A program made the position numbers and the translations under genes. Below are positions 1-64,000 of a stretch of 64,000 nucleotides of DNA, piece by piece. Position 1 is the first letter of the stretch, and every line of letters starts with the position of its first letter. The stretch covers positions 20,015 through 84,014 of the forward strand of contig JBPXJQ010000049.1 in assembly GCA_051715345.1 (NCBI GenBank), written 5' to 3'. The notes under the pieces are model-generated. The model made no database searches and had not been told where the DNA came from. It saw nothing but the letters and a program-made list of their open reading frames with translations. The stretch comes from Candidatus Blackallbacteria bacterium. Its GTDB lineage: Bacteria > Cyanobacteriota > Sericytochromatia > UBA7694.

Positions 1-219
1 ATCGAGCATTTCCAGCGGCGTCACACAGACTGGGCAGCCAGGCCCGTGTAACAATTCAACCCCTGGGGGCAGCAGTTGATCGAGTCCATATTTGACGATC
101 GCATGGGTCTGCCCACCACAGACCTCCATCAAGGTCCAGGGGCGGGTCACCGTTTTGGCGATCTGTTCAGCCAAGGCCTGAACCCCAGCCGGATCGCGGT
201 ATTCGTCCAAATATTTCAT
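1..219 (-). CDS. hypD: Hydrogenase maturation factor HypD, N-terminal part only (runs off the left edge of the window)
   Basis: Minus-strand translation from the ATG at 217-219 gives [68 protein letters not shown]. This contains the HypD signature motifs ([16 protein letters not shown]). The start overlaps the hypC stop in an ATGA arrangement. Confidence 0.85.
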
Positions 220-464
220 GGCTTGAGTTCTTTTTCTATCTGCATCAGGGTCTCCAGATCCGCCAAGACCTTTTCCGCTGCTTCGGGGTCTAAAAGCGAG
301 AGCGCAAAACCCACATGCACGAGCACATAGTCTCCTACTTGGGCTTCGGGCACATAGGCCAAACTGATCTCTTTGATGATTCCGCCAAAACTCACTTTGG
401 CCGGGAGCAGCAGGTCGTGGGGGTCGACGATTGCGATAATTTCACCGGGCAGGGCTAAACACAT
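216..464 (-). CDS. hypC: Hydrogenase maturation factor HypC (HupF/HypC family)
   Basis: The internal start gives [13 protein letters not shown]..., the canonical HypC N-terminus with Cys2. Length is about 83 aa. The table ORF 216..551 is over-extended upstream into hypF. Confidence 0.85.
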
Positions 465-2797
465 GTGCGCTCCTTTGATTTGGCTAAAAGCAGGGAATAG
501 AGTTGACCAAGGGCCAGCCCACCATCGTTGGGGGGCACAAGCTGGGGCCAATAGACCTTAAACCCAGCTGCTTGAAGGCCTTCGCGGCAGAGTTGATGCA
601 AGAGGGCATTTTGAAAACAGCCCCCCGTGAGCACAATCTCTGGAATCTCAAACTGGATCGCCATTTTTACCAGGGCCTGGGCCAAACTCCAGTGGAATTG
701 GTAGGCGATCTGGGCCTTGGGCCTTTGTTCTGCAAGGGCCTGAAGCAGATCTGTGAGCAAGTCCGAAGTGGGAAAGTAGAACAGGCCCCCTTTTTCGCGC
801 AGGGCATAGTCAACCCCTGGGGTGGGGTGCGCTTTTTCAGCCAAATACTCCAAAGCCATGGCGGCTTGGCCTTCAAAACTGCTGACATGGCAGAGATCCA
901 ACAGCGACGCCACGGCATCAAAGAGCCGGCCCACACTGGAGGTCTGCAGGCAATTTAAACCGTGTTGGAGGGCTTGGTTTAAGAGTTTTTTCTCTTGCGA
1001 ATTCAGGGCCTTTAAGGGGGCCAAGTCTTTGTGCCAAAGGGTATCTCCCAGCTTTTGCCAGAGCCAGCCATGCGCCTGATAAGCCGGTTTGCGCAGGGCT
1101 CTTTCCCCGCCAGCGAAGCGCAGGGGTTCAAAGCTGGCGCGGCGCAAATAACGGCCTCCGGGGGAGATTTCCAAAGCCTCTCCGCCCCAGAGCTGGCCGT
1201 CTTCACCCAGCCCCAGGCCATCCCAGGCAAAGCCCAAGACCGGGCCCTGCAATTGGTGCTCTGCCATACAGGCCAAGACATGGGCGTGGTGGTGTTGCAC
1301 AGGCCAAACCCGAATGCCCATTTTTTCTGCAACCACACTTGAATAATAATCCGGATGGGTGTCTCGGGCCACAGCTTGGGGGGCCCCTTGGTAAAGGGTT
1401 TGAAAATGGGCCAAACTGGATTCAAACAGCTGAATGCTGAGATCCTGATCCAGATCCCCCAGATGGGGGCTGAGAAAGGCCTGGGGCCTGCCCGCTTGGG
1501 CAAAGGCCAAGCTGTTTTTTAAATGCCCGCCCACAGCCACGAGGTCGTGCTCAGGGGCCTGTGCAAGCGGAATCGGCAGCGGGGCAAAGCCGCGTGCCCG
1601 GCGCAAGACAACGGGCTTGCCGGCATAAAAGCGCAAAACGGAATCGTCAACGGGCCTGAGAATTTCGCGATTGTGGCTCAAAAAAACATCGGCAATGCTG
1701 CCCAAGCGCTCCAGGGCCTCGGGATCGCGCCACGCCAAAGGCTCTTGCGTGCGATTGCCGCTGGTGGCCACCAAAGGACGTTGCAGGGCCTGGGTTAACA
1801 ACCGGTGCAAGGGGGTGGTGGGCAACATCACCCCCAAGAGGGGATTGCCCGACTGGGTGACAGCAGGGGCCAAAGGCCCACCCGCTCTGCGGCGCAGAAG
1901 TAGAATCGGGGCGGCGGGGGATTGCAGCATATCCGCTTCGGCCTCGGCAAGAAAACACAGCGTCTGGATACTTTGCAGATCTGGCAGCATCAGCGCCAAC
2001 GGTTTGTCCGGGCGATTTTTGCGCCTGCGCAGCTCCAAGACTGTGGCCTGAGCGGTGGCATCACAGATCAGCTGAAAGCCCCCCAGGCCTTTGAGCGCCA
2101 GGATTTTTCCCTCTTCAAGCGCTTGAATGGCTGCTTGCAATGCCGCCTGGCCGCTGAGGGGAGAGGCCTTACATTCACTTGGGCAGCTGCGCTCACTTAG
2201 CGTGGATTCAAATAGCGTGGATTCAAAAAAGACCAATTCGGGGCCACAATCGGCACAGGCGTTGGGCTGGGCATGAAAGCGGCGATCGCGTGGATCACGG
2301 TATTCACTTAAACAGGCCGGGCACATCTCAAACGCGGCCATGCTGGTCTTGGGCCGATCGTAAGGCAAACCCGCAATAATCGAATAGCGGGGGCCACAAT
2401 GTGTGCAATTGGTAAAGGCATAGCCAAAGCGCCGATTCTGGGGGTCGTCCATGTCGGCGCTGCAGGCTGGGCAAATGGCCAAGTCTGGCAGTACCACGGC
2501 TTGGAAGTCCCCGGTTAAGACACTTGGGCGAATTTCAAATCCCTGCCAATCCTGAGCAGGCAACTCTTCCAGGTCAAAATCCTGGTAAGTCACCAAAGTG
2601 GGTTTTTCACTCTGGAGCCCCTGCAAAAAGGCTTCGACCGAGGGAGCGGGCCCTTCGGCGCAGATTTCAACCCCCTGGGGGGAATTGAAGACATAGCCAT
2701 TTAAGCCCTTTTGCAGGGCCAGATTGTAGACAAAAGGCCGAAAGCCTACACCTTGGACGCATCCCTGGACGCGGAGGCGGATCGATCTTGTTTGCAT
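455..2797 (-). CDS. hypF: [NiFe]-hydrogenase maturation carbamoyltransferase HypF
   Basis: About 780 aa. It has an N-terminal acylphosphatase-like domain (VQGCVQGVGFRPFV), two Zn-finger CxxC pairs, a YrdC-like domain and a C-terminal Kae1/HypF carbamoyltransferase domain. Using the second Met (MQTRSIRLRV) aligns the N-terminus with E. coli HypF; the table ORF extends to 2815. Confidence 0.93.
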   Translation of the reverse strand: MQTRSIRLRVQGCVQGVGFRPFVYNLALQKGLNGYVFNSPQGVEICAEGPAPSVEAFLQGLQSEKPTLVTYQDFDLEELPAQDWQGFEIRPSVLTGDFQAVVLPDLAICPACSADMDDPQNRRFGYAFTNCTHCGPRYSIIAGLPYDRPKTSMAAFEMCPACLSEYRDPRDRRFHAQPNACADCGPELVFFESTLFESTLSERSCPSECKASPLSGQAALQAAIQALEEGKILALKGLGGFQLICDATAQATVLELRRRKNRPDKPLALMLPDLQSIQTLCFLAEAEADMLQSPAAPILLLRRRAGGPLAPAVTQSGNPLLGVMLPTTPLHRLLTQALQRPLVATSGNRTQEPLAWRDPEALERLGSIADVFLSHNREILRPVDDSVLRFYAGKPVVLRRARGFAPLPIPLAQAPEHDLVAVGGHLKNSLAFAQAGRPQAFLSPHLGDLDQDLSIQLFESSLAHFQTLYQGAPQAVARDTHPDYYSSVVAEKMGIRVWPVQHHHAHVLACMAEHQLQGPVLGFAWDGLGLGEDGQLWGGEALEISPGGRYLRRASFEPLRFAGGERALRKPAYQAHGWLWQKLGDTLWHKDLAPLKALNSQEKKLLNQALQHGLNCLQTSSVGRLFDAVASLLDLCHVSSFEGQAAMALEYLAEKAHPTPGVDYALREKGGLFYFPTSDLLTDLLQALAEQRPKAQIAYQFHWSLAQALVKMAIQFEIPEIVLTGGCFQNALLHQLCREGLQAAGFKVYWPQLVPPNDGGLALGQLYSLLLAKSKERTCV

Positions 2798-5202
2798 TCT
2801 TCTTCCGCTTTGCAAATATTCTGAATGCCTTTTAAGAGGGCATCGGGATTAAACGAGATACTGTTGATTCCCGCTTTGACCAAAAAGGCGGCAAAGTCAG
2901 GGTGATCACTGGGGGCTTGACCACACAGCCCTATTTTAGTCCCTTTTGCGTTGGCTGTGGCAATCGCCTGAGAGATCATTTTGGTCACGGCGGGGTTTAA
3001 TTCCGAAAAAGAGTCCATCATGATCTCTGAATCGCGGTCCACGCCCAAGGTGAGCTGGGTCAGGTCATTGGAGCCAATCGAAAAGCCGTCAAAGATCTCC
3101 GCAAATTCTTCAGCCAGAATCACATTGCTGGGAATTTCACACATCACATAGATTTCTAGGCCATTTTCGCCCCGTTTAAGCCCACAGGCCTCCATGGTCA
3201 AAAGCACCCGGCGGCCCTCTTCGAGGGTGCGGCAGAAGGGAATCATCAGCTTGACATTCGTCAGCCCCATTTCGTCGCGAACCCGTTTCATGGCCTCACA
3301 TTCCAAGGCAAAGCCCGCCCGGTAGCGGGGGTGGTAATAGCGGGAGGCGCCGCGAAAGCCAATCATGGGATTTTCTTCGTGGGGTTCAAACTCCCGGCCA
3401 CCAATCAAATTGGCGTATTCGTTGGATTTAAAATCGCTCATACGCACAATCACATCGTGGGGGTAAAACGCTGCAGCAATGGTGGCCACTGCCTCTGAGA
3501 GTTTTTCGACAAAATACGCACTTTTGTTGGGGTATTCTGCGGTCAGTCTTTCAATTTCTGCTTTGGCTTCCGCATCTGCCAAATGGGGGTAATTGACCAG
3601 GGCCATGGGGTGAATTTGAATGCTGTTGTTGATCACAAATTCCAAGCGCATCAGCCCCACGCCACGATTGGGCAAAAAGGCCAATTTAAAGGCCTGTTCG
3701 GGGTCTGCCAAAATTAACATCACATCGGTTTTTTCTGGCAATTGCACGCCCGCGGTGTCGATCACCTGTTCGTCCCACTCCAGCAAACCGTCGTAAACCT
3801 GGCCCACCGTGCCATCGATACAGGAGACAGTCACAGCCTGGCCATCGCGGATTTGACTTGTGCCATTGCCGGTGCCAACCACAGCCACTGCGCCGGTTTC
3901 GCGCGCCACAATGGCCGCATGGCTGGTGCGACCCCCTTTGTCGGTGACAATGGCGGCCACTTTTTTTAAGATTGGGTCCCAGTCGGGATTGGTAATTTCG
4001 GTGACCAGCACATCCCCAGTTTGAATTTTGTCGATTTCATCGGGGGATTTGAGCACCCGTGCGCGCCCCGAAGCAATGCGGTCGCCAATGTTTTTGCCCG
4101 TGACCAAAACTGAACTTCTGCTTTTAAGCGTGTAACTGTGGTAGCGATAGGCTTGGCGGTGTCCGCTGTGAACGGTTTCGGGCCGGGCCTGGACAATATA
4201 CAACTCCCCGCTCAGGCCGTCTTTGGCCCATTCAATGTCCATCGGCTTTTGGTAATGGTCTTCAATCGTTTGGCACCACTGGGCCAATTGAATCACTTCA
4301 TCAGGGCTGAGCACCCATTTGGCTTGTAAATGTTCGGGGGTCGTGAGATTGACGATCGTGTGGCTCACCCCCACACTGTGACGGTGACTGTGGGGGGCGT
4401 CTTCTGCATAGACCAAGGTCTGGTTCTTTGAACCGCGTTTTTTGCTGATCAGGGGATATTTTCCCTGTTTGAGGGTGGGTTTAAAGACATAAAATTCGTC
4501 GGGATTGACGTTGCCCTGCACGACATTTTCACCGAGGCCCCAAGCGCCCGTGATCAAAATAATATTTTCAAATCCCGTTTCGGGATCGAGGGTAAAACAG
4601 ACCCCAGCACAGGCTTTGTCGGAGCGCACCATTTTTTGCACCCCCAGTGAGAGCGCCACTTTCATGTGGTCAAAGCCATTGTCTTCGCGGTATTTGATCG
4701 CCCGATCGGTAAACAGTGAAGCATAACAATGGAGACAGGCTTCAAACAATTCCTGTTCATTGCGAATATTTAAATACGATTCCTGTTGGCCAGCAAAACT
4801 GGCTTCGGGCAGGTCTTCAGCGGTGGCGGAGGAACGCACCGCGACCTCCAGTCTGCCACCACAATCGATACTGAGTTGGGCATACGCGGAGAGGATCGCC
4901 GCCTTGAGATCGTCGGGGAGCACGGCGTGTAAGATCTGTGAACGGGCTTGGCTGCCCACGGCATGTAAATTGCTGAATTGGGTCCGGTCGAGTGTTTGTA
5001 ACAGGGCACTCAGAGGCTCAAACAGCCCATTGTGGTTTAAAAAATGCCAATAGGCCTGTGCCGTGGTGGCAAAACCATCGGGGACCCGGATGCCTTGGCG
5101 TGATAAATGTTGAACCATTTCACCGAGTGAGGCATTTTTGCCACCGACTTCTTCAATGTCTTCAATGCAAATCTTTGAAAAGGGTTTGATAAAGCTGTTC
5201 AT
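2746..5202 (-). CDS. ppsA: Phosphoenolpyruvate synthase (pyruvate, water dikinase)
   Basis: 818 aa. It has an N-terminal PPDK_N ATP-grasp domain, a central mobile phospho-His domain (GGRTSHAAIVARE) and a C-terminal PEP-utilising TIM barrel. Domain order and length match PpsA, not a rifampicin phosphotransferase. A GGAGAG RBS lies upstream of the ATG at 5202. Confidence 0.9.
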   Translation of the reverse strand: MNSFIKPFSKICIEDIEEVGGKNASLGEMVQHLSRQGIRVPDGFATTAQAYWHFLNHNGLFEPLSALLQTLDRTQFSNLHAVGSQARSQILHAVLPDDLKAAILSAYAQLSIDCGGRLEVAVRSSATAEDLPEASFAGQQESYLNIRNEQELFEACLHCYASLFTDRAIKYREDNGFDHMKVALSLGVQKMVRSDKACAGVCFTLDPETGFENIILITGAWGLGENVVQGNVNPDEFYVFKPTLKQGKYPLISKKRGSKNQTLVYAEDAPHSHRHSVGVSHTIVNLTTPEHLQAKWVLSPDEVIQLAQWCQTIEDHYQKPMDIEWAKDGLSGELYIVQARPETVHSGHRQAYRYHSYTLKSRSSVLVTGKNIGDRIASGRARVLKSPDEIDKIQTGDVLVTEITNPDWDPILKKVAAIVTDKGGRTSHAAIVARETGAVAVVGTGNGTSQIRDGQAVTVSCIDGTVGQVYDGLLEWDEQVIDTAGVQLPEKTDVMLILADPEQAFKLAFLPNRGVGLMRLEFVINNSIQIHPMALVNYPHLADAEAKAEIERLTAEYPNKSAYFVEKLSEAVATIAAAFYPHDVIVRMSDFKSNEYANLIGGREFEPHEENPMIGFRGASRYYHPRYRAGFALECEAMKRVRDEMGLTNVKLMIPFCRTLEEGRRVLLTMEACGLKRGENGLEIYVMCEIPSNVILAEEFAEIFDGFSIGSNDLTQLTLGVDRDSEIMMDSFSELNPAVTKMISQAIATANAKGTKIGLCGQAPSDHPDFAAFLVKAGINSISFNPDALLKGIQNICKAEEECKQDRSASASRDASKV

Positions 5203-5224
5203 ATCTAACTCTCCACGCTCTCTT

Positions 5225-5256
5225 GATGTTCTCTGTCGCTGATGTTCTCTATCGCT
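5225..5256. repeat. Tandem 16-bp direct repeat (gatgttctctgtcgct / gatgttctctatcgct) in the hypA-ppsA intergenic spacer
   Basis: Two adjacent 16-mers differ at one position. They lie between the hypA-like stop (5257) and the ppsA RBS. Confidence 0.8.
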
Positions 5257-5526
5257 TTAATCGTCGTCTTCAACTTCAATCCTGGTTAAGACAATCGATT
5301 GTGCATCGGGGGCGTTTTGATCCCCGTCTTCTTCGATGTTTAATTCTGCGCCTTCGCAGCAGGTCCCCCTGACAGCATGTTCAAAGTGTTCGCGAAAATG
5401 GGAGCCTGAAATATGGGCCATGGCCCCAATTTTGACCGAGACAGAGACCACGCGGCTGGCATTTTCGCGTTGCGCTGTGTCTTCGATTTTTTTGAGCAAA
5501 TTGGCCAAAAGCGAAAATTCATGCAT
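5257..5526 (-). CDS. hypA: HypA-like hydrogenase nickel-insertion protein, atypical (zinc-site CxxC pairs absent)
   Basis: The MHEFSL N-terminus is the Ni-binding MHE motif of HypA. Length is 89 aa with an acidic C-terminus (EVEDDD). The only cysteines are one adjacent CC pair, so the canonical CxxC-X12-CxxC zinc finger is absent. Confidence 0.7.
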   Translation of the reverse strand: MHEFSLLANLLKKIEDTAQRENASRVVSVSVKIGAMAHISGSHFREHFEHAVRGTCCEGAELNIEEDGDQNAPDAQSIVLTRIEVEDDD

Positions 5527-6013
5527 GGGATATTTCTCCTGTTTGATGTGTTTGAAAATAGGCGGGGTAGCGGTTGTGGATTCGCAACATTAATTCTGGC
5601 AGGGCAGCAGTGACAATCGGGGAAAGCCCCGTGCCTGAGCCAAAGTCGGCCCCTTCGATGCCAAACAGTGTCAGGGCTTGGGGCAATTCGCCCAAGGCCT
5701 TTGCCATTTCAATCGCTTCGGCCACACTGAAGGCATGGGTGGAATAGTGAAAAAAACGTGAGGGAATGACCTGTTCTGAGGCCTCCAGCTCAAAGACCGT
5801 GCCAGGCAGCGCGCCAGAACAGACCGCATCGACCAGCACAACCTGCTCATACCCTTGCCAAGCCGCCATCAAGGAACTGCCTTCACCGCTTTGAACCTGC
5901 AGCTCGACTCCCTGCAAGTCTGACCTTTGAAGCTGTTTGAGTAGAGCTGGGCCGAGGCCATCGTCTTTGCGAAAGCCATTGCCAATGCCGAGGATCAAAA
6001 GCGGTTTTAACAT
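5519..6013 (-). CDS. Hydrogenase maturation endopeptidase (HoxW/HyaD/HycI family)
   Basis: 164 aa with ILGIGNGFRKDDGLG, the GxGN...DDG signature of [NiFe]-hydrogenase large-subunit C-terminal proteases. Confidence 0.85.
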   Translation of the reverse strand: MLKPLLILGIGNGFRKDDGLGPALLKQLQRSDLQGVELQVQSGEGSSLMAAWQGYEQVVLVDAVCSGALPGTVFELEASEQVIPSRFFHYSTHAFSVAEAIEMAKALGELPQALTLFGIEGADFGSGTGLSPIVTAALPELMLRIHNRYPAYFQTHQTGEISHA

Positions 6014-7434
6014 GTTTTGAACTCCCGGATCAGGGTTTGCAGGGATTCTCGGGCGTCGCCAAAGAGCATGCGGCTGTTGTTTAAAAAGAAGAGGGGATTG
6101 TCGATGCCAGCAAACCCTTGGCCCATCGAGCGTTTGAGAATGATCACATTGTGCGCTTTTTCGGCATCCAAGATCGGCATGCCGTAAATCGGGCTGTGGG
6201 GATCGCTGTGGGCCGCCGGATTGACGATATCGTTGGCCCCAATCACCAAACAGACATCGACACGGGGCAGCCGGGAATTGGCCTCTTCCAATTCGAGCAA
6301 TTGTTCATAAGGGACATTGGCCTCTGCCAACAGCACATTCATATGGCCTGGCATGCGTCCCGCAACGGGATGAATCGCGTAAAAGACCTCTGTGCCGCGT
6401 TTGTTTAAGAGTTCAGCCAATTCAAACACAGCGTGTTGGGCCTGGGCCACAGCCATGCCATAACCGGGAATAAACATCACGGTTGCAGCGCTCTCCAGCA
6501 GGTAAAAGGCCTCTTCCCCTGTCAGGGGATGGGCGTGCAGGGCAGGTCCTTTGGCTCCCGCTGCGGCAGCACTGGCGCCAAACTGGCCAAAGAGCACCTG
6601 GGCCAAGCTGCGATTCATGGATTTACACATGATCTGGGTCAGGATCAGACCACTGGCCCCCACCAAACAGCCCGTGACAATTAAGACCTTGTTGAGCAAA
6701 ACAAAACCCACGGCACAGGCTGCCAGTCCAGACAGGGCATTGAGCAGGGAGATCACCACGGGCATGTCGCCTCCGCCAATCGGTAAAACGGCCAAAACCC
6801 CCAAGAGCAGGGCCAAGCCCCCTGCGATCAACAAAATCGAGAGGGGGGGCGAGGGCAAAGCCAAGTAGAGCAATCCCAAGCCCAAGCTCAGACAAAAAAG
6901 CAGGAGATTGATCAGGCCCTGGCCTTGAAAGCGCAGGGGTTTGCCGCTGAGTTTTTCCGAGAGTTTGGCCCAGGCGATCAGGCTGCCGCTGAAGGTGATG
7001 CCGCCAATCAAAACCGAGAGATAACCCGCTCCACTGGATAAGATGCTGAGCGCGGGGCGAATCAAGGTCTCTGCCAGGGCCACCAAGACAGAGGCCAAGC
7101 CCCCCAAACCATTAAACAGGGCCACCATTTCGGGCATCCCCGTCATCGGCACCCGCAGGGCCAAAATCACCCCCAGGGCGGTGCCAATCAAAAGCCCCAA
7201 TAAGATCCACTGAAAATGCAGGCCCGTGCTCAACAGCGTGGCCAAAATGGCCAGCAACATTCCCCCCGCAGAGAGCAAATTGCCTTGGCGGGCAGAGGTT
7301 TGTTTGCCCAGCAATTTAATCCCCAAGACAAAGGCCACCGCAGAAAAAACATATAAAAATTCGCGGGCCAAATTCAGATTCAGATTCAGATTCTGGGCAT
7401 TCAAAAAAGCTAAATTCATGCCAAGCACATTCAT
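6007..7434 (-). CDS. pntB: NAD(P) transhydrogenase subunit beta
   Basis: 475 aa. It has a multi-pass membrane N-terminal half and a C-terminal NADP(H)-binding dIII domain (GYGMAVAQAQHAV, HMNVLLAEANVPY). The start overlaps the pntAB stop. Confidence 0.9.
   Translation of the reverse strand: MNVLGMNLAFLNAQNLNLNLNLAREFLYVFSAVAFVLGIKLLGKQTSARQGNLLSAGGMLLAILATLLSTGLHFQWILLGLLIGTALGVILALRVPMTGMPEMVALFNGLGGLASVLVALAETLIRPALSILSSGAGYLSVLIGGITFSGSLIAWAKLSEKLSGKPLRFQGQGLINLLLFCLSLGLGLLYLALPSPPLSILLIAGGLALLLGVLAVLPIGGGDMPVVISLLNALSGLAACAVGFVLLNKVLIVTGCLVGASGLILTQIMCKSMNRSLAQVLFGQFGASAAAAGAKGPALHAHPLTGEEAFYLLESAATVMFIPGYGMAVAQAQHAVFELAELLNKRGTEVFYAIHPVAGRMPGHMNVLLAEANVPYEQLLELEEANSRLPRVDVCLVIGANDIVNPAAHSDPHSPIYGMPILDAEKAHNVIILKRSMGQGFAGIDNPLFFLNNSRMLFGDARESLQTLIREFKTC
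7373..7394. repeat. Hexanucleotide tandem repeat (TTCAGA)x3.5 inside the pntB 5' coding region, encoding NLNLNLNL
   Basis: The plus strand reads aattcagattcagattcagattctgg. The repeat is in-frame, and the protein shows AQNLNLNLNLARE. Confidence 0.85.
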
Positions 7435-7721
7435 GGTGGTGGTCCCGCAGAATCGTTTTTTTTCTCAAACATTTTTAACATGCGGTCGGTGACCACATAG
7501 CCCCCAACCACGTTAACCGTGGCAAAGATCACCGCAGCTGTGCCCAAGAGGGTCCCCCAGAGGGAATGCCCCGAACCGGCTGCCAAGAGCGCCCCCACCA
7601 CCGTGATCCCTGAAATGGCGTTGGAGCCCGACATCAGGGGGGTGTGTAATTGTGAAGGCACACGGGCAATGAGTTCAAAGCCCAAAAAAGCGGAGAGAAT
7701 GAGGATCAACAGCAGTTCCAT
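7431..7721 (-). CDS. pntAB: NAD(P) transhydrogenase subunit alpha part 2 (membrane dII portion)
   Basis: The internal Met start gives MELLLILILSAFLGFELIARVPSQLHTPLMSGSNAISGITVVGAL..., about 97 aa. This is typical of a split alpha subunit. Its ATG overlaps the pntAA stop at 7721; the table ORF is over-extended to 7829. Confidence 0.8.
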   Translation of the reverse strand: MELLLILILSAFLGFELIARVPSQLHTPLMSGSNAISGITVVGALLAAGSGHSLWGTLLGTAAVIFATVNVVGGYVVTDRMLKMFEKKNDSAGPPP

Positions 7722-8878
7722 CAGCCCAGCCTTCCTTGCCAATAATCTTTGAGTTTGGCCTGTTGCCATTCGCCTTGAGACGTCAGCAAAGCGGCCATGT
7801 ATATTTCGTTTTGGGCATCCAAAACCCATGTTTTTGTTTCTGCTTGCGCTTGGCTATCCGCCAATTCTTTGAGCAAAAAAGACAGATTGGCGGAATACAT
7901 CCGACTGGCATCGTGGGGCACCCGGCCAGCCAAATTGCGGTAGCCGATCAATTTCACGCCTTTGCGTTCGATCAGCTGATCGGCAACGATCCCTTCCACA
8001 TTGCCGCCACTGTCCACGGCCCCATCGACCACAACCGAACCCGGTTTGAGCAGATCCAGCAGTTCTTCTGTGAGGATCAGCGGCGCGCGTTTGCCAAAGA
8101 CCTGCGCGCTGGTGATCACCACATCGCTGTGGGAGACAGCCTCTGCCAAACCTGAGGCCTGTCTTTTGAGTTGTTCTGTACTGACTTCTGTGACATACCC
8201 TTCTGAATTGGTCTCGGTGGGCGAGAGGGCAATTTGAATGGCCCGCGCCCCCAGGGACATAATTTGCTCTGAGGCTTCCGGGCGCAGATCATAGCCCTCG
8301 ACCCGCGCCCCCAGTCGCCGGGCTGTGGCGATGGCCTGCAGGCCCGCAACTCCTGCGCCAATCACCAAGACCCGCGCTGGTTGCAGGGTTCCGGCTGGGG
8401 TGCTCATCATCGGAAAGACCCTGGGCAAATATTCTGCTGCCAACAAAACCGCCACATAGCCAGCCAGACTGGCTTGAGAGGTTAGGGCATCCATGGCTTG
8501 GGCCCGGCTGATGCGGGGAATCCACTCCATGCTCAGGGCCCTGATTTTTTTGTCGAGGCAGACCTGCAAAAGGGCCTGATTCTGAAATGGATTCAGATAG
8601 CTAATATGCAGGGCCTGGGGGGAGACCCAAGCCATTTCTTCGGGTGGGGGTGGATTGAGGCGCAAAATAAGATCCGATTCTGCCAAGATCTGCCGCCGGT
8701 CATTTAACACAGTGGCGCCCATCTCCAGATAGTCTGTGTCGGGAATCTTCAGGCTTGTTGCCAGATCCGCTTCGATCTGCACCGCTAAGCCCAGGGCCCT
8801 GAGTTTTTTGACCTCAGCGGGCAAAAGCGGCACACGGGCCTCTTCGCTCTGACTTTCGCGGGGGACCCCGACGATCAT
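7721..8878 (-). CDS. pntAA: NAD(P) transhydrogenase subunit alpha part 1 (dI, alanine-dehydrogenase-like NAD(H)-binding)
   Basis: 385 aa with a Rossmann VLVIGAGVAGLQAIATARRLGARV. The MIVGVPRES start is typical of PntA. Its ATG (8876-8878) overlaps the hydrogenase large-subunit stop (8875-8877) as ATGA. Confidence 0.9.
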   Translation of the reverse strand: MIVGVPRESQSEEARVPLLPAEVKKLRALGLAVQIEADLATSLKIPDTDYLEMGATVLNDRRQILAESDLILRLNPPPPEEMAWVSPQALHISYLNPFQNQALLQVCLDKKIRALSMEWIPRISRAQAMDALTSQASLAGYVAVLLAAEYLPRVFPMMSTPAGTLQPARVLVIGAGVAGLQAIATARRLGARVEGYDLRPEASEQIMSLGARAIQIALSPTETNSEGYVTEVSTEQLKRQASGLAEAVSHSDVVITSAQVFGKRAPLILTEELLDLLKPGSVVVDGAVDSGGNVEGIVADQLIERKGVKLIGYRNLAGRVPHDASRMYSANLSFLLKELADSQAQAETKTWVLDAQNEIYMAALLTSQGEWQQAKLKDYWQGRLG

Positions 8879-10173
8879 GAGCGCGCCACCTCCAGTTTGA
8901 GGAAATGGGTCGAGCAGGAGATACAGGGGTCGTAATTGCGAATGGCCTGTTCGCAGAGATGTTGCAATTCGGGGTCGGCTTTGTCTAAATAGGTGTGCAA
9001 TAAATGCCGCAAATCTGCTTCGATGGTCTTTTGGTTCTGTGAGGTCGGCGGCACAATTTTGGCGTTAAGAATCAGCCCGTTGGCATCGATCTCGTAGCGG
9101 TGATAACAGATTCCCCTGGGGGCTTCGGTACAGCCATGGCCTTTTCCCGCTTTGACGGGCCAAGACACAAACGCCGCTTCGGGCTTTTGGTAAAGTTCAA
9201 TCAGGCGCAGGGCTTCTTCAAGTGCGTAGAGGGTTTCCAGGCTGCGCACCAAAATGCTTTTAAACGGGTTGTGGCAATGTTCAGCAATCCCCACTTCTTC
9301 TGCCAGGGCTTTGACATTGGGGCTGAGTTGCTCAAAATTGAGGTTGTACCGTGCCATGGGCCCGACAAAATAGGCCCCGTGGCCGGTGTGAATAGAATGC
9401 AATGCAGTTGAGCGGGCCACGTGTTCTTCTTCAAAATGCGCTTCGTATTCAGCAATGGGAATATCCAGGCCCAAATTGGAGACCAAGCGGCCTTCGTGAA
9501 TGGCGTATTCGCTCGGGTGTTTGAGGGCCACGTATTCATATTCCCGCTCAAAGGCTGGGAATTCAAATCCTGCCACCCAGCGCAGGGTGTCTATTGCGGC
9601 TTCTCGCGCCCATTCCAGTTCGGGTTTCAGCGCAAGCAATTCTGTTTTTTCGGGCAGGCGGTAAAAGCCCCCCACCTGTAAATTGATCGGGTGGATTTCC
9701 CGGCCGCCCAAAAGGGTCATCAGGGTATTGCCGATTTTTTTTAAGCGCAAACCGCGTTTGACAGCTTCTGGCGCGACTTTGGCCAGGGCCACTGCGTCTG
9801 GAAAACCGAGAAAATCTGGGGCATGTAACATGTAAATATGCAAAACATGGCTTTCGATCCACTCGCCGCAGTAGATCAGCCTGCGCAAACTGCGCAAAGG
9901 TTCGGGGACTTCAAGTCCGAGAATCGCTTCCATGGCCTGCACGGCCCCCATTTGGTAGGCAATTGGGCAAATGCCGCAGATCCGCGAAGTGATGTCTGGC
10001 GCTTCGCGGTAATCGCGCCCCCGCAAAAAGGCCTCAAAGAAGCGGGGCGGCTCAAAAATTTTCAGTTGGACTTCTTCCAATTCGCTGCCGTTCATTTGGA
10101 TATACAGCGCCCCTTCCCCCTCGACACGGGCCAGGTAATCGACTGAAATGATCCGGCGTTTTTTCTCACTCAT
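8875..10173 (-). CDS. Group 3b [NiFe]-hydrogenase large (alpha) subunit
   Basis: It has the N-terminal RICGICP Ni-binding motif and the C-terminal DPCISCSTH motif followed by a cleavable tail. The start is placed at the Met ([10 protein letters not shown]) 2 bp after the small-subunit stop; the table ORF extends to 10248. Confidence 0.9.
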
Positions 10174-10930
10174 GCTGCAGGCTCTCCTCTCGAAAGGCGG
10201 GGGCATTGCTATTAAAGCCCCGGTATAATCGGACCAATTCGGCTTCACTGACCCCCAATGATTTAAACGCTTGGCTCAATGCCGCCGGATGGGGGGAATC
10301 CGAGGGGCCAAAACAGCCGTAGCAGCCCCGTTGGAATGCCGGGCAAATCGCGCCACAGCCCGCGTGGGTCACTGGGCCCAAACAGGGGATTCCCTGTGAG
10401 ACCATCACACAGACCGTGCCCCTGAGTTTACATTCATGACAGACACTTTCGCTGGGCAAATGGGGCTTGCGCCGGTTTAACAGGGCGTTGATCAGCTCCA
10501 GCAATTGGTTTTTATTGATCGGGCAGCCCCGCAATTCAAAATCGACTTTGATATGCTCGGAGATCGCCGTGGATTGGCTGAGGGTTTGAATGTATTCGGG
10601 CCGGGCGTAGACCATGCGCATAAAATCTTCGACAGCCTGAAAATTGCGCAGGGCCTGAATCCCCCCAGCGGTGGCACAGGCCCCAATGCTGATCACCAAA
10701 GCCGATTGGGCCCGAATGGCTTGGATCCGCTCCAAATCGTGGGGGGTGGTGATTGAGCCCTCGACCAGAGAAATGTCATAGGGGCCCGCCACCACCGCCC
10801 GGCTGGCCTCTGGAAAATGGGCAATTTCAAGGGCATCTGCCACCATCAGCAATTCGTCTTCACAGTCCAATAAACTGAGCTGGCAGCCATCACAGGAGGC
10901 AAATTTCCAAACAGCCAATTTGGGTTTCAT
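10166..10930 (-). CDS. Group 3b [NiFe]-hydrogenase small (delta) subunit
   Basis: 254 aa with the [16 protein letters not shown] Fe-S motif of group 3 small subunits and additional Cys clusters C-terminally. Confidence 0.88.
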
Positions 10931-11770
10931 TTAGACCTCCCGGGTATTCAAAAGGGATTGGACCTTGTCATAGCGAAAGACGGGGCCGTCTTTGCAAATA
11001 AAGTGGGGACCGAATTGGCAGTGGCCACACAGCCCCACGGCACATTGCATATTGCGCTCCAAAGAGACATAGATCTGTTCGGGCTTGAGGCCCTTTTCCA
11101 AGAAGGTGTGAGCACTGTAGCGCATCATGATTTCGGGGCCACAGATCATCGCCAAGGTCTGATCGGGATCCAGGTTTTGCGCTTGGATCAGCGAAGTTAC
11201 CACCCCTACCCTGCCCTGCCAACTCTGTGTGGCTTGATCGAGGGTGATATGCACGGCGATCTCTGCGCCTGTTTGCCAGGACAGCAGTTCGTCGGCATAG
11301 AGGATTTCGGCATGTTGTCGGGCACCATAGAGCAAGGTCAGCGAACGGATTTCTGAGCGCATCGCCAGGGCCGCATAAATGGCAGGTCGAACAGGAGCCA
11401 AACCCAACCCTCCGGCCACAATCACCAGATCTTTGCCTTTGGCTTTGTGTAAGGGCCAGACGGAGCCAAAGGGCCCGCGCAGCCCCAGTGATTGCCCTGG
11501 TTTGAGTTCTGCCAAGGCGTTGGTTACAGCCCCCACTTTGCGAATGGTGTGGATTTGCGCCGAGGTGTTTTCGGGCGAGCCCGAGATTGAAATGGGCACT
11601 TCTCCCACCCCAAAGACATAGAGCATATTAAACTGCCCTGGCCGAAACGGGGGGATCGTCTGGACACGCGTTTGTACTTCGGGCTTTTCACAGCTCAGGC
11701 TAAAGGTCTGGGGGGTTTCCCAGCGAAAATCGCTGATACGCCAGACCTCTGGCAAAAGCGCTTGGCTCAT
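10931..11770 (-). CDS. Sulfhydrogenase gamma-like subunit (FAD/NAD(P)-binding, [2Fe-2S]; PyrK/AsrB-like)
   Basis: 279 aa with a ferredoxin-NADP-reductase-like fold and a C-terminal [15 protein letters not shown] cluster. Its ATG overlaps the upstream gene's stop as ATGA. Confidence 0.85.
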
Positions 11771-12228
11771 GTTTGACCTCCATACAGATCCAATAATTGC
11801 AAGCGCGTGGCCTGCAGTCGTTCTACCATCATTTGCCCAAAGCGCTTCTGAATCAGATACCCCATTTCATGGTCAGTTTCACATTGCTCCAAAAAGGCTT
11901 TGGCATCAAAGACCAGAATTTGGCTGTCTTCAAGCGCCTGGGCATCAAAATGCCATTTATACGGGGGATAGAGCCAAGACCAGCCCAGCAGATCCCCTTC
12001 ATGCAGGGTTTGGATCCGCACGCAGCCCCGCTGCGAGGAGAACATTTCAATCGCCACCGTACCCGATTGAATCAGGTAAAACGCTTCCGCTTTGCCGCCC
12101 AATTTAAACACAAAGTCGTTGGCCGCAAAGCTCCGCAGGTGTGCGCAGCGAATCAGGGCCTGCAGGTAGGGGGTGGGCAAATCTTTAAAATGGCGTTGTT
12201 TGCGGATCGCGTCCTCTTTAATTTCCAT
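11767..12228 (-). CDS. Cyclic-nucleotide-binding-domain-only protein (Crp/Fnr effector-domain-like, no HTH)
   Basis: 153 aa with a beta-roll [22 protein letters not shown]...[12 protein letters not shown]. The phosphate-binding cassette is degenerate, with no RTA/RSA. The gene is embedded between the beta and gamma hydrogenase genes, with an ATGA overlap downstream and a 5-bp gap upstream. Confidence 0.7.
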
Positions 12229-13360
12229 GGGGGATCTCCTCTGCTTTTGTTTGTAATGCGTTCAATGCTTCAATTTCTGAGGTGAGATCGATTCCCACCG
12301 GGCACCAGGTAATACAGCGGCCACAGCCGACACAGCCTGATTGGTCAAATTGCTCCTGCCAAAAGGCCAGTTTGTGGCTGATCCACTGTCGGTAGCGTGC
12401 GCCTGGGCTTTGGCGAATCGGCCGACCCGCGGTAAGTGTAAAATTCAATGAAAAACAGGAGTCCCACTCACGCCAGCGCTCACTGCTTGTGCCTGCCAAG
12501 TCGGTCACTTCTTGAACCCCTGAACAAAAACAGGTGGGGCAAACCAGTGTGCAATTGCTGCAACTCAGGCAGCGCTCCCCCACGTCTTTCCAATGGGGGC
12601 TTTCATACCCGCTTTTTAAGGCCGCGCTGGCCTGCTGGGGATTCAAACTCCGGCCCATCTGCGCTGCCGCCGCTGCCCACAACTCACTTTCTTTTTCAAG
12701 CAGTGTTTCTGGGGCCTGGCTCGGGCTGCATTGCTGGAGCAGGGCTGCCCCTTTGGCGCTGCCAGCTCGGGCCAGATAACAGGGGTCTGCGGTATCAAGT
12801 ATTTCAGTGATGGCCAGATCGTAACCGGGCCCGGCTGCTGGGCCTGCCTCCATCGACACACAAAAACAGGTATTGCCGGGCTCGGTGCAGTTCACGGCCA
12901 AGATAAAGATCTGCTCCCGTCTTTCCCGGTAAAAATCATCGCTGTAAGGGCCTTCGAGAAAGACCCTGTCTTGGATTTGGATCGCTTTCAGTTCACAGCC
13001 CCGCACGCCAATCATGGCGTATTTGGGCACAACCTGATCGGGGGCTGTGATCTGCAAACCACGGCTGTTTTGTTCCGCTTTCATCAACAATTGCCGAGGC
13101 GGGTAGAGGTATTTTTTCCAAGCCTGGGGGCCCACAACATAGCCAAACAAGGCTGCATCGTCTCGGGAACGCAAGCGGTAAGTGCCTTTTTCTTGAATGT
13201 CGCCGATACCCATCGGCAGATCTGCTGTACTCTGAATGGCGTCGTAGACAATGGCCTGATCCCTGACCACGGGACCCACGGTCTGGTACCCAGCGGCCTG
13301 CAATTGGCTGAGCAGTTGATCCAGTTGTTTGCGCTGGAGAAGTACGACTTCTGTTTGCAT
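12218..13360 (-). CDS. Sulfhydrogenase beta-like subunit ([4Fe-4S]; AsrA-like)
   Basis: It contains [16 protein letters not shown] and [15 protein letters not shown] ferredoxin motifs. The start is placed at MQTEVVLLQ, preceded by a GGGGGA RBS; the table ORF extends to 13411. Confidence 0.85.
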
Positions 13361-13533
13361 CTTCGCTGATTCCCCCGTTTCTCGGCTCCTTTGAGGAAAC
13401 ACGATCCTCATCTACAGCATGGCTGATTATCCCTTTATTATCTTTGATAGATCTCCAGTATGAAATTGATCTTGATCAGGAAAAAATCAAATAATCCAGA
13501 TAAAATAGTGATAAAGCGTTAAACTTAAAATAC

Positions 13534-14586
13534 ATGAAACCCCAGACACGAAATTATGCCGGTGTACACAGCAATAATGCGCAATTTGCGGGATTTTCTT
13601 GGGCATTTACCCGAAATATTCGCGCAGAGCTTGTTATTTTTACTGGGCTGACGGGATATCTTGAAACCCTGACAGATCCGTCTTATCAGGGGCAAATTGT
13701 GGTGTTTACCTCTCCCCAAGTGGGCAATTATCTGCCTGATTTGACCCGGATGCAATCCCCCCGGATTCAAGTGGCGGGTGTGGTGGCCAGGGCCTATAGC
13801 CCGCCCCCAGAGAGCCCAAACCAAATCACTTTGGCCCAGCTTTTGCTCACTGCAAAGATCCCCGCCCTGATGGGGGTCGACACCCGCAGTTTGACTTTGG
13901 CGCTGCGCCAAGACTCCCAAACAAGACGCGAAGTTGAGCTGATAACGGTGCCGGGAGCGCCGATTGAAAATCCCGCCTTGCCCCATCCCGCTCAGGTCGC
14001 AATTCAGGCCCCGTATTTGCACAGAGGTGGCGAAAAAACGGTGGTGCTGGTGGATTGTGGCGTCAAAAACCGGCTTTTAGACCTGCTGCTGCAGGCGGGT
14101 TTAAGTGTGTGGCAGGTTCCCTGGGACTTTGATTGGCGGGATTTGCCCCATCAGGGCCTGTTGCTATCTAATGGCCCAGGCAATCCCGCTGAGTGTGAAA
14201 CCACAATTTCGATTTTAAAATCCGGGCTCAATCCGCAGATCCCTGTTTTGGGCATTTGTCTCGGGGCACAATTGCTCGCCCATGCGGTGGGTGCAAGCAC
14301 CGCCCCCCTGCCATTTGGTCACCGGGGGGCCAATCATCCCTGCCGCGATCGTTTGAGTGGGGCCTGTTATATCACCGCGATGAATCATGGCTATGCCATT
14401 GTTTCGGAGAGTTTGCCCCCGGAATGGCAGGTCTGGTTTGAACATCTCCACGATGGCAGTTGTGCAGGATTAAAACACCGTGTTTTTCCTTGGCGGGGGG
14501 TGCAATTTCATCCGGAGGGCTGCCCAGGCCCCACAGACACGGCATTTATCCTTGCGGATTTTCTGAGCGAGGTTCTCGATGCCTGA
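13534..14586 (+). CDS. carA: Carbamoyl-phosphate synthase small (glutaminase) subunit
   Basis: 350 aa with N-terminal GYLETLTDPSYQGQIVVFTSPQVGNY, the GICLGAQLL catalytic Cys region and the C-terminal FHPEGCPGP. Confidence 0.85.
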   Translation: MKPQTRNYAGVHSNNAQFAGFSWAFTRNIRAELVIFTGLTGYLETLTDPSYQGQIVVFTSPQVGNYLPDLTRMQSPRIQVAGVVARAYSPPPESPNQITLAQLLLTAKIPALMGVDTRSLTLALRQDSQTRREVELITVPGAPIENPALPHPAQVAIQAPYLHRGGEKTVVLVDCGVKNRLLDLLLQAGLSVWQVPWDFDWRDLPHQGLLLSNGPGNPAECETTISILKSGLNPQIPVLGICLGAQLLAHAVGASTAPLPFGHRGANHPCRDRLSGACYITAMNHGYAIVSESLPPEWQVWFEHLHDGSCAGLKHRVFPWRGVQFHPEGCPGPTDTAFILADFLSEVLDA

Positions 14587-17275
14587 ATCCGTTTTGGTGC
14601 TGGGATCGGGTCCGATTCAAATTGGCCAAGCAGGGGAGTTTGACTATGCCGGGGCCCAGGCCCTCAAAGCGCTCAAAGAAAGGGGGTTCCGCACCCTTTT
14701 GTTAAATTCGAATCTGGCCAGTGCCCAGACGCTGGGGGTTTTTGCCGATCGCGTGTTTGCCCTGCCACTCACACCCGCCTCGGTACAAGCTATTTTGGCA
14801 AGTGAAACCCCGATCGGGGTTTTGGCGGGATTTGGCGGCCAATCGGCCCTCAATTTGGCCTTGGAACTCGATCAAGCGGGGCTGTTAAAGCGCTTGCCCC
14901 TGCTCGGCACCGCTCTGGAGACCCTGATGATCTGTGAAGATCGCTTGAAGTTTTTCAGATTTTGTCAGAATCTGGGTTTGCCGGTCCCCAAGACCTATGT
15001 TTTGTCGGATCTCTCGGCCTTTAATTCTGAATTAAACGCAACAGACGCCTTTCCCTTGCTGCAGCGCAAAAGTTTTGCCTTGGGGGGCCAAGGCGCGGTC
15101 TTTTATCCCAACTTGGCGGCATTGTGGGCAGATCCCGGCCTCAAAGATCGTTTGAACCCAGCGGCACTTTTAAACGCGCCACTTTTGCTCGAAGAAGATC
15201 TCAGGGGCTGGCAAGAAATCGAGTTTGAAGTTTTGGCGGATGCTGCGGGCAATCAATTGGTGGTCTGTGCCACTGAAAACATAGACCCAATGGGCATTCA
15301 CACGGGGGACAGCTATGTGGTCACGCCGCCGATGACTTTGAGTGACGCCAGCTATTTTGGGCTGCGGGCGGCTGCCCTGAAATTGGTCTCCGCCCTGAAA
15401 TTGGTCGGGGAATGCAATGTGCAATTTGCTTACCATCCCAAAAGTGACGCCTTTCGCCTGATCGAATTGAACCCCCGTTTGAGCCGCAGTTCTGCGTTGG
15501 CCTCCAAAGCCACGGGTTATCCGATTGCCTATGTGGCCGCCCAATTGGCCTTGGGTGGGCTTTTGCCTGACATTGTCAATCCACTAACGGGGGTCACCTC
15601 CTGTTTTTTTGAACCGGCGCTGGACTATGTTGTGGTCAAAGCCCCCCGTTGGCAATTTGACAAATTTCCAGGGGCCGATCGGCATTTGGGGCCCGAGATG
15701 AAATCCATCGGTGAAAACATGGGGATCGGAGAAGATTTTGCTTCTGCTTTTGCCAAAGCATGGGCCCTGACCCAAACTCAGAAACTGCCTCATGGGGCAA
15801 ATGGGTCAAATTGGTCAATGACTGCCTTGCGGCAAGAATTGGCCTGTCCCACAGATCTGCGCATGTCGGCCCTCTTTGCGGCGCTGGAACAGGGCCTGCC
15901 TTTGGCCGAAATAGAGGCCTTAACAGGGTTTTCTGGCTGGTTTTTGCAGGCCTTTCGAGATTTGGCACCCAGGCTCAAAACGGGCCATCTCGGTTTCTGG
16001 GGCTTTCGCCAAATCGACACCCTGGCAGGGGAATTTCAGGCCCAGACGGCCTATCTCTATCGCGGCCAAGCCCTTGAATTCACCTTCGGGCCAGGTCCCT
16101 GGGTCTTGATTCTGGGCAGTGGGCCCTATGGGATTGGTTGCTCCGTCGAATTTGACTATTGCTGCGTCAGCGCGATTTATGCCCTGCAAGCAGCGGGTTA
16201 TAAAGTAGCCATGATGAATTCAAACCCCGAAACCCTGAGCACAGATTGTGATTTGGCGGATGCCCTGATCTTTGAACCTCTGTTGCCTGAAAGCCTCAAT
16301 GCAGTGATGGCGGCGCTTCGACCTGTGGGTGTCTTGGCTTCGCTGGGCGGGCAAACACCCCAGAATTTATTGCAGGTCTTGCCCCGGCACTGGCCCTTTT
16401 GGGGCACGCCAGTGGGCCAAATTTTAAAAGCTGAAAATCGCCTGGCATTTGCCCTGGCCCTGGATCAATTGCAGATCCCCCAGGCCCCTTGGGCCAAAGT
16501 GACATCCTTGGCTGACGCTTTGGCGTTTGGTCAAAAGGTCGGTTATCCGCTGATCTACCGCCCTGGTTTTGTCTTGGGGGGGGGCGGTATGCAGGTGATT
16601 GAAAACGCCCAAGCCTTAGAAAAATGGGGAGACCATCTTCAGCTCAACGGCCCTTTACCGCGCACAGAAGGGGCCTTGCTGAACCGCTTTTTGGCGGAGG
16701 CCAAAGAGTTTGAACTCGATGGCATCGCCCGTTTGGGGCAATTGGAGTATTACCTCTTTTCAGAAAATCTTGAACCCTCAGGCATTCATTCCGGGGATTC
16801 TCACCATGTCTTCCCGGCCCAAAGCCTGTCCCCTGAGGTGCGCGCCCAGGCTTTGACTTATGCCTTAAAATTGGCACAATCGTTTGAACTCCACGGTTTG
16901 TTTAATCTCCAGTTTTTTTACCATCAAGGCGCGGTTTTGCTGATCGAAGCCAATCTGCGCGCTTCCCGCAATCTGCCTTTTTTGAGCCATGTTTCGGGCC
17001 AGAACCTGGTCAGTTTGGCGATTGAGCGCCTGCTTGCGAGCGCCCCCTTGGCAGAAGCCCCTGTCGAAATCAGTGCAGATCAGGTCGGGATCCGGGTGCC
17101 AACGTTTTCTTGGGAGCGCATGGTCGGGGCCAAACGGGAATTGGGGGTGGAAATGAAGGCCACTGGCGAGTTTTGTCTGCTGGCGGACAGCTTTGATAAC
17201 GTGCTTCAGCTGTGTTATAATTTGCCAGATTTTTGTGCCTTCACACCGTCTTGGCGCCTCTCCAAAGGAGAATGA
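14579..17275 (+). CDS. carB: Carbamoyl-phosphate synthase large subunit, short form lacking the C-terminal allosteric (MGS-like) domain
   Basis: 898 aa. It has two ATP-grasp halves (GSGPIQIGQAGEFDYAG; LILGSGPYGIGCSVEFDY). The protein ends directly after the second-half PxFSWERMVGAKRELGVEMKATGEF segment. Canonical CarB is about 1070 aa. Confidence 0.88.
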   Translation: MPESVLVLGSGPIQIGQAGEFDYAGAQALKALKERGFRTLLLNSNLASAQTLGVFADRVFALPLTPASVQAILASETPIGVLAGFGGQSALNLALELDQAGLLKRLPLLGTALETLMICEDRLKFFRFCQNLGLPVPKTYVLSDLSAFNSELNATDAFPLLQRKSFALGGQGAVFYPNLAALWADPGLKDRLNPAALLNAPLLLEEDLRGWQEIEFEVLADAAGNQLVVCATENIDPMGIHTGDSYVVTPPMTLSDASYFGLRAAALKLVSALKLVGECNVQFAYHPKSDAFRLIELNPRLSRSSALASKATGYPIAYVAAQLALGGLLPDIVNPLTGVTSCFFEPALDYVVVKAPRWQFDKFPGADRHLGPEMKSIGENMGIGEDFASAFAKAWALTQTQKLPHGANGSNWSMTALRQELACPTDLRMSALFAALEQGLPLAEIEALTGFSGWFLQAFRDLAPRLKTGHLGFWGFRQIDTLAGEFQAQTAYLYRGQALEFTFGPGPWVLILGSGPYGIGCSVEFDYCCVSAIYALQAAGYKVAMMNSNPETLSTDCDLADALIFEPLLPESLNAVMAALRPVGVLASLGGQTPQNLLQVLPRHWPFWGTPVGQILKAENRLAFALALDQLQIPQAPWAKVTSLADALAFGQKVGYPLIYRPGFVLGGGGMQVIENAQALEKWGDHLQLNGPLPRTEGALLNRFLAEAKEFELDGIARLGQLEYYLFSENLEPSGIHSGDSHHVFPAQSLSPEVRAQALTYALKLAQSFELHGLFNLQFFYHQGAVLLIEANLRASRNLPFLSHVSGQNLVSLAIERLLASAPLAEAPVEISADQVGIRVPTFSWERMVGAKRELGVEMKATGEFCLLADSFDNVLQLCYNLPDFCAFTPSWRLSKGE

Positions 17276-19422
17276 GTTCAAACGTGGATTTTGAGCCCCC
17301 CCACAGCGATGATTGGATTGAATTGACCCAGTTGGAAGACCTCCTGCCGCCTGCCAGCGTGGCGGACCCCGCGTCCCCACTTTTGCCGCCGGCCCCTGAG
17401 CGCTATACCTTTATGGGCACCGTTGGCAAAGGCGCCATGGGTGAGGTTTTGCTGGCCCAAGATGTGCATCTGCGTCGCAAGGTGGCGTACAAAAAAATTC
17501 TGCCGCAGATGGCTGTCAGTCAGCAGGTGTTGAGTCGCTTTTTTGCCGAGGCGCAAATCACGGCTCAACTCGATCACCCGGCCATTATTCCGGTTTACAA
17601 CCTGGAAGTCAGTCCCGAAGGCCAAATCGCCTATTCGATGAAGCTGATTCAAGGCAAAACCCTCAAAGAGCTGATCAGCGAAGCCCGCGAGCAATACCAA
17701 GCCGGTCAAACCCCCGATCCCCAGCACAGTCTGGATACCTTGCTCAGGCATTTCCTCAAAGTCTGCGATGCCCTGTATTTTGCCCATATCAAAGGGGTGA
17801 TTCACCGCGATCTCAAGCCCGCCAATATCATGGTGGGCATGTACCACGAGGTCTATGTGATGGACTGGGGCATCGCCCGAATTATGGGGGGGGCCGAAGC
17901 CCGGATCGATGACGAGGTGGTCAGGTTGATTCATCCCGATGCCGATGCGCCCCCGCTCGAGCGCACCCAAATGGGCCAAATCATGGGCACGCCGCGTTAT
18001 CTTTCACCGGAGCAGGCCGCCGGAAAAAACGATTTGCTCGATGGCCGCAGTGATCTCTTTGCCCTGGGCCTGATCCTGTTTGAATTGGTGACGCTCAAAC
18101 CGGCGTTTACAGCCAAGACCCAAATCGAACTCCTCAAAAAAATCCTCAAAGCCGAAAAAGAGCCGCTGGAACACAGCCAAGCGGGTGTCAAAATTGCCCC
18201 AGAATTAGAGGCGATTATTCACAAAGCCACCGCCCGGCGCAAAGAGCATCGCTACGCTGATGTGGCCGAATTGGCCGAAGATCTGCGCCGCTATTTGCGG
18301 GGCGAAGCGGTGCTTGCCAGCCCAGATCGTTTTTGGCAAAAGGCCCGCCGCTATATGAGGCAACACCGGCAAGCCACGCTGCTGGGGCTGTCTCTGCTGG
18401 TTTTTCTCTCGCTCAGCGGTGCGGCTGGGTTATTGGCCTTGCGTAGCCAGGCCATGTTGGCCGCACGGGCTCACGAACAGCGTCTGGGGGGCTTTCTCGA
18501 AACCGTGGCAGAGCGCAGCCGTTTGCTCGACCGGCAGTTTTTTCTGACCGAGATGGCCCTGGAAAGTCTGTCGGCGATTGTCACTGAGGCCCTGTTTCAG
18601 GGGGAGCGCAGCGGCCAACGTCTGTATCTGGACGCGGATTATGCCCAAGCGCCGCCCCCAGATTTTGGCTTTGCGCCCCGCTATGGCAAAGCGATTAGCA
18701 CGGCCTGGCCGGTGTTTAAATTGGCCCCTGGCAGTGATTTAAACGCCCTGCGTGGGCAAATGCAGAAGCTCAATCGCCTGCATTTGGATCTGGGCCGCCT
18801 CTTTTTACGCGGGCAATTGGGCAATTTGCCTGTGCCGCCACCCGCGCAATTGCGCCAGAAGATAGTGACCGGGGAAGGCACCCTCTTGCGTTGGGTCTTT
18901 GCGGGGCTCAAAGAGGGCCTGATGTTTGCCTATCCCGGCAAAGGGGGCTATCCCGCTGATTATGATCCCAGGCAACGCCCCTGGTACAAACAAAGTGTTC
19001 AGACCCGGGGTCTGCACTGGCAAAAACCCTATTTGGATGTGCAGGGCCAAGGCCTGATGCTGACCTGCACCCGTGCACTGTATGACTATAACGAGCGCTT
19101 TTTGGGTGTCGCAGGGGCTGAAATTGCCCTCAAAGACATTCTCAAATTATTGCCCCTGCCCGATGCCCGCGCCCGCAAGGTCTATTTGCTCAATCAGGCC
19201 ATGCAGGTGGTTGCCGAACAGAGCACAGGCCAAGCTGCCAAGACCATGGGCGCGGCAGGCCTCAGTTTGGCTTTTCCCTGGCCCGAAGCCCTGCCCGCTT
19301 TGCGTTCCCGCGACAGTGGCTTTGTCCACCAGGGCCAAACGCTGTTGGTCTTTTACCGCCTGGATATTCTCGGTTGGACCTATGTGGTCGAAGCGGATCA
19401 GGCTTTGGAGCTGCAGCCATGA
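17272..19422 (+). CDS. Transmembrane Ser/Thr protein kinase with C-terminal extracytoplasmic Cache-like sensor domain
   Basis: It has a Gly loop GKGAMG, VAYKK, a catalytic loop HRDLKPANIM and DWG. There is one TM segment (LLGLSLLVFLSLSGAAGLLAL), followed by a domain with the YDPRQRPWY Cache motif. The start overlaps the carB stop; the table ORF starts at 17233. Confidence 0.85.
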   Translation: MSSNVDFEPPHSDDWIELTQLEDLLPPASVADPASPLLPPAPERYTFMGTVGKGAMGEVLLAQDVHLRRKVAYKKILPQMAVSQQVLSRFFAEAQITAQLDHPAIIPVYNLEVSPEGQIAYSMKLIQGKTLKELISEAREQYQAGQTPDPQHSLDTLLRHFLKVCDALYFAHIKGVIHRDLKPANIMVGMYHEVYVMDWGIARIMGGAEARIDDEVVRLIHPDADAPPLERTQMGQIMGTPRYLSPEQAAGKNDLLDGRSDLFALGLILFELVTLKPAFTAKTQIELLKKILKAEKEPLEHSQAGVKIAPELEAIIHKATARRKEHRYADVAELAEDLRRYLRGEAVLASPDRFWQKARRYMRQHRQATLLGLSLLVFLSLSGAAGLLALRSQAMLAARAHEQRLGGFLETVAERSRLLDRQFFLTEMALESLSAIVTEALFQGERSGQRLYLDADYAQAPPPDFGFAPRYGKAISTAWPVFKLAPGSDLNALRGQMQKLNRLHLDLGRLFLRGQLGNLPVPPPAQLRQKIVTGEGTLLRWVFAGLKEGLMFAYPGKGGYPADYDPRQRPWYKQSVQTRGLHWQKPYLDVQGQGLMLTCTRALYDYNERFLGVAGAEIALKDILKLLPLPDARARKVYLLNQAMQVVAEQSTGQAAKTMGAAGLSLAFPWPEALPALRSRDSGFVHQGQTLLVFYRLDILGWTYVVEADQALELQP

Positions 19423-21518
19423 GCCCAGAACAGATTTCTACCCCTGACGAAATGGAAGAATTGCTGCAGACGATCACGGCTGATTATAAACTCAGCTCAG
19501 AGCAACTCAGCACCCCGGGGCGTCAGTTTTACGCCCTGATCGCACATTTGGCAGAAGGTGAAATGGGCCAGATAGATTTGGTCAAAGAGAGCGCCTTGCA
19601 GCGCAAAGTGGCGATGAAAATGGTGCGCCAGCAAGAAAAACCGGCCCGCATTCGCCGTTTTTTGTTGGAGGCGCAAATCACAGCCCAATTGGACCATCCG
19701 CATATTGTGCCCGTTTACAGCCTCGAAAACACCCAAGCCGGTCTGGCATATACCATGAAACGGGTCCAGGGCCAGACCTTCCGAGAGCTGATCGATGCCG
19801 CACAATCGCAAACCCTGCCCGTGATGCCTTTGACCCAGCGTTTGGAAGTCTTTTTGGCTGTGTGTGATGCCCTGGAATATGCCCACAGCCGGGGCGTGAT
19901 TCACCGCGAATTGGAGCCCAATAACTTGATGATCGGCCATTTTCATGAGGTCTATGTGATGGATTGGGGCTTGGCCCGTGTCTTGCCCGATTCGCCTTTA
20001 GAAGTGCGCATTCCGCCAGAATTGGATCAAGATCAAGTCGACGACAGTCCACTTGAAGGCAATCTCTGCTATTTTTCGCCCGAACAGGCCAAAGGGCAAT
20101 GGGCCGAACTGGATCAGCGCAGCGATCTCTATGTGCTCGGCCTGATACTTTACGAATGGATTTGTCTGCGCCCTGCCCGCACGGGTGATTCTTACCTGGC
20201 GCTCTTGCAAATGGCTGAACAGGGCTGGATCAACCCACCCGCTTTGCCTGGCGCACAAAAACTCCCGAGTGAGCTCACTGCGATTTTGCGCAAAGCTACG
20301 GCTTTAAAGCCTGAGCAGCGCTACGCCAGTGCCAGCGCCTTGGCTGATGACCTGCGCCGCTATTTAAAGGGGGAGAGTGTCTCTGCCCAACGGGACACCC
20401 TTTTGCAGAGCACAAGCCGGCTGTTCGTCAAGCACCAGTTATTGGCCCTTGGCACGGTCTTGACATTGGTTTTGCTCTGTTCTCTGCTCGGGCTCTGGAG
20501 TCTCTGGAGCCAGCAGCGTGAATTGGCGCGTTTGCGGGCCCGCGAACAGGCCCTCAATCGCTATTTGGGTGCCGTTTATGCGCAAAGCCGTCTGATGAAC
20601 CGCCAATTTCTCAAAGCCGAAATGCAACTCGAAGCGCTGTCCGCGGTGGCGGTCTCCCATCTGACCCAGCAAAATCCGGTCAGGGATCGCTATTATTTGC
20701 ACACAAAATTTACCCCCCCCGATCAGGTGGCCTCCAAGCAATTTCACAGCCAGCTCAGTGTCAATTGGCCCCTTTCGGTCAAAACCTGGTCTTTGCCTGA
20801 ATCCCAAGTGGCAAAAGAATTGGGTGAATTGTCCAGTTTGCGCCATTTTCAAAAACGCCTCTTGATCGAGAGCAAAACCCCCGAACGGCTCAGCGCGTTG
20901 GAGAAACAAACCCTGATAGCCCAAAGCGGCACCCCCGTGAGTTATGCCACTTTGGTGCTCAAACAAGGCGCGGGGGCCTGGCTGCCGGGGGGCGATTTTG
21001 AGAGCCACAACTACGATCCGGTGATCCGGCCCTTTTACAAATTTGGGGCCTACCAACACGCCCGGCGCTGGGGCAATCCGTATATCGACGTCAGTGGGGC
21101 TGGCTTGCTTTTGATTGCCGCCACAGGTCTCTTCGATCACCAGAACCAGTTTTTGGGCACCGCCAGTCTGGATGTTAAATTTGACACGATCATTCAGACC
21201 ATGTTGGCCCTGCCACCGGCTTTGCGCACTTTAAAAGGGGGGTATTTACTCGATGACCAGGGCCGGATTGCGATTCGCTCGAATCAAAAAGGCCAAAAGT
21301 TTTCAGCCACCATTCACCCCGATTTAAAATTGCCCGACTACCCCCACCCGGCTGTGGTGAAAGCGATCAAGGCCCAACAATCGGGCCACCAGATTTTGCC
21401 CGGCAAACAGCCGCTTTTGGTGGCCTATTACCGCATTCCCGCTTTGGGTTGGTATTATCTGGTCGAAAGCGATTTGGAAAAGGCCTTGCAAGCGGCAGAT
21501 TTGAGTAAAGAAAACTAG
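19419..21518 (+). CDS. Paralogous Cache-domain transmembrane pseudokinase (degenerate catalytic loop HRELEPNN, degenerate Gly loop)
   Basis: It has the same architecture as the upstream kinase, but HRD->HRE, K->E and a Gly loop AEGEMGQ. It retains VAMK and DWG. There is a TM segment and a Cache-like C-terminus (YDPVIRPFY). Its ATG overlaps the kinase-1 stop as ATGA. Confidence 0.8.
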   Translation: MSPEQISTPDEMEELLQTITADYKLSSEQLSTPGRQFYALIAHLAEGEMGQIDLVKESALQRKVAMKMVRQQEKPARIRRFLLEAQITAQLDHPHIVPVYSLENTQAGLAYTMKRVQGQTFRELIDAAQSQTLPVMPLTQRLEVFLAVCDALEYAHSRGVIHRELEPNNLMIGHFHEVYVMDWGLARVLPDSPLEVRIPPELDQDQVDDSPLEGNLCYFSPEQAKGQWAELDQRSDLYVLGLILYEWICLRPARTGDSYLALLQMAEQGWINPPALPGAQKLPSELTAILRKATALKPEQRYASASALADDLRRYLKGESVSAQRDTLLQSTSRLFVKHQLLALGTVLTLVLLCSLLGLWSLWSQQRELARLRAREQALNRYLGAVYAQSRLMNRQFLKAEMQLEALSAVAVSHLTQQNPVRDRYYLHTKFTPPDQVASKQFHSQLSVNWPLSVKTWSLPESQVAKELGELSSLRHFQKRLLIESKTPERLSALEKQTLIAQSGTPVSYATLVLKQGAGAWLPGGDFESHNYDPVIRPFYKFGAYQHARRWGNPYIDVSGAGLLLIAATGLFDHQNQFLGTASLDVKFDTIIQTMLALPPALRTLKGGYLLDDQGRIAIRSNQKGQKFSATIHPDLKLPDYPHPAVVKAIKAQQSGHQILPGKQPLLVAYYRIPALGWYYLVESDLEKALQAADLSKEN

Positions 21519-21545
21519 CTTTTTCTAATAATGCGATTATAACCA

Positions 21546-21573
21546 TTGACTTGGGGCTTGACCTTGTTAAAAT
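21546..21573 (+). promoter_or_regulatory. Candidate sigma70-type promoter (TTGACT-N16-TAAAAT) for the channel gene
   Basis: -35 TTGACT is at 21546-21551 and -10 TAAAAT at 21568-21573, in the 130-bp intergenic gap upstream of the 21650 start. Confidence 0.4.
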
Positions 21574-21649
21574 GGGGCTGGCTAAGCAAAGCTGAATATT
21601 CACTTAAAAAACAGTTTCGCAGTAAATTCTCTCTATTCAGGAGCCTCTG

Positions 21650-23560
21650 GTGGGCAAAATTCCCCTTTCGTACCGTCTGCGCTATCATTTCGACAATACC
21701 ATGTCCAAAGGCACACCCGCCTTGATTGGCTGGCTTTTTGCGATCACTGCTTTGGTGATTTTTTTGGTGGCCTTGGGCCTGATCAATTCCCCACTGGTGC
21801 CGATCGAAGACAAAAAACCGATTGGACTGGATAAAGCACTCTGGAATGTGCTGATGCGTTCCATAGACGCTGGCACTGTGGCGGGCGATGTTGGCACCTG
21901 GCCCTATTTGCTGCTGATGTTAGGTGTCACCTTTTTTGGCATTTTTGTTGTCAGCATCTTGATTGGCCTTTTGACCAGCGGGATAGAAAACAAAATGGAC
22001 GAATTGCGCAAAGGCCGTTCGCGGGTGATTGAAAGCAATCACACCGTGATTCTGGGCTGGTCCTCTCAGGTTTTCACGATTATCTCTGAATTGATGGTGG
22101 CCAATGAAAATGTCAAGCGCCCGGCGATTGCCATTTTGGCCGAAAAAGACAAAGTCGAGATGGAAGATGAGATCCGCGACCGTTTGGGGGGAACGGGCAA
22201 TACCCGTGTGATCTGCCGCAGTGGCAATCCGATTGAAATGAGCGATTTGCAGATCGTCAATCCCCAAGATGCCCGATCGATTGTGATTCTGGCTCCCGAA
22301 GACTCCCAAGATCCCGACTCCCACGTGATCAAAACCATTTTGGCTTTAACCAACCACCCCGAGCGCAAGCCCGAACCCTACCATATTGTCGCTGAAATTC
22401 ACTCGCCACAAAATCTCGATGTGGCCAAAATGGTCGGCGGTGACGAAGTTGAATTGGTTTTGGGCGAAGATCTCATTGCGAGAATCTCTGTTCAGACCTG
22501 CCGCCAATCGGGCCTGTCGGTGGTCTATACCGAATTATTGGACTTTGACGGCGACGAAATTTACTTTCAAGCAGAACCCGGTTTGGTTGGCAAAACCTTT
22601 GCCGAAGCGATCATGTCTTACGAAGAGTCGGCCCTGATGGGGCTGCGCAAAGCCGATGGCGACATTTTGATCAATCCCCCGCTCGAAAGCCTGATCGCCA
22701 CCGGAGATAAGGTGATCGCCATTGCCCGTGACGATGATGCGGTGGTGCTTTCCAAGACCAGCGATCACCAGATCGACGAAAATGCAATTCAATTGCGCGC
22801 TCCCGAGGCCAATGTTCCTGAAAAAACCCTGATTCTGGGCTGGAATCAGCGGGGCTTTATTATCATGTCGGAGCTCGACAATTATGTCAGCCCGAACTCA
22901 GCCTTGACGATTGTGGCCGATGTAGAAGAAGCTGTCGAAATGGCGATTCGGGCCCGCAGCGAAAACATGACAAACCAAAGTCTGAGTTTTACCCAGGCAG
23001 ATACCACCGATCGCAAAGTGCTGGAAAGCCTTCAGTTGGAGAACTTTGCGCATATTATTACCCTGAGTTATTCCGACACGCTTGAAATTCAAGCTGCAGA
23101 CGCCAAAACCCTGGTGACCCTGTTGCACCTCAGAGATATCTCCGAAAAAAGCCAGGTCAGCCTTTCGATTGTCAGCGAGATGTTGGATTCACGCAACCGC
23201 GAGCTGGCCTCGGTGACCCAGGCCGACGATTTTATTGTCAGCGATAAACTGATCAGTTTGATGCTCTCTCAGCTCTCAGAAAACAAAGAGCTGGGCCGGG
23301 TTTTTGACGATCTCTTTCAATCCGAGGGCTCCGAAATCTACCTCAAACCGATCGACGAATATATCCGCCTGGATCAGCCTGTCAATTTTTATACCCTGCT
23401 CAAAGCGGCCAGTCAGCGCGGAGAGTTGGCGATTGGCTATCGCCTGCAGGCCCACGCCCAGGATCGGGAAAATGGCTTTGGCGTCAAAGTCAATCCGAAA
23501 AAATCTGAGCGGATTCAATTTGGCCCCTTGGACAAATTGATCGTCTTGGCCGAAGATTAA
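21650..23560 (+). CDS. CASTOR/POLLUX (DMI1)-like ion channel with tandem RCK/TrkA-N domains
   Basis: 636 aa with N-terminal TM helices. HTVILGWSSQVFTIISEL matches the CASTOR/POLLUX ILGWSD motif, and there are two RCK-like NAD-fold halves. The GTG start is as called; an ATG 17 codons downstream is an alternative. Confidence 0.6.
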   Translation: MGKIPLSYRLRYHFDNTMSKGTPALIGWLFAITALVIFLVALGLINSPLVPIEDKKPIGLDKALWNVLMRSIDAGTVAGDVGTWPYLLLMLGVTFFGIFVVSILIGLLTSGIENKMDELRKGRSRVIESNHTVILGWSSQVFTIISELMVANENVKRPAIAILAEKDKVEMEDEIRDRLGGTGNTRVICRSGNPIEMSDLQIVNPQDARSIVILAPEDSQDPDSHVIKTILALTNHPERKPEPYHIVAEIHSPQNLDVAKMVGGDEVELVLGEDLIARISVQTCRQSGLSVVYTELLDFDGDEIYFQAEPGLVGKTFAEAIMSYEESALMGLRKADGDILINPPLESLIATGDKVIAIARDDDAVVLSKTSDHQIDENAIQLRAPEANVPEKTLILGWNQRGFIIMSELDNYVSPNSALTIVADVEEAVEMAIRARSENMTNQSLSFTQADTTDRKVLESLQLENFAHIITLSYSDTLEIQAADAKTLVTLLHLRDISEKSQVSLSIVSEMLDSRNRELASVTQADDFIVSDKLISLMLSQLSENKELGRVFDDLFQSEGSEIYLKPIDEYIRLDQPVNFYTLLKAASQRGELAIGYRLQAHAQDRENGFGVKVNPKKSERIQFGPLDKLIVLAED

Positions 23561-25449
23561 AACAATTTCAGGTCTTCAAACACATCGTCGCGGTTGCGCA
23601 CATAGAGGTAATCCCCTTTTTGGAGTTTGGAAAGGCTGGGATCTGTGGGGGTGCCAAACGATTCCGTATATTGATACAGTCCAGGAAAGTTCGCGGCTGT
23701 CATGCGGGGGGACTGTTTAAATGGATTGAGGGCCGACCATTGCGAGCTGTAATCGTCTTGCAATGCGCTGAATTTTTGCACCTCGGCTGGGGACATCTCA
23801 ACAACCTGCACCTGCTGATTATTAAAGGCATAGACCCGTTCGCCCACTTTGGCCAGGTTAAAGACATGGCCGGGTTGGCGTATCGGCAAAGACAGATTTC
23901 CGGGGGCAAGGGTATCGAGCAGAATTTGAGAGAGTTTGGTAAAGCCTTCACAATCGATCAGGGCCCGGCCATCAGGCAGCCGGTCCAAAGGGGGAGGGCT
24001 GCCAAAGAAAACCTTTTCCGACATGCCCAAACGCTCAGACAAATGGGCCAGGGCTGACCAAGAGCTGCCTTTGCCAGGATGTTCGTAATGGGCCCTGAGG
24101 TAGAGGCCTATAAAGTTGACTTGGTCTTCGGGCGTCTTGAGCTTGGCTTTGATCGCTTTAATGGCATTGAAGTCGTGGGGGTTGGCGGGTTCAAAACCAT
24201 ATTTACTGCGCAATTCCTGGCGGGCCCCCTCTGCTTTGCGGGCCCCTTCACTCAAGTTCAGGTCTTTGAGGGTGTTTTTGCTGGGCTCTAAAATCCGCAG
24301 TTTCTGGCCCTCAACCTCTAAATTCCAGCCCCCGCGCTCGATTAAATCGGGATCTGAAAGGGTTTTTTCGATCTGTTTGAGATTGGCTTGAAAGGCTTCC
24401 AGGTCTGCTTTGGGCAATTTTAAGGGCTCAAAGCTGTGGGTCATATAGGGCCTGGGCTGTTGGCCCTTTTCAAAGGCAAAGGAGCTGTTGCCAAAGATGT
24501 TCAGGGCTTCGGGCCGACTGAGCTGGGTCATGATTTGAACCAGGCGTTGGGCATGGGGGGGATTGCCTGCCTGTTTGAGGGTTTGCAGGAGGGTTTTGAC
24601 AGCGTGGGGAGAGGCTTTGGCCAAGTCCAAGCTCGATAAATTGGCGGCGTTGCCATCGGCGGCCATCCAGGCTTTGAGGGTCGTTTTGGCGGATGCAGGC
24701 AATTGGTCTAAATCTGCCTGACTGATACGGGTGGGCTGATTCAACATCTGTTTCCAGGCGATAGCTTCTTGCAAAGCCGTTGCAAGCTTTTGCTCTGGGG
24801 CTGTGGGCTTGTACTTGAGCAGATGATTGTTCTCAGCTGCTTTGAGCTGAAACAGCCAGGTCATGTCTTCGGGCGAGGGGTCGGGAGGGGGGGACGTTTG
24901 GTAATGGGCCAATTTACCGGCTACATCTTGGGCTTTGAGGCCCTCCGCCAATTTTGCCGCTGCTGTTTGCTGAGCGGCGATCACATTTGGCACGTCGATT
25001 TTCGCGGGGTCGTCCAAAAACGAGAGGCTGGGTGTTGCGTTGCCTTCGGTCTCAAACCTGGGCAAAATTGAAGGCAGGAGAATGACTTGGCCTGCTTGGA
25101 GCTGATTGGGAGAGGTGAGTTTGTTGAGCTTGGCGGCGGCCTGCACCCAACGTTGAATATCTTGGGGACTGTTGTTTTGGGGCGGCAATTTTTGCTTGGC
25201 AATCTTTTCAAGGCTCTCACCCTTTTCGACCTTGTGGGCAGTAGGACCAAACCCCAGGCCCATACTCAAGCTGGCCATGCCCCCAAATACACCAAAATCT
25301 CCAGGTGGTTTCGCGCCTGATTCTTCAGGTAAACAGCCCTCCAGAGGCGGCTTCGCAGGCGAGGATTGCGGTAACTTTTGCGGCTGAGTCTGACCTTTGG
25401 CAGATTCAGTTGGCGGGTAGTATGAGGGCTGTGGTTTTATACTTGTCAT
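23557..25449 (-). CDS. Hypothetical Pro/Gln-rich protein with LysM-like segment
   Basis: 630 aa. It has a low-complexity N-terminus. ESLEKIAKQKL...LQAGQVILLP resembles a LysM motif. No other recognisable domain. Confidence 0.4.
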   Translation of the reverse strand: MTSIKPQPSYYPPTESAKGQTQPQKLPQSSPAKPPLEGCLPEESGAKPPGDFGVFGGMASLSMGLGFGPTAHKVEKGESLEKIAKQKLPPQNNSPQDIQRWVQAAAKLNKLTSPNQLQAGQVILLPSILPRFETEGNATPSLSFLDDPAKIDVPNVIAAQQTAAAKLAEGLKAQDVAGKLAHYQTSPPPDPSPEDMTWLFQLKAAENNHLLKYKPTAPEQKLATALQEAIAWKQMLNQPTRISQADLDQLPASAKTTLKAWMAADGNAANLSSLDLAKASPHAVKTLLQTLKQAGNPPHAQRLVQIMTQLSRPEALNIFGNSSFAFEKGQQPRPYMTHSFEPLKLPKADLEAFQANLKQIEKTLSDPDLIERGGWNLEVEGQKLRILEPSKNTLKDLNLSEGARKAEGARQELRSKYGFEPANPHDFNAIKAIKAKLKTPEDQVNFIGLYLRAHYEHPGKGSSWSALAHLSERLGMSEKVFFGSPPPLDRLPDGRALIDCEGFTKLSQILLDTLAPGNLSLPIRQPGHVFNLAKVGERVYAFNNQQVQVVEMSPAEVQKFSALQDDYSSQWSALNPFKQSPRMTAANFPGLYQYTESFGTPTDPSLSKLQKGDYLYVRNRDDVFEDLKLF

Positions 25450-25493
25450 GGTGTCTCTGAATGATTATCGCTCAAAGGCCCAAAAACTTGTCT

Positions 25494-26609
25494 TCAGGGC
25501 TGATTCAAATTCAGTTTGGGGATTACCGTTTGCAAGATTTTCTCGCTATAAGGGTAATCCTGAGGATCTCCCCCCAGCCAGCCCAGTTCAAACCTGTAAA
25601 AATCGGCCCAGGCAAAGTCAAACAGTTCCCGCCATTCCGCAACAAGCGTTTTTGCCAAGCGGGGATTGTCCAAGGCCTGTGCCAAAGTGTCAAAGTACAG
25701 ATCTAAATAGCGAGGAATCGCCTCGGAGGCTTGGGTTTCAGAGCAACAAGCCGACAAAAAATAGGCCAAATCTTTCATCCCGCAGCCCCTGCCAATGTAT
25801 TGAAAGTCCACGGCGGCCACCTGAGGGGGGGCGGTTGTGGGGGTTGAAAAACAGAAATTGGCGGGTTTGGCATCCCCGTGAATCAGGGTTTGAAAATGGC
25901 AGGTCTTGAGTTTTGTTGCAATGGCCGCTGCGGATGATTTGAGGGGACCTTGTGGCAGGGCCTGCCATTCGTCTGGACGCGTATCCAGATGCCAATAACT
26001 GCCCTCTTCCCAGAGTTCGGGGGCGACTTGGCCGAGAAAGCTTGCATGAAAATGGGCCAGCCAGCTCACAACTGCTGCCATTTCGGCGCTGTTTAAGTGT
26101 CGCCGCCGCTCGGGGTAGCCGACTGGGTCGAGGTCTTCTAAGAGCAGCCAATCGCCAGCTGGGGAGTGGCCCTGTGCGAGAAAGCGCGGGACCCGGCACG
26201 CTTGATTCAGGCCGCTGCTGTAGCGGCTGTACCAGGTCCGCTCGATCTGATACGATCTGACCTTACGCTGGTGGGAAAGGCTCTTTCCAGAGGTGTCAGC
26301 GGGGGGAGCGATCTGTTTTAAAATCACAGAGCCCATTGGAGCCCCTTCCAGATGCAGGCGCAGGATCTGGCCATAGCCTTTCCAAAGGGTTTGTACGGTC
26401 TCAATGCGGCTCAGGTCTTTGGCCCCGATTGCGTCTACAATGGGCGTCAGCCAGGGGCGCGGGACATTATTTGCGTTTTTCAAGTTCGGCCAACAGATCC
26501 GCGTGTTTGATGGCATTTTCATACTGCACTTCTGCGGAAATGTGTTCCTGTTCGCGGGCCACCAACGAGGCTTCGTAGAAAAAACCTCCCAGCCCCTGCT
26601 GCTGTTCAC
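25494..26609 (-). CDS. Phosphotransferase (APH/choline-kinase-like) family protein
   Basis: It has a LIHGDAKPANFCF catalytic loop and a DFQYIGRG Mg-binding motif. The 5' end is probably shorter than the table ORF, which overlaps the upstream small gene by about 140 bp. Confidence 0.6.
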   Translation of the reverse strand: MNSSRGWEVFSTKPRWWPANRNTFPQKCSMKMPSNTRICWPNLKNANNVPRPWLTPIVDAIGAKDLSRIETVQTLWKGYGQILRLHLEGAPMGSVILKQIAPPADTSGKSLSHQRKVRSYQIERTWYSRYSSGLNQACRVPRFLAQGHSPAGDWLLLEDLDPVGYPERRRHLNSAEMAAVVSWLAHFHASFLGQVAPELWEEGSYWHLDTRPDEWQALPQGPLKSSAAAIATKLKTCHFQTLIHGDAKPANFCFSTPTTAPPQVAAVDFQYIGRGCGMKDLAYFLSACCSETQASEAIPRYLDLYFDTLAQALDNPRLAKTLVAEWRELFDFAWADFYRFELGWLGGDPQDYPYSEKILQTVIPKLNLNQP

Positions 26610-26646
26610 TCAAACTTGGGGAATTCAGGCTTTCAAATTCTTGCAT
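26467..26646 (-). CDS. Small hypothetical protein (about 59 aa)
   Basis: There is a GAGGT RBS 5 nt upstream of the ATG at 26646. The start sits 3 bp after the stop of the upstream TPR-like gene. No homology recognised. Confidence 0.35.
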   Translation of the reverse strand: MQEFESLNSPSLSEQQQGLGGFFYEASLVAREQEHISAEVQYENAIKHADLLAELEKRK

Positions 26647-26648
26647 TT

Positions 26649-27578
26649 TTACCTCTGCAGTTCGTGGCGCACGAGCGCTTCGTCGAGCAAATCGCGGTAG
26701 AGATCGAGTTGCAATTGGAATCGTTGCCATTGGGCTTCGGTGCGCAGGTCTTGCTGGTTTTGCAAGCGTAAATTTTCCAACTTAAGGCCATAGGCATCAG
26801 CGCGGTCGAGGTAATACTCCAGGCGTTTTTCGAGGAGGTCTATCGCTTCGGGTTGTACCGCTGTAAGTGTGGCGTGCATATCCAGATTGAGCAGCGATAT
26901 GTCTTCACTCAGCCATTTGTACATACTCGCAAAACCTTTACACAGACGCAGACTGGCCTGAATATTTGAAATCAGGGTTTCAAGGGGCTGGAGGGTAAAG
27001 CTCAAGCTGGCATTGTTGTATCCCCAATCCAGGTCTTTGAGATGGGCCAAAAATGTTTGGTGTTGTTTTTGCAGTTTGGCCAGGTCTATTTCACATCGGT
27101 TGATCAGCTCTGGATCGGATGTGACAAAGGGGATGACCGTTTGTTGGGCTGCCTGCACCAAGCTTTGGATTTGGTGGTCAATATCCGCGTATTGATCCAG
27201 ATCTGAGACCGGAAGTCCTGTATCGTCCTCGCCCAGCAGATCCGCTTCGATGCGTTTGACAAAGGTCTGCGCCAAACGATCTTGGGGATTTTTTTCGAGC
27301 ACCTGCAGGGCGTATTGGCGGGCCAAGGTGTGATTTTCGAGCAAGAGTAAAATATAGGCAAAAGCCAAGCCTGGATTGGGGTTGTCGTGCGTAATTTGGT
27401 TGGCCCTTAAAAAAGCCTTGCCGGCTTCTTGTAAATGCTCTGGATTCTGAAATTTTTTGCTGTGGGCCTGTTTTAAAAACAAAAGCCCTTGATTGTAAAT
27501 GACTTGCGCGTGCTCAAACCTTTGGGCTGTGAGTTTGCGGTGATGTTCACTGAGTTGCTCTGAAGAGATAACACCCAT
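26649..27578 (-). CDS. TPR-like/coiled-coil hypothetical protein (paralog of 38388..39374)
   Basis: 309 aa. It has the same architecture and recognisable sequence similarity to the second copy (NPNPGLAFAYILLLLENHTLARQYALQVLEKNP vs NPEPYVGLSYLLMSMEQYDNALVYLEEANRLCP). Confidence 0.5.
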   Translation of the reverse strand: MGVISSEQLSEHHRKLTAQRFEHAQVIYNQGLLFLKQAHSKKFQNPEHLQEAGKAFLRANQITHDNPNPGLAFAYILLLLENHTLARQYALQVLEKNPQDRLAQTFVKRIEADLLGEDDTGLPVSDLDQYADIDHQIQSLVQAAQQTVIPFVTSDPELINRCEIDLAKLQKQHQTFLAHLKDLDWGYNNASLSFTLQPLETLISNIQASLRLCKGFASMYKWLSEDISLLNLDMHATLTAVQPEAIDLLEKRLEYYLDRADAYGLKLENLRLQNQQDLRTEAQWQRFQLQLDLYRDLLDEALVRHELQR

Positions 27579-27949
27579 GTATCCCTCTGATGTTTAAAAG
27601 ATATACCAGTATAGGGCTGTGAACCTGGGCAGGCAAGTTGGCAGATCTGGAAAGAATCTGGCACACAGCCGAAATTCGACGAAATAGCTCACAAGAATAA
27701 GATTGAATTTGCCGCTGCTCCTCTTACCTGGCTTTGGTGGTTCTGGTCTAAACGGGCGTCTGTTTATCGCCTCGGCACTGCGATTTCTTTAGTCCCACGA
27801 TTAACGGACGGTTTTTCGCGATTATCTCAGAAGTGGATGGAGATTGGACCGGACAGCGCAACTGATTTTGAGTGCCGTGAACCCAGTCTATGAAAAAAAT
27901 GCCTCGCTGAGCGTACCTCTGTTTATCCTGTTTTTCAGAGGTAATCGCC

Positions 27950-29881
27950 ATGACGGACTTTATCCCAAACAACGTGAATCGCTCGTTTCAATCTGTCCCA
28001 GGTATTCCCAAAGAAACCCCTGCCATCAGACAGGCCCCTACCCTACCCCCAAAAGCCAATACCAGTCCCAATCTGTTTAAACAAATTGGGACCAAATATC
28101 TGCAGGCAAATGCGGATTCTCCCCCCACACAGGGCCTGGGCCTCCGCAACCTCCTCGGGTTGGGCCTGGGAAAAAAAAATGATGACTTTGCTGTTTTGAG
28201 TGCGGCTCAGCCATCACCCCAAACGACCTCTCAAAACCGGATTTCAGATGCATTTAACCCCGACTTATTGCCTGCGGTCAATCAAGCTGCACCCCTCAGC
28301 CCTCCCGCTGTCTGTACTGACATCAATACTTGTGAGCCTGGCAGTGTCCGCCCGCCCATCTATGCCTTTGATTTTGCGCCCAGTAAAATGAGGCCCTTTC
28401 CAGAAGCCCGCAGCTTAAAAGGCCCATTGGCCATCCGCACAAGTTGGCTGAGTCAATTAGAAAAAAGTCACAGGGGTTATAATCTTGAGATTTTTCATAA
28501 CGGTATTCCTTTTGGAGCGCTTAAATCTGCCTTGGGAAAATCCGACAAAAATCAGGATTCCCAACTCAATTTGGATGAGGCAAAACGGGCTGGTGTACTT
28601 AACTCGACTCAAGCAGATGCTCTAAAACAGCTTGCGCGCGCTCATCAGCTCATGCCAGCAGACCCAAAGAATATCGACGCGGTAGCGCTGGGCAAAGCCC
28701 TTGAAACACAGGGCGTCACAATTCCAGCAGAACTGGCTGATGCACTTTCTGATTTGGAAGTGTTGAATCACTATTTGGGTCAAGTGGATATTGCCCCAGA
28801 AGAAATAATCTTGCAAGCGGATCCCCAAGCCCGTGCAACGTCTAAAACCACCCTTACGATGAAAGACTATGCCGAAACGACGATTGAACAAAAGGCTGAA
28901 ACCAAAGAGCAGTACCGTGCAGCCAAACTTGAATACCTGAAACTAAAAAGTGAGGTTCGATCATTGGAACAAAATGTAAAAACACTCACAGGAAAAATGG
29001 AAGCAGCAACAAAAGAGCGGGATCGCCTGATAGCAAGAAATCCAAGTCATTCTGGGATTCCGTCTCTGCAAGCAAAAATGGCAAGTCTGCAAACAGAGTT
29101 AACGCCTAAAATCGCGGAATTGGCCGCAAAGCAAGCTTTGCTTTCTGAAAAGGGAAATGCCACAGTAGAAGGGGTTTATGCGAAAGGGGGCACTGTGGTA
29201 GAAAAATATATATTTGGTCCCCAAACCCCTGAACAGAAGGCCGTCCAGTTTGGGGATATTTACGATCGCAGGGCTCAACAAGGCATTACCGATGGCTATA
29301 AACACGATAACGTGGGGTGTGCTGCTTTGACAGACCTGCTGCATACCCTGGTGCTCGGCCGAGAAATCAATGTCCAAAAAATGTTAGAACTCACCCAAAG
29401 TTCAGATCATTATGGCTCCGTCCAAGTCACCCATACAGCAGGGACGCGGACAACGCCATTTGCCAAAGACAAACCCAATCCTGCAGATCCTGGAGCCAAA
29501 CCACAGGAAGAAAATTTGCAGGCCCTGTTCGATCAAGGCGTGATCAAACCAGGAATGGTGTTGTTTATTAATACCGATTCTGATATGCGTCTGACCGGAG
29601 AAAGTGCAGACATGGGCAGTAAATCATTTGGTTCAAGTGACCGGCACTGGTTTACCTATATGGGAAAATCAGGAGAAACTCCTCTATTTTTAGACAATAC
29701 AGGCACAAAGTATACACTCCAGCAAATGATCAACCACTTCCAGGTCGGCCGAGAGGACAATATCGGCTCTCCAACTGTCTTACATACTGTCTTTGATTTT
29801 TATCCCACTGAAGCCGAACGCGAAAAATTTAAGGCTTTTGCCCAAAAATTGCTGGGAAATACCCTCTCAGAAAACGAATGA
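27950..29881 (+). CDS. Hypothetical 643-aa protein with central coiled coil and a C-terminal Cys/His-containing domain; lower GC than its neighbours
   Basis: It is a long ORF with a central heptad-like stretch (EQKAETKEQYRAAKLEYLKLKSEVRSLEQNVKTLTGKMEAATKERDRL). A C-terminal region has DNVGCAALTDLLH ... HWFTYMG. Local GC is visibly lower than flanking genes. Confidence 0.5.
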   Translation: MTDFIPNNVNRSFQSVPGIPKETPAIRQAPTLPPKANTSPNLFKQIGTKYLQANADSPPTQGLGLRNLLGLGLGKKNDDFAVLSAAQPSPQTTSQNRISDAFNPDLLPAVNQAAPLSPPAVCTDINTCEPGSVRPPIYAFDFAPSKMRPFPEARSLKGPLAIRTSWLSQLEKSHRGYNLEIFHNGIPFGALKSALGKSDKNQDSQLNLDEAKRAGVLNSTQADALKQLARAHQLMPADPKNIDAVALGKALETQGVTIPAELADALSDLEVLNHYLGQVDIAPEEIILQADPQARATSKTTLTMKDYAETTIEQKAETKEQYRAAKLEYLKLKSEVRSLEQNVKTLTGKMEAATKERDRLIARNPSHSGIPSLQAKMASLQTELTPKIAELAAKQALLSEKGNATVEGVYAKGGTVVEKYIFGPQTPEQKAVQFGDIYDRRAQQGITDGYKHDNVGCAALTDLLHTLVLGREINVQKMLELTQSSDHYGSVQVTHTAGTRTTPFAKDKPNPADPGAKPQEENLQALFDQGVIKPGMVLFINTDSDMRLTGESADMGSKSFGSSDRHWFTYMGKSGETPLFLDNTGTKYTLQQMINHFQVGREDNIGSPTVLHTVFDFYPTEAEREKFKAFAQKLLGNTLSENE

Positions 29882-30419
29882 ATTTTCATCTGGAGTCAAT
29901 GCCATATCCCGAAATCCAATTATTACTGCGCAAGTCTAGCCAAATTTAGAATATATTTTGTTGTTTTTATTGGAGTAAAAGTCTAAAAATCAAATTTCTA
30001 GAAAAATATTTTCTAAGATAATTGTGTAAATATTGAAAAAAAATTTAAATTTTTAAAATTAAAATCTATTTGAGAAATCAAATTTTGAATCAAATTAATA
30101 ATTCTTTATATTCCGGAACTATTATTTTATAGTCTCGTCCTAAATATATGCTTACTCATCGTTGATGCTCTACAGCAATAAACTTTGGAATTTTTTCAAT
30201 CCACCCAAATACTGCTTGTGGAGGAAAAATAAATTTTGTCGTCTTGCTTCAAATTTTTAAAAAACCATTTTTTTTATTTAATATTCATAAAAATAAATAG
30301 AGATAAATCAAAAAATCTTTTTAAATTAAAGCAAGAATTATATTGGTTAAAAAATTCTAAACGTAAATGTAGAGATTTGAATAAGTTTAAATTATTTTCT
30401 ACAAAATGGAGATTATTAA
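29882..30419. promoter_or_regulatory. About 540-bp extremely AT-rich intergenic tract (A/T runs, likely curved DNA) upstream of the ice-binding-domain adhesin
   Basis: GC is estimated at around 20% against roughly 55% for the surrounding coding DNA. It has many A5-8/T5-8 runs and no credible ORF; the table ORF 30236..30439 is AT-rich noise. Confidence 0.6.
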
Positions 30420-33038
30420 GTGAAAGTATTTGCGCGTAAATTTCGGATCAATAGAACATCGCTTTTTTCGATGGTCTTGTTGATTTCTACAGTCGGATGC
30501 CAGCCAACATCTACTTCAGGACCTAATGTCCCCAGCGCTCCAACCGCGAGTCCCGTCAATTCAGCTGCTCCAGCCGCGACGCCCACTCCAGGTGCCTCAG
30601 CGACGCCTGTTCCGGTCAGTTCGGGCCTCCCAGGGCAAACCGATAAGACACCGCCCACTGTGTCGTTTACCAGCCCCATTAATGCCGAACTGGGTATTGC
30701 TGTCAATCGTAAAATTGTTGCTACCTTCAGTGAAGTCATGGACCCGGCAAGTTTGTCAGAATCCACCTTCACGGTAACAGCTCCCGGACCTGTCCCTGTT
30801 TCTGGCAAGGTGACATATATTGGAAGCGTGGCCACTTTTACACCCACCAGCAACTTGGCTGTTAGCACCAGCTACACAGCGACAATCAGCACCAAAGCCA
30901 AGGACTTGGCTGGTAATGCCATTACACTCAAGAAAAGCTGGGTTTTTACCACAGACGCCTCGAGTGATACCACGGCCCCAAGTGAAAGTTATTCAAACCC
31001 TGCCAGTGGCGCAACCAATGTCGCCACCAGTGGCAATCTCGGCTTGACTTTCAGTGAAGTGATGGATCCCGCAACGATCAATACAGACACGTTTATCCTG
31101 AGAGAGCAACCCGGTTCAAAACCCGTTGCTGGTACTGTGACTTATATTGGGAATATTGTCAGCTTCAACCCCAAAGAATCACTCAAGCCCAACACCAGTT
31201 ATACAGCAACGATTACAACCGGTGCCAAAGATCTGGCAGGCAACCCCTTTGCCGCGGATAAAACCTGGACCTTTATCACAGGCTCGTCTGACGGCGCTGG
31301 TACGGGCAGCACCGGCGGCGGCGGCGGTGGCGGTGGCGGTGGCGGCGGCGGTAGCTCGGGTGGCGGTGGCAGTTCGGGTGGCGGTGTTGTCAATCCAGAT
31401 ACCTTCCCTCCAACCCTGAGTGCAAGCAACCCTGTCAATGCGGCCCTGAACGTCTTTACCAACGGCAAGTTGGCAGTGACCTTCAGTGAGGTGATGGACG
31501 CCTCAAGTTTAAATCCAACCACCTTTTCTCTGGTCGGGCCCGGTCAGACCCCAGTCCCTGGGACGGTGACTTATGCGGGCACCACGGCCACCTTTACCCC
31601 CAGCGCAAATCTCGCCGCCAATACCCAGTTTACGGCCACGATTACCAATGGGGTGAAAGACCTGGCTGGCAATGCTCTGGCTGCCAATCAGACTTGGACC
31701 TTTACCACCGGGTCCGCCACCGATACAACTGCCCCAACAGTCAACCTGAGTACGCCAGCCAACGCGGCCACAGGCGTGGCTGTTAACGCTGCTGTTTCAA
31801 GCACCTTTAGCGAAGCGATGAATGCCCTGACTATCAGCTCCAACAGCTTTAAGCTGACGGGGCCTGGGGCGACGCCCGTTTCTGGCGCTGTCACCTACGT
31901 TGGCAATATTGCGACCTTTACACCCACCAGCAACCTTGCGGCCAATACCCTGTATACAGCCACTGTGAATATGGGCGTCTTGGACCTCGCTGGCAATCCG
32001 TTGGCGGCCAACAAAGTCTGGACGTTCACCACCGGAGCGACTCCGGATACCACGGCGCCTCTGGTGAATGCAAGCAATCCTGCGAACCTGGGTGCCAGTG
32101 TGATTACCACAAGTTTGAACACCGCCACCTTCAATGAGCCAATGAATCCGCTCACTTTGACCACAGCCACATTTACCCTGACTGGGCCTGGTCAGGTGCC
32201 TGTTCCAGGCACCGTCAGCTATCTTGGCAATGTGGCCACCTTTACCCCGACAACAGAACTGGCACGCAAGACCCAGTACACGGCGACCTTGACCACGGGC
32301 GCTCAGGATCTCGCGGGCAATCCGCTGGCGGCCAACAAGGTTTGGACCTTTACCACCGCTCTGGGTCCAGCTGCCGTCAATCTCAGAACCGCCGCTGATT
32401 TTGCCGTCTTATCCAAATCCGGTATTTCGTCAGTTCCAGGTTCTGTGATCACCGGAGATATCGGGGTGAGCCCAATCGGGCTCACAGCCATCACAGGTTT
32501 CTCTGAGGTGATGGATGCTTCGACCACCTTTGCGACTTCGACACAGGTCACTGGCCGGATTTATGCGGCCAATCTGACCGCGCCCACACCCACAAAAATG
32601 ACAACGGCGATTGGAGATTTGGCCACAGCTTATACCGATGCAGCTGGCAGGGCCATCCCTGATTTCTCTGAGTTGGGCACAGGTCAAATCGGGGGGCAGA
32701 CATTGGTGCCGGGTCTCTACAAATGGGGAACCAATGTTTTGGTCTCAACCAATGTCACCTTAAACGGCGGCCCCAACGATATCTGGATCTTTCAGATTTC
32801 GGGCGGCGTGATCCAGGCTTCTGATACACGGGTGATCCTCTCAGGTGGGGCCCAGGCCAAAAATGTCTTTTGGCAGATTGCTGGCGATGTGAGCATTGGT
32901 GCTCGCGCCCATTTTGAGGGAATCATCATGTGTGAAACCGAGATCAATTTGGGTTCAGACGCCTCGATCAACGGTCGCCTCTTGGCCAATACGGCGGTTA
33001 ATTTGATCAAAAACACGGTGACGCAACCGGCTCTCTAA
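30420..33038 (+). CDS. Surface lipoprotein with about 7 tandem Ig-like (SbsA/Big-type) modules, poly-Gly linker and C-terminal DUF3494 ice-binding-like domain
   Basis: It has a GTG start with GGAG 9 nt upstream. The signal peptide ends in a lipobox (LLISTVGC). There are repeated ~100-aa modules (...TFSEVMDP/A..L...TF.L.GPG..PV.GTVTY.G..ATFTP...LA..T.YTATI...KDLAGN...). The C-terminus has AADFAVLSKSGISSVPGSVITGDIGVSPIGLTAITGF ... AKNVFWQIAGDVSIGARAHFEGIIMCETEINLGSDASINGRLLANTAVNL, typical of DUF3494 IBPs. Confidence 0.8.
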   Translation: MKVFARKFRINRTSLFSMVLLISTVGCQPTSTSGPNVPSAPTASPVNSAAPAATPTPGASATPVPVSSGLPGQTDKTPPTVSFTSPINAELGIAVNRKIVATFSEVMDPASLSESTFTVTAPGPVPVSGKVTYIGSVATFTPTSNLAVSTSYTATISTKAKDLAGNAITLKKSWVFTTDASSDTTAPSESYSNPASGATNVATSGNLGLTFSEVMDPATINTDTFILREQPGSKPVAGTVTYIGNIVSFNPKESLKPNTSYTATITTGAKDLAGNPFAADKTWTFITGSSDGAGTGSTGGGGGGGGGGGGGSSGGGGSSGGGVVNPDTFPPTLSASNPVNAALNVFTNGKLAVTFSEVMDASSLNPTTFSLVGPGQTPVPGTVTYAGTTATFTPSANLAANTQFTATITNGVKDLAGNALAANQTWTFTTGSATDTTAPTVNLSTPANAATGVAVNAAVSSTFSEAMNALTISSNSFKLTGPGATPVSGAVTYVGNIATFTPTSNLAANTLYTATVNMGVLDLAGNPLAANKVWTFTTGATPDTTAPLVNASNPANLGASVITTSLNTATFNEPMNPLTLTTATFTLTGPGQVPVPGTVSYLGNVATFTPTTELARKTQYTATLTTGAQDLAGNPLAANKVWTFTTALGPAAVNLRTAADFAVLSKSGISSVPGSVITGDIGVSPIGLTAITGFSEVMDASTTFATSTQVTGRIYAANLTAPTPTKMTTAIGDLATAYTDAAGRAIPDFSELGTGQIGGQTLVPGLYKWGTNVLVSTNVTLNGGPNDIWIFQISGGVIQASDTRVILSGGAQAKNVFWQIAGDVSIGARAHFEGIIMCETEINLGSDASINGRLLANTAVNLIKNTVTQPAL
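31316..31385. repeat. (GGC/GGT)n trinucleotide tract encoding the poly-Gly/Ser linker
   Basis: The sequence ggcggcggcggcggtggcggtggcggtggcggcggcggtagctcgggtggcggtggcagttcgggtggcggtg encodes GGGGGGGGGGGGSSGGGGSSGGG. Confidence 0.85.
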
Positions 33039-33066
33039 ACATCCGGTGACGAAACAACTTTGAGGG

Positions 33067-33099
33067 AATGCCCCTGCTGTCTAACAGCGGGGGCATTCT
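33067..33099. terminator. Candidate bidirectional stem-loop between convergent adhesin and photolyase genes
   Basis: Stem gaatgcccctgctg, loop tctaa, stem cagcgggggcattc (14-bp stem, one mismatch), followed by ttgttgg on the plus strand. Confidence 0.45.
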
Positions 33100-33113
33100 T
33101 GTTGGGCTGGGGG

Positions 33114-34430
33114 TCAAACACTCTTTTGACCCTTTGTCTCTTGCAACCAAAGGGCTTGAAATTGCCCCTCAGAGTCATAGCGCTGGGCCTGGCCTTCGGG
33201 ATCAAAACGGCGCAAAGGTCGGGGATCATTGCCCACCCCCGCCAAGTACATCCAATTGCCCCAATTGCTACAGGGATCGTAGTCAATCAGGCAATGTTCA
33301 AACCAAGCTGCTCCCCAGGTCCAGGGCAAGTTTAAATCATGAATGAGATAGCTGGCGACGTTCTGCCGTCCCCGATTGGACATCCAGCCCGAAAGCGCCA
33401 ATTCGCGCATATTGGCGTCGATAAAGCGCTGACCGGTTTGCCCCCGACACCAAGCCGCAAAAAGTGCTGGGTCTGCTTTTGCGGGCGGAACTTTGCCCTG
33501 CAGTCCTCCCAAGAGAAAAATCTATTTGCCCGCTTGAAGTGCCACCAGCCGAAAGTATTCCCGCCAAAGCAATTCAAAGATCAGCCAATAGGTGGAGTCA
33601 TTGGCTCCCAATTGGGCTTCATGGGCCCTCACCTGGGCGTAAATCTGCCGAGCCGAGAGCGTCCCATTGGCCAACCAAGCTGAAAATTTGGACGAATAGG
33701 CTTCCCCAATCAGGCCATTGCGGGTCTCTTTGTATGTGCGGATCAGACCACGTTGCCAGATATAATCATCTAAACGCCCCAAAGCCGCAGTTTCTCCTCC
33801 CACAAAACGCAAGACTGCACGGGGATCGTCTTGGGGCGGTTCCAGAGCCAGATCTTGCATGCCGGGGAGGGCAGGACAGTCTGGCAACAATTCTGGCAAT
33901 GGGGGCATGTGTCGAGGGGGAGGCAGCGGGGGGAGGACGTGTAGCTCGGGTTCGATCAGTTTGCGAAAAGCTGTGAAGTTCTTGGGCAAGTCTGTCAGGT
34001 CAAAGGGCAGATTTTCGAGTTGCAATAAACTTTCACTGGGAGCAAGCAAGAGCGGCAGACCCCCTTTTGCCAGTTTTCGTTGTAGGGCATCTTCTTCGGC
34101 CTTTTCTTCAGGCAAAAACGCGCCCAAGCCGTAGACTGCGTCTGCTTGAATCTGCGTGACCAAGGCAGGGATGATCTGCTGGGGAGGGCCCAGAAACACA
34201 TACAGATCACTGCCCAATTGTTTCAGCTGGGTCTGTAAATCTTTCAGGCTTTCCAGCAAAAAGCGCGTCCGCCAAGGGCCGGTTTTGGCAAAGCCCAAAG
34301 GGAGTTTGCGAAACCGTGCCGGGTTGAGGCAATAGACAGGCAGAAGTGTATCGGCACTTTTCGCGAGTTGACTGAACAGGGCCTGATCATGCAGGCGCAA
34401 ATCTTGACGGAACCAATAAATGACGTGCAT
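33114..34430 (-). pseudogene. DNA photolyase/cryptochrome family gene interrupted by one in-frame TAG (33522-33524)
   Basis: The N-terminal ORF 33522..34430 has MHVIYWFRQDLRLHDQALF (photolyase alpha/beta domain) and ends ...WREYFRLVALQAGK*. ORF 33114..33512 is in the same frame and continues ...FIDANMRELALSGWMSNRGRQNVASYLIHDL...GNWMYLAGVG (FAD-binding domain). Spacing across the stop matches intact photolyases. Confidence 0.75.
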
Positions 34431-34491
34431 GCTGCTCAGAAAAACATGTGACAGAGGCTGATTGCAATTTTAGGGCGGGCTCACCGCGGGC

Positions 34492-36441
34492 TCAGGTCAT
34501 AAACTCCCAGCCGCTGCGCCAGGCCTCGAGGCCTTCGCAGTACTCCTGAAAGCCATGGTAAAAACGGTGATTGGCCAAGGTGGCGCTGTCGCCAATTACC
34601 ACCAGTTTTTTGCGCGCGCGGGTCAGGGCCACATTCATGCGCCGGGTGTCTTTGAGAAAGCCCAATTCACCTTCGCCATTGGAGCGTACCAGCGAGATAT
34701 ACATGATATCCCGCTCTTGGCCTTGAAAGCCATCGACGGTATCCACACTGAAACTGCCCAGCTTCAACACGTGTGGATCTGTCCGTAAAAGATCTTTAAG
34801 CAGATTGACCTGCTGGCGATAGGGCGAAATGATTCCCAGACTGAGTTGGCTCAGATCCAGACCTGCAGACTGGAGGCCCACCAGCAATTGTGTCAGGTGG
34901 ATTTGTAAGAGGCCTGCTTCGCCCGGATTGCCCGTGCTTTTGCTTTCGGGGTTGAGCTCTTCTTCGTGACCACAGCCTGCGGTGTCGATAAACTCCAAAG
35001 GCCGGTTCAGCCAGGGATCGTCGCCCCCAAGATCAGGGCTGGGTTCATCACTGCCCAGGAGCGTGTGTTCGGCCACCGAAGCATGCGCCAAGAGCCGATC
35101 TTGGTAAAATTCATGGCTGGAAAAGCCCATGATTTGCTGATTCATGCGGTACTGGGTATCCAACAATGTTGCGGCTTCGGGCTGGGCCTCTGCACAAATT
35201 TCAAACAGGGTTTTGTTCAGGCCTCCGGCCAGGGCCTGGGGGGATTTGACCGTGGGGGGCAATTGGCAGTGATCCCCCGCCAGAATTACCCGTTTGGCTT
35301 TGAGAATCGGAATCAAGGTACCGCCCAACAGTGCCTGGGCCGCTTCGTCGATAAAGACCGTCTCAAATTTGCGCTTGTGCATAATCTCCTGCGAGGCTCC
35401 CACCAAGGTGCAGAGAATGACCCTGGCGCGGTCGAGAATATGTTCCAACATCTGGTTTTCCATCTCACGGGCCATTGCCAACATGCGTTTGACATCTGCC
35501 ATTTCTTCGCGGCGTTGGGCCCGTTCCGCTGGCCCAAAATTGCGCTTAAAACGCAGGGCCTTGCTGCGGGTGTCGCGGGCCTCGCGGCGCAAATTCTGGA
35601 GCACCTGAAAATTGGGGTGTTGGCTCAATTGTTCGTCGAGGGTATAGGGCAAGATTTTTTCTGACATGCGGGCAGGATGACCCAAGCGAACCACGGGCAG
35701 ACCTGATTCGGCCAATTTTTCGCAGAGCAAATCTGTGGCGGCATTGCTTGGGGCTGAAACCAATACCTGTTTTTCGTGTTGTAAGACAGCCTGAATGGCT
35801 GCAACCAGCGTGGTTGTTTTGCCGGTGCCCGGTGGGCCGTGAATCATGGCCAATTCCTGGGCCTGCAAGACCTGAGAGACAGCCCGGTTCTGGGAATCAT
35901 TTAAATGGGGCAAGGGCTGAAAGGGAAAGGCCAAAAATTTAACTGGCGCTTCGCCAAAGAGTTTTTCTCGCAAACTCAGAAGGGGTCCCTGTTGAATGCC
36001 TTTAAAAATCTCCACAGCCCGGCGCATCTCGCGGTAGGTCGTTTCGTCATAACAGAGATCGAGACCCAATTTGCCCTCGTCGAGCCAATCGGGCAATTCG
36101 TCGCGTTGCATCACCAATTTGAGGCTGTTGCGGCTCACATGCGTTGCCACGCCCGTTAAAGGCGCCTCTTGCGGGAAGGCCATGCTGAAGATCGCCAAAA
36201 TCTGCCCATTTTGAAAGAGGTGGTGTTGATCCAATTCACTTGTGCGCTCCAATTCCAGAATCAGCTTCTGGCCCAAGCCCAAATCTGTCTGTTTGAGCAC
36301 CACCGGATACCAGCAAATTCCTTGGGCCTTGCGGGTTTTTAAGGGGGTTTCCAAGACCTGGGTGCGGTAGAGTTCTTCTTCCGCTTTTTCTTCGAGCTTG
36401 AGCAATTGCAACCACTGTTCCAGCTGAGCTGAACTGTTCAC
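34492..36441 (-). CDS. Superfamily 1 Upf1/DNA2/IGHMBP2-like helicase (AAA_11/AAA_12)
   Basis: It has Walker A MIHGPPGTGKTTTLVAAI, motif II VFIDEAAQ and C-terminal motifs VDGFQGQERDIMYISLVRSN, TRARKKLVVIG. The start is placed at the GTG at 36441, preceded by GGAGA; the table ORF extends to 36588. Confidence 0.8.
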   Translation of the reverse strand: MNSSAQLEQWLQLLKLEEKAEEELYRTQVLETPLKTRKAQGICWYPVVLKQTDLGLGQKLILELERTSELDQHHLFQNGQILAIFSMAFPQEAPLTGVATHVSRNSLKLVMQRDELPDWLDEGKLGLDLCYDETTYREMRRAVEIFKGIQQGPLLSLREKLFGEAPVKFLAFPFQPLPHLNDSQNRAVSQVLQAQELAMIHGPPGTGKTTTLVAAIQAVLQHEKQVLVSAPSNAATDLLCEKLAESGLPVVRLGHPARMSEKILPYTLDEQLSQHPNFQVLQNLRREARDTRSKALRFKRNFGPAERAQRREEMADVKRMLAMAREMENQMLEHILDRARVILCTLVGASQEIMHKRKFETVFIDEAAQALLGGTLIPILKAKRVILAGDHCQLPPTVKSPQALAGGLNKTLFEICAEAQPEAATLLDTQYRMNQQIMGFSSHEFYQDRLLAHASVAEHTLLGSDEPSPDLGGDDPWLNRPLEFIDTAGCGHEEELNPESKSTGNPGEAGLLQIHLTQLLVGLQSAGLDLSQLSLGIISPYRQQVNLLKDLLRTDPHVLKLGSFSVDTVDGFQGQERDIMYISLVRSNGEGELGFLKDTRRMNVALTRARKKLVVIGDSATLANHRFYHGFQEYCEGLEAWRSGWEFMT

Positions 36442-36614
36442 ACCTTGTATCTCCCTGTTCTGAATGTTGCCCAGTATACCAGAGGCGAAGCGAAGAGAAA
36501 TTCCAATGTCGGATCTGACTTGTTGAATCGGGCGATTGCGTCTATGCTTAGGGAAGAATAAGAGCGAAAATTCAAGAATCAATCCCACTTAAATTCAAAG
36601 CAGGTATTGCTATT

Positions 36615-38255
36615 ATGGGTTCCATTGGTGGTTTAGGTTCTTCACCTATCATGCCGATTTCTCAAGTGTCGACCGCTCCCGATTCTGCCAACAAAGTTGC
36701 CCCCGTTCAGACGGTAACTGCGACCCAAGCCCCGTCCACTTCTTCTGTCACCCAGGCGCCCGAAAGCCAAGAAACAGCCCAATTGGTCAGAGCTGCCAAA
36801 ATAGGATCCGAGTCTGGCCCAACGGTTGAGGCAACCACTCAGCTTGGCACCGATCTTGAAAGCCAACCGATCACGGAGCCCAAGGGATTCCCGCTGACGC
36901 GCATGGATGGCTCCACTGCCAGCCCTGCACCGCTCACATCAGGCTATACCGCTTACGTGGTTCTTTCTGAACAACCAAAGGCAACGACAACCCGTCAATC
37001 TCAAACTGCGCCAAGCTATGAAGCTGTAACAATAACCCCAGAATCCAGTTATGCAAGCAGTTTGACACCCTCAGCCCCCAGTTCACAACCGACCTCACCC
37101 ACCCACAATACGGGGTACGCATCCAGCCTGTCGCAAACTTCCCCAAGCTCTGTTCAGGCTTCGCAGATTTCGCATTCTCCTTCGTCTGTCACCCCAACCC
37201 ATTCCTCCCCGTCAGACAGTCTGGCTCCTATCTCTCTGCCCAAAACCTACCACGGTGAAGATACCCGTGTGGCCTGGCGAGCGACCTTTGGCGCAGAAGA
37301 CCTGAAAACCTCGGATCCAGAAGAATACAAGCGAAGGGAGGATTTTGGAAAAAACAGTGCTCAAATTGTGACCGAGTACTTTAGCAAAGACCAGATCACT
37401 GAACATACCTTGACTCCCAAAGATGGCAAATTGGTTACCCATGACGGCCAGACGGCCTCCTCTGTCTCTAACCATTCTATTTATGCCATGAGCCCAGATG
37501 GCAAGATCGTTTCGCAACAGAGTAAACCCTTTCAGACCGTTATTAAAGATGCCGATGGCAACGAGATCCAAAAAAGAAATCTCCATCACTCCTCAATGCT
37601 GGCCGGCGGTGATGTGGCCCATGCTGGGCATATCGGAACGGATACCCAGGGCAAAGTCAATTATCTCGATGACGACAGTGGTCATTATCGCCCAGACGAA
37701 AAACACACCCACAACGCTTTCCAGCGCATGGCCAAAGACAAGATTGTCGATATCAACTCCACCAGCGGACGCGTCAAACTGGTCGATAAACAAACCCGCA
37801 AAGGCCTTGAGGAAAGAGACAAAGATGGCAAGACCATCGACAAGACGATCTCCGTACATTTCTCGGGTTATCAACAGTCCCAGGGAAATGAAAAAGGCAT
37901 TCGGGCCAAAGCGGATGTCATGAAAGAACTGCTCGCCAAAAAATCTGAAAGCGAAAAAAAACCATCGGTCCCTCTCACCGTCGTTTCAGTGGAGGGCTAT
38001 GAGTCTTATTCACAAAGCGATGCAAAACCCGTTCAGACATCCGTTCCCCAGGAACAAGTCTCATCAGATCAGCACAGCAGTTCATCTGTCAGTGCGACAC
38101 ATCCCTCTGCGCCAGTCACCTTTGTTTCCATGGAGGGCTATGAGTCTTATTCGCGCAGTGATGCAAAACCTCTTCAGACACCGCAGAACCCAGAGCCCTC
38201 ATCATCGGCTCCGCCAGAACAGCTCAGCAATCCGGTTCCTGAGCTTAAACCCTGA
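36615..38255 (+). CDS. Ser/Thr/Pro-rich hypothetical protein with His-rich central domain and C-terminal tandem repeats
   Basis: 546 aa with a low-complexity S/T/P/Q N-terminal 200 aa. The central domain has NLHHSSMLAGGDVAHAGHIGTDTQGKVNYLDDDSGHYRPDEKHTH. The C-terminus has repeated VVSVEGYESYSQSDAKPVQT / FVSMEGYESYSRSDAKPLQT. Confidence 0.5.
   Translation: MGSIGGLGSSPIMPISQVSTAPDSANKVAPVQTVTATQAPSTSSVTQAPESQETAQLVRAAKIGSESGPTVEATTQLGTDLESQPITEPKGFPLTRMDGSTASPAPLTSGYTAYVVLSEQPKATTTRQSQTAPSYEAVTITPESSYASSLTPSAPSSQPTSPTHNTGYASSLSQTSPSSVQASQISHSPSSVTPTHSSPSDSLAPISLPKTYHGEDTRVAWRATFGAEDLKTSDPEEYKRREDFGKNSAQIVTEYFSKDQITEHTLTPKDGKLVTHDGQTASSVSNHSIYAMSPDGKIVSQQSKPFQTVIKDADGNEIQKRNLHHSSMLAGGDVAHAGHIGTDTQGKVNYLDDDSGHYRPDEKHTHNAFQRMAKDKIVDINSTSGRVKLVDKQTRKGLEERDKDGKTIDKTISVHFSGYQQSQGNEKGIRAKADVMKELLAKKSESEKKPSVPLTVVSVEGYESYSQSDAKPVQTSVPQEQVSSDQHSSSSVSATHPSAPVTFVSMEGYESYSRSDAKPLQTPQNPEPSSSAPPEQLSNPVPELKP
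37991..38180. repeat. Two 49-bp direct repeats (37991-38039 and 38132-38180) inside the 3' end of the S/T-rich gene
   Basis: ggagggctatgagtcttattcacaaagcgatgcaaaacccgttcagaca vs ggagggctatgagtcttattcgcgcagtgatgcaaaacctcttcagaca. Confidence 0.85.
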
Positions 38256-38387
38256 TTTTCTCCTTTGCAAGTAGATATCAACTCACCACCGCGTGAAGGC
38301 CGGCTTCTGGCTTTCACGGTTTTTTCTCACTCCCAAGAGTGGGAACAACAAATTGCCAATCTTGGGCAATTGTAAGGAGAACAAGGC

Positions 38388-39374
38388 ATGGATCTCACCC
38401 AACTCTCACGCATCGAGAACAAAAAAGCGAAGCTTGGCCAAGAGCGCAGCCAAAACGCAAGTGCGGCATGCGATTTGGGTTTTCAATGCCTGGCAAATGC
38501 CTTTCAGCCAGAAAACAGGGTTCAATCACGCCAATTGCTGATCCAGGCCTATGATGCCTTTCAGCAGGCCCTTGAACAGCAGCGAACAAACCCCGAACCC
38601 TATGTCGGCCTCAGTTATCTGTTGATGTCGATGGAACAATACGACAATGCCCTGGTTTATCTCGAAGAAGCCAATCGCCTCTGCCCCAGCTATCCCAATC
38701 TTCAGGCCATGTTCCAGTCAATCACAGAAGCTCAGCAGAACAAATCCAAACTACGCCGTCAGCAGTCTGGGGCCGCAAAGGTAGACAGGTCAAAACCACC
38801 TGTTCCCCCATTCAAGCCCAGCGAACCCCAACAGATCGATTACGATGCGCTTTACGATCAGACCATGAACCTGATTGTCCAGCGGGTGCATAAGATCATG
38901 GGTGAAAACCGCCTGCCACCCCATCCGACCCTGAATAGCAATGAATTGGAATTGCTCTCAATTCAACGCAAAAACTGGCGCAAATGGCACAAAGAGGTTC
39001 AATCCAACCTCGACATCCTGGATCAGGAAATCGACGTTTCGCCGCTCCAATTACAGCTCAAACCCTTTGAGCTTCTCCTCAAACGCTATAGCGATTTCAT
39101 TGCTGCCTCCCAACTGCTCATCGAGCTCAAACTGCGTATTCGCGAGGAATCAGTGCTGGTGCTGGCACAAATCCGCGAAGGCCAAGGTGTCGTCGATCCC
39201 AGCGATGTTGCAATCCTGCAAGAAAACCTCGAATCGATCCTCGATCAATGCGATAAAATGGCCGATCAATTGGATCAGATTGAAGACCTGGGCTTTGACA
39301 ACAGCGTGGTGCTGGTCGATTACGAAAAGTTAATCCGCTGTGTTGAGGCCCTGCAGGAAGCGATCGACACCTAA
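38388..39374 (+). CDS. TPR-like/coiled-coil hypothetical protein (paralog of 26649..27578)
   Basis: 328 aa with an N-terminal TPR-like helix pair and a C-terminal coiled coil. It shows clear similarity to the other copy. Confidence 0.5.
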   Translation: MDLTQLSRIENKKAKLGQERSQNASAACDLGFQCLANAFQPENRVQSRQLLIQAYDAFQQALEQQRTNPEPYVGLSYLLMSMEQYDNALVYLEEANRLCPSYPNLQAMFQSITEAQQNKSKLRRQQSGAAKVDRSKPPVPPFKPSEPQQIDYDALYDQTMNLIVQRVHKIMGENRLPPHPTLNSNELELLSIQRKNWRKWHKEVQSNLDILDQEIDVSPLQLQLKPFELLLKRYSDFIAASQLLIELKLRIREESVLVLAQIREGQGVVDPSDVAILQENLESILDQCDKMADQLDQIEDLGFDNSVVLVDYEKLIRCVEALQEAIDT

Positions 39375-39476
39375 ACCTCAACCCCAACTCCGCCAAATGT
39401 GTCGAATGCACATCTCTCGCGCGCAAGCCTGTGTTAGGCTTAAATTAACCGCTGTACCTAGGTTTGGTCAAAAAAA

Positions 39477-39776
39477 ATGAAAAAAAAACACATCATGGTT
39501 GCCGCCGCTTTTCTCTATTTGGTTGGCAATCTCGTCAATTTAATCACCCAGGAATTTCGACTCCAGAAATACCATGCCCTGCTTGAACAAGACCTGCAAG
39601 TTGCAAAAAAAGAACAAGAGAGTCTCAAAGGTGCGATCAAACGTTTTGAGACCAAACAAGGGGTCGAAGAACTGGCCCGCAAACGTCTGGGATATTACCA
39701 AAACAACGAAGTGCCTGTACGTGTGATTGAATCCAACCCTGCTCAGGCCAGCGATCCGGCAATAAGCAGCCCTTGA
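39477..39776 (+). CDS. Septum formation initiator family protein (FtsB/DivIC-like)
   Basis: 99 aa with an N-terminal TM (VAAAFLYLVGNLVNLI), a coiled coil, and an EELARKRLGYYQNNEV C-terminal motif typical of FtsB/DivIC. Confidence 0.6.
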   Translation: MKKKHIMVAAAFLYLVGNLVNLITQEFRLQKYHALLEQDLQVAKKEQESLKGAIKRFETKQGVEELARKRLGYYQNNEVPVRVIESNPAQASDPAISSP

Positions 39777-39831
39777 TTCTGGCCAAGCAGTGGTATACTG
39801 AACCAGAGGCTATTGGCAGAAAGGGAGAAGC

Positions 39832-40668
39832 ATGGATACCCGCGAAATGATTCAGACCATGATTGGGTTTGGAGGCAAGTGGGAGAGCGAACACCGTTTT
39901 CGCGTTGATCCCCTGACCTACGGGTATCTCACCCCGATTGAAAAGGTAGAGATCGAATTTGGGGGCTTGGTGCTCAGTTCCAGTCCCCTGACCAACACTG
40001 AGTGGTGGCACCATTTGATGCCCGCCATGGGTTTGCCCCCGCATATCAAAGTCGATGAATCCGAAATTGAAGACGGCTTTGTTGAATTGAGTGCCGGCAA
40101 ATTGAGCCTGCTCGATGATGCAGAATTTATCGAAAATCACTTTATTCGTTTGTACACCTATCTCTCGCGCGCCATGTCGATGATCGAAAAAACCAATACG
40201 GTTTTGACCATGGGTATAGGCCTGGATTTAACCGGCTCTGTCATGCGCTTGCAATCCCGCGTTGTGACCGACCAAGATCTGTTTATTCGCAACTGTGAGG
40301 CCTTCAAAAAGCTGTACTCCAAAATCACGGATATTCATGGCAAAGTGGATACCTCCATTCTGCCCCAGCCCTCCGACTTCAATGGGCAGGATATCGAAGA
40401 CATTATCCGCGAGTCGAAGTTTTATGCCCTGATGGAAGCGGTTCGTTTGGAGAGCATGGATATTCTCTCGTACATCATGTCCAAAAAAGGTGGCCAAGTG
40501 GATGGCCTCGAATACCAATTGCCCAAAGAGCGCATGGTCTACCGCGTGCACCCCAACCGGATCGAGGCCCACCGCGCCGGCAATTATATGGGCATGATCG
40601 GCTTTGACAAAGGCATCAAGCAGATGCAGCAATTCTTTGCCACCACGCTCGGCGGCGGTCGCTGGTAA
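39832..40668 (+). CDS. Hypothetical protein
   Basis: It is a 278-aa ORF with no recognisable motifs. Codon usage is consistent with its neighbours. Confidence 0.4.
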   Translation: MDTREMIQTMIGFGGKWESEHRFRVDPLTYGYLTPIEKVEIEFGGLVLSSSPLTNTEWWHHLMPAMGLPPHIKVDESEIEDGFVELSAGKLSLLDDAEFIENHFIRLYTYLSRAMSMIEKTNTVLTMGIGLDLTGSVMRLQSRVVTDQDLFIRNCEAFKKLYSKITDIHGKVDTSILPQPSDFNGQDIEDIIRESKFYALMEAVRLESMDILSYIMSKKGGQVDGLEYQLPKERMVYRVHPNRIEAHRAGNYMGMIGFDKGIKQMQQFFATTLGGGRW

Positions 40669-40689
40669 ATCGCTAAAATAGAAACATCT

Positions 40690-41472
40690 ATGGAAACCTC
40701 TATGGAAACCCTTCAGACCCAACGCCCCGACGAATACAACCAAGCGCGCCTGATCATCACCCTCAACCGGGGCAAAGCCAACCCAATCAACATGCAAATG
40801 GTGACAGAGTTGCGCGCTGCTGTGAAAACACTGCGTGAAGACGAGACCCTCAAAGGCGGGATTTTAACCGGCCAACCCCGCTATTTCTCAGCCGGACTCG
40901 ATGTGGTTGAACTCTACGGTTACGACGAAGCCACGATGCGCGAATTTTGGGTTCAGTTTTCGGCCCTGATCGTCGATCTGGTCAGTCTGCCCAAACCACT
41001 CGTGGCCGCAATTTCTGGCCACAGTCCCGCTGGGGGCTGTGTCTTGGCCCTGTGCTGTGATCAGCGCCTGATGGCAGAAGGACCCTACCGGATTGGCTTA
41101 AACGAAGTTCCTGTGGGCATCGTTGTGCCCCCCACCATTTATTATCTCTATGCCGCAGTGATCGGTGAAGGCAAAGCCTACCACCACCTGCTCAATGGCT
41201 CATTGATGCTGCCCGAGGAGGCCCTGGCAGAAGGGCTGGTGCATCAGGTCTTGCCTGCTGAAGCGCTGATGGAAGTGGCCCAAGGCCGACTGACTCATTA
41301 TTTGGGCATGAACCCCACTGCCTGGGGGATCAGCAAAGGGCTGCTACACAAACAGCTCTTGGGCCAATTGCAAGGCGATTTTGAAGACCTCTTTGGCCCT
41401 GTGCTCAAACATTGGTGGGCGCCTGAGTTTCGTTCTCAGCTCGCAGCCATGATTCAAAAATTAAAAAAATAA
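40690..41472 (+). CDS. Enoyl-CoA hydratase/isomerase (crotonase) family protein
   Basis: 260 aa with the ...ITLNRGKANPINMQMVTEL...FSAGLDV... crotonase fold pattern. Confidence 0.7.
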   Translation: METSMETLQTQRPDEYNQARLIITLNRGKANPINMQMVTELRAAVKTLREDETLKGGILTGQPRYFSAGLDVVELYGYDEATMREFWVQFSALIVDLVSLPKPLVAAISGHSPAGGCVLALCCDQRLMAEGPYRIGLNEVPVGIVVPPTIYYLYAAVIGEGKAYHHLLNGSLMLPEEALAEGLVHQVLPAEALMEVAQGRLTHYLGMNPTAWGISKGLLHKQLLGQLQGDFEDLFGPVLKHWWAPEFRSQLAAMIQKLKK

Positions 41473-41499
41473 CCCGCTTTTGCTCTTGAAGGAGTCCCC

Positions 41500-43365
41500 A
41501 TGGTGTTAATACCCGGCAATATGCATGTCGAAAACGTGCCCGATCTCTATTACGAAACCGCCGACCGTGTGCGTCAATATTTACAGGTTCGCTCAGCCTG
41601 GTTCTGCGATTGGCACCCCGATGGCCAACGCATGTTGATCGCCACGCGCTTTGCCGACACGATGCAATTGCACCTGCTCGAACAACCCGGTGGTGCCCGC
41701 AAACAATTAACCTTTCTGCGTGAACCTGTCTCGAGTGGGGCTTTTTGCAGTGCCCCCGGAGAAAATGGCTTTCTCTACAGCATGGACCAAGGCGGCGGCG
41801 AAAATTACCAGCTCTTTTATTTCGACAAAGACAATGGTCAGCGCAAATGTCTGACCGATGGTCTCTCCAAAAATGGCTCTCCACTTTGGGCCCGTGGCAC
41901 AACGGCCTTTGCCTATAGCAGCACGGCCCGCAATGGCCGTGACCACGACATTCACCTCAGTGATATTAAACGGCCCGAAGCCTCTCGGCTGATCTGCCAA
42001 GTCCAGGGCCTCTGGGCGCCCCTGAGTTGGTCCCCGGATTCAAGCCAATTGCTGCTGCTCGACTATATCTCCGCCACCGAATCCTATCTGTATATTCTCG
42101 ATGTCGAAAGCGGCGAGACCAAATTGCTCTTTGCCAAAACAGGGCAAGCGGTGGCTTATGGCGATGCCTATTGGAGCCGCGACGGCAAAGGGATTTATTT
42201 TATTGCCGACCGCGATGGCGAGTTTCAACAGCTCTATTATGTTGATCTCGACACCCACAAAGTAGAGGCCCTGAGTCAACACATTCCTTGGAATATCACA
42301 GAGATCGAACTCTCTCCTGACGGCAATTTGCTGGCTGTGGTGGCCAACGAAGATGGGGTCAGCAAACTCTACCTCATGGACACCCAAAACAACCAAATGG
42401 AGCCGCTGGAAATGGGCATGGGCCTGATCTCCGGCCCCCGTTTCAGCCCCGATGGGCAGTCGCTGGCCTTTACCTTTAACCGGCCCCACAGCCCTGCGGA
42501 TATTTATACCTTGACTCTCGATAGTGGCGAAGTGATCCGCTGGACCGAGAGCGAAGTCGGGGGCTTAAACACCCGTCATTTTGCCACCCCTGAGCTGATC
42601 CGTTATAAATCCTTTGACGATCTCGAAATCCCGGCTTTTTATTATCGGCCCAAGCTCAATTCCGATCGCCCTCTGCCGGTTTTGATTCATATCCACGGCG
42701 GCCCCGAGAGCCAGTTTCAGCCCGGTTTTTCGTCGATGTTTCAGTATTGGATCAACGAATTGGATCTGGCTGTGATCGCGCCCAATGTGCGCGGTTCAAC
42801 GGGGTATGGCAAAACGTATATCAAGCTCGACAATGGCTATTTGCGGGAAGACTCCGTCAAAGACATTGGGGCTTTGCTCGATTGGATCGAACAACAGCCC
42901 GAACTCGACCAAAAGCGCGTTTGCGTCTATGGTGGTTCGTATGGTGGCTACATGGTGCTGGCCTCGCTGATTCACTATTCACACCGCTTGCGGGCTGGGA
43001 TCGATATCGTCGGTATCAGCAATTTTGTTACTTTTCTCAAAAACACCAAGGCCTACCGCCGCGACCTGCGCCGCGTCGAATATGGCGACGAACGCGACCC
43101 AGACATGTGCGCCTTTTTGGAGAAGATCTCCCCCACCACCAATGCCCACCAAATCAAGGTACCCCTGATGGTGGCCCAGGGTCTGAACGATCCGCGTGTG
43201 CCTGCCTCTGAGGCCGAGCAGATTGTCAAAACCGTGCGCGAAAATGGCAAAGAAGTCTGGTATATTCTGGCCAAAGACGAGGGCCACGGCTTTCAGAAAC
43301 AGGTCAATTTGGAATATTATTACACCGCTGTTTCCGAGTTCTTGGAGACCCATCTCCTGGATTGA
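41500..43365 (+). CDS. S9 family serine peptidase (prolyl oligopeptidase/acylaminoacyl-peptidase-like) with N-terminal beta-propeller
   Basis: 621 aa with a GGAG RBS. The N-terminus has WD40/TolB-like repeats. The C-terminal alpha/beta hydrolase has GGSYGGYM (GxSxG), Asp (LMVAQGLNDPRV) and His (DEGHGF) triad elements. Confidence 0.8.
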   Translation: MVLIPGNMHVENVPDLYYETADRVRQYLQVRSAWFCDWHPDGQRMLIATRFADTMQLHLLEQPGGARKQLTFLREPVSSGAFCSAPGENGFLYSMDQGGGENYQLFYFDKDNGQRKCLTDGLSKNGSPLWARGTTAFAYSSTARNGRDHDIHLSDIKRPEASRLICQVQGLWAPLSWSPDSSQLLLLDYISATESYLYILDVESGETKLLFAKTGQAVAYGDAYWSRDGKGIYFIADRDGEFQQLYYVDLDTHKVEALSQHIPWNITEIELSPDGNLLAVVANEDGVSKLYLMDTQNNQMEPLEMGMGLISGPRFSPDGQSLAFTFNRPHSPADIYTLTLDSGEVIRWTESEVGGLNTRHFATPELIRYKSFDDLEIPAFYYRPKLNSDRPLPVLIHIHGGPESQFQPGFSSMFQYWINELDLAVIAPNVRGSTGYGKTYIKLDNGYLREDSVKDIGALLDWIEQQPELDQKRVCVYGGSYGGYMVLASLIHYSHRLRAGIDIVGISNFVTFLKNTKAYRRDLRRVEYGDERDPDMCAFLEKISPTTNAHQIKVPLMVAQGLNDPRVPASEAEQIVKTVRENGKEVWYILAKDEGHGFQKQVNLEYYYTAVSEFLETHLLD

Positions 43366-43399
43366 GTCGAAAGGCTTAGTGCATCAATTAGTGTACCAA

Positions 43400-44065
43400 T
43401 TAGTGAACCAAAGGCACAAAGGCAATCTGGTCAATCCACTGCCCTGTGCCTGCGGTGTCAAAGACATAAAAAGACTGGGTCTGCCGCTGGCTGGCAGGCA
43501 AAACACTCAGGGCATGGCTCTTGTTTTTGGTGCGGCCCGAGTTTAAGCTGCGGTTGAGATCGAGGCCAAAGTGTTCACGGCGATAGGCAGGGCGTTTGTG
43601 AGACAGTTCCTGGTAAATTTCGCTGAGCAAGACCGGCTCTCCATCTGCGCTGCAGAGCAATTGGTATTGTTCAAAAAGGGCGTTCAAAAAGGCCGGGGGA
43701 TCACTTTTCCAGGCTGCAGCTTGGGCCAGATCTGCTGCAATTTGCATCTGTAAACCGTCCATGGTTAAGGGATCCAGCGCCGTATGAGAACGGGCGTTCA
43801 TAATACGGCAAAAGCCTTTGTTTTTGAGGCTCAGTGTGACCTCTACTTGGTTTTGCACAAAGAAGCGCGGGTATTCACCACTGAGTTTCCACTTTTTTAA
43901 TTCACAGGCCTTGCGCAAAAGAAAGAGTTCGGGATTTTGGCCCTGTTCCATTTCCAGGTCCAGGCCGTCAAAGCCCAGGAGATTGTGAATCAGGTCTTGC
44001 GACTGGGCATAGGGTATCTCCTGATCTTCAGGATGATCAACGGCTTGAAAAATTAAATGGTGCAT
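43400..44065 (-). CDS. Hypothetical protein
   Basis: It is a 221-aa ORF convergent with the S9 peptidase. No motif recognised. Confidence 0.4.
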   Translation of the reverse strand: MHHLIFQAVDHPEDQEIPYAQSQDLIHNLLGFDGLDLEMEQGQNPELFLLRKACELKKWKLSGEYPRFFVQNQVEVTLSLKNKGFCRIMNARSHTALDPLTMDGLQMQIAADLAQAAAWKSDPPAFLNALFEQYQLLCSADGEPVLLSEIYQELSHKRPAYRREHFGLDLNRSLNSGRTKNKSHALSVLPASQRQTQSFYVFDTAGTGQWIDQIAFVPLVH

Positions 44066-44077
44066 ATGGTCTCCCCC

Positions 44078-44881
44078 TCAGGAAATTGGCAGGCTGGGCG
44101 CCTGTAGGAAATTGGAAAGTGTCTGTAAAAAATTGGTAAAGATCAAAATCCCGACCAGAATCAAAAATGCGCCGCTGGCCACAGAAATGGCCTGCATATG
44201 TTTTTGCAATTTGCGAAAATAGACAAAGACCTTGTCCATCAGCAGGGCGGTGATAAAAAAGGGAATGGCCAACCCCAGCGAAAAGACAGCCAAGAGGCGT
44301 ATGCCTTCGACCACCGAGGTTTTGGTGCTGGCAATGGCCAGAATCGATCCCAATTGGGGGCCAATACAAGGCGTCCAGCCCAAGGCAAAACTCAAGCCAA
44401 TCAAAAAAGCCCCCAAATAACCCGGTGGGCGGGCCTTGAGATGAACCCGTTTTTCGTAGAGCAGGGCATTGATCTGAATCAGGCCCATCATGTGCAGGCC
44501 CATCACAATCACCACCACCCCCCCGATTTTGCGCAGCAGATCTTGGTGGGCCTTGAGCATAGCGCCCAGCCCTGTGGCTGTTGCACCCAGGGCGATAAAC
44601 ACCAACGAAAAACCGAGAATAAAACAGAGGGAGCTGAGGATAATCTGGCGCTGGGTCTTTTTCTTTTCCTGCGCTTTTTCGTCAGCCTTGCTGTCTGAAC
44701 GGGCATCTGTATTGGACTCCGATTCTGTATCTTCCTCATTGGCTTTTAATGCGGCAGCAGAAGTGCCTGAGATAAAAAACATATATGAGGGAATGATCGG
44801 CAAGATGCAGGGCGAGGCAAACGAAAAAACACCGGCCCCAAAGGCTGTCCAGAGATCAATCGAACGGACAAATGGATCCAT
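44078..44881 (-). CDS. ccdA: Cytochrome c-type biogenesis protein CcdA (DsbD transmembrane-domain family) with an unusual acidic/Lys-rich loop insertion
   Basis: It has the two conserved Cys-containing motifs ASPCILPIIP and GWTPCIGPQLG. An inserted loop reads KANEEDTESESNTDARSDSKADEKAQEKKKTQRQ. Confidence 0.8.
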   Translation of the reverse strand: MDPFVRSIDLWTAFGAGVFSFASPCILPIIPSYMFFISGTSAAALKANEEDTESESNTDARSDSKADEKAQEKKKTQRQIILSSLCFILGFSLVFIALGATATGLGAMLKAHQDLLRKIGGVVVIVMGLHMMGLIQINALLYEKRVHLKARPPGYLGAFLIGLSFALGWTPCIGPQLGSILAIASTKTSVVEGIRLLAVFSLGLAIPFFITALLMDKVFVYFRKLQKHMQAISVASGAFLILVGILIFTNFLQTLSNFLQAPSLPIS

Positions 44882-44884
44882 TCT

Positions 44885-45577
44885 TTACCAAGCAATCGGC
44901 GGATTGGGTGTGGGCAAGGGGGGCAGGGGAGGCGCTGTCGGGCCAGGAGGCGGGGGTTCAGGATAACGCCGCCGCTTGATATCGTCAATCAGGGCCTTAA
45001 ACACGTCTTTTTTATATACGGAGACTTCCATGCCGCCTTTGTGAAAGCCCACCTTATAGCCATAGAGATCTCCCAAATAATAGGCGTAACCGTCGTAACC
45101 TTTGGGAATCAGAGATTTTTCTGATCCATCAAAGGTGGCCATTTCCATTTTGTATTTATTGAGGTGTTTTTTATCTTTGGCGTCTTTAAAGTCTTTTACA
45201 ATCTGTGAACCCGAATTGCTTTCGGCATACACCAACTCGACCAATTTTAAGGCACGGGCAAATGTGGCATCTTTGGGAGTGGCAGGTGTGACATAGAGAA
45301 CCACTTCATCCACAATCGGGGGGGCGCTCTCGACATACATCCAGATCATTAATTTGCGGCCATTGTCCAGGCGGTATTGGGCATGGTAGTTGCCCACACC
45401 CAATTTGTCAAAAGAGGGAAGATCGCTGACCCTGCGGTGTTTAAATTCATTGCCTACGGGGGTGGGCTTGCGACTGAGCAGGGTATTTTTGGCACTGGTA
45501 ATTTCCATACCGGGCAGGGCCCAAGCTGGAGCAGACAGGCACAGCAAAGCGGCAGACAGTAATAGGGGATGTTTCAT
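44885..45577 (-). CDS. Secreted hypothetical protein with Pro-rich C-terminus
   Basis: It has a signal peptide (MKHPLLLSAALLCLSAPAWALPG) and a C-terminal PEPPPPGPTAPPLPPLPTPNPP. It is 3 bp from ccdA and 3 bp from the GT2 gene. Confidence 0.5.
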   Translation of the reverse strand: MKHPLLLSAALLCLSAPAWALPGMEITSAKNTLLSRKPTPVGNEFKHRRVSDLPSFDKLGVGNYHAQYRLDNGRKLMIWMYVESAPPIVDEVVLYVTPATPKDATFARALKLVELVYAESNSGSQIVKDFKDAKDKKHLNKYKMEMATFDGSEKSLIPKGYDGYAYYLGDLYGYKVGFHKGGMEVSVYKKDVFKALIDDIKRRRYPEPPPPGPTAPPLPPLPTPNPPIAW

Positions 45578-45580
45578 CGT

Positions 45581-46879
45581 TTATTCAATCAGAGGGGGCG
45601 CACCCACTCCGTTGAAAACCTCCTTTGAGCTGGATATTGCTCCCGTTTGATCAAAACGGGAGGGGTATTTATAAACTTCGGTTTCGACATCGCTGATCAT
45701 GCGGTAGTAAATCTGCCGCCAGACAAAGCGATCGGTAAAGGCTGATGCAAAGAGCGTCAGCCAGACAAAGACGTAAGCAAACGGGGACCAGAACGCCCAG
45801 TATACCTTGCCACCGAGCGGATCGGAATCCGGGCGGCGATCGCGAATCATGTTTAAGGCCCGAATAAACAGGGCTGATTGCACAATCCCTGCCGGAAAAA
45901 TACTCAACATGCCCCAGGTTGTTGCCGCAATCGGCGCACCCGTTTGCAGGGCAACATATAGTTGCCAGAGCCCGACTGCTCCCGCGATATGGATGGCGGT
46001 GAGCATGGTGACTGTGGCATACCAAACCTCTTTGAGGGTGTGTTTGCCAATCACACATTGGCGCACGGCAAAGATCAAAATATCTTTGAGACTGTATTCA
46101 CTCGAAAGGCTGGTCATTGACGCTGTGACAAATTCCACGCGATAACCGGCTCTGCGGACACATTCGTTGAGCACACAATCGTCAGACAGGGCATTGTCCC
46201 ACTCTTTGCGAATATTTAATTCTTCAAAGCGTTTGCGGGTAATGGCCATGGTGCCGCCCCAGGTGACCACATAGCGGTTGAGGTAAAAATTGCTGAATTG
46301 GAAACCCGTCCAGAGCGCCAAAGCATAGGTGATCGCGCGACCCGGCTCGGGGCGGTACCAGCGATAAGAAGTGGTGGCCCCTACTTTTTCTTGGGCCAAA
46401 GGCGCAACCAGATTGCGCAGCCAATCCGTCGAAACCCGTGCATCGCTGTCGACAAAAGCATAGATATCCACGCTCCCGTCGAGGGCATCCATGGCAGCCA
46501 TGATATTGTCTAATTTTTGGCAGCGCTTTTTGCTGAATCCGCCCAGGAGTAAACGGGCAGGTACCTTGGACTCGGCCACCATGCGCTTGAGAACGGGATA
46601 GCTGTCATCCTGCTCATCAAGGGTGACAAAGACAATTTCGTAATTGGGATAGTCCTGATGCAACAACATGCGCATATTGTCTTCGAAATCGGGGTCGAGA
46701 TCTTTGCAGGGCGAAATGAGGGCCACGCGGGGCCACTCACTGGCGAGTTTGTCTCCGGGTTGGGCCACTTTTTTATCCAGCTCAGCTTTAAAAAAACGGA
46801 GGGTCATCAGGCCACCGAAGATGATAAAAGCTGAAAAAAAGCTTGCCAAGACTGATAATAGCAAAAACAGGAGCGCCAT
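45581..46879 (-). CDS. Membrane glycosyltransferase family 2 (ceramide-glucosyltransferase/GT21-like)
   Basis: 432 aa with an N-terminal TM, a GT-A fold with D...DxD-like residues (FVDSDARV) and C-terminal TM helices. Confidence 0.65.
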   Translation of the reverse strand: MALLFLLLSVLASFFSAFIIFGGLMTLRFFKAELDKKVAQPGDKLASEWPRVALISPCKDLDPDFEDNMRMLLHQDYPNYEIVFVTLDEQDDSYPVLKRMVAESKVPARLLLGGFSKKRCQKLDNIMAAMDALDGSVDIYAFVDSDARVSTDWLRNLVAPLAQEKVGATTSYRWYRPEPGRAITYALALWTGFQFSNFYLNRYVVTWGGTMAITRKRFEELNIRKEWDNALSDDCVLNECVRRAGYRVEFVTASMTSLSSEYSLKDILIFAVRQCVIGKHTLKEVWYATVTMLTAIHIAGAVGLWQLYVALQTGAPIAATTWGMLSIFPAGIVQSALFIRALNMIRDRRPDSDPLGGKVYWAFWSPFAYVFVWLTLFASAFTDRFVWRQIYYRMISDVETEVYKYPSRFDQTGAISSSKEVFNGVGAPPLIE

Positions 46880-46936
46880 GATTCCCCACTTTTTTTATCA
46901 ATTATAGCAGGGGCAAGGCGTGACTCGGAACACCTG

Positions 46937-47539
46937 TCAGTCATTCTCTGAGAGTTGTAAACATTCCCGAATCCAAGCTGCCGGTTGAGCAGAGACCGTG
47001 GCAAAGGCATGAATTTCGACCAAATCTGTCATTGCGATGACTTTGCGCCATTCAAAGCCCGCTTCTTTCAAGACCTTTTTCAAGAGCTTGGGGCTGAAGC
47101 CAAATTTATGCGCATAGGGTTCCCCTTTGCGGGCAATTTGGGGGCTGTGGCCAAAAATCAGATCCAAATATCTTACCGGCCCGGCAGAAGAGAGGTAAAG
47201 CACGGCATCGGGTTCAGCCATGCGCACTGCCATATGGCCCATGGCCTGTTGTAAATTGGGCACGATAATATGCACAAAACCCGCGGGGTTGAGCATATGT
47301 TTAAAACCTGCCAACACCTGGGGAATCTCGTGTTCGTAATAATGCTCGAGATTGTGAGAGCAAAACAGGGCATCATAGTCTGCGCGGGGCTGTTCGGTCA
47401 ATAAGCGGGCATCTGAACACAGGTCCACATCTGGGCCTGGTAAAATATCGAGCAAGTGATGTTCCATGCCTGCAAAATGCGGTGGCAGCTCACCGCGTTT
47501 ATTGGCGCCGCCGACATTGAGAAATTTGCGTTGAATCAT
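46937..47539 (-). CDS. Class I SAM-dependent methyltransferase
   Basis: 200 aa with an LNVGGA motif and Methyltransf-like topology. Confidence 0.6.
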   Translation of the reverse strand: MIQRKFLNVGGANKRGELPPHFAGMEHHLLDILPGPDVDLCSDARLLTEQPRADYDALFCSHNLEHYYEHEIPQVLAGFKHMLNPAGFVHIIVPNLQQAMGHMAVRMAEPDAVLYLSSAGPVRYLDLIFGHSPQIARKGEPYAHKFGFSPKLLKKVLKEAGFEWRKVIAMTDLVEIHAFATVSAQPAAWIRECLQLSEND

Positions 47540-47672
47540 GAGAGCAGTTTAACAATTTTTCTCAGCTCTCCCAAGAAACGCTGAGAAAGTTCCAAACAGA
47601 CGTTAAAATAGAGAATATCTGTTCGGGGTCGTCAATCTGAAAAAAACACCTGAACTGGAAAGGGCCCGGCCA

Positions 47673-48503
47673 ATGGCAATTACACCCCCATCTCTCAGAG
47701 TAATCCTGTCTTGGGGGGGGCTGCTCAGCTCGCTGCAATTACTGGCCTGTAGCTCTCCCCGGCCAGCCCCGCTCGATCTGACAGAACTCAATCAAGCCAT
47801 TCATCGCTTAACCAATGCCCTGCGGGTCGAAAAAGGCCTGCCGCCATTGGCTGAACTTGATAGCTTAAATTCCCTTTCAACGCGCCACAGCTTGGACATG
47901 GCACGGCAGAATTTTTTCGACCATACCAATCCCCAAGGCCAGGATCCCTTTTCTCGACTTAAAGCCCAACAGCCAGGCCTGCTTGTGACTGTTTCTGGTG
48001 AAAACATCGCCATGCGCAGCACCGCAGGCGAAAAGGCGAGCGAATTTGCCCAGGTATTGCTTGAGCTTTGGAAAAATTCTCCCGAACACTATGCCCATTT
48101 GGTCGAACCCACGTTTCGGCATTTGGGGGTGGGTGTGGCTCAGGCCGAAGATCGGATCTATGCCACCCAAACCTTTGCTGCCGCTGTGGCTGAATTGGAA
48201 GCCCCCCTGCCTGAAACGGTTTCAACAGGAGAGACCGTCAACCTCTCTTTCCGCTTTCATGCCGATTTTCCGCCAGCGGAACTCAGCGCCTTTATGAGTG
48301 CTCCCGATGGCACTGCCCGCATTCCCAGCGGCGACGGGCGCTATTATATCGGCAAAGGCCCGATTGGCATTCAATGGAGCGATAGCATGCATTTTCAGAT
48401 TCAGATTCCCACCCTTTACGGTTTGGGCAATTATCGGCTGAGTTTGGGCCATCAATCCCAGTATTATGATCACCCGTTTGTGTTTAAAGCCCTGGCCAAA
48501 TAA
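47673..48503 (+). CDS. CAP (SCP/PR-1-like) domain lipoprotein
   Basis: It has a signal peptide with lipobox LLACSS. The CAP signature segments are HSLDMARQNFFDHTNPQG, GENIA and NSPEHYAHL. Confidence 0.7.
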   Translation: MAITPPSLRVILSWGGLLSSLQLLACSSPRPAPLDLTELNQAIHRLTNALRVEKGLPPLAELDSLNSLSTRHSLDMARQNFFDHTNPQGQDPFSRLKAQQPGLLVTVSGENIAMRSTAGEKASEFAQVLLELWKNSPEHYAHLVEPTFRHLGVGVAQAEDRIYATQTFAAAVAELEAPLPETVSTGETVNLSFRFHADFPPAELSAFMSAPDGTARIPSGDGRYYIGKGPIGIQWSDSMHFQIQIPTLYGLGNYRLSLGHQSQYYDHPFVFKALAK

Positions 48504-48650
48504 CCCATCAAGGCATAGGCGGTGCGCCAGTACGGCCCCTCTCATGCAGCGTAAGCACACACATGAATTGGTTATAATGGTGAACAGACCCTCTCACTGA
48601 GTCCCTTTCCTTTAGAGCCAATTTACTATTAGAGCCAGGAGTTCGCATTC

Positions 48651-50288
48651 ATGTCTATTGAACCCATATCCGAAGCCGAAACTGAAGATTCGCTCGATCG
48701 CTTTCTTGCGACAGAAACCTCAACCCAAAGTTTAGAGACCCCCACAGAGAGCTATCTTTCTCCTTTTGCTGGCCTGAGCCTGTATGCCGAAGAAGATGAA
48801 TACCAAGAAGAAGATGAAGATCTACCGCCTTTTATGCGGGCCCAAGCCCAAAAAACAGAAGAAAAACCCGCGCCGGTTGCCCCTTCGGTACCAGAAACAC
48901 CCTCGGCCAAGGTGACTCCCGCCGCTCCAGCGGCCCCGCCCCCTGTTCCCCAACGGGCAGCCGCTGAATTGGCCCCTGAAGAGTTGCAAGAGACCCTGAT
49001 TGTGGGGGGATTCAGTTTAAATTCAGGCGATAGTCAATACAAGCAAGAAGAGAGCATGCTCAATTATCTGATCAAAAATGCCCTGGTTGATCAGGTTTCT
49101 GCGATCCATATTGAACCCATGGACCGGTATATTCGTGTGCGCTACCGGATTGGCGGTGTTTTACAACAAAAAACCGCCTTGCCCCCCAATTTGGGCATGC
49201 CCATGCTTGCGCGTTTAAAACAACTCTGTGCCTTAAATGCCGAAACTGTTGCATCACCCCAGCAGAACCGGGTTCACGCCAGTTTTAATGAGCAAGAATT
49301 TGAGTTGGGCTTGGCCACCTATCCCACCGCCTGGGGTGAGAGCATGGTCTTGAGTTTGCGTCAGAAACAGAAATCTGCCAATGATGTACTCCGACTCGAT
49401 AGCATTGGGCTTTCACCCTTGAATCTTTGGCGCTTGCAAAAATTATTGGGCCAACCCGGCGGCCTGACGATCGTGACCGGCCCCGCCCGTTCAGGCAAAA
49501 CAACCACCCTTTATGCAGCTTTAAATGCCCTAAATTTGCTCAGCCGTTCGATTGTTACGGCTGAAAATCCGCTCGAACACCTGATCATGGGCATTACCCA
49601 GGGCAATTGGAGCCCCGAAAACGGGGAATCTTATCCAGACTTGATCCGCGCCATGTCTCATTTGGATCCCGATGTCTTGATGGTGAGTCAATTGGATTCA
49701 CCCGAAACCGTTGAAGCCACTGTGGAGCAAGCTCTTACCGGTGCCAAGGTGCTCACTTCGTATCACAGCTTTGATACCATGGGGGCCCTGCTGCGTTTGG
49801 GGGTGCAGGGGCTGGAATCGTATTTGATCGCCTCCAGCAATGTGACCCTGATTTCCCAGCGCTTGGTGCGCAAGCTTTGCCCCCATTGTCGCCATGCCGA
49901 TTCTCCTCCCAAAGAATTCCTCGACGTCTTGGGACTCAAAGGGGTTCATCCCAAGTCTTTTCCCGTTTATTGGGCCCGTGGCTGTAGCGAATGTAATCAA
50001 ATGGGCTATTTGGGCCAAACCACCCTGCAAGAGATGTTGGTCTTAAACGAATCCATGCGTGAGGCCATTTTGGACCATCAACCCGCCGCCCGTATTCGCG
50101 AGTTGGCGAGACAAGAAGGCAAATTGGTGACCATGGCTGAAGACGGCTATTTTAAGGCCACAGAAGGGATCACCTCACTCTCTGAAGTGCAAAGGGTGGC
50201 TTTTGTGAACGAGTTTGATGCCAAATCACCCTGGGAAGCCGAAAAAATCCTCAAGGTCTGCAAGGGTGAAGATCAGAGCTATTTGTAA
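48651..50288 (+). CDS. Atypical GspE/PilB-family secretion ATPase, paralog 1 (acidic disordered N-terminus, divergent Walker A and Asp box)
   Basis: It has the N1E/N2E cores HIEPMDRYIRVRYRIGGVL and Walker A TGPARSGKTTTL. The Asp box reads TAENPLEH, with N replacing the usual D. The tetra-Cys motif is CPHC...CSEC. A C-terminal tail VAFVNEFDAKSPWEAE is shared with paralog 2. Confidence 0.8.
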   Translation: MSIEPISEAETEDSLDRFLATETSTQSLETPTESYLSPFAGLSLYAEEDEYQEEDEDLPPFMRAQAQKTEEKPAPVAPSVPETPSAKVTPAAPAAPPPVPQRAAAELAPEELQETLIVGGFSLNSGDSQYKQEESMLNYLIKNALVDQVSAIHIEPMDRYIRVRYRIGGVLQQKTALPPNLGMPMLARLKQLCALNAETVASPQQNRVHASFNEQEFELGLATYPTAWGESMVLSLRQKQKSANDVLRLDSIGLSPLNLWRLQKLLGQPGGLTIVTGPARSGKTTTLYAALNALNLLSRSIVTAENPLEHLIMGITQGNWSPENGESYPDLIRAMSHLDPDVLMVSQLDSPETVEATVEQALTGAKVLTSYHSFDTMGALLRLGVQGLESYLIASSNVTLISQRLVRKLCPHCRHADSPPKEFLDVLGLKGVHPKSFPVYWARGCSECNQMGYLGQTTLQEMLVLNESMREAILDHQPAARIRELARQEGKLVTMAEDGYFKATEGITSLSEVQRVAFVNEFDAKSPWEAEKILKVCKGEDQSYL

Positions 50289-50310
50289 TGCGTTTCAATG
50301 GGGTTTGCAA

Positions 50311-50337
50311 AGAAAAAACGGCGGGTGAAAGCCCGCC
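50311..50337 (-). terminator. Rho-independent terminator candidate downstream of the glycine-zipper gene (minus strand)
   Basis: Stem GGCGGG, loop tgaaag, stem CCCGCC. Read on the minus strand it is followed by TTTTTTCTTTG. Confidence 0.55.
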
Positions 50338-50370
50338 GCTTGAGAGAGATACCAATACGAGAATCGAATT

Positions 50371-51087
50371 TTACTTGTCGGTATTGAGCAAACCAATACC
50401 TGCGCCGATAGCTGCACCGATCACAAAGGCAACTGGAGAGGCATGAGTCAGGCGATCGGCGGCCATTGAGGCGATCGCAGAGCCCGCAATACCGACAGCA
50501 GAGCCACCGATTAATGCGCCAGCAACGGTATTTTTAATCGCGTTGGTATTTTTGTCGCCGGTGTCGAGGTTCACCAAGCCAATGCCGGTGCCCAGAGCGA
50601 TACCGATGCCCACACCCAGACCACTGGGGCCAGAAAGCTGATCAAATCCAATGGAACGGACGGCGCTGTTGGCAATCGCCATGGCTGAACCGCCAATTAA
50701 GGCGCCTGCAGCGGTGTTTTTAATTTGATTGGTGGTTTCGTTGCCGGTTTCGAGATTGAGCAGGCCGATGCCAGCGCCCATCGATACACCAATACCAACA
50801 CCCGTCAGGGTGGGGGCGGTCAGGCGATCGGCTGCAATGGAGTTGACGATGCCATTGGCCAGGGTACCAGCACCACCACCGATTAAGACGCCACCGGCGA
50901 TTTTTTTTGCGATGTCTAAGGGGTCAGAGGTTTGTTTTTTGAATTCTACAGCGTCACCCTGGTCGAGGGGGCTGGGCGCAGGTGGGGCAGGAGGCAGGGG
51001 TTGTTGTTGGGGTTCTACGGCGCGGGCGGTAATCCGGGTTTCAACTGTGACTTGAACGTTGGAGCCAGAAACTTGAAAATTTCCCAT
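50371..51087 (-). CDS. Glycine-zipper repeat protein (three tandem ~55-aa repeats)
   Basis: The repeats read NT.AGALIGGSA..IA.SA..S...D.L..P..LGVGIG...G.GIGL.NL.TG, x3. The N-terminus has a Pro-rich segment QQQPLPPAPPAPSP. Confidence 0.6.
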   Translation of the reverse strand: MGNFQVSGSNVQVTVETRITARAVEPQQQPLPPAPPAPSPLDQGDAVEFKKQTSDPLDIAKKIAGGVLIGGGAGTLANGIVNSIAADRLTAPTLTGVGIGVSMGAGIGLLNLETGNETTNQIKNTAAGALIGGSAMAIANSAVRSIGFDQLSGPSGLGVGIGIALGTGIGLVNLDTGDKNTNAIKNTVAGALIGGSAVGIAGSAIASMAADRLTHASPVAFVIGAAIGAGIGLLNTDK

Positions 51088-51243
51088 TTTTCGAATTCTC
51101 TCTTTGCAATTAATCTCTCTTGATAATAAAGTTATACCCCAAAAAGGGGGCTTCCTGACATTAAGAAAGACAAGTCCAATTTAAGCTTGGGTTAGATTTG
51201 ATTAATCCTATTTTGCAGCTGTGGGAGCCCCTCAATGATCGGC

Positions 51244-52431
51244 TCAATGATCTGCAGGGGCTTTGCGGCGGCGGGAGATTTCCCGAATAATCAGATCCAA
51301 CTCCCGGCCCACTTGTCCAGCCACAGAGGTATTTTCCTCGGCCCGGCGGATCAAATAGGGCACAATTTCTTTGACCGGGGCATAAGGGACGTATTTGACC
51401 ACGTGGTACCCCGCCCGTGCCAGATTGAAGCTGAGATGATCACTCATCCCGAGCAATTGGGCAAACCAAATGTGGGGGTGCTCAGCAGGCAAATTGCGTT
51501 TTTGCATTTCTGCCACAAGGTGGTAATTGCTCTCTTCGTTGTGGCTGCCTGCACAAAAGGCCACACGCTCCAGGTGATCCAGACAGAGGCTGACAGCGGC
51601 ATTATAATCGCGGTCGGTGGCCGCTTTATTGGGCTGAATCGGGTCGGGATAGCCTTTCTGAGCCGCACGGGCGCGCTCTTTCTCCATATACGCACCGCGT
51701 ACCAATTTTAATCCCAATTGAAATCCCTCTTGCTCAGCCAGATGCAGGCTGTCTTTGAGATAGCTCAGGCGATCACTGCGGTACATCTGCAGCGTATTCC
51801 AAACCCAGGCTTGTTTACGGTTGAATTTGCGCATCATATTGAGGGCAAAGCGGTCTATGGCCGGTTGAATCCAACTCTCTTCGGCATCTAAAAATACCGG
51901 TGTCTCGGCCTCTGCGGCTGCGGCACAAATGCGCTCTATTCGAGCTTCTACCCGTTCCAGTTCGGCCTTTTCGCTTTGGCTCAGTCCGCCCCATTGGCTG
52001 GCTTTTTCCAAAAGTTCAAAGCGGGCGAGCCCCGTCACTTTAAACACGGCAAAGGGAATATCTGCATCCCCTTTGGCACGGGCAATGCCATGCAAAAGTT
52101 CAGTCGTGGTATTTTCAAAGCTGCTTTCGGAAGATTTGCCCTCAGCAGAATAGTCCAAAATGGTGCCAATTTTGTACTTGGCCAATTGGCTGATCGTTTC
52201 AGCACAGGCTTCTATATTTTCGCCCCCGACAAATTGGCGAAACAGCGTCGCTTTGATCAGGGGACCAATTGGCAGGTGCAGGGCAAAACTGGCCTGGGTG
52301 ACATATTTTCCCATTTCGACCAGCTTGCGGCTGCCAAGTGTCTTAAACAGCAGATAGGCCCTGCGTAAATCCAAATTGCTGCGGGATTCAAAGGCGATTT
52401 GGGTGTTGTCAAAGGAGAGGGGGGTCGGCAT
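51244..52431 (-). CDS. Proline dehydrogenase (PutA PRODH-domain family)
   Basis: 395 aa with the LKLVRGAYMEKER and VKYVPYAPVKEIVPYLIRRAEEN motifs of FAD-dependent proline dehydrogenases. Confidence 0.8.
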   Translation of the reverse strand: MPTPLSFDNTQIAFESRSNLDLRRAYLLFKTLGSRKLVEMGKYVTQASFALHLPIGPLIKATLFRQFVGGENIEACAETISQLAKYKIGTILDYSAEGKSSESSFENTTTELLHGIARAKGDADIPFAVFKVTGLARFELLEKASQWGGLSQSEKAELERVEARIERICAAAAEAETPVFLDAEESWIQPAIDRFALNMMRKFNRKQAWVWNTLQMYRSDRLSYLKDSLHLAEQEGFQLGLKLVRGAYMEKERARAAQKGYPDPIQPNKAATDRDYNAAVSLCLDHLERVAFCAGSHNEESNYHLVAEMQKRNLPAEHPHIWFAQLLGMSDHLSFNLARAGYHVVKYVPYAPVKEIVPYLIRRAEENTSVAGQVGRELDLIIREISRRRKAPADH

Positions 52432-52521
52432 AAAAGGTACTTTCGCATCTTCAAGATAGAATTCACTGGTATCTTAACCCCAGATTGGGGGCTTCCCCAA
52501 GTAAAAGCCAAGTAAAAAGCC

Positions 52522-52553
52522 AAAGAAAAAACCTGCCCCGGGGGAGAGGCAGG
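52522..52553 (-). terminator. Rho-independent terminator candidate after the nucleotidyltransferase gene (minus strand)
   Basis: Read on the minus strand: CCTGCC, loop tctcccccgg, GGCAGG, followed by TTTTTTCTTT. Confidence 0.6.
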
Positions 52554-52663
52554 CTTCGGGCCACTTGCTGAAGACAAGCATTTGAAGGGACAGAGTCAAA
52601 TCCTGAACTCTTTTATTATATAAAGAATTGTAAACTTTTGTCAAGTATTGTGAATGACTTTTT

Positions 52664-53425
52664 TTAATCCGGGTTTTTGCTCTCTGAAAGTGTGGGCTGG
52701 AACATCAGCGAATTGGCGTAATACCAAGAGTCAAAGGTGCCTGCGTCGGTCCACCAGCCTGGCATTACCTCGTGCTGTAATAGGCCAGCGTGTAAATAGG
52801 CCCGGTTGACCTCGGTGATCTCCAATTCGTTGCGGGTCGAAGGCTTGAGGCCGCGAATGATCTCAAAGACCTCGGCATCATAACCATAAATGCCCGTCAC
52901 AGCATAATCCGAAGGGGCTAGTTCGGGTTTTTCGAGAATATCGCTGATCACCTGGCTGGTGTTACCGTCTTTGCTGACCTCTTGAAGGGCCACCACCCCG
53001 TAGCGCGTGGGGTCGGGCACCTGTTTGAGCAAAATTCGCGCTCCGCTTCCCTGTTTTTCGAAGCGCCGAATAAAGCCCTTGAGATCGCTTTGAAAAATAT
53101 TGTCTCCGAGGATCACGGTCATCAGATCGTGAGAGGCGAAGTGCTCCGCCAGAGCCAGGGCCTGGGCAATGCCACCCGGTTGGTCTTGGACCCGGTAAGT
53201 CAAACGGCAGCCAAGTTCATAGCCGCTTCCCAGCAGGCCAATCACAGCCCCCATGTGTTCGACCCCCGTGACAATCAAAATTTCTTCAATCCCCGCTTCT
53301 ATCAATTTACGCAAAGGGTGAAAAATCATGGGCTCTTTGCCCACGGGCAAGAGATGTTTGTTGGTGACTTTGGTCAGGGGAAAGAGACGGGAACCGGTGC
53401 CACCGGCCAAGATAATACCTTTCAC
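52664..53425 (-). CDS. Sugar-phosphate nucleotidyltransferase (RmlA/RfbA-like short form)
   Basis: The N-terminus has the MKGIILAGGTGSRLFPLTKVTNKHLLPV signature. Confidence 0.75.
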   Translation of the reverse strand: MKGIILAGGTGSRLFPLTKVTNKHLLPVGKEPMIFHPLRKLIEAGIEEILIVTGVEHMGAVIGLLGSGYELGCRLTYRVQDQPGGIAQALALAEHFASHDLMTVILGDNIFQSDLKGFIRRFEKQGSGARILLKQVPDPTRYGVVALQEVSKDGNTSQVISDILEKPELAPSDYAVTGIYGYDAEVFEIIRGLKPSTRNELEITEVNRAYLHAGLLQHEVMPGWWTDAGTFDSWYYANSLMFQPTLSESKNPD

Positions 53426-54714
53426 TGTTGAATATGCTCCTGAATTTGATGCAAGTGACTTTCCCAGGCGGCATAACCAGCAGGTTCAGATGGGTAGCTT
53501 TTAAAATGTTTGTGCAGATCCCCGGCCCAGTTCAGACGGTGATTAAAGCGCAGCAAGAGCGAGGGGTTTGAGGCTCCCCGCAACCCTTTTTGGAGTTTTT
53601 GCATGGTGCTGAAATCCAAAATTTTGCCTCCCAGCGCACTGCGGATATCGTCAGCGGTGATGATATCACGTTCAAAGGCAAACTCCATATTTTCAACACT
53701 TTCATTCATCAGAATCATGCGCATCACGTCTTGATAGGCCAATTGGGCGCCGACATCGCGCTGATAGTTCAAATTATACTCCCAAAGCCGCTCCAGACTC
53801 AGATCCTGTTCGGCCAAGGCGATTTTGGCCACCTCTGCCAGGGCCTTTGCGCCTTTGAGACCTGCAGAAATGCCCCCTCCGCGCACAGAATTGACCATAA
53901 ATGCCGCATCGCCAACGGTTGCAAAGCTGTTGGTTACCATATTGGTGAGTGGGTAGCGCAAAGGGATTTTGCCCAGGTTTTCTTGGCTGACTTCACCCAC
54001 GTCCCAACCAAATTGTTCAATCGCCTGATCCAAGATCACTTTGACCTGCTCAGGTTCCACCCGCGACATCATGCCCACGCCGATGTCATTGGGAGATCGC
54101 CAAACATAACCCCCTTCAACCGAAAAATAGATATGCAATTCAGAGTCGCCCGTTTGGCTCTGACACATGCGGCGATAGGCAATGCCATATTCGCTTTCGA
54201 GGGTCAGTGGGTGTTCGGACAGTGGCAGCCCCAAATCCGCCAATTGACTGCTGAGCACCTGATGCATCCCCGAGGCATCGATAATTAACCGGGCTTTGAG
54301 TTGCTCGCCAGTTCTGAGCTCGACTCCGCTCACCCGGTTATTTTCTACCAAGGGCCCTTTGACTTCGGCCTGGAGATAGCTGAGATTGTTTTCCAGCGCT
54401 TCGTGTAAGAGGCGCTGTAAAAGTGCATGGCCATTCACCAAAATGGAGGAAAAATCGATCGGTTTTTTAATTCTGGCCGAAGGTGAATAGGCATAAAACT
54501 GATCGAGTAAATGCAGGAGTTCGTCTCCCTGTGGGCGTTCCATCGCGGTTTTGGAAAAGGTATCGACATCGAGCATCACACTTACAAAGCGGGCTCCCAA
54601 TTCGAATTCGGGGTGACGGTCGATCAGCAGGACTTTGTAGCCCGCTTCGCTGAGGATCTTTGCGCAAAAAACGCCGCTAAATCCACCGCCTGTAATAATC
54701 ACATCCAAGCTCAT
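53422..54714 (-). CDS. FAD-dependent oxidoreductase, geranylgeranyl-reductase-like family
   Basis: It has VIITGGGFSGVFCAKIL (GxGxxG), a DAAFMVNSVRGGGI FAD motif, and an LIIDASG. Its stop overlaps the nucleotidyltransferase start in ATGA style. Confidence 0.65.
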   Translation of the reverse strand: MSLDVIITGGGFSGVFCAKILSEAGYKVLLIDRHPEFELGARFVSVMLDVDTFSKTAMERPQGDELLHLLDQFYAYSPSARIKKPIDFSSILVNGHALLQRLLHEALENNLSYLQAEVKGPLVENNRVSGVELRTGEQLKARLIIDASGMHQVLSSQLADLGLPLSEHPLTLESEYGIAYRRMCQSQTGDSELHIYFSVEGGYVWRSPNDIGVGMMSRVEPEQVKVILDQAIEQFGWDVGEVSQENLGKIPLRYPLTNMVTNSFATVGDAAFMVNSVRGGGISAGLKGAKALAEVAKIALAEQDLSLERLWEYNLNYQRDVGAQLAYQDVMRMILMNESVENMEFAFERDIITADDIRSALGGKILDFSTMQKLQKGLRGASNPSLLLRFNHRLNWAGDLHKHFKSYPSEPAGYAAWESHLHQIQEHIQQ

Positions 54715-54728
54715 GACTCAAGCTTCCT

Positions 54729-57452
54729 TTAATCTGTGGTGAGTGTGGTTGGTGCCCCGGCCACCACCAAGGTGCAGGCCGCAGGCTGAAGATGTTTTTG
54801 GGCCGCAGCTTGAATCGACTCAGGGGTGAGTGCTTCCAAGCGCTGCCAATGGTCTTCTAAATGTTTCTCGGGCCAGGCGTAAATTTCACGTTGCAGCAAA
54901 AATCCGACGCGCTGGTCGTTGGTTTCAAAGCGAAAGGGCAATCGCCCGCTGAGATAGGCACGGGACCGGTCCAATTCCAATTGGCTAATTCCGTCATTTA
55001 AGAGCTTTTCGACCTCTTCGCGCATGGCTTTGAGACCGGGGGCCACCCCTTCTGGACGGGTTTCCATCCAGGCCATAAAGACGCCAGGATAGAGACCTGC
55101 ACTGCCCGTAATCGAGGCCCCAGCGCTGTAAGCCAGGCCCTCTTGCTCGCGTAAACGTGCTGGCAAGCGTGAAGTAAAACCAGGGCCGGCTCCCAAGACC
55201 AAGTCGAGAATCTGCAAGGCGGCAAAATCGCTGTGGCGACGATCCACGCCCAAATGACCCCAATAAACTTGGCATTGTTCTTTGCCCGGCAGATGAATTT
55301 GCTGAAAAGAAGGGGTATTTTGGCGCAGGGGCAGGGGATAATGGGGGGCGATGCCTTTGGCCGGAGAAAAATCGTGCCAAATTTCGGCGAGTTGGGCCAG
55401 GGTCTCTTTGGCAGAAACCGCACCTGACAGGGCCAAAATTGCCCCCTGAGAGCCATACCAGGTCTGGTAAAACTGCCGCACGTCTTTTGCTTGCAGCGGT
55501 TCGACACTGCTGATCATGCCACTTTCAGGTCTTGAGGCCGGAAAATCACCATAGATCGACTTGTAAAAGGCCCGACTGGCCAAATACGAGGCCTGTTCTT
55601 CTGCTGCTTCGAGGTCGGTTAAAATCAGGCGTTTTTCACGCAAAATTTCGACTTCGTCCAAAGCCGGTGAACCCAAAATTTCGCGCATCAAATGCAAAGC
55701 CGTGTCTTGATGTTTGGCCAAAATTTCAAAACTCAAAAAACTGCCACTCAGGCCAGTTGCCACACTCAGGCTGCCGCCCAATGATTCCAAATAGCGTGAG
55801 AGGGCCACACCGGGTTTGGCTTGGGTGCCTTTGATCAGGGCCGAGGCTGTCAGATTGGCCAGACCTTGCTGTTTGATGGGGTCGTGCAGGCTCCCCGCTG
55901 GCCAAAAGACCTCCAAAGACAGGGTGGGAATGCGCATGTTTTCGTGTACCAACAGCGTCATGCCATTCGGCAAAGACAGCTTTTCGGCATGTAAGCTGGG
56001 AAACCAGAGATGGGGGGCGGGCAGGGGTTTTTCGGTAAAACTCATGCTGCGGTGGGCCTGGGGGCGGGAGTGGGTGCGATCAGCCAGGGGGGCTGCCGAA
56101 GATTCCCCTTCTTGATCGGGGTCAGAATGTTCGGGCATGAGCCAACCGACTGTGCGGCGCTCTGGAGCCAGCCAGTTCAGGGCCACGCGGGTGATATCTT
56201 CCACTTTGACAGCCTGAATCTGGGGCACAAAATCATGAATCAATTGCCAGCGGGCCAAACTTGCCAACTCACCCAGCACCTCGGCCTGGTCTTCAGCGGT
56301 TTCTTGACTGAGGTAAAAGTCGGTCAACATCTGGTTTTGGGCCTTGGTTAAATGGGCAAAATCCCACTCCCCGTTTTGGACCTTGGTCAGGGCCTTGAAA
56401 AGTGCGGCTTCGGTCTGGGCCAAGGGAATCCCTGAATGTCCATCCACAGCAATCCAAAACAGATAGGGCTGTTCTGTTTCAAAACAGGCGGCGTCGATAT
56501 CTGTGGCCACTTGTTCCTCTTCCACCAAGGTTTGATAGAGCAGCGAACTGAGGCCTTCGGCCAGGATGTACTGCAGCAAACTCAGGGCATAATAATCGGG
56601 ATGGGTCAAGGCTGGCGCTGGCCAAGCGACGACCAAACGCGGCAGGGTCACATCGGCCTGGGTCAGACTGACCCGGCGTTCAGCAATTTGCAGCGGTTCC
56701 GCTTGGTATTGGCGCGGTGGCAATTTACCTGCGGGCAAGGCCCCGAAATAGTGTTTGACGCGTTCAAGTGCCTGATCGGTTTGAATATCGCCGACGATCA
56801 CCAGGGTGGCATTGTTGGGGTGGTACCACTTTTGGTAATAGGCCCGCAATTCTTCAGGGCTGAGGTTTTTAATGTCGTCGACCCAGCCCAGCACCGGATT
56901 GCGGTAGGCGTGTGTGGTTAACGCGGCCTGGGTCACGGCCTCCCAGAGGTTTTCTTCGGGATCGTCTTTGGACGTGCGCCACTCTTCGAGAATCACCTGG
57001 CGCTCAGCTTCGATCTCGATCGGATCAAGCAGGCAATTTAACATGCGGTCGGCTTCAATTTCGAGTGCGATTTCCCAGCGGTCCGAAGCAAAATTAAAAT
57101 AATAAGCGGTATTGTCAATCCAGGTATAGGCGTTGTTTTCACCCCCACCCGACAGGGTCAGTCGGTCGATTTCGCCCCGTGGAAAAAGCCGGGTGCCTTT
57201 AAACAGCATATGCTCCAAAAAATGAGAGACCCCGGTGGGGGAGCCCGCTTCGTTGCCTGAGCCGGTGTGATACCAAATCATGACCGTCACCACGGGCAGA
57301 GCTGAGTCTGCTCTGAGTAAGACACGCAAACCGTTGTCCAGGTGGCTTTCTTGGACATCGGCAAAAAGGTCAGTTGGAAAAGGGGATTCAGGCGTTAGAC
57401 TCATGATTGCAACAGTATACCGCAATTGGGGGGGGCGGGCCTGTGATCGCAC
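54729..57452 (-). CDS. Tandem-domain M16 (pitrilysin/insulinase) family zinc peptidase
   Basis: 907 aa with an HFLEH (HxxEH) zinc motif near the N-terminus and a second inactive-like M16 half. A possible alternative start lies at MSLTPESPF, 16 codons downstream. Confidence 0.8.
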   Translation of the reverse strand: MRSQARPPQLRYTVAIMSLTPESPFPTDLFADVQESHLDNGLRVLLRADSALPVVTVMIWYHTGSGNEAGSPTGVSHFLEHMLFKGTRLFPRGEIDRLTLSGGGENNAYTWIDNTAYYFNFASDRWEIALEIEADRMLNCLLDPIEIEAERQVILEEWRTSKDDPEENLWEAVTQAALTTHAYRNPVLGWVDDIKNLSPEELRAYYQKWYHPNNATLVIVGDIQTDQALERVKHYFGALPAGKLPPRQYQAEPLQIAERRVSLTQADVTLPRLVVAWPAPALTHPDYYALSLLQYILAEGLSSLLYQTLVEEEQVATDIDAACFETEQPYLFWIAVDGHSGIPLAQTEAALFKALTKVQNGEWDFAHLTKAQNQMLTDFYLSQETAEDQAEVLGELASLARWQLIHDFVPQIQAVKVEDITRVALNWLAPERRTVGWLMPEHSDPDQEGESSAAPLADRTHSRPQAHRSMSFTEKPLPAPHLWFPSLHAEKLSLPNGMTLLVHENMRIPTLSLEVFWPAGSLHDPIKQQGLANLTASALIKGTQAKPGVALSRYLESLGGSLSVATGLSGSFLSFEILAKHQDTALHLMREILGSPALDEVEILREKRLILTDLEAAEEQASYLASRAFYKSIYGDFPASRPESGMISSVEPLQAKDVRQFYQTWYGSQGAILALSGAVSAKETLAQLAEIWHDFSPAKGIAPHYPLPLRQNTPSFQQIHLPGKEQCQVYWGHLGVDRRHSDFAALQILDLVLGAGPGFTSRLPARLREQEGLAYSAGASITGSAGLYPGVFMAWMETRPEGVAPGLKAMREEVEKLLNDGISQLELDRSRAYLSGRLPFRFETNDQRVGFLLQREIYAWPEKHLEDHWQRLEALTPESIQAAAQKHLQPAACTLVVAGAPTTLTTD

Positions 57453-57519
57453 TTTTGCGCATTTTTGGATTTAGCGGGTACAATGAAGTAATTTCACAGA
57501 ATCAAGAGGGTGCCTTTTT

Positions 57520-59511
57520 ATGAGTCAAACGCAGCCATCCAGACAAGGACAGGCCGGTTTCCGCATTGGTGAACTGCTGGTACGCGAAGGCTATCTCACC
57601 ATGGATGCCCTGAACAAAGTCCTGGCGATTCAAAAGCAGCAAAAAGAGGCCCTGAGCGGTGAATACAAGCCCTTCGGACAGATTTGTCTGGAGCTGAAAC
57701 TGATCACCCGTGAAGAGTTACAGCGCTTTCTGAAAAAATACAACAAACGCATTTACCTGGGTGAATTGCTCGTGAATATGGGGCTGATCACGATCAAACA
57801 CGTGGACCTGATTCTCAACCAACAAAAACAAAGTGGCAAACGCTTTGGTGAGCTGTTGGTGGAACAGAAAATCATCACCGAATCCCAATTGACCGACGCC
57901 CTTTCGACCCAATTGGATGTGCCCAAAATTATCCCTTCGCTGCAATTGATGGACCGCTCGCTGATGGACGGCATGTCTGAGCAATTTGTGCGCTCCAATC
58001 AGTTTTTGCCAGTCTACAAAGAGGGGGACCAACTCACGGTCGTGATGGCCGACCCTGCCAATCAGGATCTGGTCAAAGAACTGGAACACCAATTGCAATT
58101 GCGGATTGCCCCCGCCATTGCCCCTGCCTCTGAAATTTCCCGCACGATCAACGAGTATTACCACAGCTCGACTTCGATCGACAAAAAAATGGATCCGAAT
58201 TTGGAGCAGGTCAAACTCGAAGGCATTCAGCCCGAAGCCGAAGACAAAGCCAGTTCTCAAGACAATTCAGCGGCCATTGCCAATTTCTTGATCTCCAATG
58301 CCATGAAAGACCGGGCTTCGGATATTCACGTCGAACCCCAAGAAAAATATATCCGCATCCGCTACCGCATTGACGGGGTTTTGCACCACAAAACCGACCT
58401 TCCCAGCAATTTGGGTCCGGCCCTGGTCACCCGCCTGAAAAAGGTCTGCCGCCTCAATCCCGACGATGTCAAAGCCTATCAAGATGGGCGCGTGGTCGGA
58501 GATATTGCTGGCAGCAAAATCGAAATCCGGGTCTCGACCTATCCCAGCATCTGGGGCGAAAACGTGGTCATTCAATTGCAGGACAAAGAGAGCACTTTCC
58601 AAGATCTGCTCTTAAATATGGACCGCACAGGCTTTTCGCCACTGTATATTCAGCGCTACCAAAAGATCCTCAACCAACCCGGTGGGATTGTAATTGTGAC
58701 CGGCCCTGCCAATACCGGCAAGACCACCACGCTTTACGCCTCAATCAATTACCTCAATCAACAGAACCGCTCGATCATCACGGCCGAAGATCCGATTGAA
58801 CGGCCCGTGCCTGGCACGGTTCAGGGGGCCTATAACCCCGATTCGGGTATCAGCTACGCAGACATGATTCTGGCCATGTTGAAACAGGATCCAGATATTC
58901 TTGTGGTGGGAGAAGTCAAAGACAAAGCCACCATGGGTGCTGTGGTCGAAGCCGCGCTCTCAGGCTCCAAGGTGCTCACCACCTATCCGGCCTTTGACGC
59001 CACGGGCGCGCTTTTGCGCTTGATGAATCTGGGGCTGGAAGACTATTTGATTGCCTCCAGCAATATCACAGTCATGAACCAGCGTTTGGTGCGCCGCCTC
59101 TGTGATTCTTGTAAAGCCACTTATACCCCCAAGAAAGAGACCTTTAATCTCTTGGGTCTGGTCGATGTCGATCCCTCTTCGTATGAATTTTACCGGCCAG
59201 TGGGTTGCCCCGAGTGCAGCCAACACGGTTTTAAAGGCCAGACAGCGATTCACGAATTGTTGCAGATCAACGAAGCGATTCGTGAGGCCCTGATCGAGCG
59301 CAAACCCGCCGCCACCATTCGCGGGATCGCCAGAACCGAAGCCAAATTGGTGAGCATGGCCGAAGACGGTCTTTACAAGGCCATCGAAGGCATGACCTCG
59401 GTCGAAGAAGTCCAGCGCGTGGCCTTTGTCAATGAATACGATTCACAAACCCCCTGGGAAGCTGAAGAGATCTACCAGATCTGTTCTGGCCTGGAACCCG
59501 AATACCTGTGA
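57520..59511 (+). CDS. Atypical GspE/PilB-family secretion ATPase, paralog 2, with three N-terminal MshEN-like (c-di-GMP-binding type) repeats
   Basis: It has three repeats of the ~24-aa motif (FRIGELLVREGYLTMDALNKVLAIQ / IYLGELLVNMGLITIKHVDLILNQQ / KRFGELLVEQKIITESQLTDALSTQ). There follow the GSPII_E N domain (FVRSNQFLPVY), N2E HVEPQEKYIRIRYRIDGVL, Walker A TGPANTGKTTTL, Asp box TAEDPIER and tetra-Cys CDSC...CPEC. Confidence 0.85.
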   Translation: MSQTQPSRQGQAGFRIGELLVREGYLTMDALNKVLAIQKQQKEALSGEYKPFGQICLELKLITREELQRFLKKYNKRIYLGELLVNMGLITIKHVDLILNQQKQSGKRFGELLVEQKIITESQLTDALSTQLDVPKIIPSLQLMDRSLMDGMSEQFVRSNQFLPVYKEGDQLTVVMADPANQDLVKELEHQLQLRIAPAIAPASEISRTINEYYHSSTSIDKKMDPNLEQVKLEGIQPEAEDKASSQDNSAAIANFLISNAMKDRASDIHVEPQEKYIRIRYRIDGVLHHKTDLPSNLGPALVTRLKKVCRLNPDDVKAYQDGRVVGDIAGSKIEIRVSTYPSIWGENVVIQLQDKESTFQDLLLNMDRTGFSPLYIQRYQKILNQPGGIVIVTGPANTGKTTTLYASINYLNQQNRSIITAEDPIERPVPGTVQGAYNPDSGISYADMILAMLKQDPDILVVGEVKDKATMGAVVEAALSGSKVLTTYPAFDATGALLRLMNLGLEDYLIASSNITVMNQRLVRRLCDSCKATYTPKKETFNLLGLVDVDPSSYEFYRPVGCPECSQHGFKGQTAIHELLQINEAIREALIERKPAATIRGIARTEAKLVSMAEDGLYKAIEGMTSVEEVQRVAFVNEYDSQTPWEAEEIYQICSGLEPEYL

Positions 59512-60614
59512 GTTTGCGCCGCTCTGCCCCCGGCATTCGGCTCTCACGTTTATTCTGGCTTTTTGCCTGCCTATTCTGGGCCAGCTTATGCTGGGCCGGG
59601 GACAGTTTCGCCAACGACAGCAGTATTGCGTTTGAGGCGGGACTGCCCCGGCTCCAGTCTGAAAAAGATGTGGACATGGTGGCTGAGAAATTGGTCTTTT
59701 CTTTTCGGCCCCCACAGCGCTTGCCCGTCGGTAAGGCCTGCCCAGCTTGGAGCCGGGTCTACGAGGGTTTTTGCGAGATTCCCAGCCACTGGGTGGCCGA
59801 GCTAAAGTACACCTTTCGCAACCGGGGTCCGGCACGCAAATTACAGATCGGCCTGCCTTTTGACATGCCCCCCTGCCCCCCAGAAAGTGATATCAACGGG
59901 CCCAAGGCCTGTGACCCGATTGAAAATTTTGGCACCTGGCTTGATGGCCAACGGGTGCCCGTCACGTTTTTAAACCAAACCTGGCAAGAGGCGATTCCCT
60001 TTAACCGGGTCTATCTCTCCGAGGTGCCTTTTGCCAGGGGGCAAACCCGCGTCTTGCGCCACCAATACCTGAGTTACCACCAATCGGGCATTGGCGGGGA
60101 GCGCTTTCGCTATTTGTTGCGCACGGGCAGTACCTGGGGTCAACCGATTGAAAAGGTAGAAATCGCCTTTGAATTGCCGCCCCAACTCGGCCCCTGCGCC
60201 CTGAGCAATTTGCCTTTTCAACGGCTGGGGAATTGGCTCAAGATTGATTTGCACCATTGGCGTCCAGAGCGCGATCTGGAAATCGCCTTTGCCTCCCGTG
60301 AGCGGGCACTGCTTGGGACCGCCTTTCATCCCTATGGCCAAGCAGCGGAAGCGGATCTCTGCGCAGAGGCCCGCGCTTTGGACCCTCAAACACGTCAAAC
60401 CCTGGTGGATCAGGTCAAACGTCTCTATGGGGCCCCAGCCAGTTCCACCCCCCAACTCGCAGGTGATGCTTGGCCGCTTTGCGCCAATGCCGATTATCTC
60501 TCTCCCTACCGCGACACAGGTTTTGCCCTGCCCTTTTTGCCGGATCCAGCTTGGCCCAGCAATCTGCCCAGCGGGCTGGCAATCTGTTTAAAAGAATTGG
60601 ACAATCAACCATGA
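59508..60614 (+). CDS. Secreted hypothetical protein translationally coupled (GTGA) to ATPase paralog 2
   Basis: It has a signal peptide MSLRRSAPGIRLSRLFWLFACLFWASLCWAG and six or more Cys residues. No domain recognised. Confidence 0.5.
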   Translation: MSLRRSAPGIRLSRLFWLFACLFWASLCWAGDSFANDSSIAFEAGLPRLQSEKDVDMVAEKLVFSFRPPQRLPVGKACPAWSRVYEGFCEIPSHWVAELKYTFRNRGPARKLQIGLPFDMPPCPPESDINGPKACDPIENFGTWLDGQRVPVTFLNQTWQEAIPFNRVYLSEVPFARGQTRVLRHQYLSYHQSGIGGERFRYLLRTGSTWGQPIEKVEIAFELPPQLGPCALSNLPFQRLGNWLKIDLHHWRPERDLEIAFASRERALLGTAFHPYGQAAEADLCAEARALDPQTRQTLVDQVKRLYGAPASSTPQLAGDAWPLCANADYLSPYRDTGFALPFLPDPAWPSNLPSGLAICLKELDNQP

Positions 60615-61744
60615 ACAATGCCGAACAGATTCCCACAGCCATCCAAAGCTTGCAACTTTCCCTGGGCCCTCACAACAGCTCAGAAATTCGCATTGGCGCA
60701 GGTATTTTGGCTCACCTCCCCGAGTGGCTGCCCAAAGACAGCGCCGATCCCCATGTGGTGCTGGTGGCGGACGCTTTTTTAAGCGCTCAGGCCGAAGTGC
60801 TTCAGGCGGCTTTCTTGGCTCAGGGCTGGCGTGCAGACCTGATTCAGGTGCAGGTCAGTGAAGCTTTTAAAGATTTGGAAAAGCTCTTGCCACTTTACGG
60901 CCAATTGCTCGAAGCCAAAACCCATCGTCGCTCCTGGCTCTTGGCCCTGGGCGGCGGCGTGATCGGCGACGCCGCGGGTTTTCTCGCTGCCAGTTATATG
61001 CGCGGGATTCGCTGGGTCAGCTTGCCTTCGACCTTGCTGGCCCAGGTCGACAGTGGCCTCGGCGGCAAAACGGGGGTCAATCATCCCGCAGGCAAAAACC
61101 TGATTGGGGCCTTTCATCAGCCCCGTTGGGTACTCTGTGATTCGGCATTATTGAACAGTTTGCCCGCCCGTGACGTGGTCTCGGGCCTGGGTGAAATGTT
61201 GAAATATGGCTTGATCTACGATGCCGCCTTTTTTGACTGGCTGATGGCCCATTTGCAAGCCTTACAGGCCCTGGATGCAGATTGTTTGGTTGCTGCGATT
61301 GGCCGCTGTGTGGACTTTAAACTACAGGCCGTGGCCGCCGACGAACGCGACGAAAGCGGGGTGCGCGAAATCCTCAATTTTGGTCACACGGTGGGTCATG
61401 CACTGGAGAGTTTGAGTGATTATGGCTATTATCGCCACGGCGAAGCTGTGATTTTGGGCATGTGGGCTGCGATTGAAATCTCTGCCAGATCTGGCCTGCT
61501 GGCTGAGTCATGTGCAAAAGAGTTACAAAGCAGTCTCGAAAAATTAAAACTACCGCCCATTCCCGAAATTATCACCGACAATGCAATTTGGGCCAAGTTG
61601 CGCTACGACAAAAAAGCCGAGGGCAGTTCCCTGCGTCTGATTCTGCTCAAAAATCTGGGCCAACCTGTGGTCGTCAAAGACACCCCCGTGGCACTTATTC
61701 GGGAGGCGATTCAGGCACTTTTGAAGCGCTTTCAAGCCCTTTAA
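60611..61744 (+). CDS. aroB: 3-dehydroquinate synthase
   Basis: 377 aa starting at MNNAEQIPT; the ATG overlaps the upstream stop. It has a GGGVIGDAAGF NAD-binding motif and metal-binding His (NFGHTVGHALE). Confidence 0.85.
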   Translation: MNNAEQIPTAIQSLQLSLGPHNSSEIRIGAGILAHLPEWLPKDSADPHVVLVADAFLSAQAEVLQAAFLAQGWRADLIQVQVSEAFKDLEKLLPLYGQLLEAKTHRRSWLLALGGGVIGDAAGFLAASYMRGIRWVSLPSTLLAQVDSGLGGKTGVNHPAGKNLIGAFHQPRWVLCDSALLNSLPARDVVSGLGEMLKYGLIYDAAFFDWLMAHLQALQALDADCLVAAIGRCVDFKLQAVAADERDESGVREILNFGHTVGHALESLSDYGYYRHGEAVILGMWAAIEISARSGLLAESCAKELQSSLEKLKLPPIPEIITDNAIWAKLRYDKKAEGSSLRLILLKNLGQPVVVKDTPVALIREAIQALLKRFQAL

Positions 61745-62483
61745 AATAGTCCATCAGGCGCGTCAGCAAGAGCTGTTTGTGTCCGGCTGGTGCCAAACGT
61801 TCAAAGATCGCTTCAAAGCGATCCGCCAAAGGTGTAAAGGCGTAAAACAAGAGGTTTTGCCCTTGGCTGACCTCGGCCTGAATACGCAGGGCCTCTGAAT
61901 GGCACGTCAGTGGCAGCGGCTTCTTGCGCGCCATCATCTGCTGCAAAAAACCCGAGAGTGGCAGGGGCTTTTCGCCAGGCAGGCGTTTGCTAAAAAAATA
62001 GCCCATGGCCCGGCAGCTCAGCGGCCGATAGGCATAAACGGAGCAGCGCCCATCGATTAAGAGTGGGCAGCCGAGTTGGGCATAGGCATTGCGGGGGTGA
62101 CGGGGCCAGCCTTGGCTGTCAAAATCGGCTTCAGGAATCGCAGACACCTGGGCCTGCACCCGCGCGCGGGTTGTTTCGGGCATGTCTGAAAGCGCCACTT
62201 GCACCAGTTCCCATTCGGCCCGCGTGACTTCGGGCAAGGCATAGCTCTCGCAGCAACGGCTGCAGCCCTGGGCACAGCCAATATTGGGGTTGAGCTTTTG
62301 CAACCGGTCGGTGAGAATATCCACGGCCAGCAGGCATTGCTCCAGCAAGAGGTGATCCTTGATTTCTTCGGCCAAAAAATGCACGTCTTCAATCCAGGAC
62401 TTTTGCTCAGGGCTCAGTTGATCATACAGGGCCCGGATTTCGGGCTGCATTTGCTTGGGCGGTTCAGGGCGTGGCATGGGCAA
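61695..62483 (-). CDS. YkgJ-family (CxxCxxCC) putative Fe-S/zinc protein, copy 1
   Basis: It has the CAQGCSRCCES motif and further Cys residues (CPLLIDGRCSVYAYRPLSCR) typical of the YkgJ/UPF0153 family. Confidence 0.6.
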   Translation of the reverse strand: MPMPRPEPPKQMQPEIRALYDQLSPEQKSWIEDVHFLAEEIKDHLLLEQCLLAVDILTDRLQKLNPNIGCAQGCSRCCESYALPEVTRAEWELVQVALSDMPETTRARVQAQVSAIPEADFDSQGWPRHPRNAYAQLGCPLLIDGRCSVYAYRPLSCRAMGYFFSKRLPGEKPLPLSGFLQQMMARKKPLPLTCHSEALRIQAEVSQGQNLLFYAFTPLADRFEAIFERLAPAGHKQLLLTRLMDYFKGLESASKVPESPPE

Positions 62484-63069
62484 AATACCTCTCTAAAAAG
62501 ACCAATAAGCTCGATGCGGGTTTGCCATCTAAGGCTTCCAGGGTTTGAAACAGGGTTTCACGCGGAGGAAGATTTACAGGCGGGGCATCTGCCATTTTGA
62601 GTTGTTTTTCCCAGCGCTCTTTTTCCATGGTGCAGCTGTAGATCTCCTGCCAATTGCCGGGGTCGGAGTCGGCGAAAAGACGCGTATTGCCAAAGGTGCG
62701 GCAGGTCAATGGGCGCGCCGCATAGATCGAGCAGCGGCGGTCTTCCAAAAAAGGACAGGTGGTTTCAAACAAGGCCTCGCGCAAACTGACCAATTCGCCG
62801 CTTTTTAGGTTCTGACGCAGGCCCTGTTTGAGGGTCTCAAAGCGCTCTCTCACCCGGGCTGTAAAGGCCGAATCTTGTGCGAGCAGGGCTTCTATGCCCT
62901 GCCACTCCAGGGCATAGGTAATTGGGCTGCCATGGTGTTCACAGCAAAAAGAACAGCCTGCATGGCAGATCATCTCTGGGTTTTGGCTGTGAACTTCCTG
63001 CTGCAGTCGATCGGCCTCGGCAAACAAGGCATTCAGGGCTTCGGCCTGTGAGGCGGAAGTGGATTCCAT
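62464..63069 (-). CDS. YkgJ-family (CxxCxxCC) putative Fe-S/zinc protein, copy 2
   Basis: It has the CHAGCSFCCEH motif and a CPFLEDRRCSIYAARPLTCR segment. It is a paralog of the downstream gene. Confidence 0.6.
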   Translation of the reverse strand: MESTSASQAEALNALFAEADRLQQEVHSQNPEMICHAGCSFCCEHHGSPITYALEWQGIEALLAQDSAFTARVRERFETLKQGLRQNLKSGELVSLREALFETTCPFLEDRRCSIYAARPLTCRTFGNTRLFADSDPGNWQEIYSCTMEKERWEKQLKMADAPPVNLPPRETLFQTLEALDGKPASSLLVFLERYFAHATP

Positions 63070-63078
63070 CGGGCAACC

Positions 63079-63990
63079 TCAATCGGGCAAGTGATGCTGT
63101 ATCTTACCATTTTGGGGCAGGGACTGCTGCGCCGAGCTTGGACTGCGCTGCAAGACAAATAAGCTCGGAGCTGCGCCATCGTTGTCTGAACCCAGATAGA
63201 GTTTACCTGGTGCCAAAGCCAAACCCTCAATTTTGTGACCCACAAAGCGTGCGTCGAGTTGGCTCAAATTGAACCAATGGCTGGGTTTGAGTACGCTTTC
63301 AGTTTCGAGTTTGGAATAATTTTCAATCACGCCCAGATACGAATCACCAATTTGCCCATCTTCGTAAACACTGCCTGTCAACTCAGTCGTGGCTGTAAAC
63401 CAGAGCCGGTCGGTCTCGGCCTCGTATTCCAGTGCAGAAATCCCCGCAAAGATTTCTGTGGGCAAGTCCAAACGCTGAAGGCCCATGACTTGTTCGGCCT
63501 GAACCCGAATCAGGGAATTAACCGGCTGGCCCAAGTGACCGCGATTGGCCAAAAGAAACCCAGCGCCAAAGGCCGCTGCCCCTTCGATATTCAATTCCAG
63601 ACCTTTGGCAGCAATCTGGCTGTAGACAGGGCTTAAGTTACCTATTTCAAAGGTTTGGCCATCAAGATCCACTTTGACCAAGCGATTGCGGATCGCAGCT
63701 AAAGTACCAGAACCAGAGCCAGATCCAAAAATCCAGAGCTGGCCATCGACCCAAGCCGAAGCTTCAAAATCTGATTTATGTGCCTTGGGAATTTCGGCAA
63801 AATCTCCATTGGGGTTCAAAGCCAAACGTGGAGAAATCTCAAAGGTGTTTAAATCGAGCTGATAAAGCCCATCGACATTGTCTGCCAAGAGCCAGAGACC
63901 TTCGGGACTCCAATGCAAGGCGGAAATGCCGGGCAGGGCATTTAAAGTCAACGCCAGCCAAAGCGAAAATGGAGCAAGTAATTCTGCCAT
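63079..63990 (-). CDS. Secreted hypothetical protein (possible beta-propeller/phytase-like fold)
   Basis: It has a signal peptide MAELLAPFSLWLALTLNALPGISA. Repeated beta-strand-rich segments resemble esterase-like phytase domains only weakly. Confidence 0.4.
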   Translation of the reverse strand: MAELLAPFSLWLALTLNALPGISALHWSPEGLWLLADNVDGLYQLDLNTFEISPRLALNPNGDFAEIPKAHKSDFEASAWVDGQLWIFGSGSGSGTLAAIRNRLVKVDLDGQTFEIGNLSPVYSQIAAKGLELNIEGAAAFGAGFLLANRGHLGQPVNSLIRVQAEQVMGLQRLDLPTEIFAGISALEYEAETDRLWFTATTELTGSVYEDGQIGDSYLGVIENYSKLETESVLKPSHWFNLSQLDARFVGHKIEGLALAPGKLYLGSDNDGAAPSLFVLQRSPSSAQQSLPQNGKIQHHLPD

Positions 63991-64000
63991 AACTGCCTCT

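Follow-up and report, generated by a model that had tools for sequence, protein, structure and literature searches.

The window, a stretch of 64,000 nucleotides from a genome of Candidatus Sericytochromatia, a group related to cyanobacteria but not photosynthetic, carries on its minus strand a train in which hydB, a cNMP-domain gene, hydG, hydD, hydA, pntAA, pntAB, pntB, a protease gene and hypA follow one another. These ten genes, their order and their strand had been proposed in an earlier note on this DNA; ORF calls, Pfam and NCBIfam agree with it, and the observed train is confirmed as real. The first gene, hydB/hyhB (12218-13360; like all genes of the train, on the minus strand), encodes an AsrA-like beta subunit of about 380 aa with a 4Fe-4S dicluster (Fer4_22, 1.6e-32; best hits ShyB/HydB/AsrA). 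Judging from start-site conservation, it most likely begins at the ATG at 13360, which is conserved in four loci together with its GGGGGA ribosome site, and the end at 13411 given earlier was not borne out. The longer ORF starting at 13411 was rejected, as the ATG there is not conserved. The next gene (11767-12228) encodes a protein of 153 aa consisting of a cNMP-binding domain only, with no HTH domain (PF00027, 4e-14), putatively HoxI-like and encoded by an accessory gene that is standard in bacterial 3b clusters. The gamma subunit gene hydG/hyhG (10931-11770) specifies an AsrB-like protein with FAD/NAD(P)-binding and [2Fe-2S] sites (NAD_binding_1, DHODB_Fe-S_bind; PRK08345, ShyC and HydG hits), and hydD/hyhS (10166-10930) the [NiFe]-hydrogenase small subunit (Oxidored_q6, 2.6e-24; ShyD/HydD hits), in whose N-terminus no Tat signal is visible. 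The large subunit gene hydA/hyhL (8875-10173, start ATG 10173; NiFeSe_Hases) encodes 432 aa with the motifs RICGIC and DPCISCSTH and, at the C-terminus, 9 extra residues for the protease.

Three transhydrogenase genes follow. PntAA (7721-8878; 385 aa) is the NAD(H)-binding alpha-1 subunit, dI (AlaDh_PNT_N and AlaDh_PNT_C; PRK09424, 1.2e-100, model positions 1-365), PntAB (7431-7721, start ATG 7721; 96 aa) the alpha-2 membrane subunit with a conserved LHTPLMSGSNAISG motif (PNTB_4TM, 1.2e-33), and PntB (6007-7434; 475 aa) the beta subunit with the dII membrane and dIII NADP(H)-binding domains (PNTB, 4.8e-177, 590 bits), which aligns over its full length with the solved T. thermophilus PntB (4o9u, residues 27-473, 406 bits). 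Gene order and domain set are those of the three-polypeptide transhydrogenases of T. thermophilus and Rhodospirillum rubrum (PntAA/PntAB/PntB), and together the three proteins are predicted to form a complete proton-translocating enzyme of this kind. A comparison with 46 stand-alone homologs revealed no clade-specific indels or docking feature in PntAA, and thus nothing points to a physical complex. The core closes with a hydrogenase maturation endopeptidase of the HycI/HyaD family (5519-6013; PF01750; TIGR00072, 2.9e-32) and a short HypA of 89 aa (5257-5526; PF01155, model positions 1-66 of 112) with the MHE nickel motif present and the CxxC zinc finger absent, a form (87-91 residues in the translations) shared by every one of the 21 loci that gave a hypA hit, which come from many phyla.

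Neighboring genes overlap by 11 bp (hydB/cNMP gene), 4 bp (cNMP gene/hydG), 8 bp (hydD/hydA), 4 bp (hydA/pntAA, the pntAA start overlapping the hydA stop in ATGA), 1 bp (pntAA/pntAB, TGATG), 4 bp (pntAB/pntB), 7 bp (pntB/protease gene) and 8 bp (protease gene/hypA), and hydG and hydD abut (0 bp). The overlaps previously claimed at the alpha/pntAA, pntAA/pntAB and pntAB/pntB junctions thus hold; the more general claim of 1-8 bp overlaps at most junctions was right about the overlaps, but their range is 1-11 bp and one junction abuts. The same overlaps occur in loci L001 and L002, and the same or similar ones in the gene calls of L088, L086 and L171. Most genes of the train have a Shine-Dalgarno-like GGAGG/GAGG 5-9 nt 5' of the start codon, pntB being a weak exception. 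The interval 5257-13411 assigned earlier to the train covers the ten-gene core, but on the same strand the train runs past hypA into ppsA (2746-5202), a phosphoenolpyruvate synthase gene (818 aa; PRK06464, 1117 bits, above the cut-off; Pfam) separated from hypA by a 54-nt gap, and into the carbamoyltransferase gene hypF (455-2797; TIGR00143, 746 bits), whose likely start, ATG 2797, overlaps the 3' end of ppsA. From this layout we infer co-transcription, as one operon shared by a subset of the class Sericytochromatia. Since the pnt genes separate hydA from hypA and the gene of the hydrogenase-specific protease, expression of the maturation genes apparently needs read-through across pnt. Promoters internal to coding regions may exist, being compatible with the sequence; consensus scans for promoters and terminators returned matches at chance level and were uninformative.

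Upstream of hydB lies an FNR/CRP-type palindrome, CTGATCAAGATCAA (13466-13479, minus strand; conserved among loci), with one mismatch to the consensus TTGAT-N4-ATCAA; it is centered about 42 nt 5' of the point where transcription is predicted to begin. The predicted promoter (13437-13464, minus strand; consensus scan and alignment) consists of a -35 TTCATA, a 16-nt spacer and a -10 GATAAT, the latter hexamer being kept in four aligned loci. L001, L002 and L088 carry the same box letter for letter, L171, L086, L081, L084 and L003 have versions with 0-1 mismatch ahead of hydB, and overall the motif was present with 0-1 mismatch in the window and in all nine related loci checked, scored against a family-level consensus that does not name the regulator or the signal. 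Its conservation suggests that the train responds to oxygen or redox state, and an FNR-type regulator probably activates the train. Alternatively, the box could serve the divergent, upstream carA (350 aa) and short carB (898 aa, without the allosteric domain; 13534-17275 for the pair, plus strand), which keep their position in L001, L002 and L088. The substrate of HypF is the product of carbamoyl-phosphate synthase.

At least six independent assemblies share the ten-gene core, between differing flanks (the loci include L001, L002, L088/L089, L086 and L171/L172; HydA 73-97% and PntB 66-97% identical), and this recurrence in assemblies from different samples leads us to reject a chance juxtaposition or an assembly artifact. 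All genes of the train are intact and under purifying selection, with dN/dS values of 0.07-0.23 for every gene, pntAA, pntAB and pntB included. The hydrogenase-linked PntB proteins form a clade with 100% bootstrap whose internal topology is the same as that of the HydA tree, and the closest stand-alone PntB proteins are at most 62% identical to them. Clade and matching topology suggest that pnt was inserted once between hydA and protease/hypA of a cytoplasmic bacterial [NiFe]-hydrogenase of group 3b type and was then co-inherited with that enzyme. The operon-level linkage of pnt to a group 3b-type hydrogenase, put forward in the earlier note for this locus, is therefore conserved and co-inherited across Sericytochromatia.

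A survey of 3b loci for adjoining pnt genes, which the earlier note had suggested, was run and detected them in 2 of 59 informative species-representative loci, both of Sericytochromatia; in the loci surveyed the arrangement was not found outside this lineage. All 80 metagenomic PntB relatives were of the three-polypeptide type, with this gene order on every contig long enough to show it, and none had a hydrogenase neighbor; those with readable surroundings are stand-alone pnt operons, whereas the window pnt genes form part of a hydrogenase operon and fall in a clade of their own. The normal layout in the surveyed bacterial relatives is hydB, cNMP gene, hydG, hydD, hydA and protease, often followed by short hypA and hypF. 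The baseline of hydBGDA alone, against which novelty had initially been judged, is consequently wrong, as bacterial relatives routinely carry the cNMP gene (70/71 loci), already noted in published 3b clusters (PMC13332983, PMC12319191), and the protease (62/73). The cNMP gene, protease and short, zinc-finger-less HypA are the norm in these relatives and so not novel, and the unusual part is the pnt insertion only. The suspicion that the arrangement may be undescribed stood up, in that the searchable literature gave no account of a hydrogenase operon with embedded pnt. In other lineages, GpsA (NAD(P)H-linked), PFOR or PPDK (pyruvate enzymes) occur in or beside the same hydrogenase operon.

The closest known systems are the group 3b enzymes of Thermococcales (P. 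furiosus sulfhydrogenase I/II and the T. kodakarensis cytosolic hydrogenase), with the same beta, gamma, delta and alpha subunits in the same order. Among solved structures, HydA matches those of the 3b enzymes of T. kodakarensis and P. furiosus best (5yxy, 9nez, 9e15; about 227 bits), and each of the four subunits has its top NCBIfam hit in a Thermococcales-type model, yet with scores far below the equivalog cut-offs (e.g., 274 vs. 700 bits). The window operon differs in adding the cNMP-domain gene, protease, short HypA and pnt genes, none of which is known as one of the four subunits that make up the archaeal prototypes. Among bacteria, the Mycobacterium smegmatis Hyh (Hyd3, group 3b) genes presumably carry the tags MSMEG_3928-3931, close to the tag of the PEP synthase gene MSMEG_3934. 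Hyh is induced by hypoxia and disposes of reductant as H2, and MSMEG_3934 is co-induced with it 70-fold (bioRxiv 10.1101/2023.09.11.557286), a parallel to the presence of ppsA in the window train. No pnt genes are reported in the Hyh cluster, however, and its regulation is by DosR, as opposed to the FNR-type box of the window. In R. equi, the homologous cluster includes both a cNMP-domain gene and a protease gene (PMC13332983).

The position of the pnt genes inside the hydrogenase operon suggests that membrane energy may serve to couple the cellular NADH pool to hydrogen gas. The reading that we favor, with slightly better than even confidence, is a proton-motive-force-assisted flow from NADH through NADPH to H2 under oxygen limitation, in an operon that an FNR-type regulator probably switches on and that derives from a single pnt insertion. 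When oxygen becomes limiting, transcription of the train would start at the promoter in front of hydB, and Pnt would move hydride from NADH to NADP+, driven by the proton-motive force. The NADP pool would thereby be held in a more reduced state, by as much as about 75-90 mV if one proton crosses per hydride and the proton-motive force is 150-180 mV. The hydrogenase, presumed to be NADP(H)-specific, would discharge NADPH as H2 via the FAD/NAD(P) site of HydG and the iron-sulfur clusters of HydB and HydD, and glycolytic NADH could thus be disposed of at a much higher H2 pressure than NADH alone allows. A hydrogenase that accepted NADH itself would not need Pnt for the coupling; P. furiosus SHII uses both NADPH and NADH.

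With excess H2 the same pair could run from H2 through NADPH to NADH, exporting a proton, as all steps are reversible. The dedicated H2 to NADPH to NADH supermodule proposed in the earlier note is still hypothetical. That such uptake is the main mode, with H2 oxidized to NADPH, reversed Pnt yielding NADH and an exported proton, NADH feeding the respiratory chain and the extra energy kept as proton-motive force, agrees with the established reversibility of both group 3b enzymes and Pnt and with Sericytochromatia respiratory chains bearing haem-copper oxidases and NO reductases (PMC6349859), and gene anatomy is equally compatible with either direction. We nonetheless consider it unlikely: the FNR-type box suggests that the operon is expressed at low oxygen, the characterized bacterial 3b enzyme, M. 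smegmatis Hyh, makes H2, the neighbors ppsA, PFOR and GpsA suggest that carbon and redox are handled fermentatively, and the operon has no high-affinity uptake features or quinone-reactive subunit. The conserved box and the Hyh parallels favor the flow from NADH to H2 as the main mode.

The metabolic coupling itself may be questioned. Within the same HydA clade, L081, L003 and L084 have no pnt, so the hydrogenase works without Pnt, the Pnt proteins look entirely canonical, and operons often collect genes that are co-regulated but biochemically independent. Pnt might supply NADPH to the cell at large, or balance redox in times of stress, and share with the hydrogenase only the need for low-oxygen expression, and the hydrogenase would be independent of Pnt flux. 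This seems doubtful to us, because pnt was inserted between hydA and the dedicated protease/hypA and not at the operon end, it stayed there as PntB diverged to as little as 66% identity and every flank changed, and the two enzymes have the NADP(H) pool in common. A role in activation, in which Pnt supplies NADPH to the putatively HoxI-like cNMP-domain protein and not to bulk flux, is suggested by the occurrence of both in the same train. HoxI is the accessory cNMP-domain subunit of the Ralstonia eutropha soluble hydrogenase (group 3d), likewise a cytoplasmic NAD(P)-linked [NiFe] enzyme but one that belongs to a different subgroup, has a NuoEF-like diaphorase and lacks transhydrogenase genes; according to the passage of PMC12319191 that cites Burgdorf 2005, HoxI is connected with NADPH, conferring NADPH binding and NADPH-dependent activation. 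Related operons commonly possess the cNMP gene (70/71) but not pnt, and a whole membrane transhydrogenase would be a heavy cost for a regulatory ligand, which renders this role highly improbable. Coupling of NADH oxidation to H2 through Pnt, our preferred reading, follows the same logic as the soluble electron-bifurcating transhydrogenases NfnAB and Stn, which link the NADH and NADPH pools, and adjust ferredoxin as well, in anaerobes that metabolize H2 (PMC10482914); these proteins are, however, unrelated to Pnt and are driven by ferredoxin/bifurcation instead of the proton-motive force.

Ten consecutive genes on the minus strand, from 5257 to about 13400, constitute the hydrogenase train of the window, and the ORF listing together with Pfam and NCBIfam matches confirmed the order proposed in the earlier note: hydB, a gene for a cNMP-binding protein, hydG, hydD, hydA (start 10173), pntAA, pntAB (start 7721), pntB, a maturation protease of the HycI/HyaD endopeptidase type and a short form of hypA (5257-5526). 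The pnt genes are located between the gene of the catalytic subunit and its maturation genes, in a conserved, co-inherited and tightly packed operon. The successive junctions, when computed from the best-supported start codons, measure -11, -4, 0, -8, -4, -1, -4, -7 and -8 nt, hence the overlaps formerly described are present, although over a range different from the 1-8 bp reported for most of them; GGAGG-like ribosome sites, situated within the preceding gene, precede most starts. Besides the starts given above for hydA and pntAB, minor corrections concern the hydB start and the end of the train. The ATG at 13411, previously taken as the hydB start, is not conserved, and the most likely start is predicted at ATG 13360, which is kept in four loci along with its ribosome site. 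Nor does the train end at hypA, as had been assumed, since the same strand carries on after a 54-nt gap with a bona fide PEP synthase gene, ppsA (2746-5202, 1117 bits), and beyond it with hypF (455-2797, 746 bits); carA and a shortened carB (13534-17275, plus strand) lie divergently upstream of hydB. The remainder of the 64-kb window contained no further hydrogenase genes.

No RNA family was detected by the Rfam scan of positions 1-20000, and the tRNA scan returned none. The counts of consensus promoters and terminators between 4800 and 14000 equalled the shuffle expectation (5 vs. 5.4 and 13 vs. 12.1, respectively) and are therefore uninformative on internal signals. The spacer between hypA and ppsA (5203-5256, minus strand) holds a direct repeat, GAGAACATCA, in two copies 6 nt apart. 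An assembly chimera was ruled out by the occurrence of the arrangement in six independent assemblies.

The assignment of the hydrogenase to group 3b is based on PDB bit scores and NCBIfam best matches. HydA (NiFeSe_Hases, PF00374, 1.1e-30) finds its closest solved structures in the group 3b enzymes of T. kodakarensis and P. furiosus (224-227 bits), as compared to 181 bits for Mvh (3c), 135 for Hox (3d) and 134 for Frh (3a). Its translation bears the motifs RICGIC and DPCISCSTH, the latter followed by a C-terminal tail of nine residues for the protease; the two CxxC pairs of the large subunit ligate the Ni-Fe site. The four-subunit architecture is present, with an AsrA-like FeS beta subunit (HydB, Fer4_22), an AsrB-like FAD/NAD(P)/[2Fe-2S] gamma subunit (HydG, NAD_binding_1 and DHODB_Fe-S_bind) and a small subunit (HydD, Oxidored_q6) without Tat signal. 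The top NCBIfam matches were the ShyA and HydA models for HydA, ShyB/HydB/AsrA for beta and PRK08345/AsrB/ShyC for gamma. All four subunits are thus closest to sulfhydrogenase models, yet they fall far short of the equivalog cut-offs (274.5 vs. 700 for ShyA). Since the models represent archaeal equivalogs, such scores identify the window enzyme as a predicted bacterial 3b-type relative rather than an orthologue of the P. furiosus sulfhydrogenases SHI or SHII. It would be NADP(H)-dependent.

As regards the transhydrogenase, PntAA carries the dI domain on a soluble polypeptide of its own (AlaDh_PNT_N, 3.3e-56; AlaDh_PNT_C, 1.1e-35) and covers positions 1-365 of the PRK09424 model, PntAB is a small alpha-2 membrane polypeptide (PNTB_4TM, 1.2e-33), and PntB, comprising dII and dIII, matches PNTB over model positions 2-455 of 456 (4.8e-177, 590 bits). 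The gene order is that of the split alpha-1/alpha-2/beta type, and PntB of T. thermophilus (4o9u_B) aligns end to end with that of the window (406 bits). The proteins are far above the Pfam gathering thresholds and miss the cut-offs of the E. coli-type NCBIfam equivalogs (PntAA 337.6 vs. 383, PntB 453.4 vs. 689), the PntA model having been built for a fused alpha subunit of 510 residues; the predicted product is a proton-translocating NAD(P) transhydrogenase. Compared to 46 stand-alone homologues, the hydrogenase-linked PntAA proteins displayed 11 scattered diagnostic substitutions and no clade-specific indels or docking features. It appears very unlikely that the hydrogenase docks on the membrane transhydrogenase and channels NADP(H), for instance by HydG or the cNMP protein binding PntAA (dI) or dIII of PntB, so as to make a new energy-converting hydrogenase system of two otherwise independent enzymes. 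If this were true, the complex would act as an NADH:H+ oxidoreductase powered by proton-motive force or, running the other way, as an H2:NAD+ oxidoreductase that pumps protons.

The arrangement is real, lineage-specific and assembled from known parts. Two Candidatus Sericytochromatia MAGs carry HydA proteins with 97% (locus L001) and 88% (L002) identity to that of the window. A survey with all window proteins covered 80 species-representative loci from many phyla with HydA at least 60% identical, where the usual layout is hydB, cNMP gene, hydG, hydD, hydA and protease, with hypA and hypF frequently coming next. In 62 of 73 loci the protease start is no more than 800 nt from hydA, and 70 of 71 carry a cNMP gene, hence the baseline of hydBGDA alone assumed in the earlier note does not hold. 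The neighbourhood survey for pnt that had been proposed there covered 59 loci in which 4 kb or more follow hydA and recovered these genes in two of them, each from Sericytochromatia, and metagenomic context look-ups added three pnt-bearing lineages, namely L088/L089 (HydA 88% identical), L086 (73%) and L171/L172 (Candidatus Blackallbacteria CG17, public NCBI assembly GCA_002781665.1; HydA 78%, PntB 66%). The 10-gene core is the same in every pnt-bearing locus and the flanks are wholly different: carAB and ppsA are confined to the sub-clade of the window, and hypF past ppsA occurs in the window, L001 and L002 only, the contigs of L088/L089 ending sooner. No hydrogenase adjoined pntB in any of 80 metagenomic relatives, which share no more than 58% PntB identity and are all of the three-polypeptide type; L152 merely has AsrA/AsrB-like genes at a distance of 8 kb. 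The PntB proteins next in similarity (60-62% identity) stand alone. No description of an hyh-pnt operon was found in the full-text literature, mostly outside subscription journals, and the word "transhydrogenase" is absent from the main paper on the hydrogen metabolism of the cyanobacterial sister lineages. The suggestion that the locus may be undescribed thus stands for the pnt insertion and fails for the cNMP gene: the embedded pnt is the new element, while cNMP gene, protease and short HypA are already usual.

The cNMP gene encodes 153 aa with a stand-alone cNMP-binding domain (PF00027) and without HTH domain, inside the structural operon of the hydrogenase. Its novelty in the window locus was ruled out by the survey count and by published 3b clusters, where the gene was read as HoxI-like (PMC12319191, PMC13332983); the presumed likeness of the window protein to R. 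eutropha HoxI follows PMC12319191. Protease and short HypA are likewise general features of the surveyed bacterial 3b operons. In these operons HypA is 87-91 residues long, begins with MHE or, in a single locus, VHE, and lacks the CxxC motifs of the zinc finger that the usual protein of about 113 aa has. The short form was present in 21 of 21 loci with a hypA match, from many phyla (among them, besides the window, L009, L014-L016, L022, L025, L030, L031, L033, L034, L036, L037, L039, L041, L060, L065, L067, L073 and L076), and a truncation or pseudogene was discarded because the form is general. CarB, with 898 aa, lacks the allosteric domain and scores under the TIGR01369 cut-off, and carA/carB are also found in L001 (2920-6640), L002 (3025-6640) and L088 (960-4641). 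HypF uses carbamoyl phosphate to make the cyanide ligands, and the two genes may constitute a dedicated supply of this substrate.

Sericytochromatia-type HydA proteins form one clade (100% bootstrap) that includes pnt-less loci: L081, with protease and hypA directly after hydA, and L003 and L084, which have neither in that position and for this reason might be second paralogues relying on maturation genes elsewhere. Support for the deep nodes within the clade is only 29-67%, too low for the HydA tree to order gains and losses. The hydrogenase-linked PntB proteins also form a clade with 100% bootstrap, whose internal topology is that of HydA, and this argues for a single pnt insertion with subsequent vertical co-inheritance and at most one or two losses. 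The dN/dS ratio was 0.07-0.23 for each gene, pnt included. In L003 (9211-9968), L020 (9222-9981) and L058 (9243-10002) the hydD match comes in two pieces with overlapping or shifted coordinates, which could reflect a frameshift, pseudogene formation or faulty sequencing.

In the 122-bp intergenic region shared by hydB and carA, one block is unchanged between sub-clades that are largely saturated at synonymous sites. Inside it, CTGATCAAGATCAA (13466..13479, minus strand) corresponds to the FNR/CRP consensus TTGAT-N4-ATCAA with one mismatch. A conserved GATAAT follows 30.5 nt downstream of its centre, a distance that would place the box at about -42 from the predicted transcription start; class II promoters dependent on FNR/CRP have theirs centred near -41.5. 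Each of the nine related loci checked, pnt-less ones included, had a box with 0-1 mismatch at 70-165 nt before hydB, and two loci of other lineages had none; inside the train there is no second copy. These observations suggest transcription of the train from one FNR-type promoter that responds to oxygen or redox state. With up to one mismatch the consensus occurs eight times in the window, where 3.0 ± 1.45 matches were expected and none of 100 shuffles reached eight; this excess, due to further matches at 20023, 20862, 42682, 44133, 44469, 57784 and 59257, may reflect a wider FNR/CRP-type regulon. Under a shared promoter, pnt and hydrogenase could be co-regulated without any metabolic coupling, an explanation that we regard as unlikely; the proposed redox-coupling rationale is attractive.

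Pyruvate-handling genes recur beside this hydrogenase clade: in addition to ppsA in the window, a PPDK/PpsA-like gene follows hydA in L090 (9346-12066), and PFOR with a DHO_dh-like gene adjoins hydB in L084 (43-4618) and L090. In L175, whose lineage resembles Deltaproteobacteria PRO3 and whose 3b operon has no cNMP gene, GpsA (NAD(P)-dependent glycerol-3-phosphate dehydrogenase, 9456-10460) is encoded between protease and hypA, which gives a second 3b operon with an NAD(P)H enzyme inside it.

In the mechanism that we propose, Pnt would connect the NADH pool to the NADP(H)-dependent hydrogenase. The textbook E0' values are -414 mV for H+/H2 and -320 mV for NAD(P); with one proton per hydride and a proton-motive force of 150-180 mV, the NADP couple would by calculation be lowered by about 75-90 mV, and reductant could be released against an H2 pressure approximately three orders of magnitude higher. 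We favor a flow that, when oxygen is limiting, runs mainly from NADH through NADPH to H2, in light of the FNR-type box, of ppsA in the train, of PFOR, PPDK or GpsA genes that related operons contain or adjoin, and of M. smegmatis Hyh, a hypoxia-induced H2 producer with a co-induced PEP synthase (MSMEG_3934) whose locus tag is presumably near the hyh tags. H2 production and hypoxic induction of Hyh, and with it a 70-fold hypoxic induction of MSMEG_3934, have been reported (bioRxiv 10.1101/2023.09.11.557286). The same observations make the opposite flow, from H2 through NADPH to NADH, improbable as the main mode.

Bacterial group 3b hydrogenases were found in many phyla in this survey, yet their physiological role and cofactor coupling are poorly defined. 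With a transhydrogenase driven by proton-motive force between hydrogenase and maturation genes, the conserved operon serves as genetic evidence from nature that the enzyme, in this lineage if not more widely, acts on the NADP pool and that membrane energy shifts its thermodynamic limit. NADH-driven H2 release through Pnt is a concrete, testable model for the venting of NADH as H2 where bifurcation is lacking, and it suggests a principle on which H2 production from NADH could be engineered. It would also add a metabolic trait to Sericytochromatia, a class that is sister to the oxygenic cyanobacteria and whose energy metabolism informs reasoning on the origin of respiration and photosynthesis.

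Beyond carB, the plus strand of the window encodes a tandem pair of Ser/Thr protein kinases, each with a Cache sensor domain at its C-terminus (17233-21518), and a Castor/Pollux-type RCK ion channel (21650-23560); the same channel family is found past carB in L088, with one unannotated gene between, hence the neighbourhood is partly syntenic. Further along the same strand (30420-33038), a protein of 872 aa combines five Big_5 Ig-like repeats with a C-terminal ice-binding-like domain (PF11999, 6e-71), which hints at a cold habitat.

Follow-up and report, generated by a model that had tools for sequence, protein, structure and literature searches.

A stand-alone cNMP-binding-domain protein as the usual fifth gene product of bacterial group 3b [NiFe]-hydrogenase operons and a probable ligand-sensing accessory module

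Bacterial group 3b [NiFe]-hydrogenase operons usually contain a fifth gene, which encodes a stand-alone cNMP-binding-domain (CNB) protein. Judged by its sequence and predicted fold, this protein corresponds to the sensor half of a regulator of the CRP/FNR type, comprising the beta-roll and a predicted dimerising C-helix, without the DNA output. It is probably a ligand-sensing accessory module and not an obligatory structural subunit, and we give an even chance to the more specific reading that it serves the bacterial group 3b enzyme (NADP-linked, HydBGDA/Hyh-type) as a non-catalytic accessory and regulatory module. In soil, sediment and host-associated bacteria, few cytoplasmic hydrogenases are as widespread as those of group 3b, to which fermentative H2 production and redox balancing in hypoxia are attributed; the four-subunit archaeal enzyme has served as the model for the bacterial ones. 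Should the product of the fifth gene be a ligand-sensing subunit, the bacterial enzymes would be regulated at the protein level by a new signal.

The gene was analysed in a window of 64,000 nucleotides from a Candidatus Blackallbacteria bacterium (Table 1). The alpha, delta, beta and gamma genes that together mark a group 3b operon are all present, with best matches to ShyABCD/HydABDG, and the scores of all four subunits fall well short of the NCBIfam equivalog cutoffs (e.g. ShyA 274 against a cutoff of 700). In the PDB, the alpha subunit is closest to alpha subunits of group 3b enzymes (5yxy and 9nez_D, about 1e-66), the beta subunit matches sulfhydrogenase 1 beta (9nez_B, 1.9e-33), and the gamma subunit carries FAD/NAD(P)-binding and [2Fe-2S] domains. 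Pfam and NCBIfam identify both neighbours of the CNB gene, which bears out the initial annotation in placing it between the beta and gamma genes. Two gene starts deserve comment. The alpha open reading frame reaches up to a GTG at 10248, but homology starts at the ATG at 10176 (MSEKKRR...). The beta frame as listed has 397 aa and tblastn alignments of homologues begin at query residues 20-30; translation may actually begin at an ATG near 13360.

Table 1. Coordinates of the hydrogenase gene string and its putative promoter in the window
Feature	Position	Strand	Evidence
Putative operon promoter	13437..13479	minus	Consensus matches only
Beta subunit, Fer4_22 4Fe-4S dicluster, HydB/ShyB/AsrA type	12218..13411	minus	Pfam, NCBIfam, PDB
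CNB-domain protein, stand-alone, 153 aa	11767..12228	minus	ORF, Pfam PF00027, conservation, AF2/Foldseek, hhalign to CRP, dN/dS
Gamma subunit, NAD_binding_1 + DHODB_Fe-S_bind, HydG/ShyC/AsrB type	10931..11770	minus	Pfam, NCBIfam
Delta subunit, hydrogenase small subunit, Oxidored_q6, ShyD/HydD type	10166..10930	minus	Pfam, NCBIfam
Alpha subunit, [NiFe] large subunit, NiFeSe_Hases, ShyA/HydA type	8875..10176	minus	Pfam, NCBIfam, PDB
pntAA (8878-7721), pntAB (about 7721-7431), pntB (7434-6007)	6007..8878	minus	Pfam

The CNB gene starts with an ATG that has a GAGGAG Shine-Dalgarno sequence 7 nt upstream. Its junction with the gamma gene is the ATGA proposed earlier, in which the CNB TGA overlaps the gamma ATG (11767-11770); the 5-bp gap proposed for the other side has to be corrected, since the beta stop codon TAA (12220-12218) falls within the CNB gene and the two genes overlap by 11 nt. 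A further ATGA, formed by the alpha TGA and the pntAA ATG (8875-8878), indicates that the pnt genes extend the same translationally coupled gene string. These genes (pntAA-pntAB-pntB) encode a proton-translocating NAD(P) transhydrogenase, and their location after alpha is conserved only in the Sericytochromatia relatives L001-L004.

Pfam recognizes one domain in the CNB protein, cNMP_binding (PF00027), which covers residues 32-119 and profile positions 2-89 of 89 (E=4e-14; 52.8 bits, gathering cutoff 27.5), and found neither an HTH nor any further domain in the 153 aa. The AlphaFold2 model (pLDDT 86.4, pTM 0.81) predicts the canonical CNB beta-roll and a long C-helix (120-149), and it matches the CNB domains of CRP, GlxR, PKG, CNG-channel and DNR in Foldseek (probability 1.00 to CRP, PKG, CNG and DNR). 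Membership in the CNB superfamily is thus indicated both by the sequence score and by the beta-roll with B and C helices of the predicted model. In the hhalign alignment, the helix segment RLQATR (R137..T141-R142) is paired with CRP R123-L-Q-V-T127-S128, as expected of a CRP/FNR-type C-helix, and the C-terminal LLDLYG is paired with the CRP hinge FLDVTG, so that the protein ends where the DNA-binding HTH of a CRP/FNR factor would follow. The original description as a stand-alone CNB domain that lacks a DNA-binding domain is in line with these results.

The CRP/FNR factors (E. coli CRP, P. aeruginosa DNR, M. tuberculosis CRP and GlxR) share with the CNB protein the beta-roll, the B-helix and the long C-helix of dimerisation. 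Among PDB sequences DNR gives the best match (8e-06), and the Foldseek TM-scores of the model to DNR, MtbCRP and GlxR reach 0.74-0.80. In contrast to CRP, however, the residues corresponding to the cAMP contacts Glu72, Arg82 and Ser83 are replaced, and whereas the factors are encoded by free-standing regulator genes and carry an HTH, the window gene lies inside an enzyme operon and its product stops at the hinge. Two structural-genomics CNB proteins, Gmet_1532 (3mdp) and Mfla_1926 (3gyd), are of similar size and single-domain, with an identity of about 22% (3mdp: Foldseek TM-score 0.76 on query and 0.88 on target, rmsd 2.0); they differ in having no known hydrogenase link.

The phosphate-binding cassette had been read as noncanonical and degenerate. 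The first term holds: the region G82-A96 reads GWSWLxPPYxWHFDA where canonical domains have G-E-L...R-[ST]-A, so the cassette of a functional cAMP/cGMP receptor is missing. The second does not, as G82, W83, S84, W85, L86, P89 and W92 are identical in 121/121 aligned homologues, and on this comparison the cassette is replaced by a near-invariant motif and not decayed. The Glu that contacts the ribose 2'-OH has become W83 in every one of the 121 homologues, the canonical Arg-Ser/Thr positions are H93/F94-D95, with an acidic Asp at the usual phosphate-contact position in 115/121, and from the triad the terminal Ala (A96) alone is retained. Since the canonical Glu and Arg-Ser/Thr are missing across the family, binding of cAMP or cGMP is unlikely, in agreement with the doubt voiced in the initial annotation. 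A conserved basic residue, R/K91, persists in the cassette loop, and some form of phosphate binding may therefore be retained. We consider it very improbable that the protein is a genuine cAMP/cGMP receptor that places the hydrogenase under second-messenger control. The Pfam match above threshold, the conserved equivalents of CRP R123, T127 and S128 and the basic R/K91 would suit such a receptor, but the invariant W83 and the H/F-D-A reading of the triad position argue against it. So does the hydrogenase-bound CNB protein HoxI, which is itself taken to bind NADPH and not a cyclic nucleotide (PMC3702609, PMC3189943).

The family is large and uniform. A word-indexed search yielded 1786 homologues at E<=1e-3, and 902 cluster representatives were found at E<=1e-30; homologue length is constant at 150-160 aa, and 14 alignment columns are fully invariant. 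The CNB gene is under strong purifying selection, with a dN/dS of 0.06-0.11 (about 0.08) against four orthologues. Across the collected operons, the median identity of the CNB protein is 45%, which resembles that of beta (47%) and gamma (49%), whereas delta (66%) and alpha (61%) are more conserved; the CNB protein thus diverges at the pace of beta and gamma and faster than delta and alpha. There is next to no chance that the gene is a decaying crp/fnr remnant that lost its DNA-binding half and is passively carried in the operon. Although the sequence stops precisely at the hinge of CRP, as a truncation would give, a pseudogene or crp remnant is ruled out by the constant length in hundreds to thousands of homologues, the near-invariant motif and the dN/dS, and the position is moreover kept across phyla. 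Any truncation must have been ancient, its product being retained under selection. A truncated Crp gene, named at the outset as an outcome that would overturn the proposal, was accordingly not what we found.

The gene order beta-CNB-gamma-delta-alpha was seen in Sericytochromatia, Frankia, Deltaproteobacteria, Tectimicrobiota, Burkholderia, Rhodococcus, Pandoraea and KSB1. Among 80 metagenome loci collected with the CNB profile, beta and/or gamma genes flank the CNB gene in 69, wherever the contig permits the test, and the CNB gene also lies between beta and gamma in all three loci that were chosen through the beta protein. The search of genome contigs used a single protein query and gave six loci, a thinner sample of genomes than a profile query would have drawn. 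In 63/73 loci the beta stop codon overlaps the start of the CNB gene or is at most 20 nt away from it, and a 14-nt overlap recurs in 25. The expected co-occurrence with hydrogenase genes in other genomes is therefore strongly supported, but the idea of an unusual insertion into a four-subunit operon has to be abandoned, since the CNB gene is a normal member of bacterial group 3b clusters.

Not all relatives are found in such operons. Close relatives (41-50% identical) occur outside group 3b operons in 11/80 cases, where they adjoin Hdr/Mvh, HdrA-GcvH-OsmC, EtfBA-FixC or group 4 and group 1 hydrogenase genes; two of them (L093, L031) directly adjoin HycI-type maturation proteases. In a neighbour-joining tree the off-operon and in-operon members are interspersed, a pattern more readily explained by a sensor that can change partners than by a subunit whose interface is fixed. 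In Streptomyces, some group 3b operons have no CNB gene and a relative 11-20 kb away, and the relatives found in this genus are encoded in a USP/CBS/GAF-kinase/response-regulator island that is separate from the hydrogenase. In Streptomyces sp. NBC_01340, beta and gamma are adjacent without a CNB gene between them, which implies that the gene is dispensable in cis. It is on the relatives beside other redox genes and on the Streptomyces operons without the gene that our preference for an accessory module over an obligatory subunit rests, and the earlier proposal of a stoichiometric subunit was for the same reasons overstated.

A tie to the enzyme had also been proposed, and for this part the natural beta-CNB fusions offer independent comparative support. 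In one lineage the CNB protein is joined in frame to the C-terminus of beta and its start Met has become Ile, which shows that the fusion is not a frameshift artefact. These proteins, in which Fer4_22 precedes cNMP_binding, are 539-546 aa long, fall into 12 distinct clusters at 90% identity and share 49-76% identity with the query fusion P0151; they stem from ENA, JGI and Logan assemblies and were found within otherwise normal group 3b operons. One fusion is accompanied by gamma alone, without the hydrogenase dimer, which ties the CNB protein to the beta/gamma module. The AlphaFold2 model of a natural fusion predicts both domains confidently (overall pLDDT 84), and its pTM of 0.67 (overall scores only) speaks neither for nor against a defined interface between beta and CNB. 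The fusion lineage is the strongest sign that beta and CNB act together physically, and most likely the CNB protein acts on the enzyme and not on DNA. The fusion operon L100 encodes in addition a second, diverged free CNB protein, which, together with the alignment to the CRP dimerisation helix and hinge, hints at a dimer. Two further kinds of composite proteins were set aside. The 720-aa P0282, an apparent beta-CNB-gamma protein, deviates at its CNB C-terminus from the consensus of the family, much as after a frameshift, and is probably an artefact of assembly or gene calling. Tandem CNB-CNB proteins lend no support to a functional dimer in the operon; the two with readable contexts are without hydrogenase neighbours, one being beside an RND efflux system.

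The CNB protein is co-translated with beta and gamma, the diaphorase-like subunits for electron transfer. In the mechanism that we propose, it would dock on the beta/gamma module, probably as a C-helix dimer. Its pocket, formed by the invariant aromatic loop and by R137, T141 and R142 of the C-helix, would bind a small molecule other than cAMP or cGMP; our working guess is a pyridine nucleotide or a flavin-like aromatic. Ligand binding might then tune enzyme activation or electron flow, which would be comparable to the NADPH-activation role of HoxI.

HoxI of Cupriavidus necator (Ralstonia eutropha) H16 (PHG093), from the group 3d soluble NAD+-reducing [NiFe]-hydrogenase, is the closest functional precedent. 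It is lost from the enzyme at high salt and alkaline pH. Two papers describe it as a stand-alone CNB protein that is bound as a dimer to the diaphorase module of the soluble hydrogenase and provides its NADPH activation site (PMC3702609, PMC3189943, both citing Burgdorf 2005). Like the window protein, HoxI has about 150-170 aa, has no output domain and is encoded in the structural cluster of a cytoplasmic pyridine-nucleotide-linked [NiFe]-hydrogenase, and it is the best model for the possible action of the window protein. Orthology was nevertheless rejected, as BLASTP (23% identity over 86 aa) and hhalign detect generic CNB-domain similarity only: the CNB family profile is no closer to HoxI (50.2, 94%) than to E. 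coli CRP (48.1, 92.6%). HoxI was absent from the tblastn matches on plasmids at E<=1e-3 in a collection that includes pHG1. It keeps the canonical G-E-L and is without the aromatic motif of the window family, its partner module is the complex I-like HoxFU and not an AsrAB/HydBG-like beta/gamma pair, and hoxI follows hoxW at the end of its cluster, whereas the window gene lies between beta and gamma.

The archaeal sulfhydrogenases (P. furiosus SHI/SHII and T. kodakarensis; 9nez, 9nf0, 5yxy) have homologous alpha, beta, gamma and delta subunits in a matching gene order. The fifth gene, however, belongs to the bacterial clusters, and the solved archaeal enzymes have no CNB-like chain: PDB sequence searches with the CNB, beta and alpha proteins revealed no chain similar to the CNB protein in archaeal SHI (9nez, 9nf0) or in any other hydrogenase entry, the enzymes retrieved being archaeal and four-subunit only, and Foldseek with the CNB model returned generic CNB domains only and no hydrogenase-associated structure. 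The characterised group 3b enzymes, namely P. furiosus SHI/SHII and M. smegmatis Hyh, are described as four-subunit. In an R. equi paper, purified group 3b enzymes are reported to have four subunits (PMC13332983).

This report would suit an assembly or maturation factor that is absent from the mature enzyme and binds nascent beta/gamma, or other FeS/flavin subunits, only transiently, so as to aid cofactor insertion or to keep the module ready for docking of the hydrogenase dimer. The relatives beside HycI-type proteases and the ties to many unrelated FeS and flavin complexes would likewise fit a generic helper. We nevertheless regard a maturation factor as improbable. We know of no chaperone role for the CNB fold, the permanent fusion to beta argues for a lasting presence in the complex, and the conserved pocket-like motif and CRP-like C-helix contacts suggest that a ligand is sensed. 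HoxI, the only analogue that has been characterised, moreover belongs to the mature enzyme.

Another possibility, which we consider rather unlikely, is a free signalling protein that acts in trans, for instance by forming C-helix heterodimers with a full-length CRP/FNR-family regulator or by passing on a ligand or redox signal to several hypoxia-type redox enzymes; its encoding in the operon would then provide feedback. The resemblance of the C-terminus to the CRP dimerisation helix, ending at the hinge, would be consistent with such a role, as would the diversity of redox complexes beside which relatives are encoded, the signalling island of Streptomyces and the mixing of off- and in-operon members in the tree. 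The putative operon promoter would fit as well. By consensus match only, it contains sigma-70-like hexamers, TTCATA(16)GATAAT at 13464-13437, and an FNR/CRP-type box, TTGATCTTGATCAG (plus strand, 13466-13479), with 9/10 matches to TTGAT-N4-ATCAA, whose centre precedes the inferred start of transcription by ~42 nt, as in class II geometry. The same box occurs upstream of beta in L002, L003 and L004. However, an FNR-type box, present in the Sericytochromatia clade, precedes beta in only 5/62 loci overall, and we rejected it as a general feature of CNB operons. The location of the gene between two structural genes, with stop and start codons that overlap, is kept across phyla and speaks further against a free signalling protein, and a covalent beta fusion kept over long divergence is hard to square with a partner-switching regulator of a DNA-binding protein. 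In the literature we found passing mentions in three papers and no functional study of a group 3b-associated CNB protein; a Frankia paper names the gene product a small transcriptional regulator (PMC11879354), which would favour the signalling role. If the protein is instead a subunit, labels such as 'Crp/Fnr family transcriptional regulator' and 'HoxI' mislead.

Beyond the group 3b enzymes, a wider reading is possible, which we put forward tentatively and with less confidence than an accessory role at the hydrogenase. The GWSW..PP CNB proteins might be widespread, so far unrecognised output-less ligand sensors, which dock directly on FeS/flavin redox enzymes and gate them post-translationally in response to a metabolite other than a cyclic nucleotide; the enzymes may include group 3b beta/gamma, Mvh/Hdr, Etf/FixC and other hydrogenases. 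If this holds true, the group 3b hydrogenases of bacteria, those of the fermentative Hyh type among them, would consist of five components and be under allosteric regulation, and a CNB protein would have been recruited onto a hydrogenase diaphorase a second time, independently of HoxI.

For work on the enzyme itself, a role of the CNB protein as a subunit would mean that purification or expression without its gene may alter activation or cofactor behaviour, as with HoxI. The invariant aromatic motif offers clear targets for mutagenesis, and the natural beta-CNB fusions are a ready construct for structural work.

The 153-aa protein encoded inside the hydrogenase operon of the window (CNB protein, for its cyclic-nucleotide-binding domain) matches Pfam cNMP_binding over the full profile (E=4e-14, 52.8 bits), and the Pfam search returned no other domain in it. 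Its gene belongs to an uninterrupted run of closely packed minus-strand genes in the order beta, CNB, gamma, delta, alpha, pntAA/pntAB/pntB, which bears out the initial annotation of a CNB-only protein between the beta and gamma subunit genes. The CNB stop codon TGA and the gamma start codon ATG share ATGA, as had been annotated; the 5-bp gap that had been claimed does not exist, the beta TAA being situated 11 nt within the CNB gene, and GAGGAG lies 7 nt 5' of the CNB ATG. The best NCBIfam matches of the four hydrogenase proteins are archaeal sulfhydrogenase subunits, all far under the equivalog cutoffs, and the enzyme is therefore assigned to the bacterial group 3b [NiFe]-hydrogenases. Since alpha and pntAA also overlap by ATGA, the NADP-linked hydrogenase and the transhydrogenase appear to form a single operon. 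The nearest relatives are Candidatus Sericytochromatia MAGs (83-96% identical, same gene order), and the arrangement of alpha followed by pnt is restricted to the Sericytochromatia relatives L001-L004. The window operon has no gene for a HycI-type maturation protease; such a gene follows alpha in most other lineages.

Upstream of beta, the FNR/CRP-type box TTGATCTTGATCAG has its centre about 42 nt from the start of transcription that the promoter-like TTCATA-16-GATAAT predicts, a class II geometry, and is identical in L002, L003 and L004; eight boxes of this type were observed in the window, with 3.0 expected by chance. Divergently from the operon (13534-17275 and 17233-19422) lie carA-like and carB-like ORFs, judged from their translations, and then a 729-aa ORF with protein-kinase motifs.

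Features of the window operon and of collected loci (L-numbers) carrying a CNB family member or a beta-CNB fusion
Feature	Position or locus	Strand	Annotation
beta	13411-12218	-	Pfam Fer4_22; best NCBIfam match ShyB/HydB
CNB gene, 153 aa	12228-11767	-	Pfam cNMP_binding
gamma	11770-10931	-	Pfam NAD_binding_1 + DHODB_Fe-S_bind; best NCBIfam match ShyC/HydG
delta	10930-10166	-	Pfam Oxidored_q6; best NCBIfam match ShyD/HydD
alpha	10176-8875	-	Pfam NiFeSe_Hases; best NCBIfam match ShyA/HydA
pntAA, pntAB, pntB	8878-6007	-	proton-translocating NAD(P) transhydrogenase, directly after alpha
FNR/CRP-type box and promoter-like site	13437-13479		intergenic, upstream of beta; 9/10 matches to TTGAT-N4-ATCAA
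beta-CNB fusion lineage, 12 clusters	L100/L101 6001-8184; L016		proteins P0151, P0271-P0281
Streptomyces member in stress or hypoxia-type island, and group 3b operon 11-20 kb away	L014 6974-7426; L098 3778-4179 and 13315-17548		USP, CBS, PNPOx, GAF sensor kinase, response regulator
Off-operon CNB gene	L039, L031		HdrA, MvhD, Mvh-type [NiFe]-hydrogenase; CNB gene in last place
Off-operon CNB gene	L044		CNB gene, then HdrC, HdrB, HdrA
Off-operon CNB gene	L068, L079, L086		adjoins HdrA-MvhD fusion, GcvH-like and OsmC-like proteins
Off-operon CNB gene	L048		group 4-type membrane hydrogenase module
Off-operon CNB gene	L052		fused EtfBA and FixC-like flavoprotein
Off-operon CNB gene	L093		Tat-exported group 1 hydrogenase with its protease
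Off-operon CNB gene	L097		unrelated context
Off-operon CNB gene	L089		contig too short for annotation

The synteny is conserved elsewhere. The CNB family is large: a word-indexed search gave 1786 matches, nearly all of 150-160 aa, and in an exhaustive profile search E<=1e-30 was reached by 902 cluster representatives (50% identity). The order beta-CNB-gamma-delta-alpha was read directly in two MAGs, one deltaproteobacterial and one of Tectimicrobiota, on an unbinned contig of 237 kb, on a Burkholderia savannae plasmid, in plasmid or chromid records of Rhodococcus, Pandoraea and Streptomyces rimosus, and in Frankia. A scan of metagenome contigs driven by the CNB profile yielded 80 loci (41-50% identity); both beta and gamma flank the CNB gene in 62, 7 retain one of the two flanks, the contig end cutting off the other, and the gene lies outside this setting in 11. 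Reverse sampling with three beta proteins, picked solely for their position on long contigs, placed a CNB gene between beta and gamma in all three loci. Among 73 loci with beta-CNB-gamma (L001-L097), the beta and CNB genes overlap or lie at most 20 nt apart in 63. An overlap of exactly 14 nt recurs in 25 of the 73 across diverse lineages, the window having 11 nt, which suggests that the overlapping coding sequence or the translational coupling is constrained. Median identity to the window proteins across loci is 45% for CNB, 47% for beta and 49% for gamma, against 66% for delta and 61% for alpha; the CNB protein thus diverges at about the rate of beta and gamma, faster than delta and alpha, and by this measure behaves like a component of the electron-transfer module.

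An AlphaFold2 model built with 60 homologues is confident (pLDDT 86.4, pTM 0.81) and consists of a CNB beta-roll, a short B-helix and a long C-helix (120-149); Foldseek against the PDB returned CNG channels, DNR, MtbCRP, GlxR, PKG and the orphan 3mdp, and nothing beyond generic CNB domains. In profile alignment with E. coli CRP, E-R137-L-Q-A-T141-R142 corresponds to R-R123-L-Q-V-T127-S128 and the C-terminal LLDLYG pairs with the CRP hinge FLDVTG. This exact alignment identifies the CNB protein as the whole sensor-plus-dimerisation half of a CRP/FNR-type regulator, stopping, as judged from sequence, where the DNA-binding domain would start. The phosphate-binding cassette does lack the canonical G-E-L...R-[ST]-A, as first noticed, and carries GWSWLxPPYxWHFDA (G82 to 96) in its place. 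Across 121 aligned homologues, however, G82, W83, S84, W85, L86, P89 and W92 of this loop are invariant and Y90, H93, F94, D95 and A96 are kept at 90% or more, so that the cassette is repurposed rather than degenerate; elsewhere the invariant residues are D119, G123, R137 and L138, and conservation reaches about 97% or more for T141, R142, Q144, D147, Y149, C28 and C116. That the protein is a true cNMP receptor is very improbable: one conserved basic residue, R/K91, is left in the loop, but an invariant Trp stands in for the ribose-binding Glu and an Asp occupies the site normally holding the cyclic phosphate, making canonical cAMP/cGMP binding unlikely, in line with the initial doubt. A conserved pocket probably lies between the beta-roll and the C-helix. 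The conserved motif, together with a dN/dS of 0.06-0.11 against four orthologues, leaves virtually no room for a truncated Crp remnant. Most family members also carry C28 and a C111-x4-C116-x2-D119-H120 cluster close to the B-helix, residue 111 being Ala in the window protein; none of the Cys or His residues of this set is strictly invariant, and a redox or metal site there is possible.

The exhaustive profile search also found a 542-aa protein in which Fer4_22 is followed by cNMP_binding, and a search with this fusion gave 11 more clusters of the same architecture (539-546 aa, 49-76% identical to it), drawn from three independent data sources and lying on contigs as long as 153 kb. The two parts are joined in frame: a short linker stands where the genes otherwise overlap, and Ile takes the place of the CNB initiator Met. 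The fusion is genuine and has been maintained through substantial divergence. In L100/L101 a second free CNB, diverged and with GYCWIVPPFQCRFDA replacing GWSWLxPPYxWHFDA, comes next, ahead of gamma, delta, alpha, HycI and HypF; two CNB domains in the L100 operon are consistent with a dimeric unit. In L102 (6001-8437) gamma alone comes after the fusion, delta and alpha genes being absent, and a Pyr_redox_2 flavoprotein lies upstream; the beta/gamma/CNB module is evidently able to exist without the hydrogenase. The fusions, best available evidence that CNB would act physically with beta, link it to the beta/gamma module rather than to the [NiFe] dimer. The fusion as modelled with AF2 has confident domains but a pTM of 0.67, and this model is neutral as to a beta-CNB interface. 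An apparent beta-CNB-gamma triple fusion (P0282, 720 aa) was rejected; around the CNB C-terminus (RLQATRCRCSMSTGS...) it diverges from the consensus of the family, gamma-like sequence then resuming, and it probably reflects a frameshift in assembly or gene calling rather than a real protein.

The functional precedent is HoxI of the Cupriavidus necator soluble hydrogenase, a CNB protein which, in accounts that cite Burgdorf et al. (2005), attaches as a homodimer to the HoxFU diaphorase, is released at high salt and alkaline pH, and supplies an NADPH activation site (PMC3189943, PMC3702609). Compared with HoxI taken from pHG1, the window protein is 23% identical over 86 residues, HoxI retains the G-E-L that is replaced in the window protein, and HoxI scores no better than E. 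coli CRP against the CNB family profile; HoxI family membership was rejected on the identity and the profile score. Moreover, HoxFU is not homologous to the partner module in the window. By analogy, the window protein may work in the HoxI manner. The group 3b structures that have been solved come from archaea and contain no CNB-like chain. In group 3b clusters the CNB gene is mentioned in passing as 'a small transcriptional regulator' in Frankia (PMC11879354), as 'HoxI' in an alphaproteobacterial methanotroph (PMC12319191) and as a cNMP-binding-domain protein in Rhodococcus equi (PMC13332983); the literature search turned up no work on its function, structure or comparative genomics. The family is widespread and directly testable via the natural fusion proteins.

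The neighbours of the 11 off-operon genes, annotated with Pfam, repeatedly belong to anaerobic FeS and flavin redox complexes. Nine of these relatives (all except L089 and L097) are 41-50% identical and keep the motif, and in a neighbour-joining tree off-operon members are scattered among operon members with no clade of their own. In Streptomyces sp. SAT1, genes for universal stress proteins, for CBS and PNPOx proteins, for a GAF kinase and for a response regulator surround a 37%-identical member that retains GWSWHFPPYVWH. Beta adjoins gamma with no CNB gene between in Streptomyces sp. NBC_01340, where the sole family member lies 11 kb away. At L014 and L098 the group 3b operon, 11-20 kb from the island, has beta and gamma adjacent and the CNB gene absent between them. 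The CNB gene is thus not indispensable in cis. A trans-acting regulator is a conceivable but rather unlikely reading; an assembly factor is less probable still. Tandem CNB-CNB proteins with the same motif also occur in unrelated contexts. From all these cases, the common denominator of the family is the conserved pocket and not a single partner, and the off-operon relatives favour a sensor with interchangeable partners over an obligatory structural subunit. The main inference of the initial annotation, action on the enzyme rather than as a transcription factor or cyclic-nucleotide receptor, is supported, albeit unproven, by synteny, translational coupling, gene fusion and mechanistic precedent. 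We propose, with roughly even confidence, an accessory module that would sense a ligand and, as a CNB dimer, would dock on beta/gamma.

In Burkholderia savannae a phosphoenolpyruvate synthase gene (L015, 2392-4848) lies just upstream of the five-gene group 3b cluster. In M. smegmatis, the PEP synthase-like MSMEG_3934 is among the most hypoxia-induced products of the DosR regulon (bioRxiv 10.1101/2023.09.11.557286).

Follow-up and report, generated by a model that had tools for sequence, protein, structure and literature searches.

A carbamoyl-phosphate synthase gene pair without the allosteric domain is linked to [NiFe]-hydrogenase maturation genes in Sericytochromatia

Introduction

Carbamoyl phosphate is the established substrate of the HypF/HypE cyanide pathway (PMC12134894). 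The CN ligands of hydrogenase, two in every [NiFe] enzyme, derive from it, and carAB mutants are devoid of hydrogenase activity (PMC12134894; PMC13260591), in agreement with what a previous, sequence-only reading of the DNA studied here had stated. The systems described so far take carbamoyl phosphate from general metabolism, by way of CarAB in E. coli and of ArcE/ArcB in Thermococcus kodakarensis; its supply for hydrogenase has been regarded as a by-product of the metabolism of pyrimidines and arginine, and only recently was it examined outside E. coli (PMC13260591). The gene pair analysed here resembles E. coli CarAB (PDB 1BXR, 1JDB) in having two subunits, a Cys-His-Glu amidotransferase, a carA-carB gene order with overlap, and tandem ATP-grasp units for carboxyphosphate formation and carbamate phosphorylation with the same catalytic residues. 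It differs in that CarB has no allosteric domain (residues 933–1073 in E. coli; PMC6245113) and an oligomerisation domain cut short by about 42 residues, in that CarA falls 32 residues short of its E. coli counterpart and carries Ala in place of His272, and in that the genes are encoded with hyp and hydrogenase genes and probably not under pyrimidine/arginine control. The literature that we searched places no carbamoyl-phosphate synthase (CPS) within a hyp cluster and holds no prior description of this truncated CarAB.

Pathway-specific CPS isoenzymes occur in Bacillus and Lactobacillus, where an arginine-specific CarAB and a pyrimidine-specific PyrAA/PyrAB both retain the C-terminal domain. 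The likeness to the arrangement proposed here would be the idea that a cell can have more than one CPS, each encoded and regulated with its own pathway. Those isoenzymes serve arginine or pyrimidine synthesis, whereas the pathway associated with the present carAB is CN-ligand biosynthesis.

Results

The window (the whole 64-kb stretch of DNA that was analysed) carries on its plus strand a carA-like gene for a glutamine amidotransferase subunit (13534–14586, 350 aa; PF00988, PF00117 and TIGR01368) and a carB-like gene for a synthetase subunit (14579–17275, 898 aa), which has two complete ATP-grasp units as judged from Pfam, NCBIfam and an alignment to E. coli CarB. The reading frames lie exactly at the coordinates given by the sequence-only reading, and the two genes overlap by 8 nt (ATGCCTGA). 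The pair is divergent from a group-3b-like [NiFe]-hydrogenase/hyp train on the minus strand with the order hydB-cNMP-hydG-hydD-hydA-pntA-pntA2-pntB-hycI-hypA-ppsA-hypF-hypC-hypD. The first gene of the train encodes a hydB-like Fe-S subunit (12218–13411; Fer4_22, PF17179; ShyB/HydB/AsrA-like in NCBIfam, below the cutoffs). Next comes a protein of 153 aa that consists of a cyclic-nucleotide-binding domain only (11767–12228; PF00027) and is kept at the same place in the related loci L001, L003, L004, L005 and L006. It is followed by a hydG-like FAD/NAD(P)-binding subunit (10931–11770; PF00175 and PF10418, NF006220/ShyC-like), a hydD-like small subunit (10166–10930; PF01058, ShyD/HydD-like) and a hydA-like [NiFe] large subunit (reading-frame limits 8875–10248; PF00374, ShyA/HydA-like). 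The true start of hydA probably lies near 10173, which would give 432 aa and match the 432 aa of its relatives.

Further along the minus strand lies a proton-translocating NAD(P) transhydrogenase (6007–8878; pntA 7721–8878, pntA2 7431–7829, pntB 6007–7434, assigned from Pfam and the reading frames), with the same gene order in L001 and L004. The maturation genes begin with an endopeptidase of the HycI/HyaD family (5519–6013; PF01750, TIGR00072 at 111.7 bits with a cutoff of 47.45) and a short HypA (5257–5526, 89 aa, starting MHE), which matches profile positions 1–67 of 116 of TIGR00100 and is without the zinc CxxC motifs. A ppsA gene for PEP synthase (2746–5202; NF005057 at 1116.6 bits, cutoff 598) stands between hypA and hypF, and ppsA adjoins hypA in L032 too. 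The hypF carbamoyltransferase gene (455–2815; TIGR00143 at 745.6 bits, cutoff 466.1) has an intact acylphosphatase domain (PF00708) in addition to zf-HYPF, YrdC and Kae1-like domains. It is followed by hypC (216–464, MCLALPGE...) and by the N-terminus of hypD (1–219, MKYLDEYRD...GPGCPVCV), which runs off the start of the window. The locus is thus like the known cyanide pathway in having HypF with its acylphosphatase domain, HypC and HypD, with HypE found in relatives. Since general-metabolism genes (ppsA, pntAB) are part of the same train, a place in this neighbourhood does not always equal a role in maturation. On the other side of carAB, two genes for Ser/Thr protein kinases with dCache sensor domains (17272–21518, plus strand, Pfam) are found; the carB stop shares its ATGA with the first of them, which may be co-transcribed with carB. 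The kinases are present in L004 and L006 and absent in L001.

CarA contains the CPSase_sm_chain (PF00988) and class-I amidotransferase (GATase, PF00117) domains and scores above the NCBIfam cutoffs (309.8 bits for TIGR01368, cutoff 307.35; 287.4 for NF009475, cutoff 221). The equivalents of Cys269, His353 and Glu355, which make up the Cys-His-Glu triad, are kept in 6/6 family members, and alignment to E. coli CarA (1BXR_B) together with the family alignment shows that Gln273 and Asn311-His312 are kept as well. The motif GICLGAQ in place of the usual GICLGHQ, to which the sequence-only reading had drawn attention, is present in the alignment as a replacement of His272 by Ala and is invariant in the same six members.

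CarB has two CPSase_L_D1/D2 units (PF25596 and PF02786, each matched twice) and a partial D3. The Pfam profile search gave no match to the MGS domain (PF02142) in CarB, and all family members are without it. When CarB is aligned to its E. coli counterpart (1BXR_A), residues 3–475 fall on E. coli 8–483 and residues 476–829 on E. coli 526–879. The protein ends about 17 residues past the equivalent of E. coli ~933, that is, past the domain boundary, and therefore the allosteric domain is absent; the lack of this MGS-like domain in the CarB of 898 aa, as claimed from the letters before, is borne out by the alignment, the profile search and six relatives alike. A second deletion had been overlooked: about 42 oligomerisation-domain residues (E. 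coli 484–525) have no counterpart, so the oligomerisation/integrating domain (E. coli 401–552) is not full-length, and PF02787 is matched over profile positions 2–44 of 80. The oligomeric state of the enzyme is probably alpha-beta and non-tetrameric.

The catalytic part of CarB is conserved. Of 32 active-site and nearby positions of E. coli CarB 30 are identical, all catalytic ones included, among them R129, R169, E215, H243, N283, Q285, E299, N301, R303 and R306 as well as R675, R715, E761, H788, N827, Q829, E841, N843, R845 and R848. The two changed positions (D753N and H781N) are outside the core catalytic set. The score against TIGR01369 is 878.9, below the cutoff of 1027, and that against NF003671 is 840.3, above the cutoff of 599. 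The residues favour a catalytically complete, glutamine-dependent CPS reduced to its catalytic core, which is probably active. A point against activity of a natural truncated form is that Czerwinski, Mareya and Raushel reportedly found in 1995 that carbamoyl-phosphate synthesis suffers severely when a large part of the C-terminus of E. coli CarB is removed.

Among 1.84 billion representatives the truncated CarB family makes up only three clusters at 50% identity, and all its named members belong to Candidatus Sericytochromatia. The six full-length members (867–905 aa) are all without the MGS domain and all have the oligomerisation-domain deletion. An assembly accident as the cause of the truncation is ruled out by these six relatives, which come from independent assemblies and have the same end point. 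The family is 41–45% identical to any normal CarB and has no specific canonical sister. The dN/dS values, 0.19 for carA against L006 and 0.14 for carB, resemble those of neighbouring hydrogenase genes and indicate that both genes are functional and under purifying selection. The carB gene of L004 carries an in-frame TAA, and an intact sequence of 879 aa is found in the same 90%-identity cluster.

Linkage was assessed in the loci with readable flanks (the window, L001, L002, L003, L004, L005, L006 and L032; L007 was left out as too short). The carAB pair lies beside hyp or hydrogenase genes in 8/8 of them, in three gene orders. In the window, L006, L001, L004 and L005 it diverges from hydB of the hyd-pnt-hycI-hypA train. 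In L003 (54% identity) a single strand carries hypD-hypE-carA-carB-hydB-cNMP, with stop codons that overlap the next start. L032 (52% identity) has hypF-hypC-hypD-hypE-carA-carB, and the ±10 kb around the pair there are free of hydrogenase structural genes; carAB is thus directly downstream of hypE in two of the three orders. The carriers form a small clade of Sericytochromatia and relatives with a cytoplasmic NADP-type (group-3b-like) [NiFe]-hydrogenase.

The putative divergent control region between hydB and carA (13412–13533) is 122 bp long with a GC content of 29.5%, as against ~54% for the window, which confirms the shared AT-rich region of about 120 bp seen earlier between carA-carB and the hydrogenase train. 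A start of hydB at 13360, as called by a gene caller on an identical contig, is possible, and the spacer would then be 173 bp. Intergenic alignment of five loci, whose proteins are only 64–72% identical, revealed an invariant block of 22 nt, inside which lies an FNR/CRP-like box (TTGATCTTGATCAG, 13466–13479). This pattern was observed three times in the 64 kb, with 0.63 expected; similar boxes are found upstream of pntA and hypA in L032. The spacer has promoter-like hexamers in both directions, and an Rfam search of it gave no element and no known pyrimidine or arginine RNA leader. The shared divergent spacer and the operon-like packing in L003 and L032 suggest that carAB may be co-regulated with the hydrogenase and hyp genes.

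Discussion

The conserved linkage and the retained catalytic residues strongly support the reading that carAB encodes a CPS recruited to hydrogenase maturation, exclusively or not, and truncated CarAB probably supplies what the [NiFe] site's cyanide ligands are made from. In such a scheme CarAB would turn glutamine, bicarbonate and 2 ATP into carbamoyl phosphate while the hydrogenase is built. HypF, whose gene is part of the train, would hydrolyse and adenylate carbamoyl phosphate and transfer the carbamoyl group to HypE, which would dehydrate it to the cyanide that binds the iron of the active site. As the domain for UMP, IMP and ornithine is missing, the supply would be independent of pyrimidine and arginine status, and CarAB would be controlled transcriptionally, via the promoter region common to the hydrogenase operon. 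We consider an accessory, catalytic-core CPS that makes carbamoyl phosphate for HypF the likelier explanation overall, and are similarly inclined to regard the truncated pair as a distinct, rare accessory paralogue whose genes keep company with those of the Hyp machinery. The earlier description of an unregulated CPS dedicated to maturation is upheld in part: the maturation link is strongly supported by the eight loci and three gene orders, 'unregulated' holds only in the sense that the UMP/IMP/ornithine-binding domain is absent, and 'dedicated' is at most a possibility.

Truncated CarAB may instead be the general CPS of these organisms. An only CPS that feeds pyrimidine synthesis, arginine synthesis and HypF alike, has lost its allosteric domain and lies near the hydrogenase genes by chance is in our judgement unlikely, though it has the most in its favour among the alternatives. 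Because all catalytic residues are intact, CarAB could feed any carbamoyl-phosphate consumer, and nothing restricts the destination of its product. There is no second CPS within the 64-kb window, and the protein searches returned no named normal CarB of Sericytochromatia. The train does include the general-metabolism genes ppsA and pntAB. A further point is the orphan CarB P0186 (908 aa, a singleton; GCA_964524705.1, locus L033), which, like the present CarB, has no MGS domain, a similarly shortened oligomerisation domain and a preceding carA. It is otherwise unlike the truncated family, to which it is only 40% identical; it is nearer to Firmicutes/Chloroflexi-type CarB (46–48%), and its neighbours are housekeeping genes with no hyp or hydrogenase genes among them. 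Because this unrelated protein occurs in a non-hydrogenase context, a missing allosteric domain is not by itself a sign of dedication. Against an only, general CPS, it would be unusual for a housekeeping carAB to form part of an operon such as hypFCDE-carAB or hypDE-carAB-hydB, and the linkage has outlived three rearrangements. The extreme rarity of the family and its low identity to every other CarB are unexpected for a vertically inherited core enzyme, and such rarity rules the truncated CarB out as general housekeeping CPS for the class. In a four-locus comparison, moreover, CarA was the least conserved protein of the cluster and CarB was among the least conserved. As an observation on cost, the demand for CN ligands is tiny compared with the expense of a 1,250-residue enzyme pair, which counts against a dedicated role.

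The product could also have another use: a CPS-like enzyme might serve another carbamoyl acceptor, have an energy or nitrogen role in a fermentative PFOR/PpsA/PntAB/hydrogenase module, or belong to an anaerobic route to the CO ligand. The mixture of maturation and central-metabolism genes in the train, the divergence of the CarB family and the unresolved anaerobic origin of the CO ligand (PMC12134894) would fit such a role. We regard it as improbable, as the active-site residues of CarB are those of a true CPS, published labelling leads from carbamoyl phosphate to CN but not to CO (PMC12134894), and the genes near carAB include hypF or hypE but in none of the loci a transcarbamoylase, a carbamate kinase or a further consumer of carbamoyl phosphate. 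A decaying duplicate, that is, a pseudogene in the making that has lost its C-terminus, would account for the truncation and for the in-frame stop in L004 but is highly implausible, being contradicted by the selection analysis (dN/dS 0.14–0.19), by a truncation point that is identical among members sharing only 52–54% identity, by the retention of all catalytic residues, and by the intact member in the cluster of the interrupted L004 gene.

Within the maturation reading, a more specific and rather speculative proposal is that truncated CarAB is a seventh Hyp component, a minimal alpha-beta CPS that would dock on HypF and hand carbamoyl phosphate, a labile compound, directly to the acylphosphatase site, giving a self-contained path from glutamine, bicarbonate and ATP to cyanide that is insulated from pyrimidine and arginine feedback. 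If so, the loss of the allosteric domain and of part of the oligomerisation domain would reflect the new partnership. More generally, hyp operons that include a CPS would give a first indication from genomes that the maturation pathway of some organisms has its own precursor supply. A natural 'minimal' CPS is useful for asking what the allosteric and oligomerisation domains add to catalysis, and truncated CarAB, being compact, might find use where hydrogenase maturation is engineered into heterologous hosts. That the family is very rare and the chemistry not new limits how much the finding weighs. Public annotation currently misnames the family, as relatives of CarB carry the PGAP/NCBI name 'ATP-grasp domain-containing protein' and not CarB.

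Domain anatomy and catalytic residues

The carA-like gene (13534-14586, plus strand; 350 aa) encodes a CPSase_sm_chain and a class-I amidotransferase domain, and the carB-like gene (14579-17275, plus strand; 898 aa) two pre-ATP-grasp/ATP-grasp units, as assigned with Pfam and NCBIfam. Both open reading frames were found at exactly the positions proposed in the sequence-only reading, and they overlap by 8 nt (ATGCCTGA). CarA scored 309.8 bits with TIGR01368 (cutoff 307.35); the truncated CarB scored 878.9 with TIGR01369, which is under the cutoff of 1027. The same reading held that CarB lacks the allosteric domain, and this was borne out: no match to an MGS domain was obtained with Pfam or NCBIfam. 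In the alignment to 1BXR_A, CarB residues 3-475 correspond to E. coli CarB 8-483 and residues 476-829 to 526-879. Combined with the published E. coli boundaries (oligomerisation domain 401-552, allosteric domain 933-1073; PMC6245113), this places the C-terminus only ∼17 residues beyond the start of the allosteric domain. A second deletion had been overlooked: ∼42 residues of the oligomerisation domain (E. coli 484-525) are gone, and only a fragment of PF02787 (profile positions 2-44 of 80) was matched. E. coli CarB has complete oligomerisation and allosteric domains, whereas the CarB described here has a shortened version of the former and lacks the latter. The E. coli carbamoyl-phosphate synthase (CPS) forms dimers via the regulatory domains and tetramers via the oligomerisation domains (PMC6245113); as these contacts use the domains that are lost or shortened here, the enzyme is probably a simple alpha-beta pair.

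Active-site and neighbouring positions of E. coli CarB (32 in total) were mapped via the PDB alignment, and 30 of these are the same in the two proteins, the only changes being D753N and H781N. The first unit keeps R129, R169, E215, H243, N283, Q285, E299, N301, R303 and R306, and the second R675, R715, E761, H788, N827, Q829, E841, N843, R845 and R848 (E. coli numbering). CarA retains the triad Cys269/His353/Glu355, Gln273 and the Asn311-His312 pair. GICLGAQ, noted previously in place of the E. coli GICLGHQ, was also seen in the alignment; His272 is reportedly dispensable in E. coli, in work attributed to Miran, Chang and Raushel in 1991.

Family size and taxonomic spread

A word-indexed search of 5.8 billion clusters yielded four close relatives without PF02142, below which there was a sharp drop to ordinary full-length CarBs (∼42% identity). 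When 1.84 billion representatives were searched exhaustively with HMMER, the truncated type comprised only three 50%-identity clusters, that is, P0003 (the window's own), P0004 (55%, 867 aa) and P0121 (52%, 905 aa); among normal CarBs, the top match reached 45% identity. Among species-representative genomes, a contig scan with a peptide pattern located one locus in each of two 'Candidatus Sericytochromatia bacterium' MAGs (93% and 87% identity); its other 24 matches were normal CarBs, unrelated to the family, in which the pattern occurs by chance. A copy at 68% identity is present in another Sericytochromatia assembly, GCA_050248915.1, and no further members were found in JGI metagenome contigs scanned with two family-invariant motifs. 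Both CarB deletions are common to all six full-length members, and GICLGAQ is present in six of six CarAs. The family is monophyletic in a distance analysis, without a specific canonical sister, and on these sequence comparisons it may be an old paralogue or the product of transfer. Surveys by carB keyword or of the KEGG style miss the family because of the annotation names and the sub-cutoff TIGR01369 score; the public names of the relatives MBT9544074.1, MGE3724148.1 and MGE3724149.1 (from the 93%- and 68%-identical loci, L006 and L004) are 'ATP-grasp domain-containing protein' or 'hypothetical protein'.

The normal-length CarB closest to the family (45%) is P0122 (3310-6546 of locus L034, Logan SRR27760789). 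Its N-terminal half has the family-typical motifs DYAG, ENIDPMG, NPRLSRS...GYPIA and ALDYVVVK.PRW.FDKF, and it could mark the source lineage of the truncated proteins. There was no support for P0122 as a resident Sericytochromatia CarB, since its small clade carries no label beyond 'bacterium' and the next relatives are Firmicutes (59%); the eight NCBI top matches from the cluster look-up included no Sericytochromatia, only spirochaete and Acidobacteria names. P0186 (8937-12727 of locus L033, GCA_964524705.1) is a 908-aa CarB from which the MGS domain and part of the oligomerisation domain are likewise missing. It is preceded by a 357-aa carA, has proS, murJ and proC as housekeeping neighbours, and is closest to Firmicutes/Chloroflexi-type CarBs (46-48% identity); it was rejected as a relative and is an unrelated database singleton.

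Gene neighbourhood and gene order

To the left of carA, the minus strand carries hydB-cNMP-hydG-hydD-hydA, pntA-pntA2-pntB, a protease gene, hypA, ppsA, hypF, hypC and the start of hypD. The hyd subunits resemble those of sulfhydrogenase-type group-3b enzymes, with scores under the archaeal equivalog cutoffs. The hydB/carA gap, described earlier as a shared AT-rich divergent spacer of ∼120 bp, measures 122 bp and has 29.5% GC, against a window mean of ∼54%.

The context was compared for the window and the family loci L001/L002, L003, L004, L005 (identical in sequence to the window), L006 and L032. In type 1 (window, L005, L006, L001/L002 and L004), carAB is divergent from hydB-cNMP-hydG-hydD-hydA-pntAB-hycI-hypA. 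Type 2 (L003, 54% identity) has hypD-hypE-carA-carB-hydB-cNMP on a single strand, with the hypE stop overlapping the carA start and carA overlapping carB. In type 3 (L032, 52% identity), hypF-hypC-hypD-hypE-carA-carB are on one strand and ppsA-hypA-hycI-pntBA on the opposite one, and no hydrogenase structural genes are present within 10 kb. Comparison of the three orders thus identifies the hyp set as the constant partner of carAB, and hypE specifically in two of the three. Across the loci, CarA (64% identity) and CarB (67%) belong to the faster-evolving part of the cluster, as compared to HydA (88%), HydD (88%) and PntB (79%).

The transhydrogenase genes pntA, pntA2 and pntB (6007-8878, minus strand), located between hydA and the maturation protease, are complete and of the proton-translocating type, and a protein of 153 aa whose sole domain is a cNMP-binding one is encoded between hydB and hydG (11767-12228, minus strand). 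This NADP-hydrogenase/transhydrogenase module is unusual and is kept in relatives. HypA is short (86-89 aa; window 5257-5526, minus strand; L001 80-349; L032 15127-15387): it has the nickel-binding MHE start, lacks the zinc CxxC...CxxC and aligns to the 116-position HypA profile over positions 1-67 only; its surroundings showed no hypB. The ppsA gene encodes a true PEP synthase (window 2746-5202, minus strand; L032 12675-15095; NF005057 >1100 bits, 1116.6 in the window) and adjoins hypA and hypF inside the hyp train in these two differently arranged loci. Directly upstream of hypF in L032 are PFOR and a 'dihydroorotate dehydrogenase-like' gene, which was rejected as a pyrimidine gene because it belongs to NF005741 and not to PyrD.

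On the 3' side of carB are genes for two Ser/Thr protein kinases, both with dCache sensor domains (17272-21518, plus strand). The start of the first overlaps the carB stop (ATGA), which suggests co-transcription; the kinases are present in L004 and L006 and absent from L001. Further along, an 872-aa protein (30420-33038, plus strand) combines five Big_5 Ig-like repeats with an ice-binding-like domain (PF11999) at its C-terminus, which hints at a cold habitat for the organism.

A candidate regulatory box in the hydB/carA spacer

The spacer contains a 22-nt block, TGAAATTGATCTTGATCAGGAA (13458-13481), that is invariant in five type-1 loci, the proteins of which are only 64-72% identical. Inside it is an FNR/CRP-like box, TTGATCTTGATCAG (TTGAT-N4-ATCAG, 13466-13479). 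The box differs by one mismatch from the FNR consensus, TTGAT-N4-ATCAA. The exact pattern TTGATN4ATCA was observed 3 times in the 64 kb (0.63 expected), and promoter-like hexamers flank the box on either side, in both directions. No Rfam element was matched upstream of carA. In L032, perfect boxes of the TTGAT-N4-ATCAA type are present upstream of pntA and hypA (18832-18845 and 15477-15489) and absent upstream of carA, a gene that is probably transcribed there as part of the hyp operon. The box may be a site for an oxygen- or cNMP-responsive regulator of the whole module, and the spacer sequence is suggestive, not proof, of co-regulation of carAB with the hydrogenase.

Proposed role and alternatives

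The two CN ligands derive from carbamoyl phosphate, which HypF and HypE convert; the literature (PMC12134894, PMC6022934, PMC13260591) backs the earlier statements that HypF uses it and that carAB (pyrA) mutants are hydrogenase-negative. Anatomy and conserved linkage are most simply explained, and in our view reasonably likely so, by a CPS that is reduced to its catalytic core and has been recruited into the Hyp pathway. The truncated CPS would make carbamoyl phosphate for HypF while hydrogenase is produced, and this supply would escape the control by nucleotides and ornithine to which the housekeeping CPS is subject. A link to maturation, which is one part of the first proposal, is favoured by the hyp linkage across three gene orders, but loss of the domain by itself does not indicate such a role, because P0186 without MGS sits among housekeeping genes. 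Moreover, the hyp train does not consist of maturation genes only, since ppsA and pntAB lie in it. Pathway-specific CPS isoenzymes are known in Bacillus and Lactobacillus. In the literature searched, which is incomplete and gives absence of evidence only, no account was found of the truncated family or of CPS genes that accompany hyp genes; the search included a 2018 review of carbamoyl-phosphate metabolism, a 2019 study on the hydrogen metabolism of lineages that are siblings of the cyanobacteria, a 2025 minireview on [NiFe]-cofactor synthesis and 2026 work on carbamoyl-phosphate supply for hydrogenase maturation in Thermococcus. For specialists in hydrogenase maturation or CPS the finding is noteworthy and directly testable; its weight is limited, since the family is very rare, its chemistry already known and an exclusive role unproven.

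Nothing in the sequence restricts the fate of the product, and the enzyme could be the sole, general-purpose CPS of the organism. A Pfam scan of all window ORFs with 150 aa or more, extending to position 59,511, gave no second carAB. The KEGG supplement of Carnevali et al. 2019 does not bear on this, as it contains no column for Sericytochromatia and its BJ4A is a Melainabacterium. However, the operon positions and the extreme rarity and divergence of the family argue against a general-purpose enzyme, and we regard it as unlikely. That the product serves another role is more doubtful still, given that no carbamoyl-phosphate consumer besides the Hyp route is encoded nearby.

The dN/dS values (window versus the 93%-identical L006) were 0.14 for carB and 0.19 for carA, in the same range as those of the hydrogenase and pnt genes (0.09-0.22), and therefore carA and carB are working genes rather than remnants. 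On these values a pseudogene was rejected, and a decaying duplicate, contradicted by the same analysis, is highly improbable. The carB-like gene of L004 (GCA_050248915.1) is split into 317 and 560 aa by one in-frame TAA at 9998-10000 (LALG*LLPE) and is otherwise intact. The TAA stems either from an error in sequencing or from a recent mutation confined to the strain; P0394, in the same 90%-identity cluster, is an uninterrupted sequence of 879 aa.
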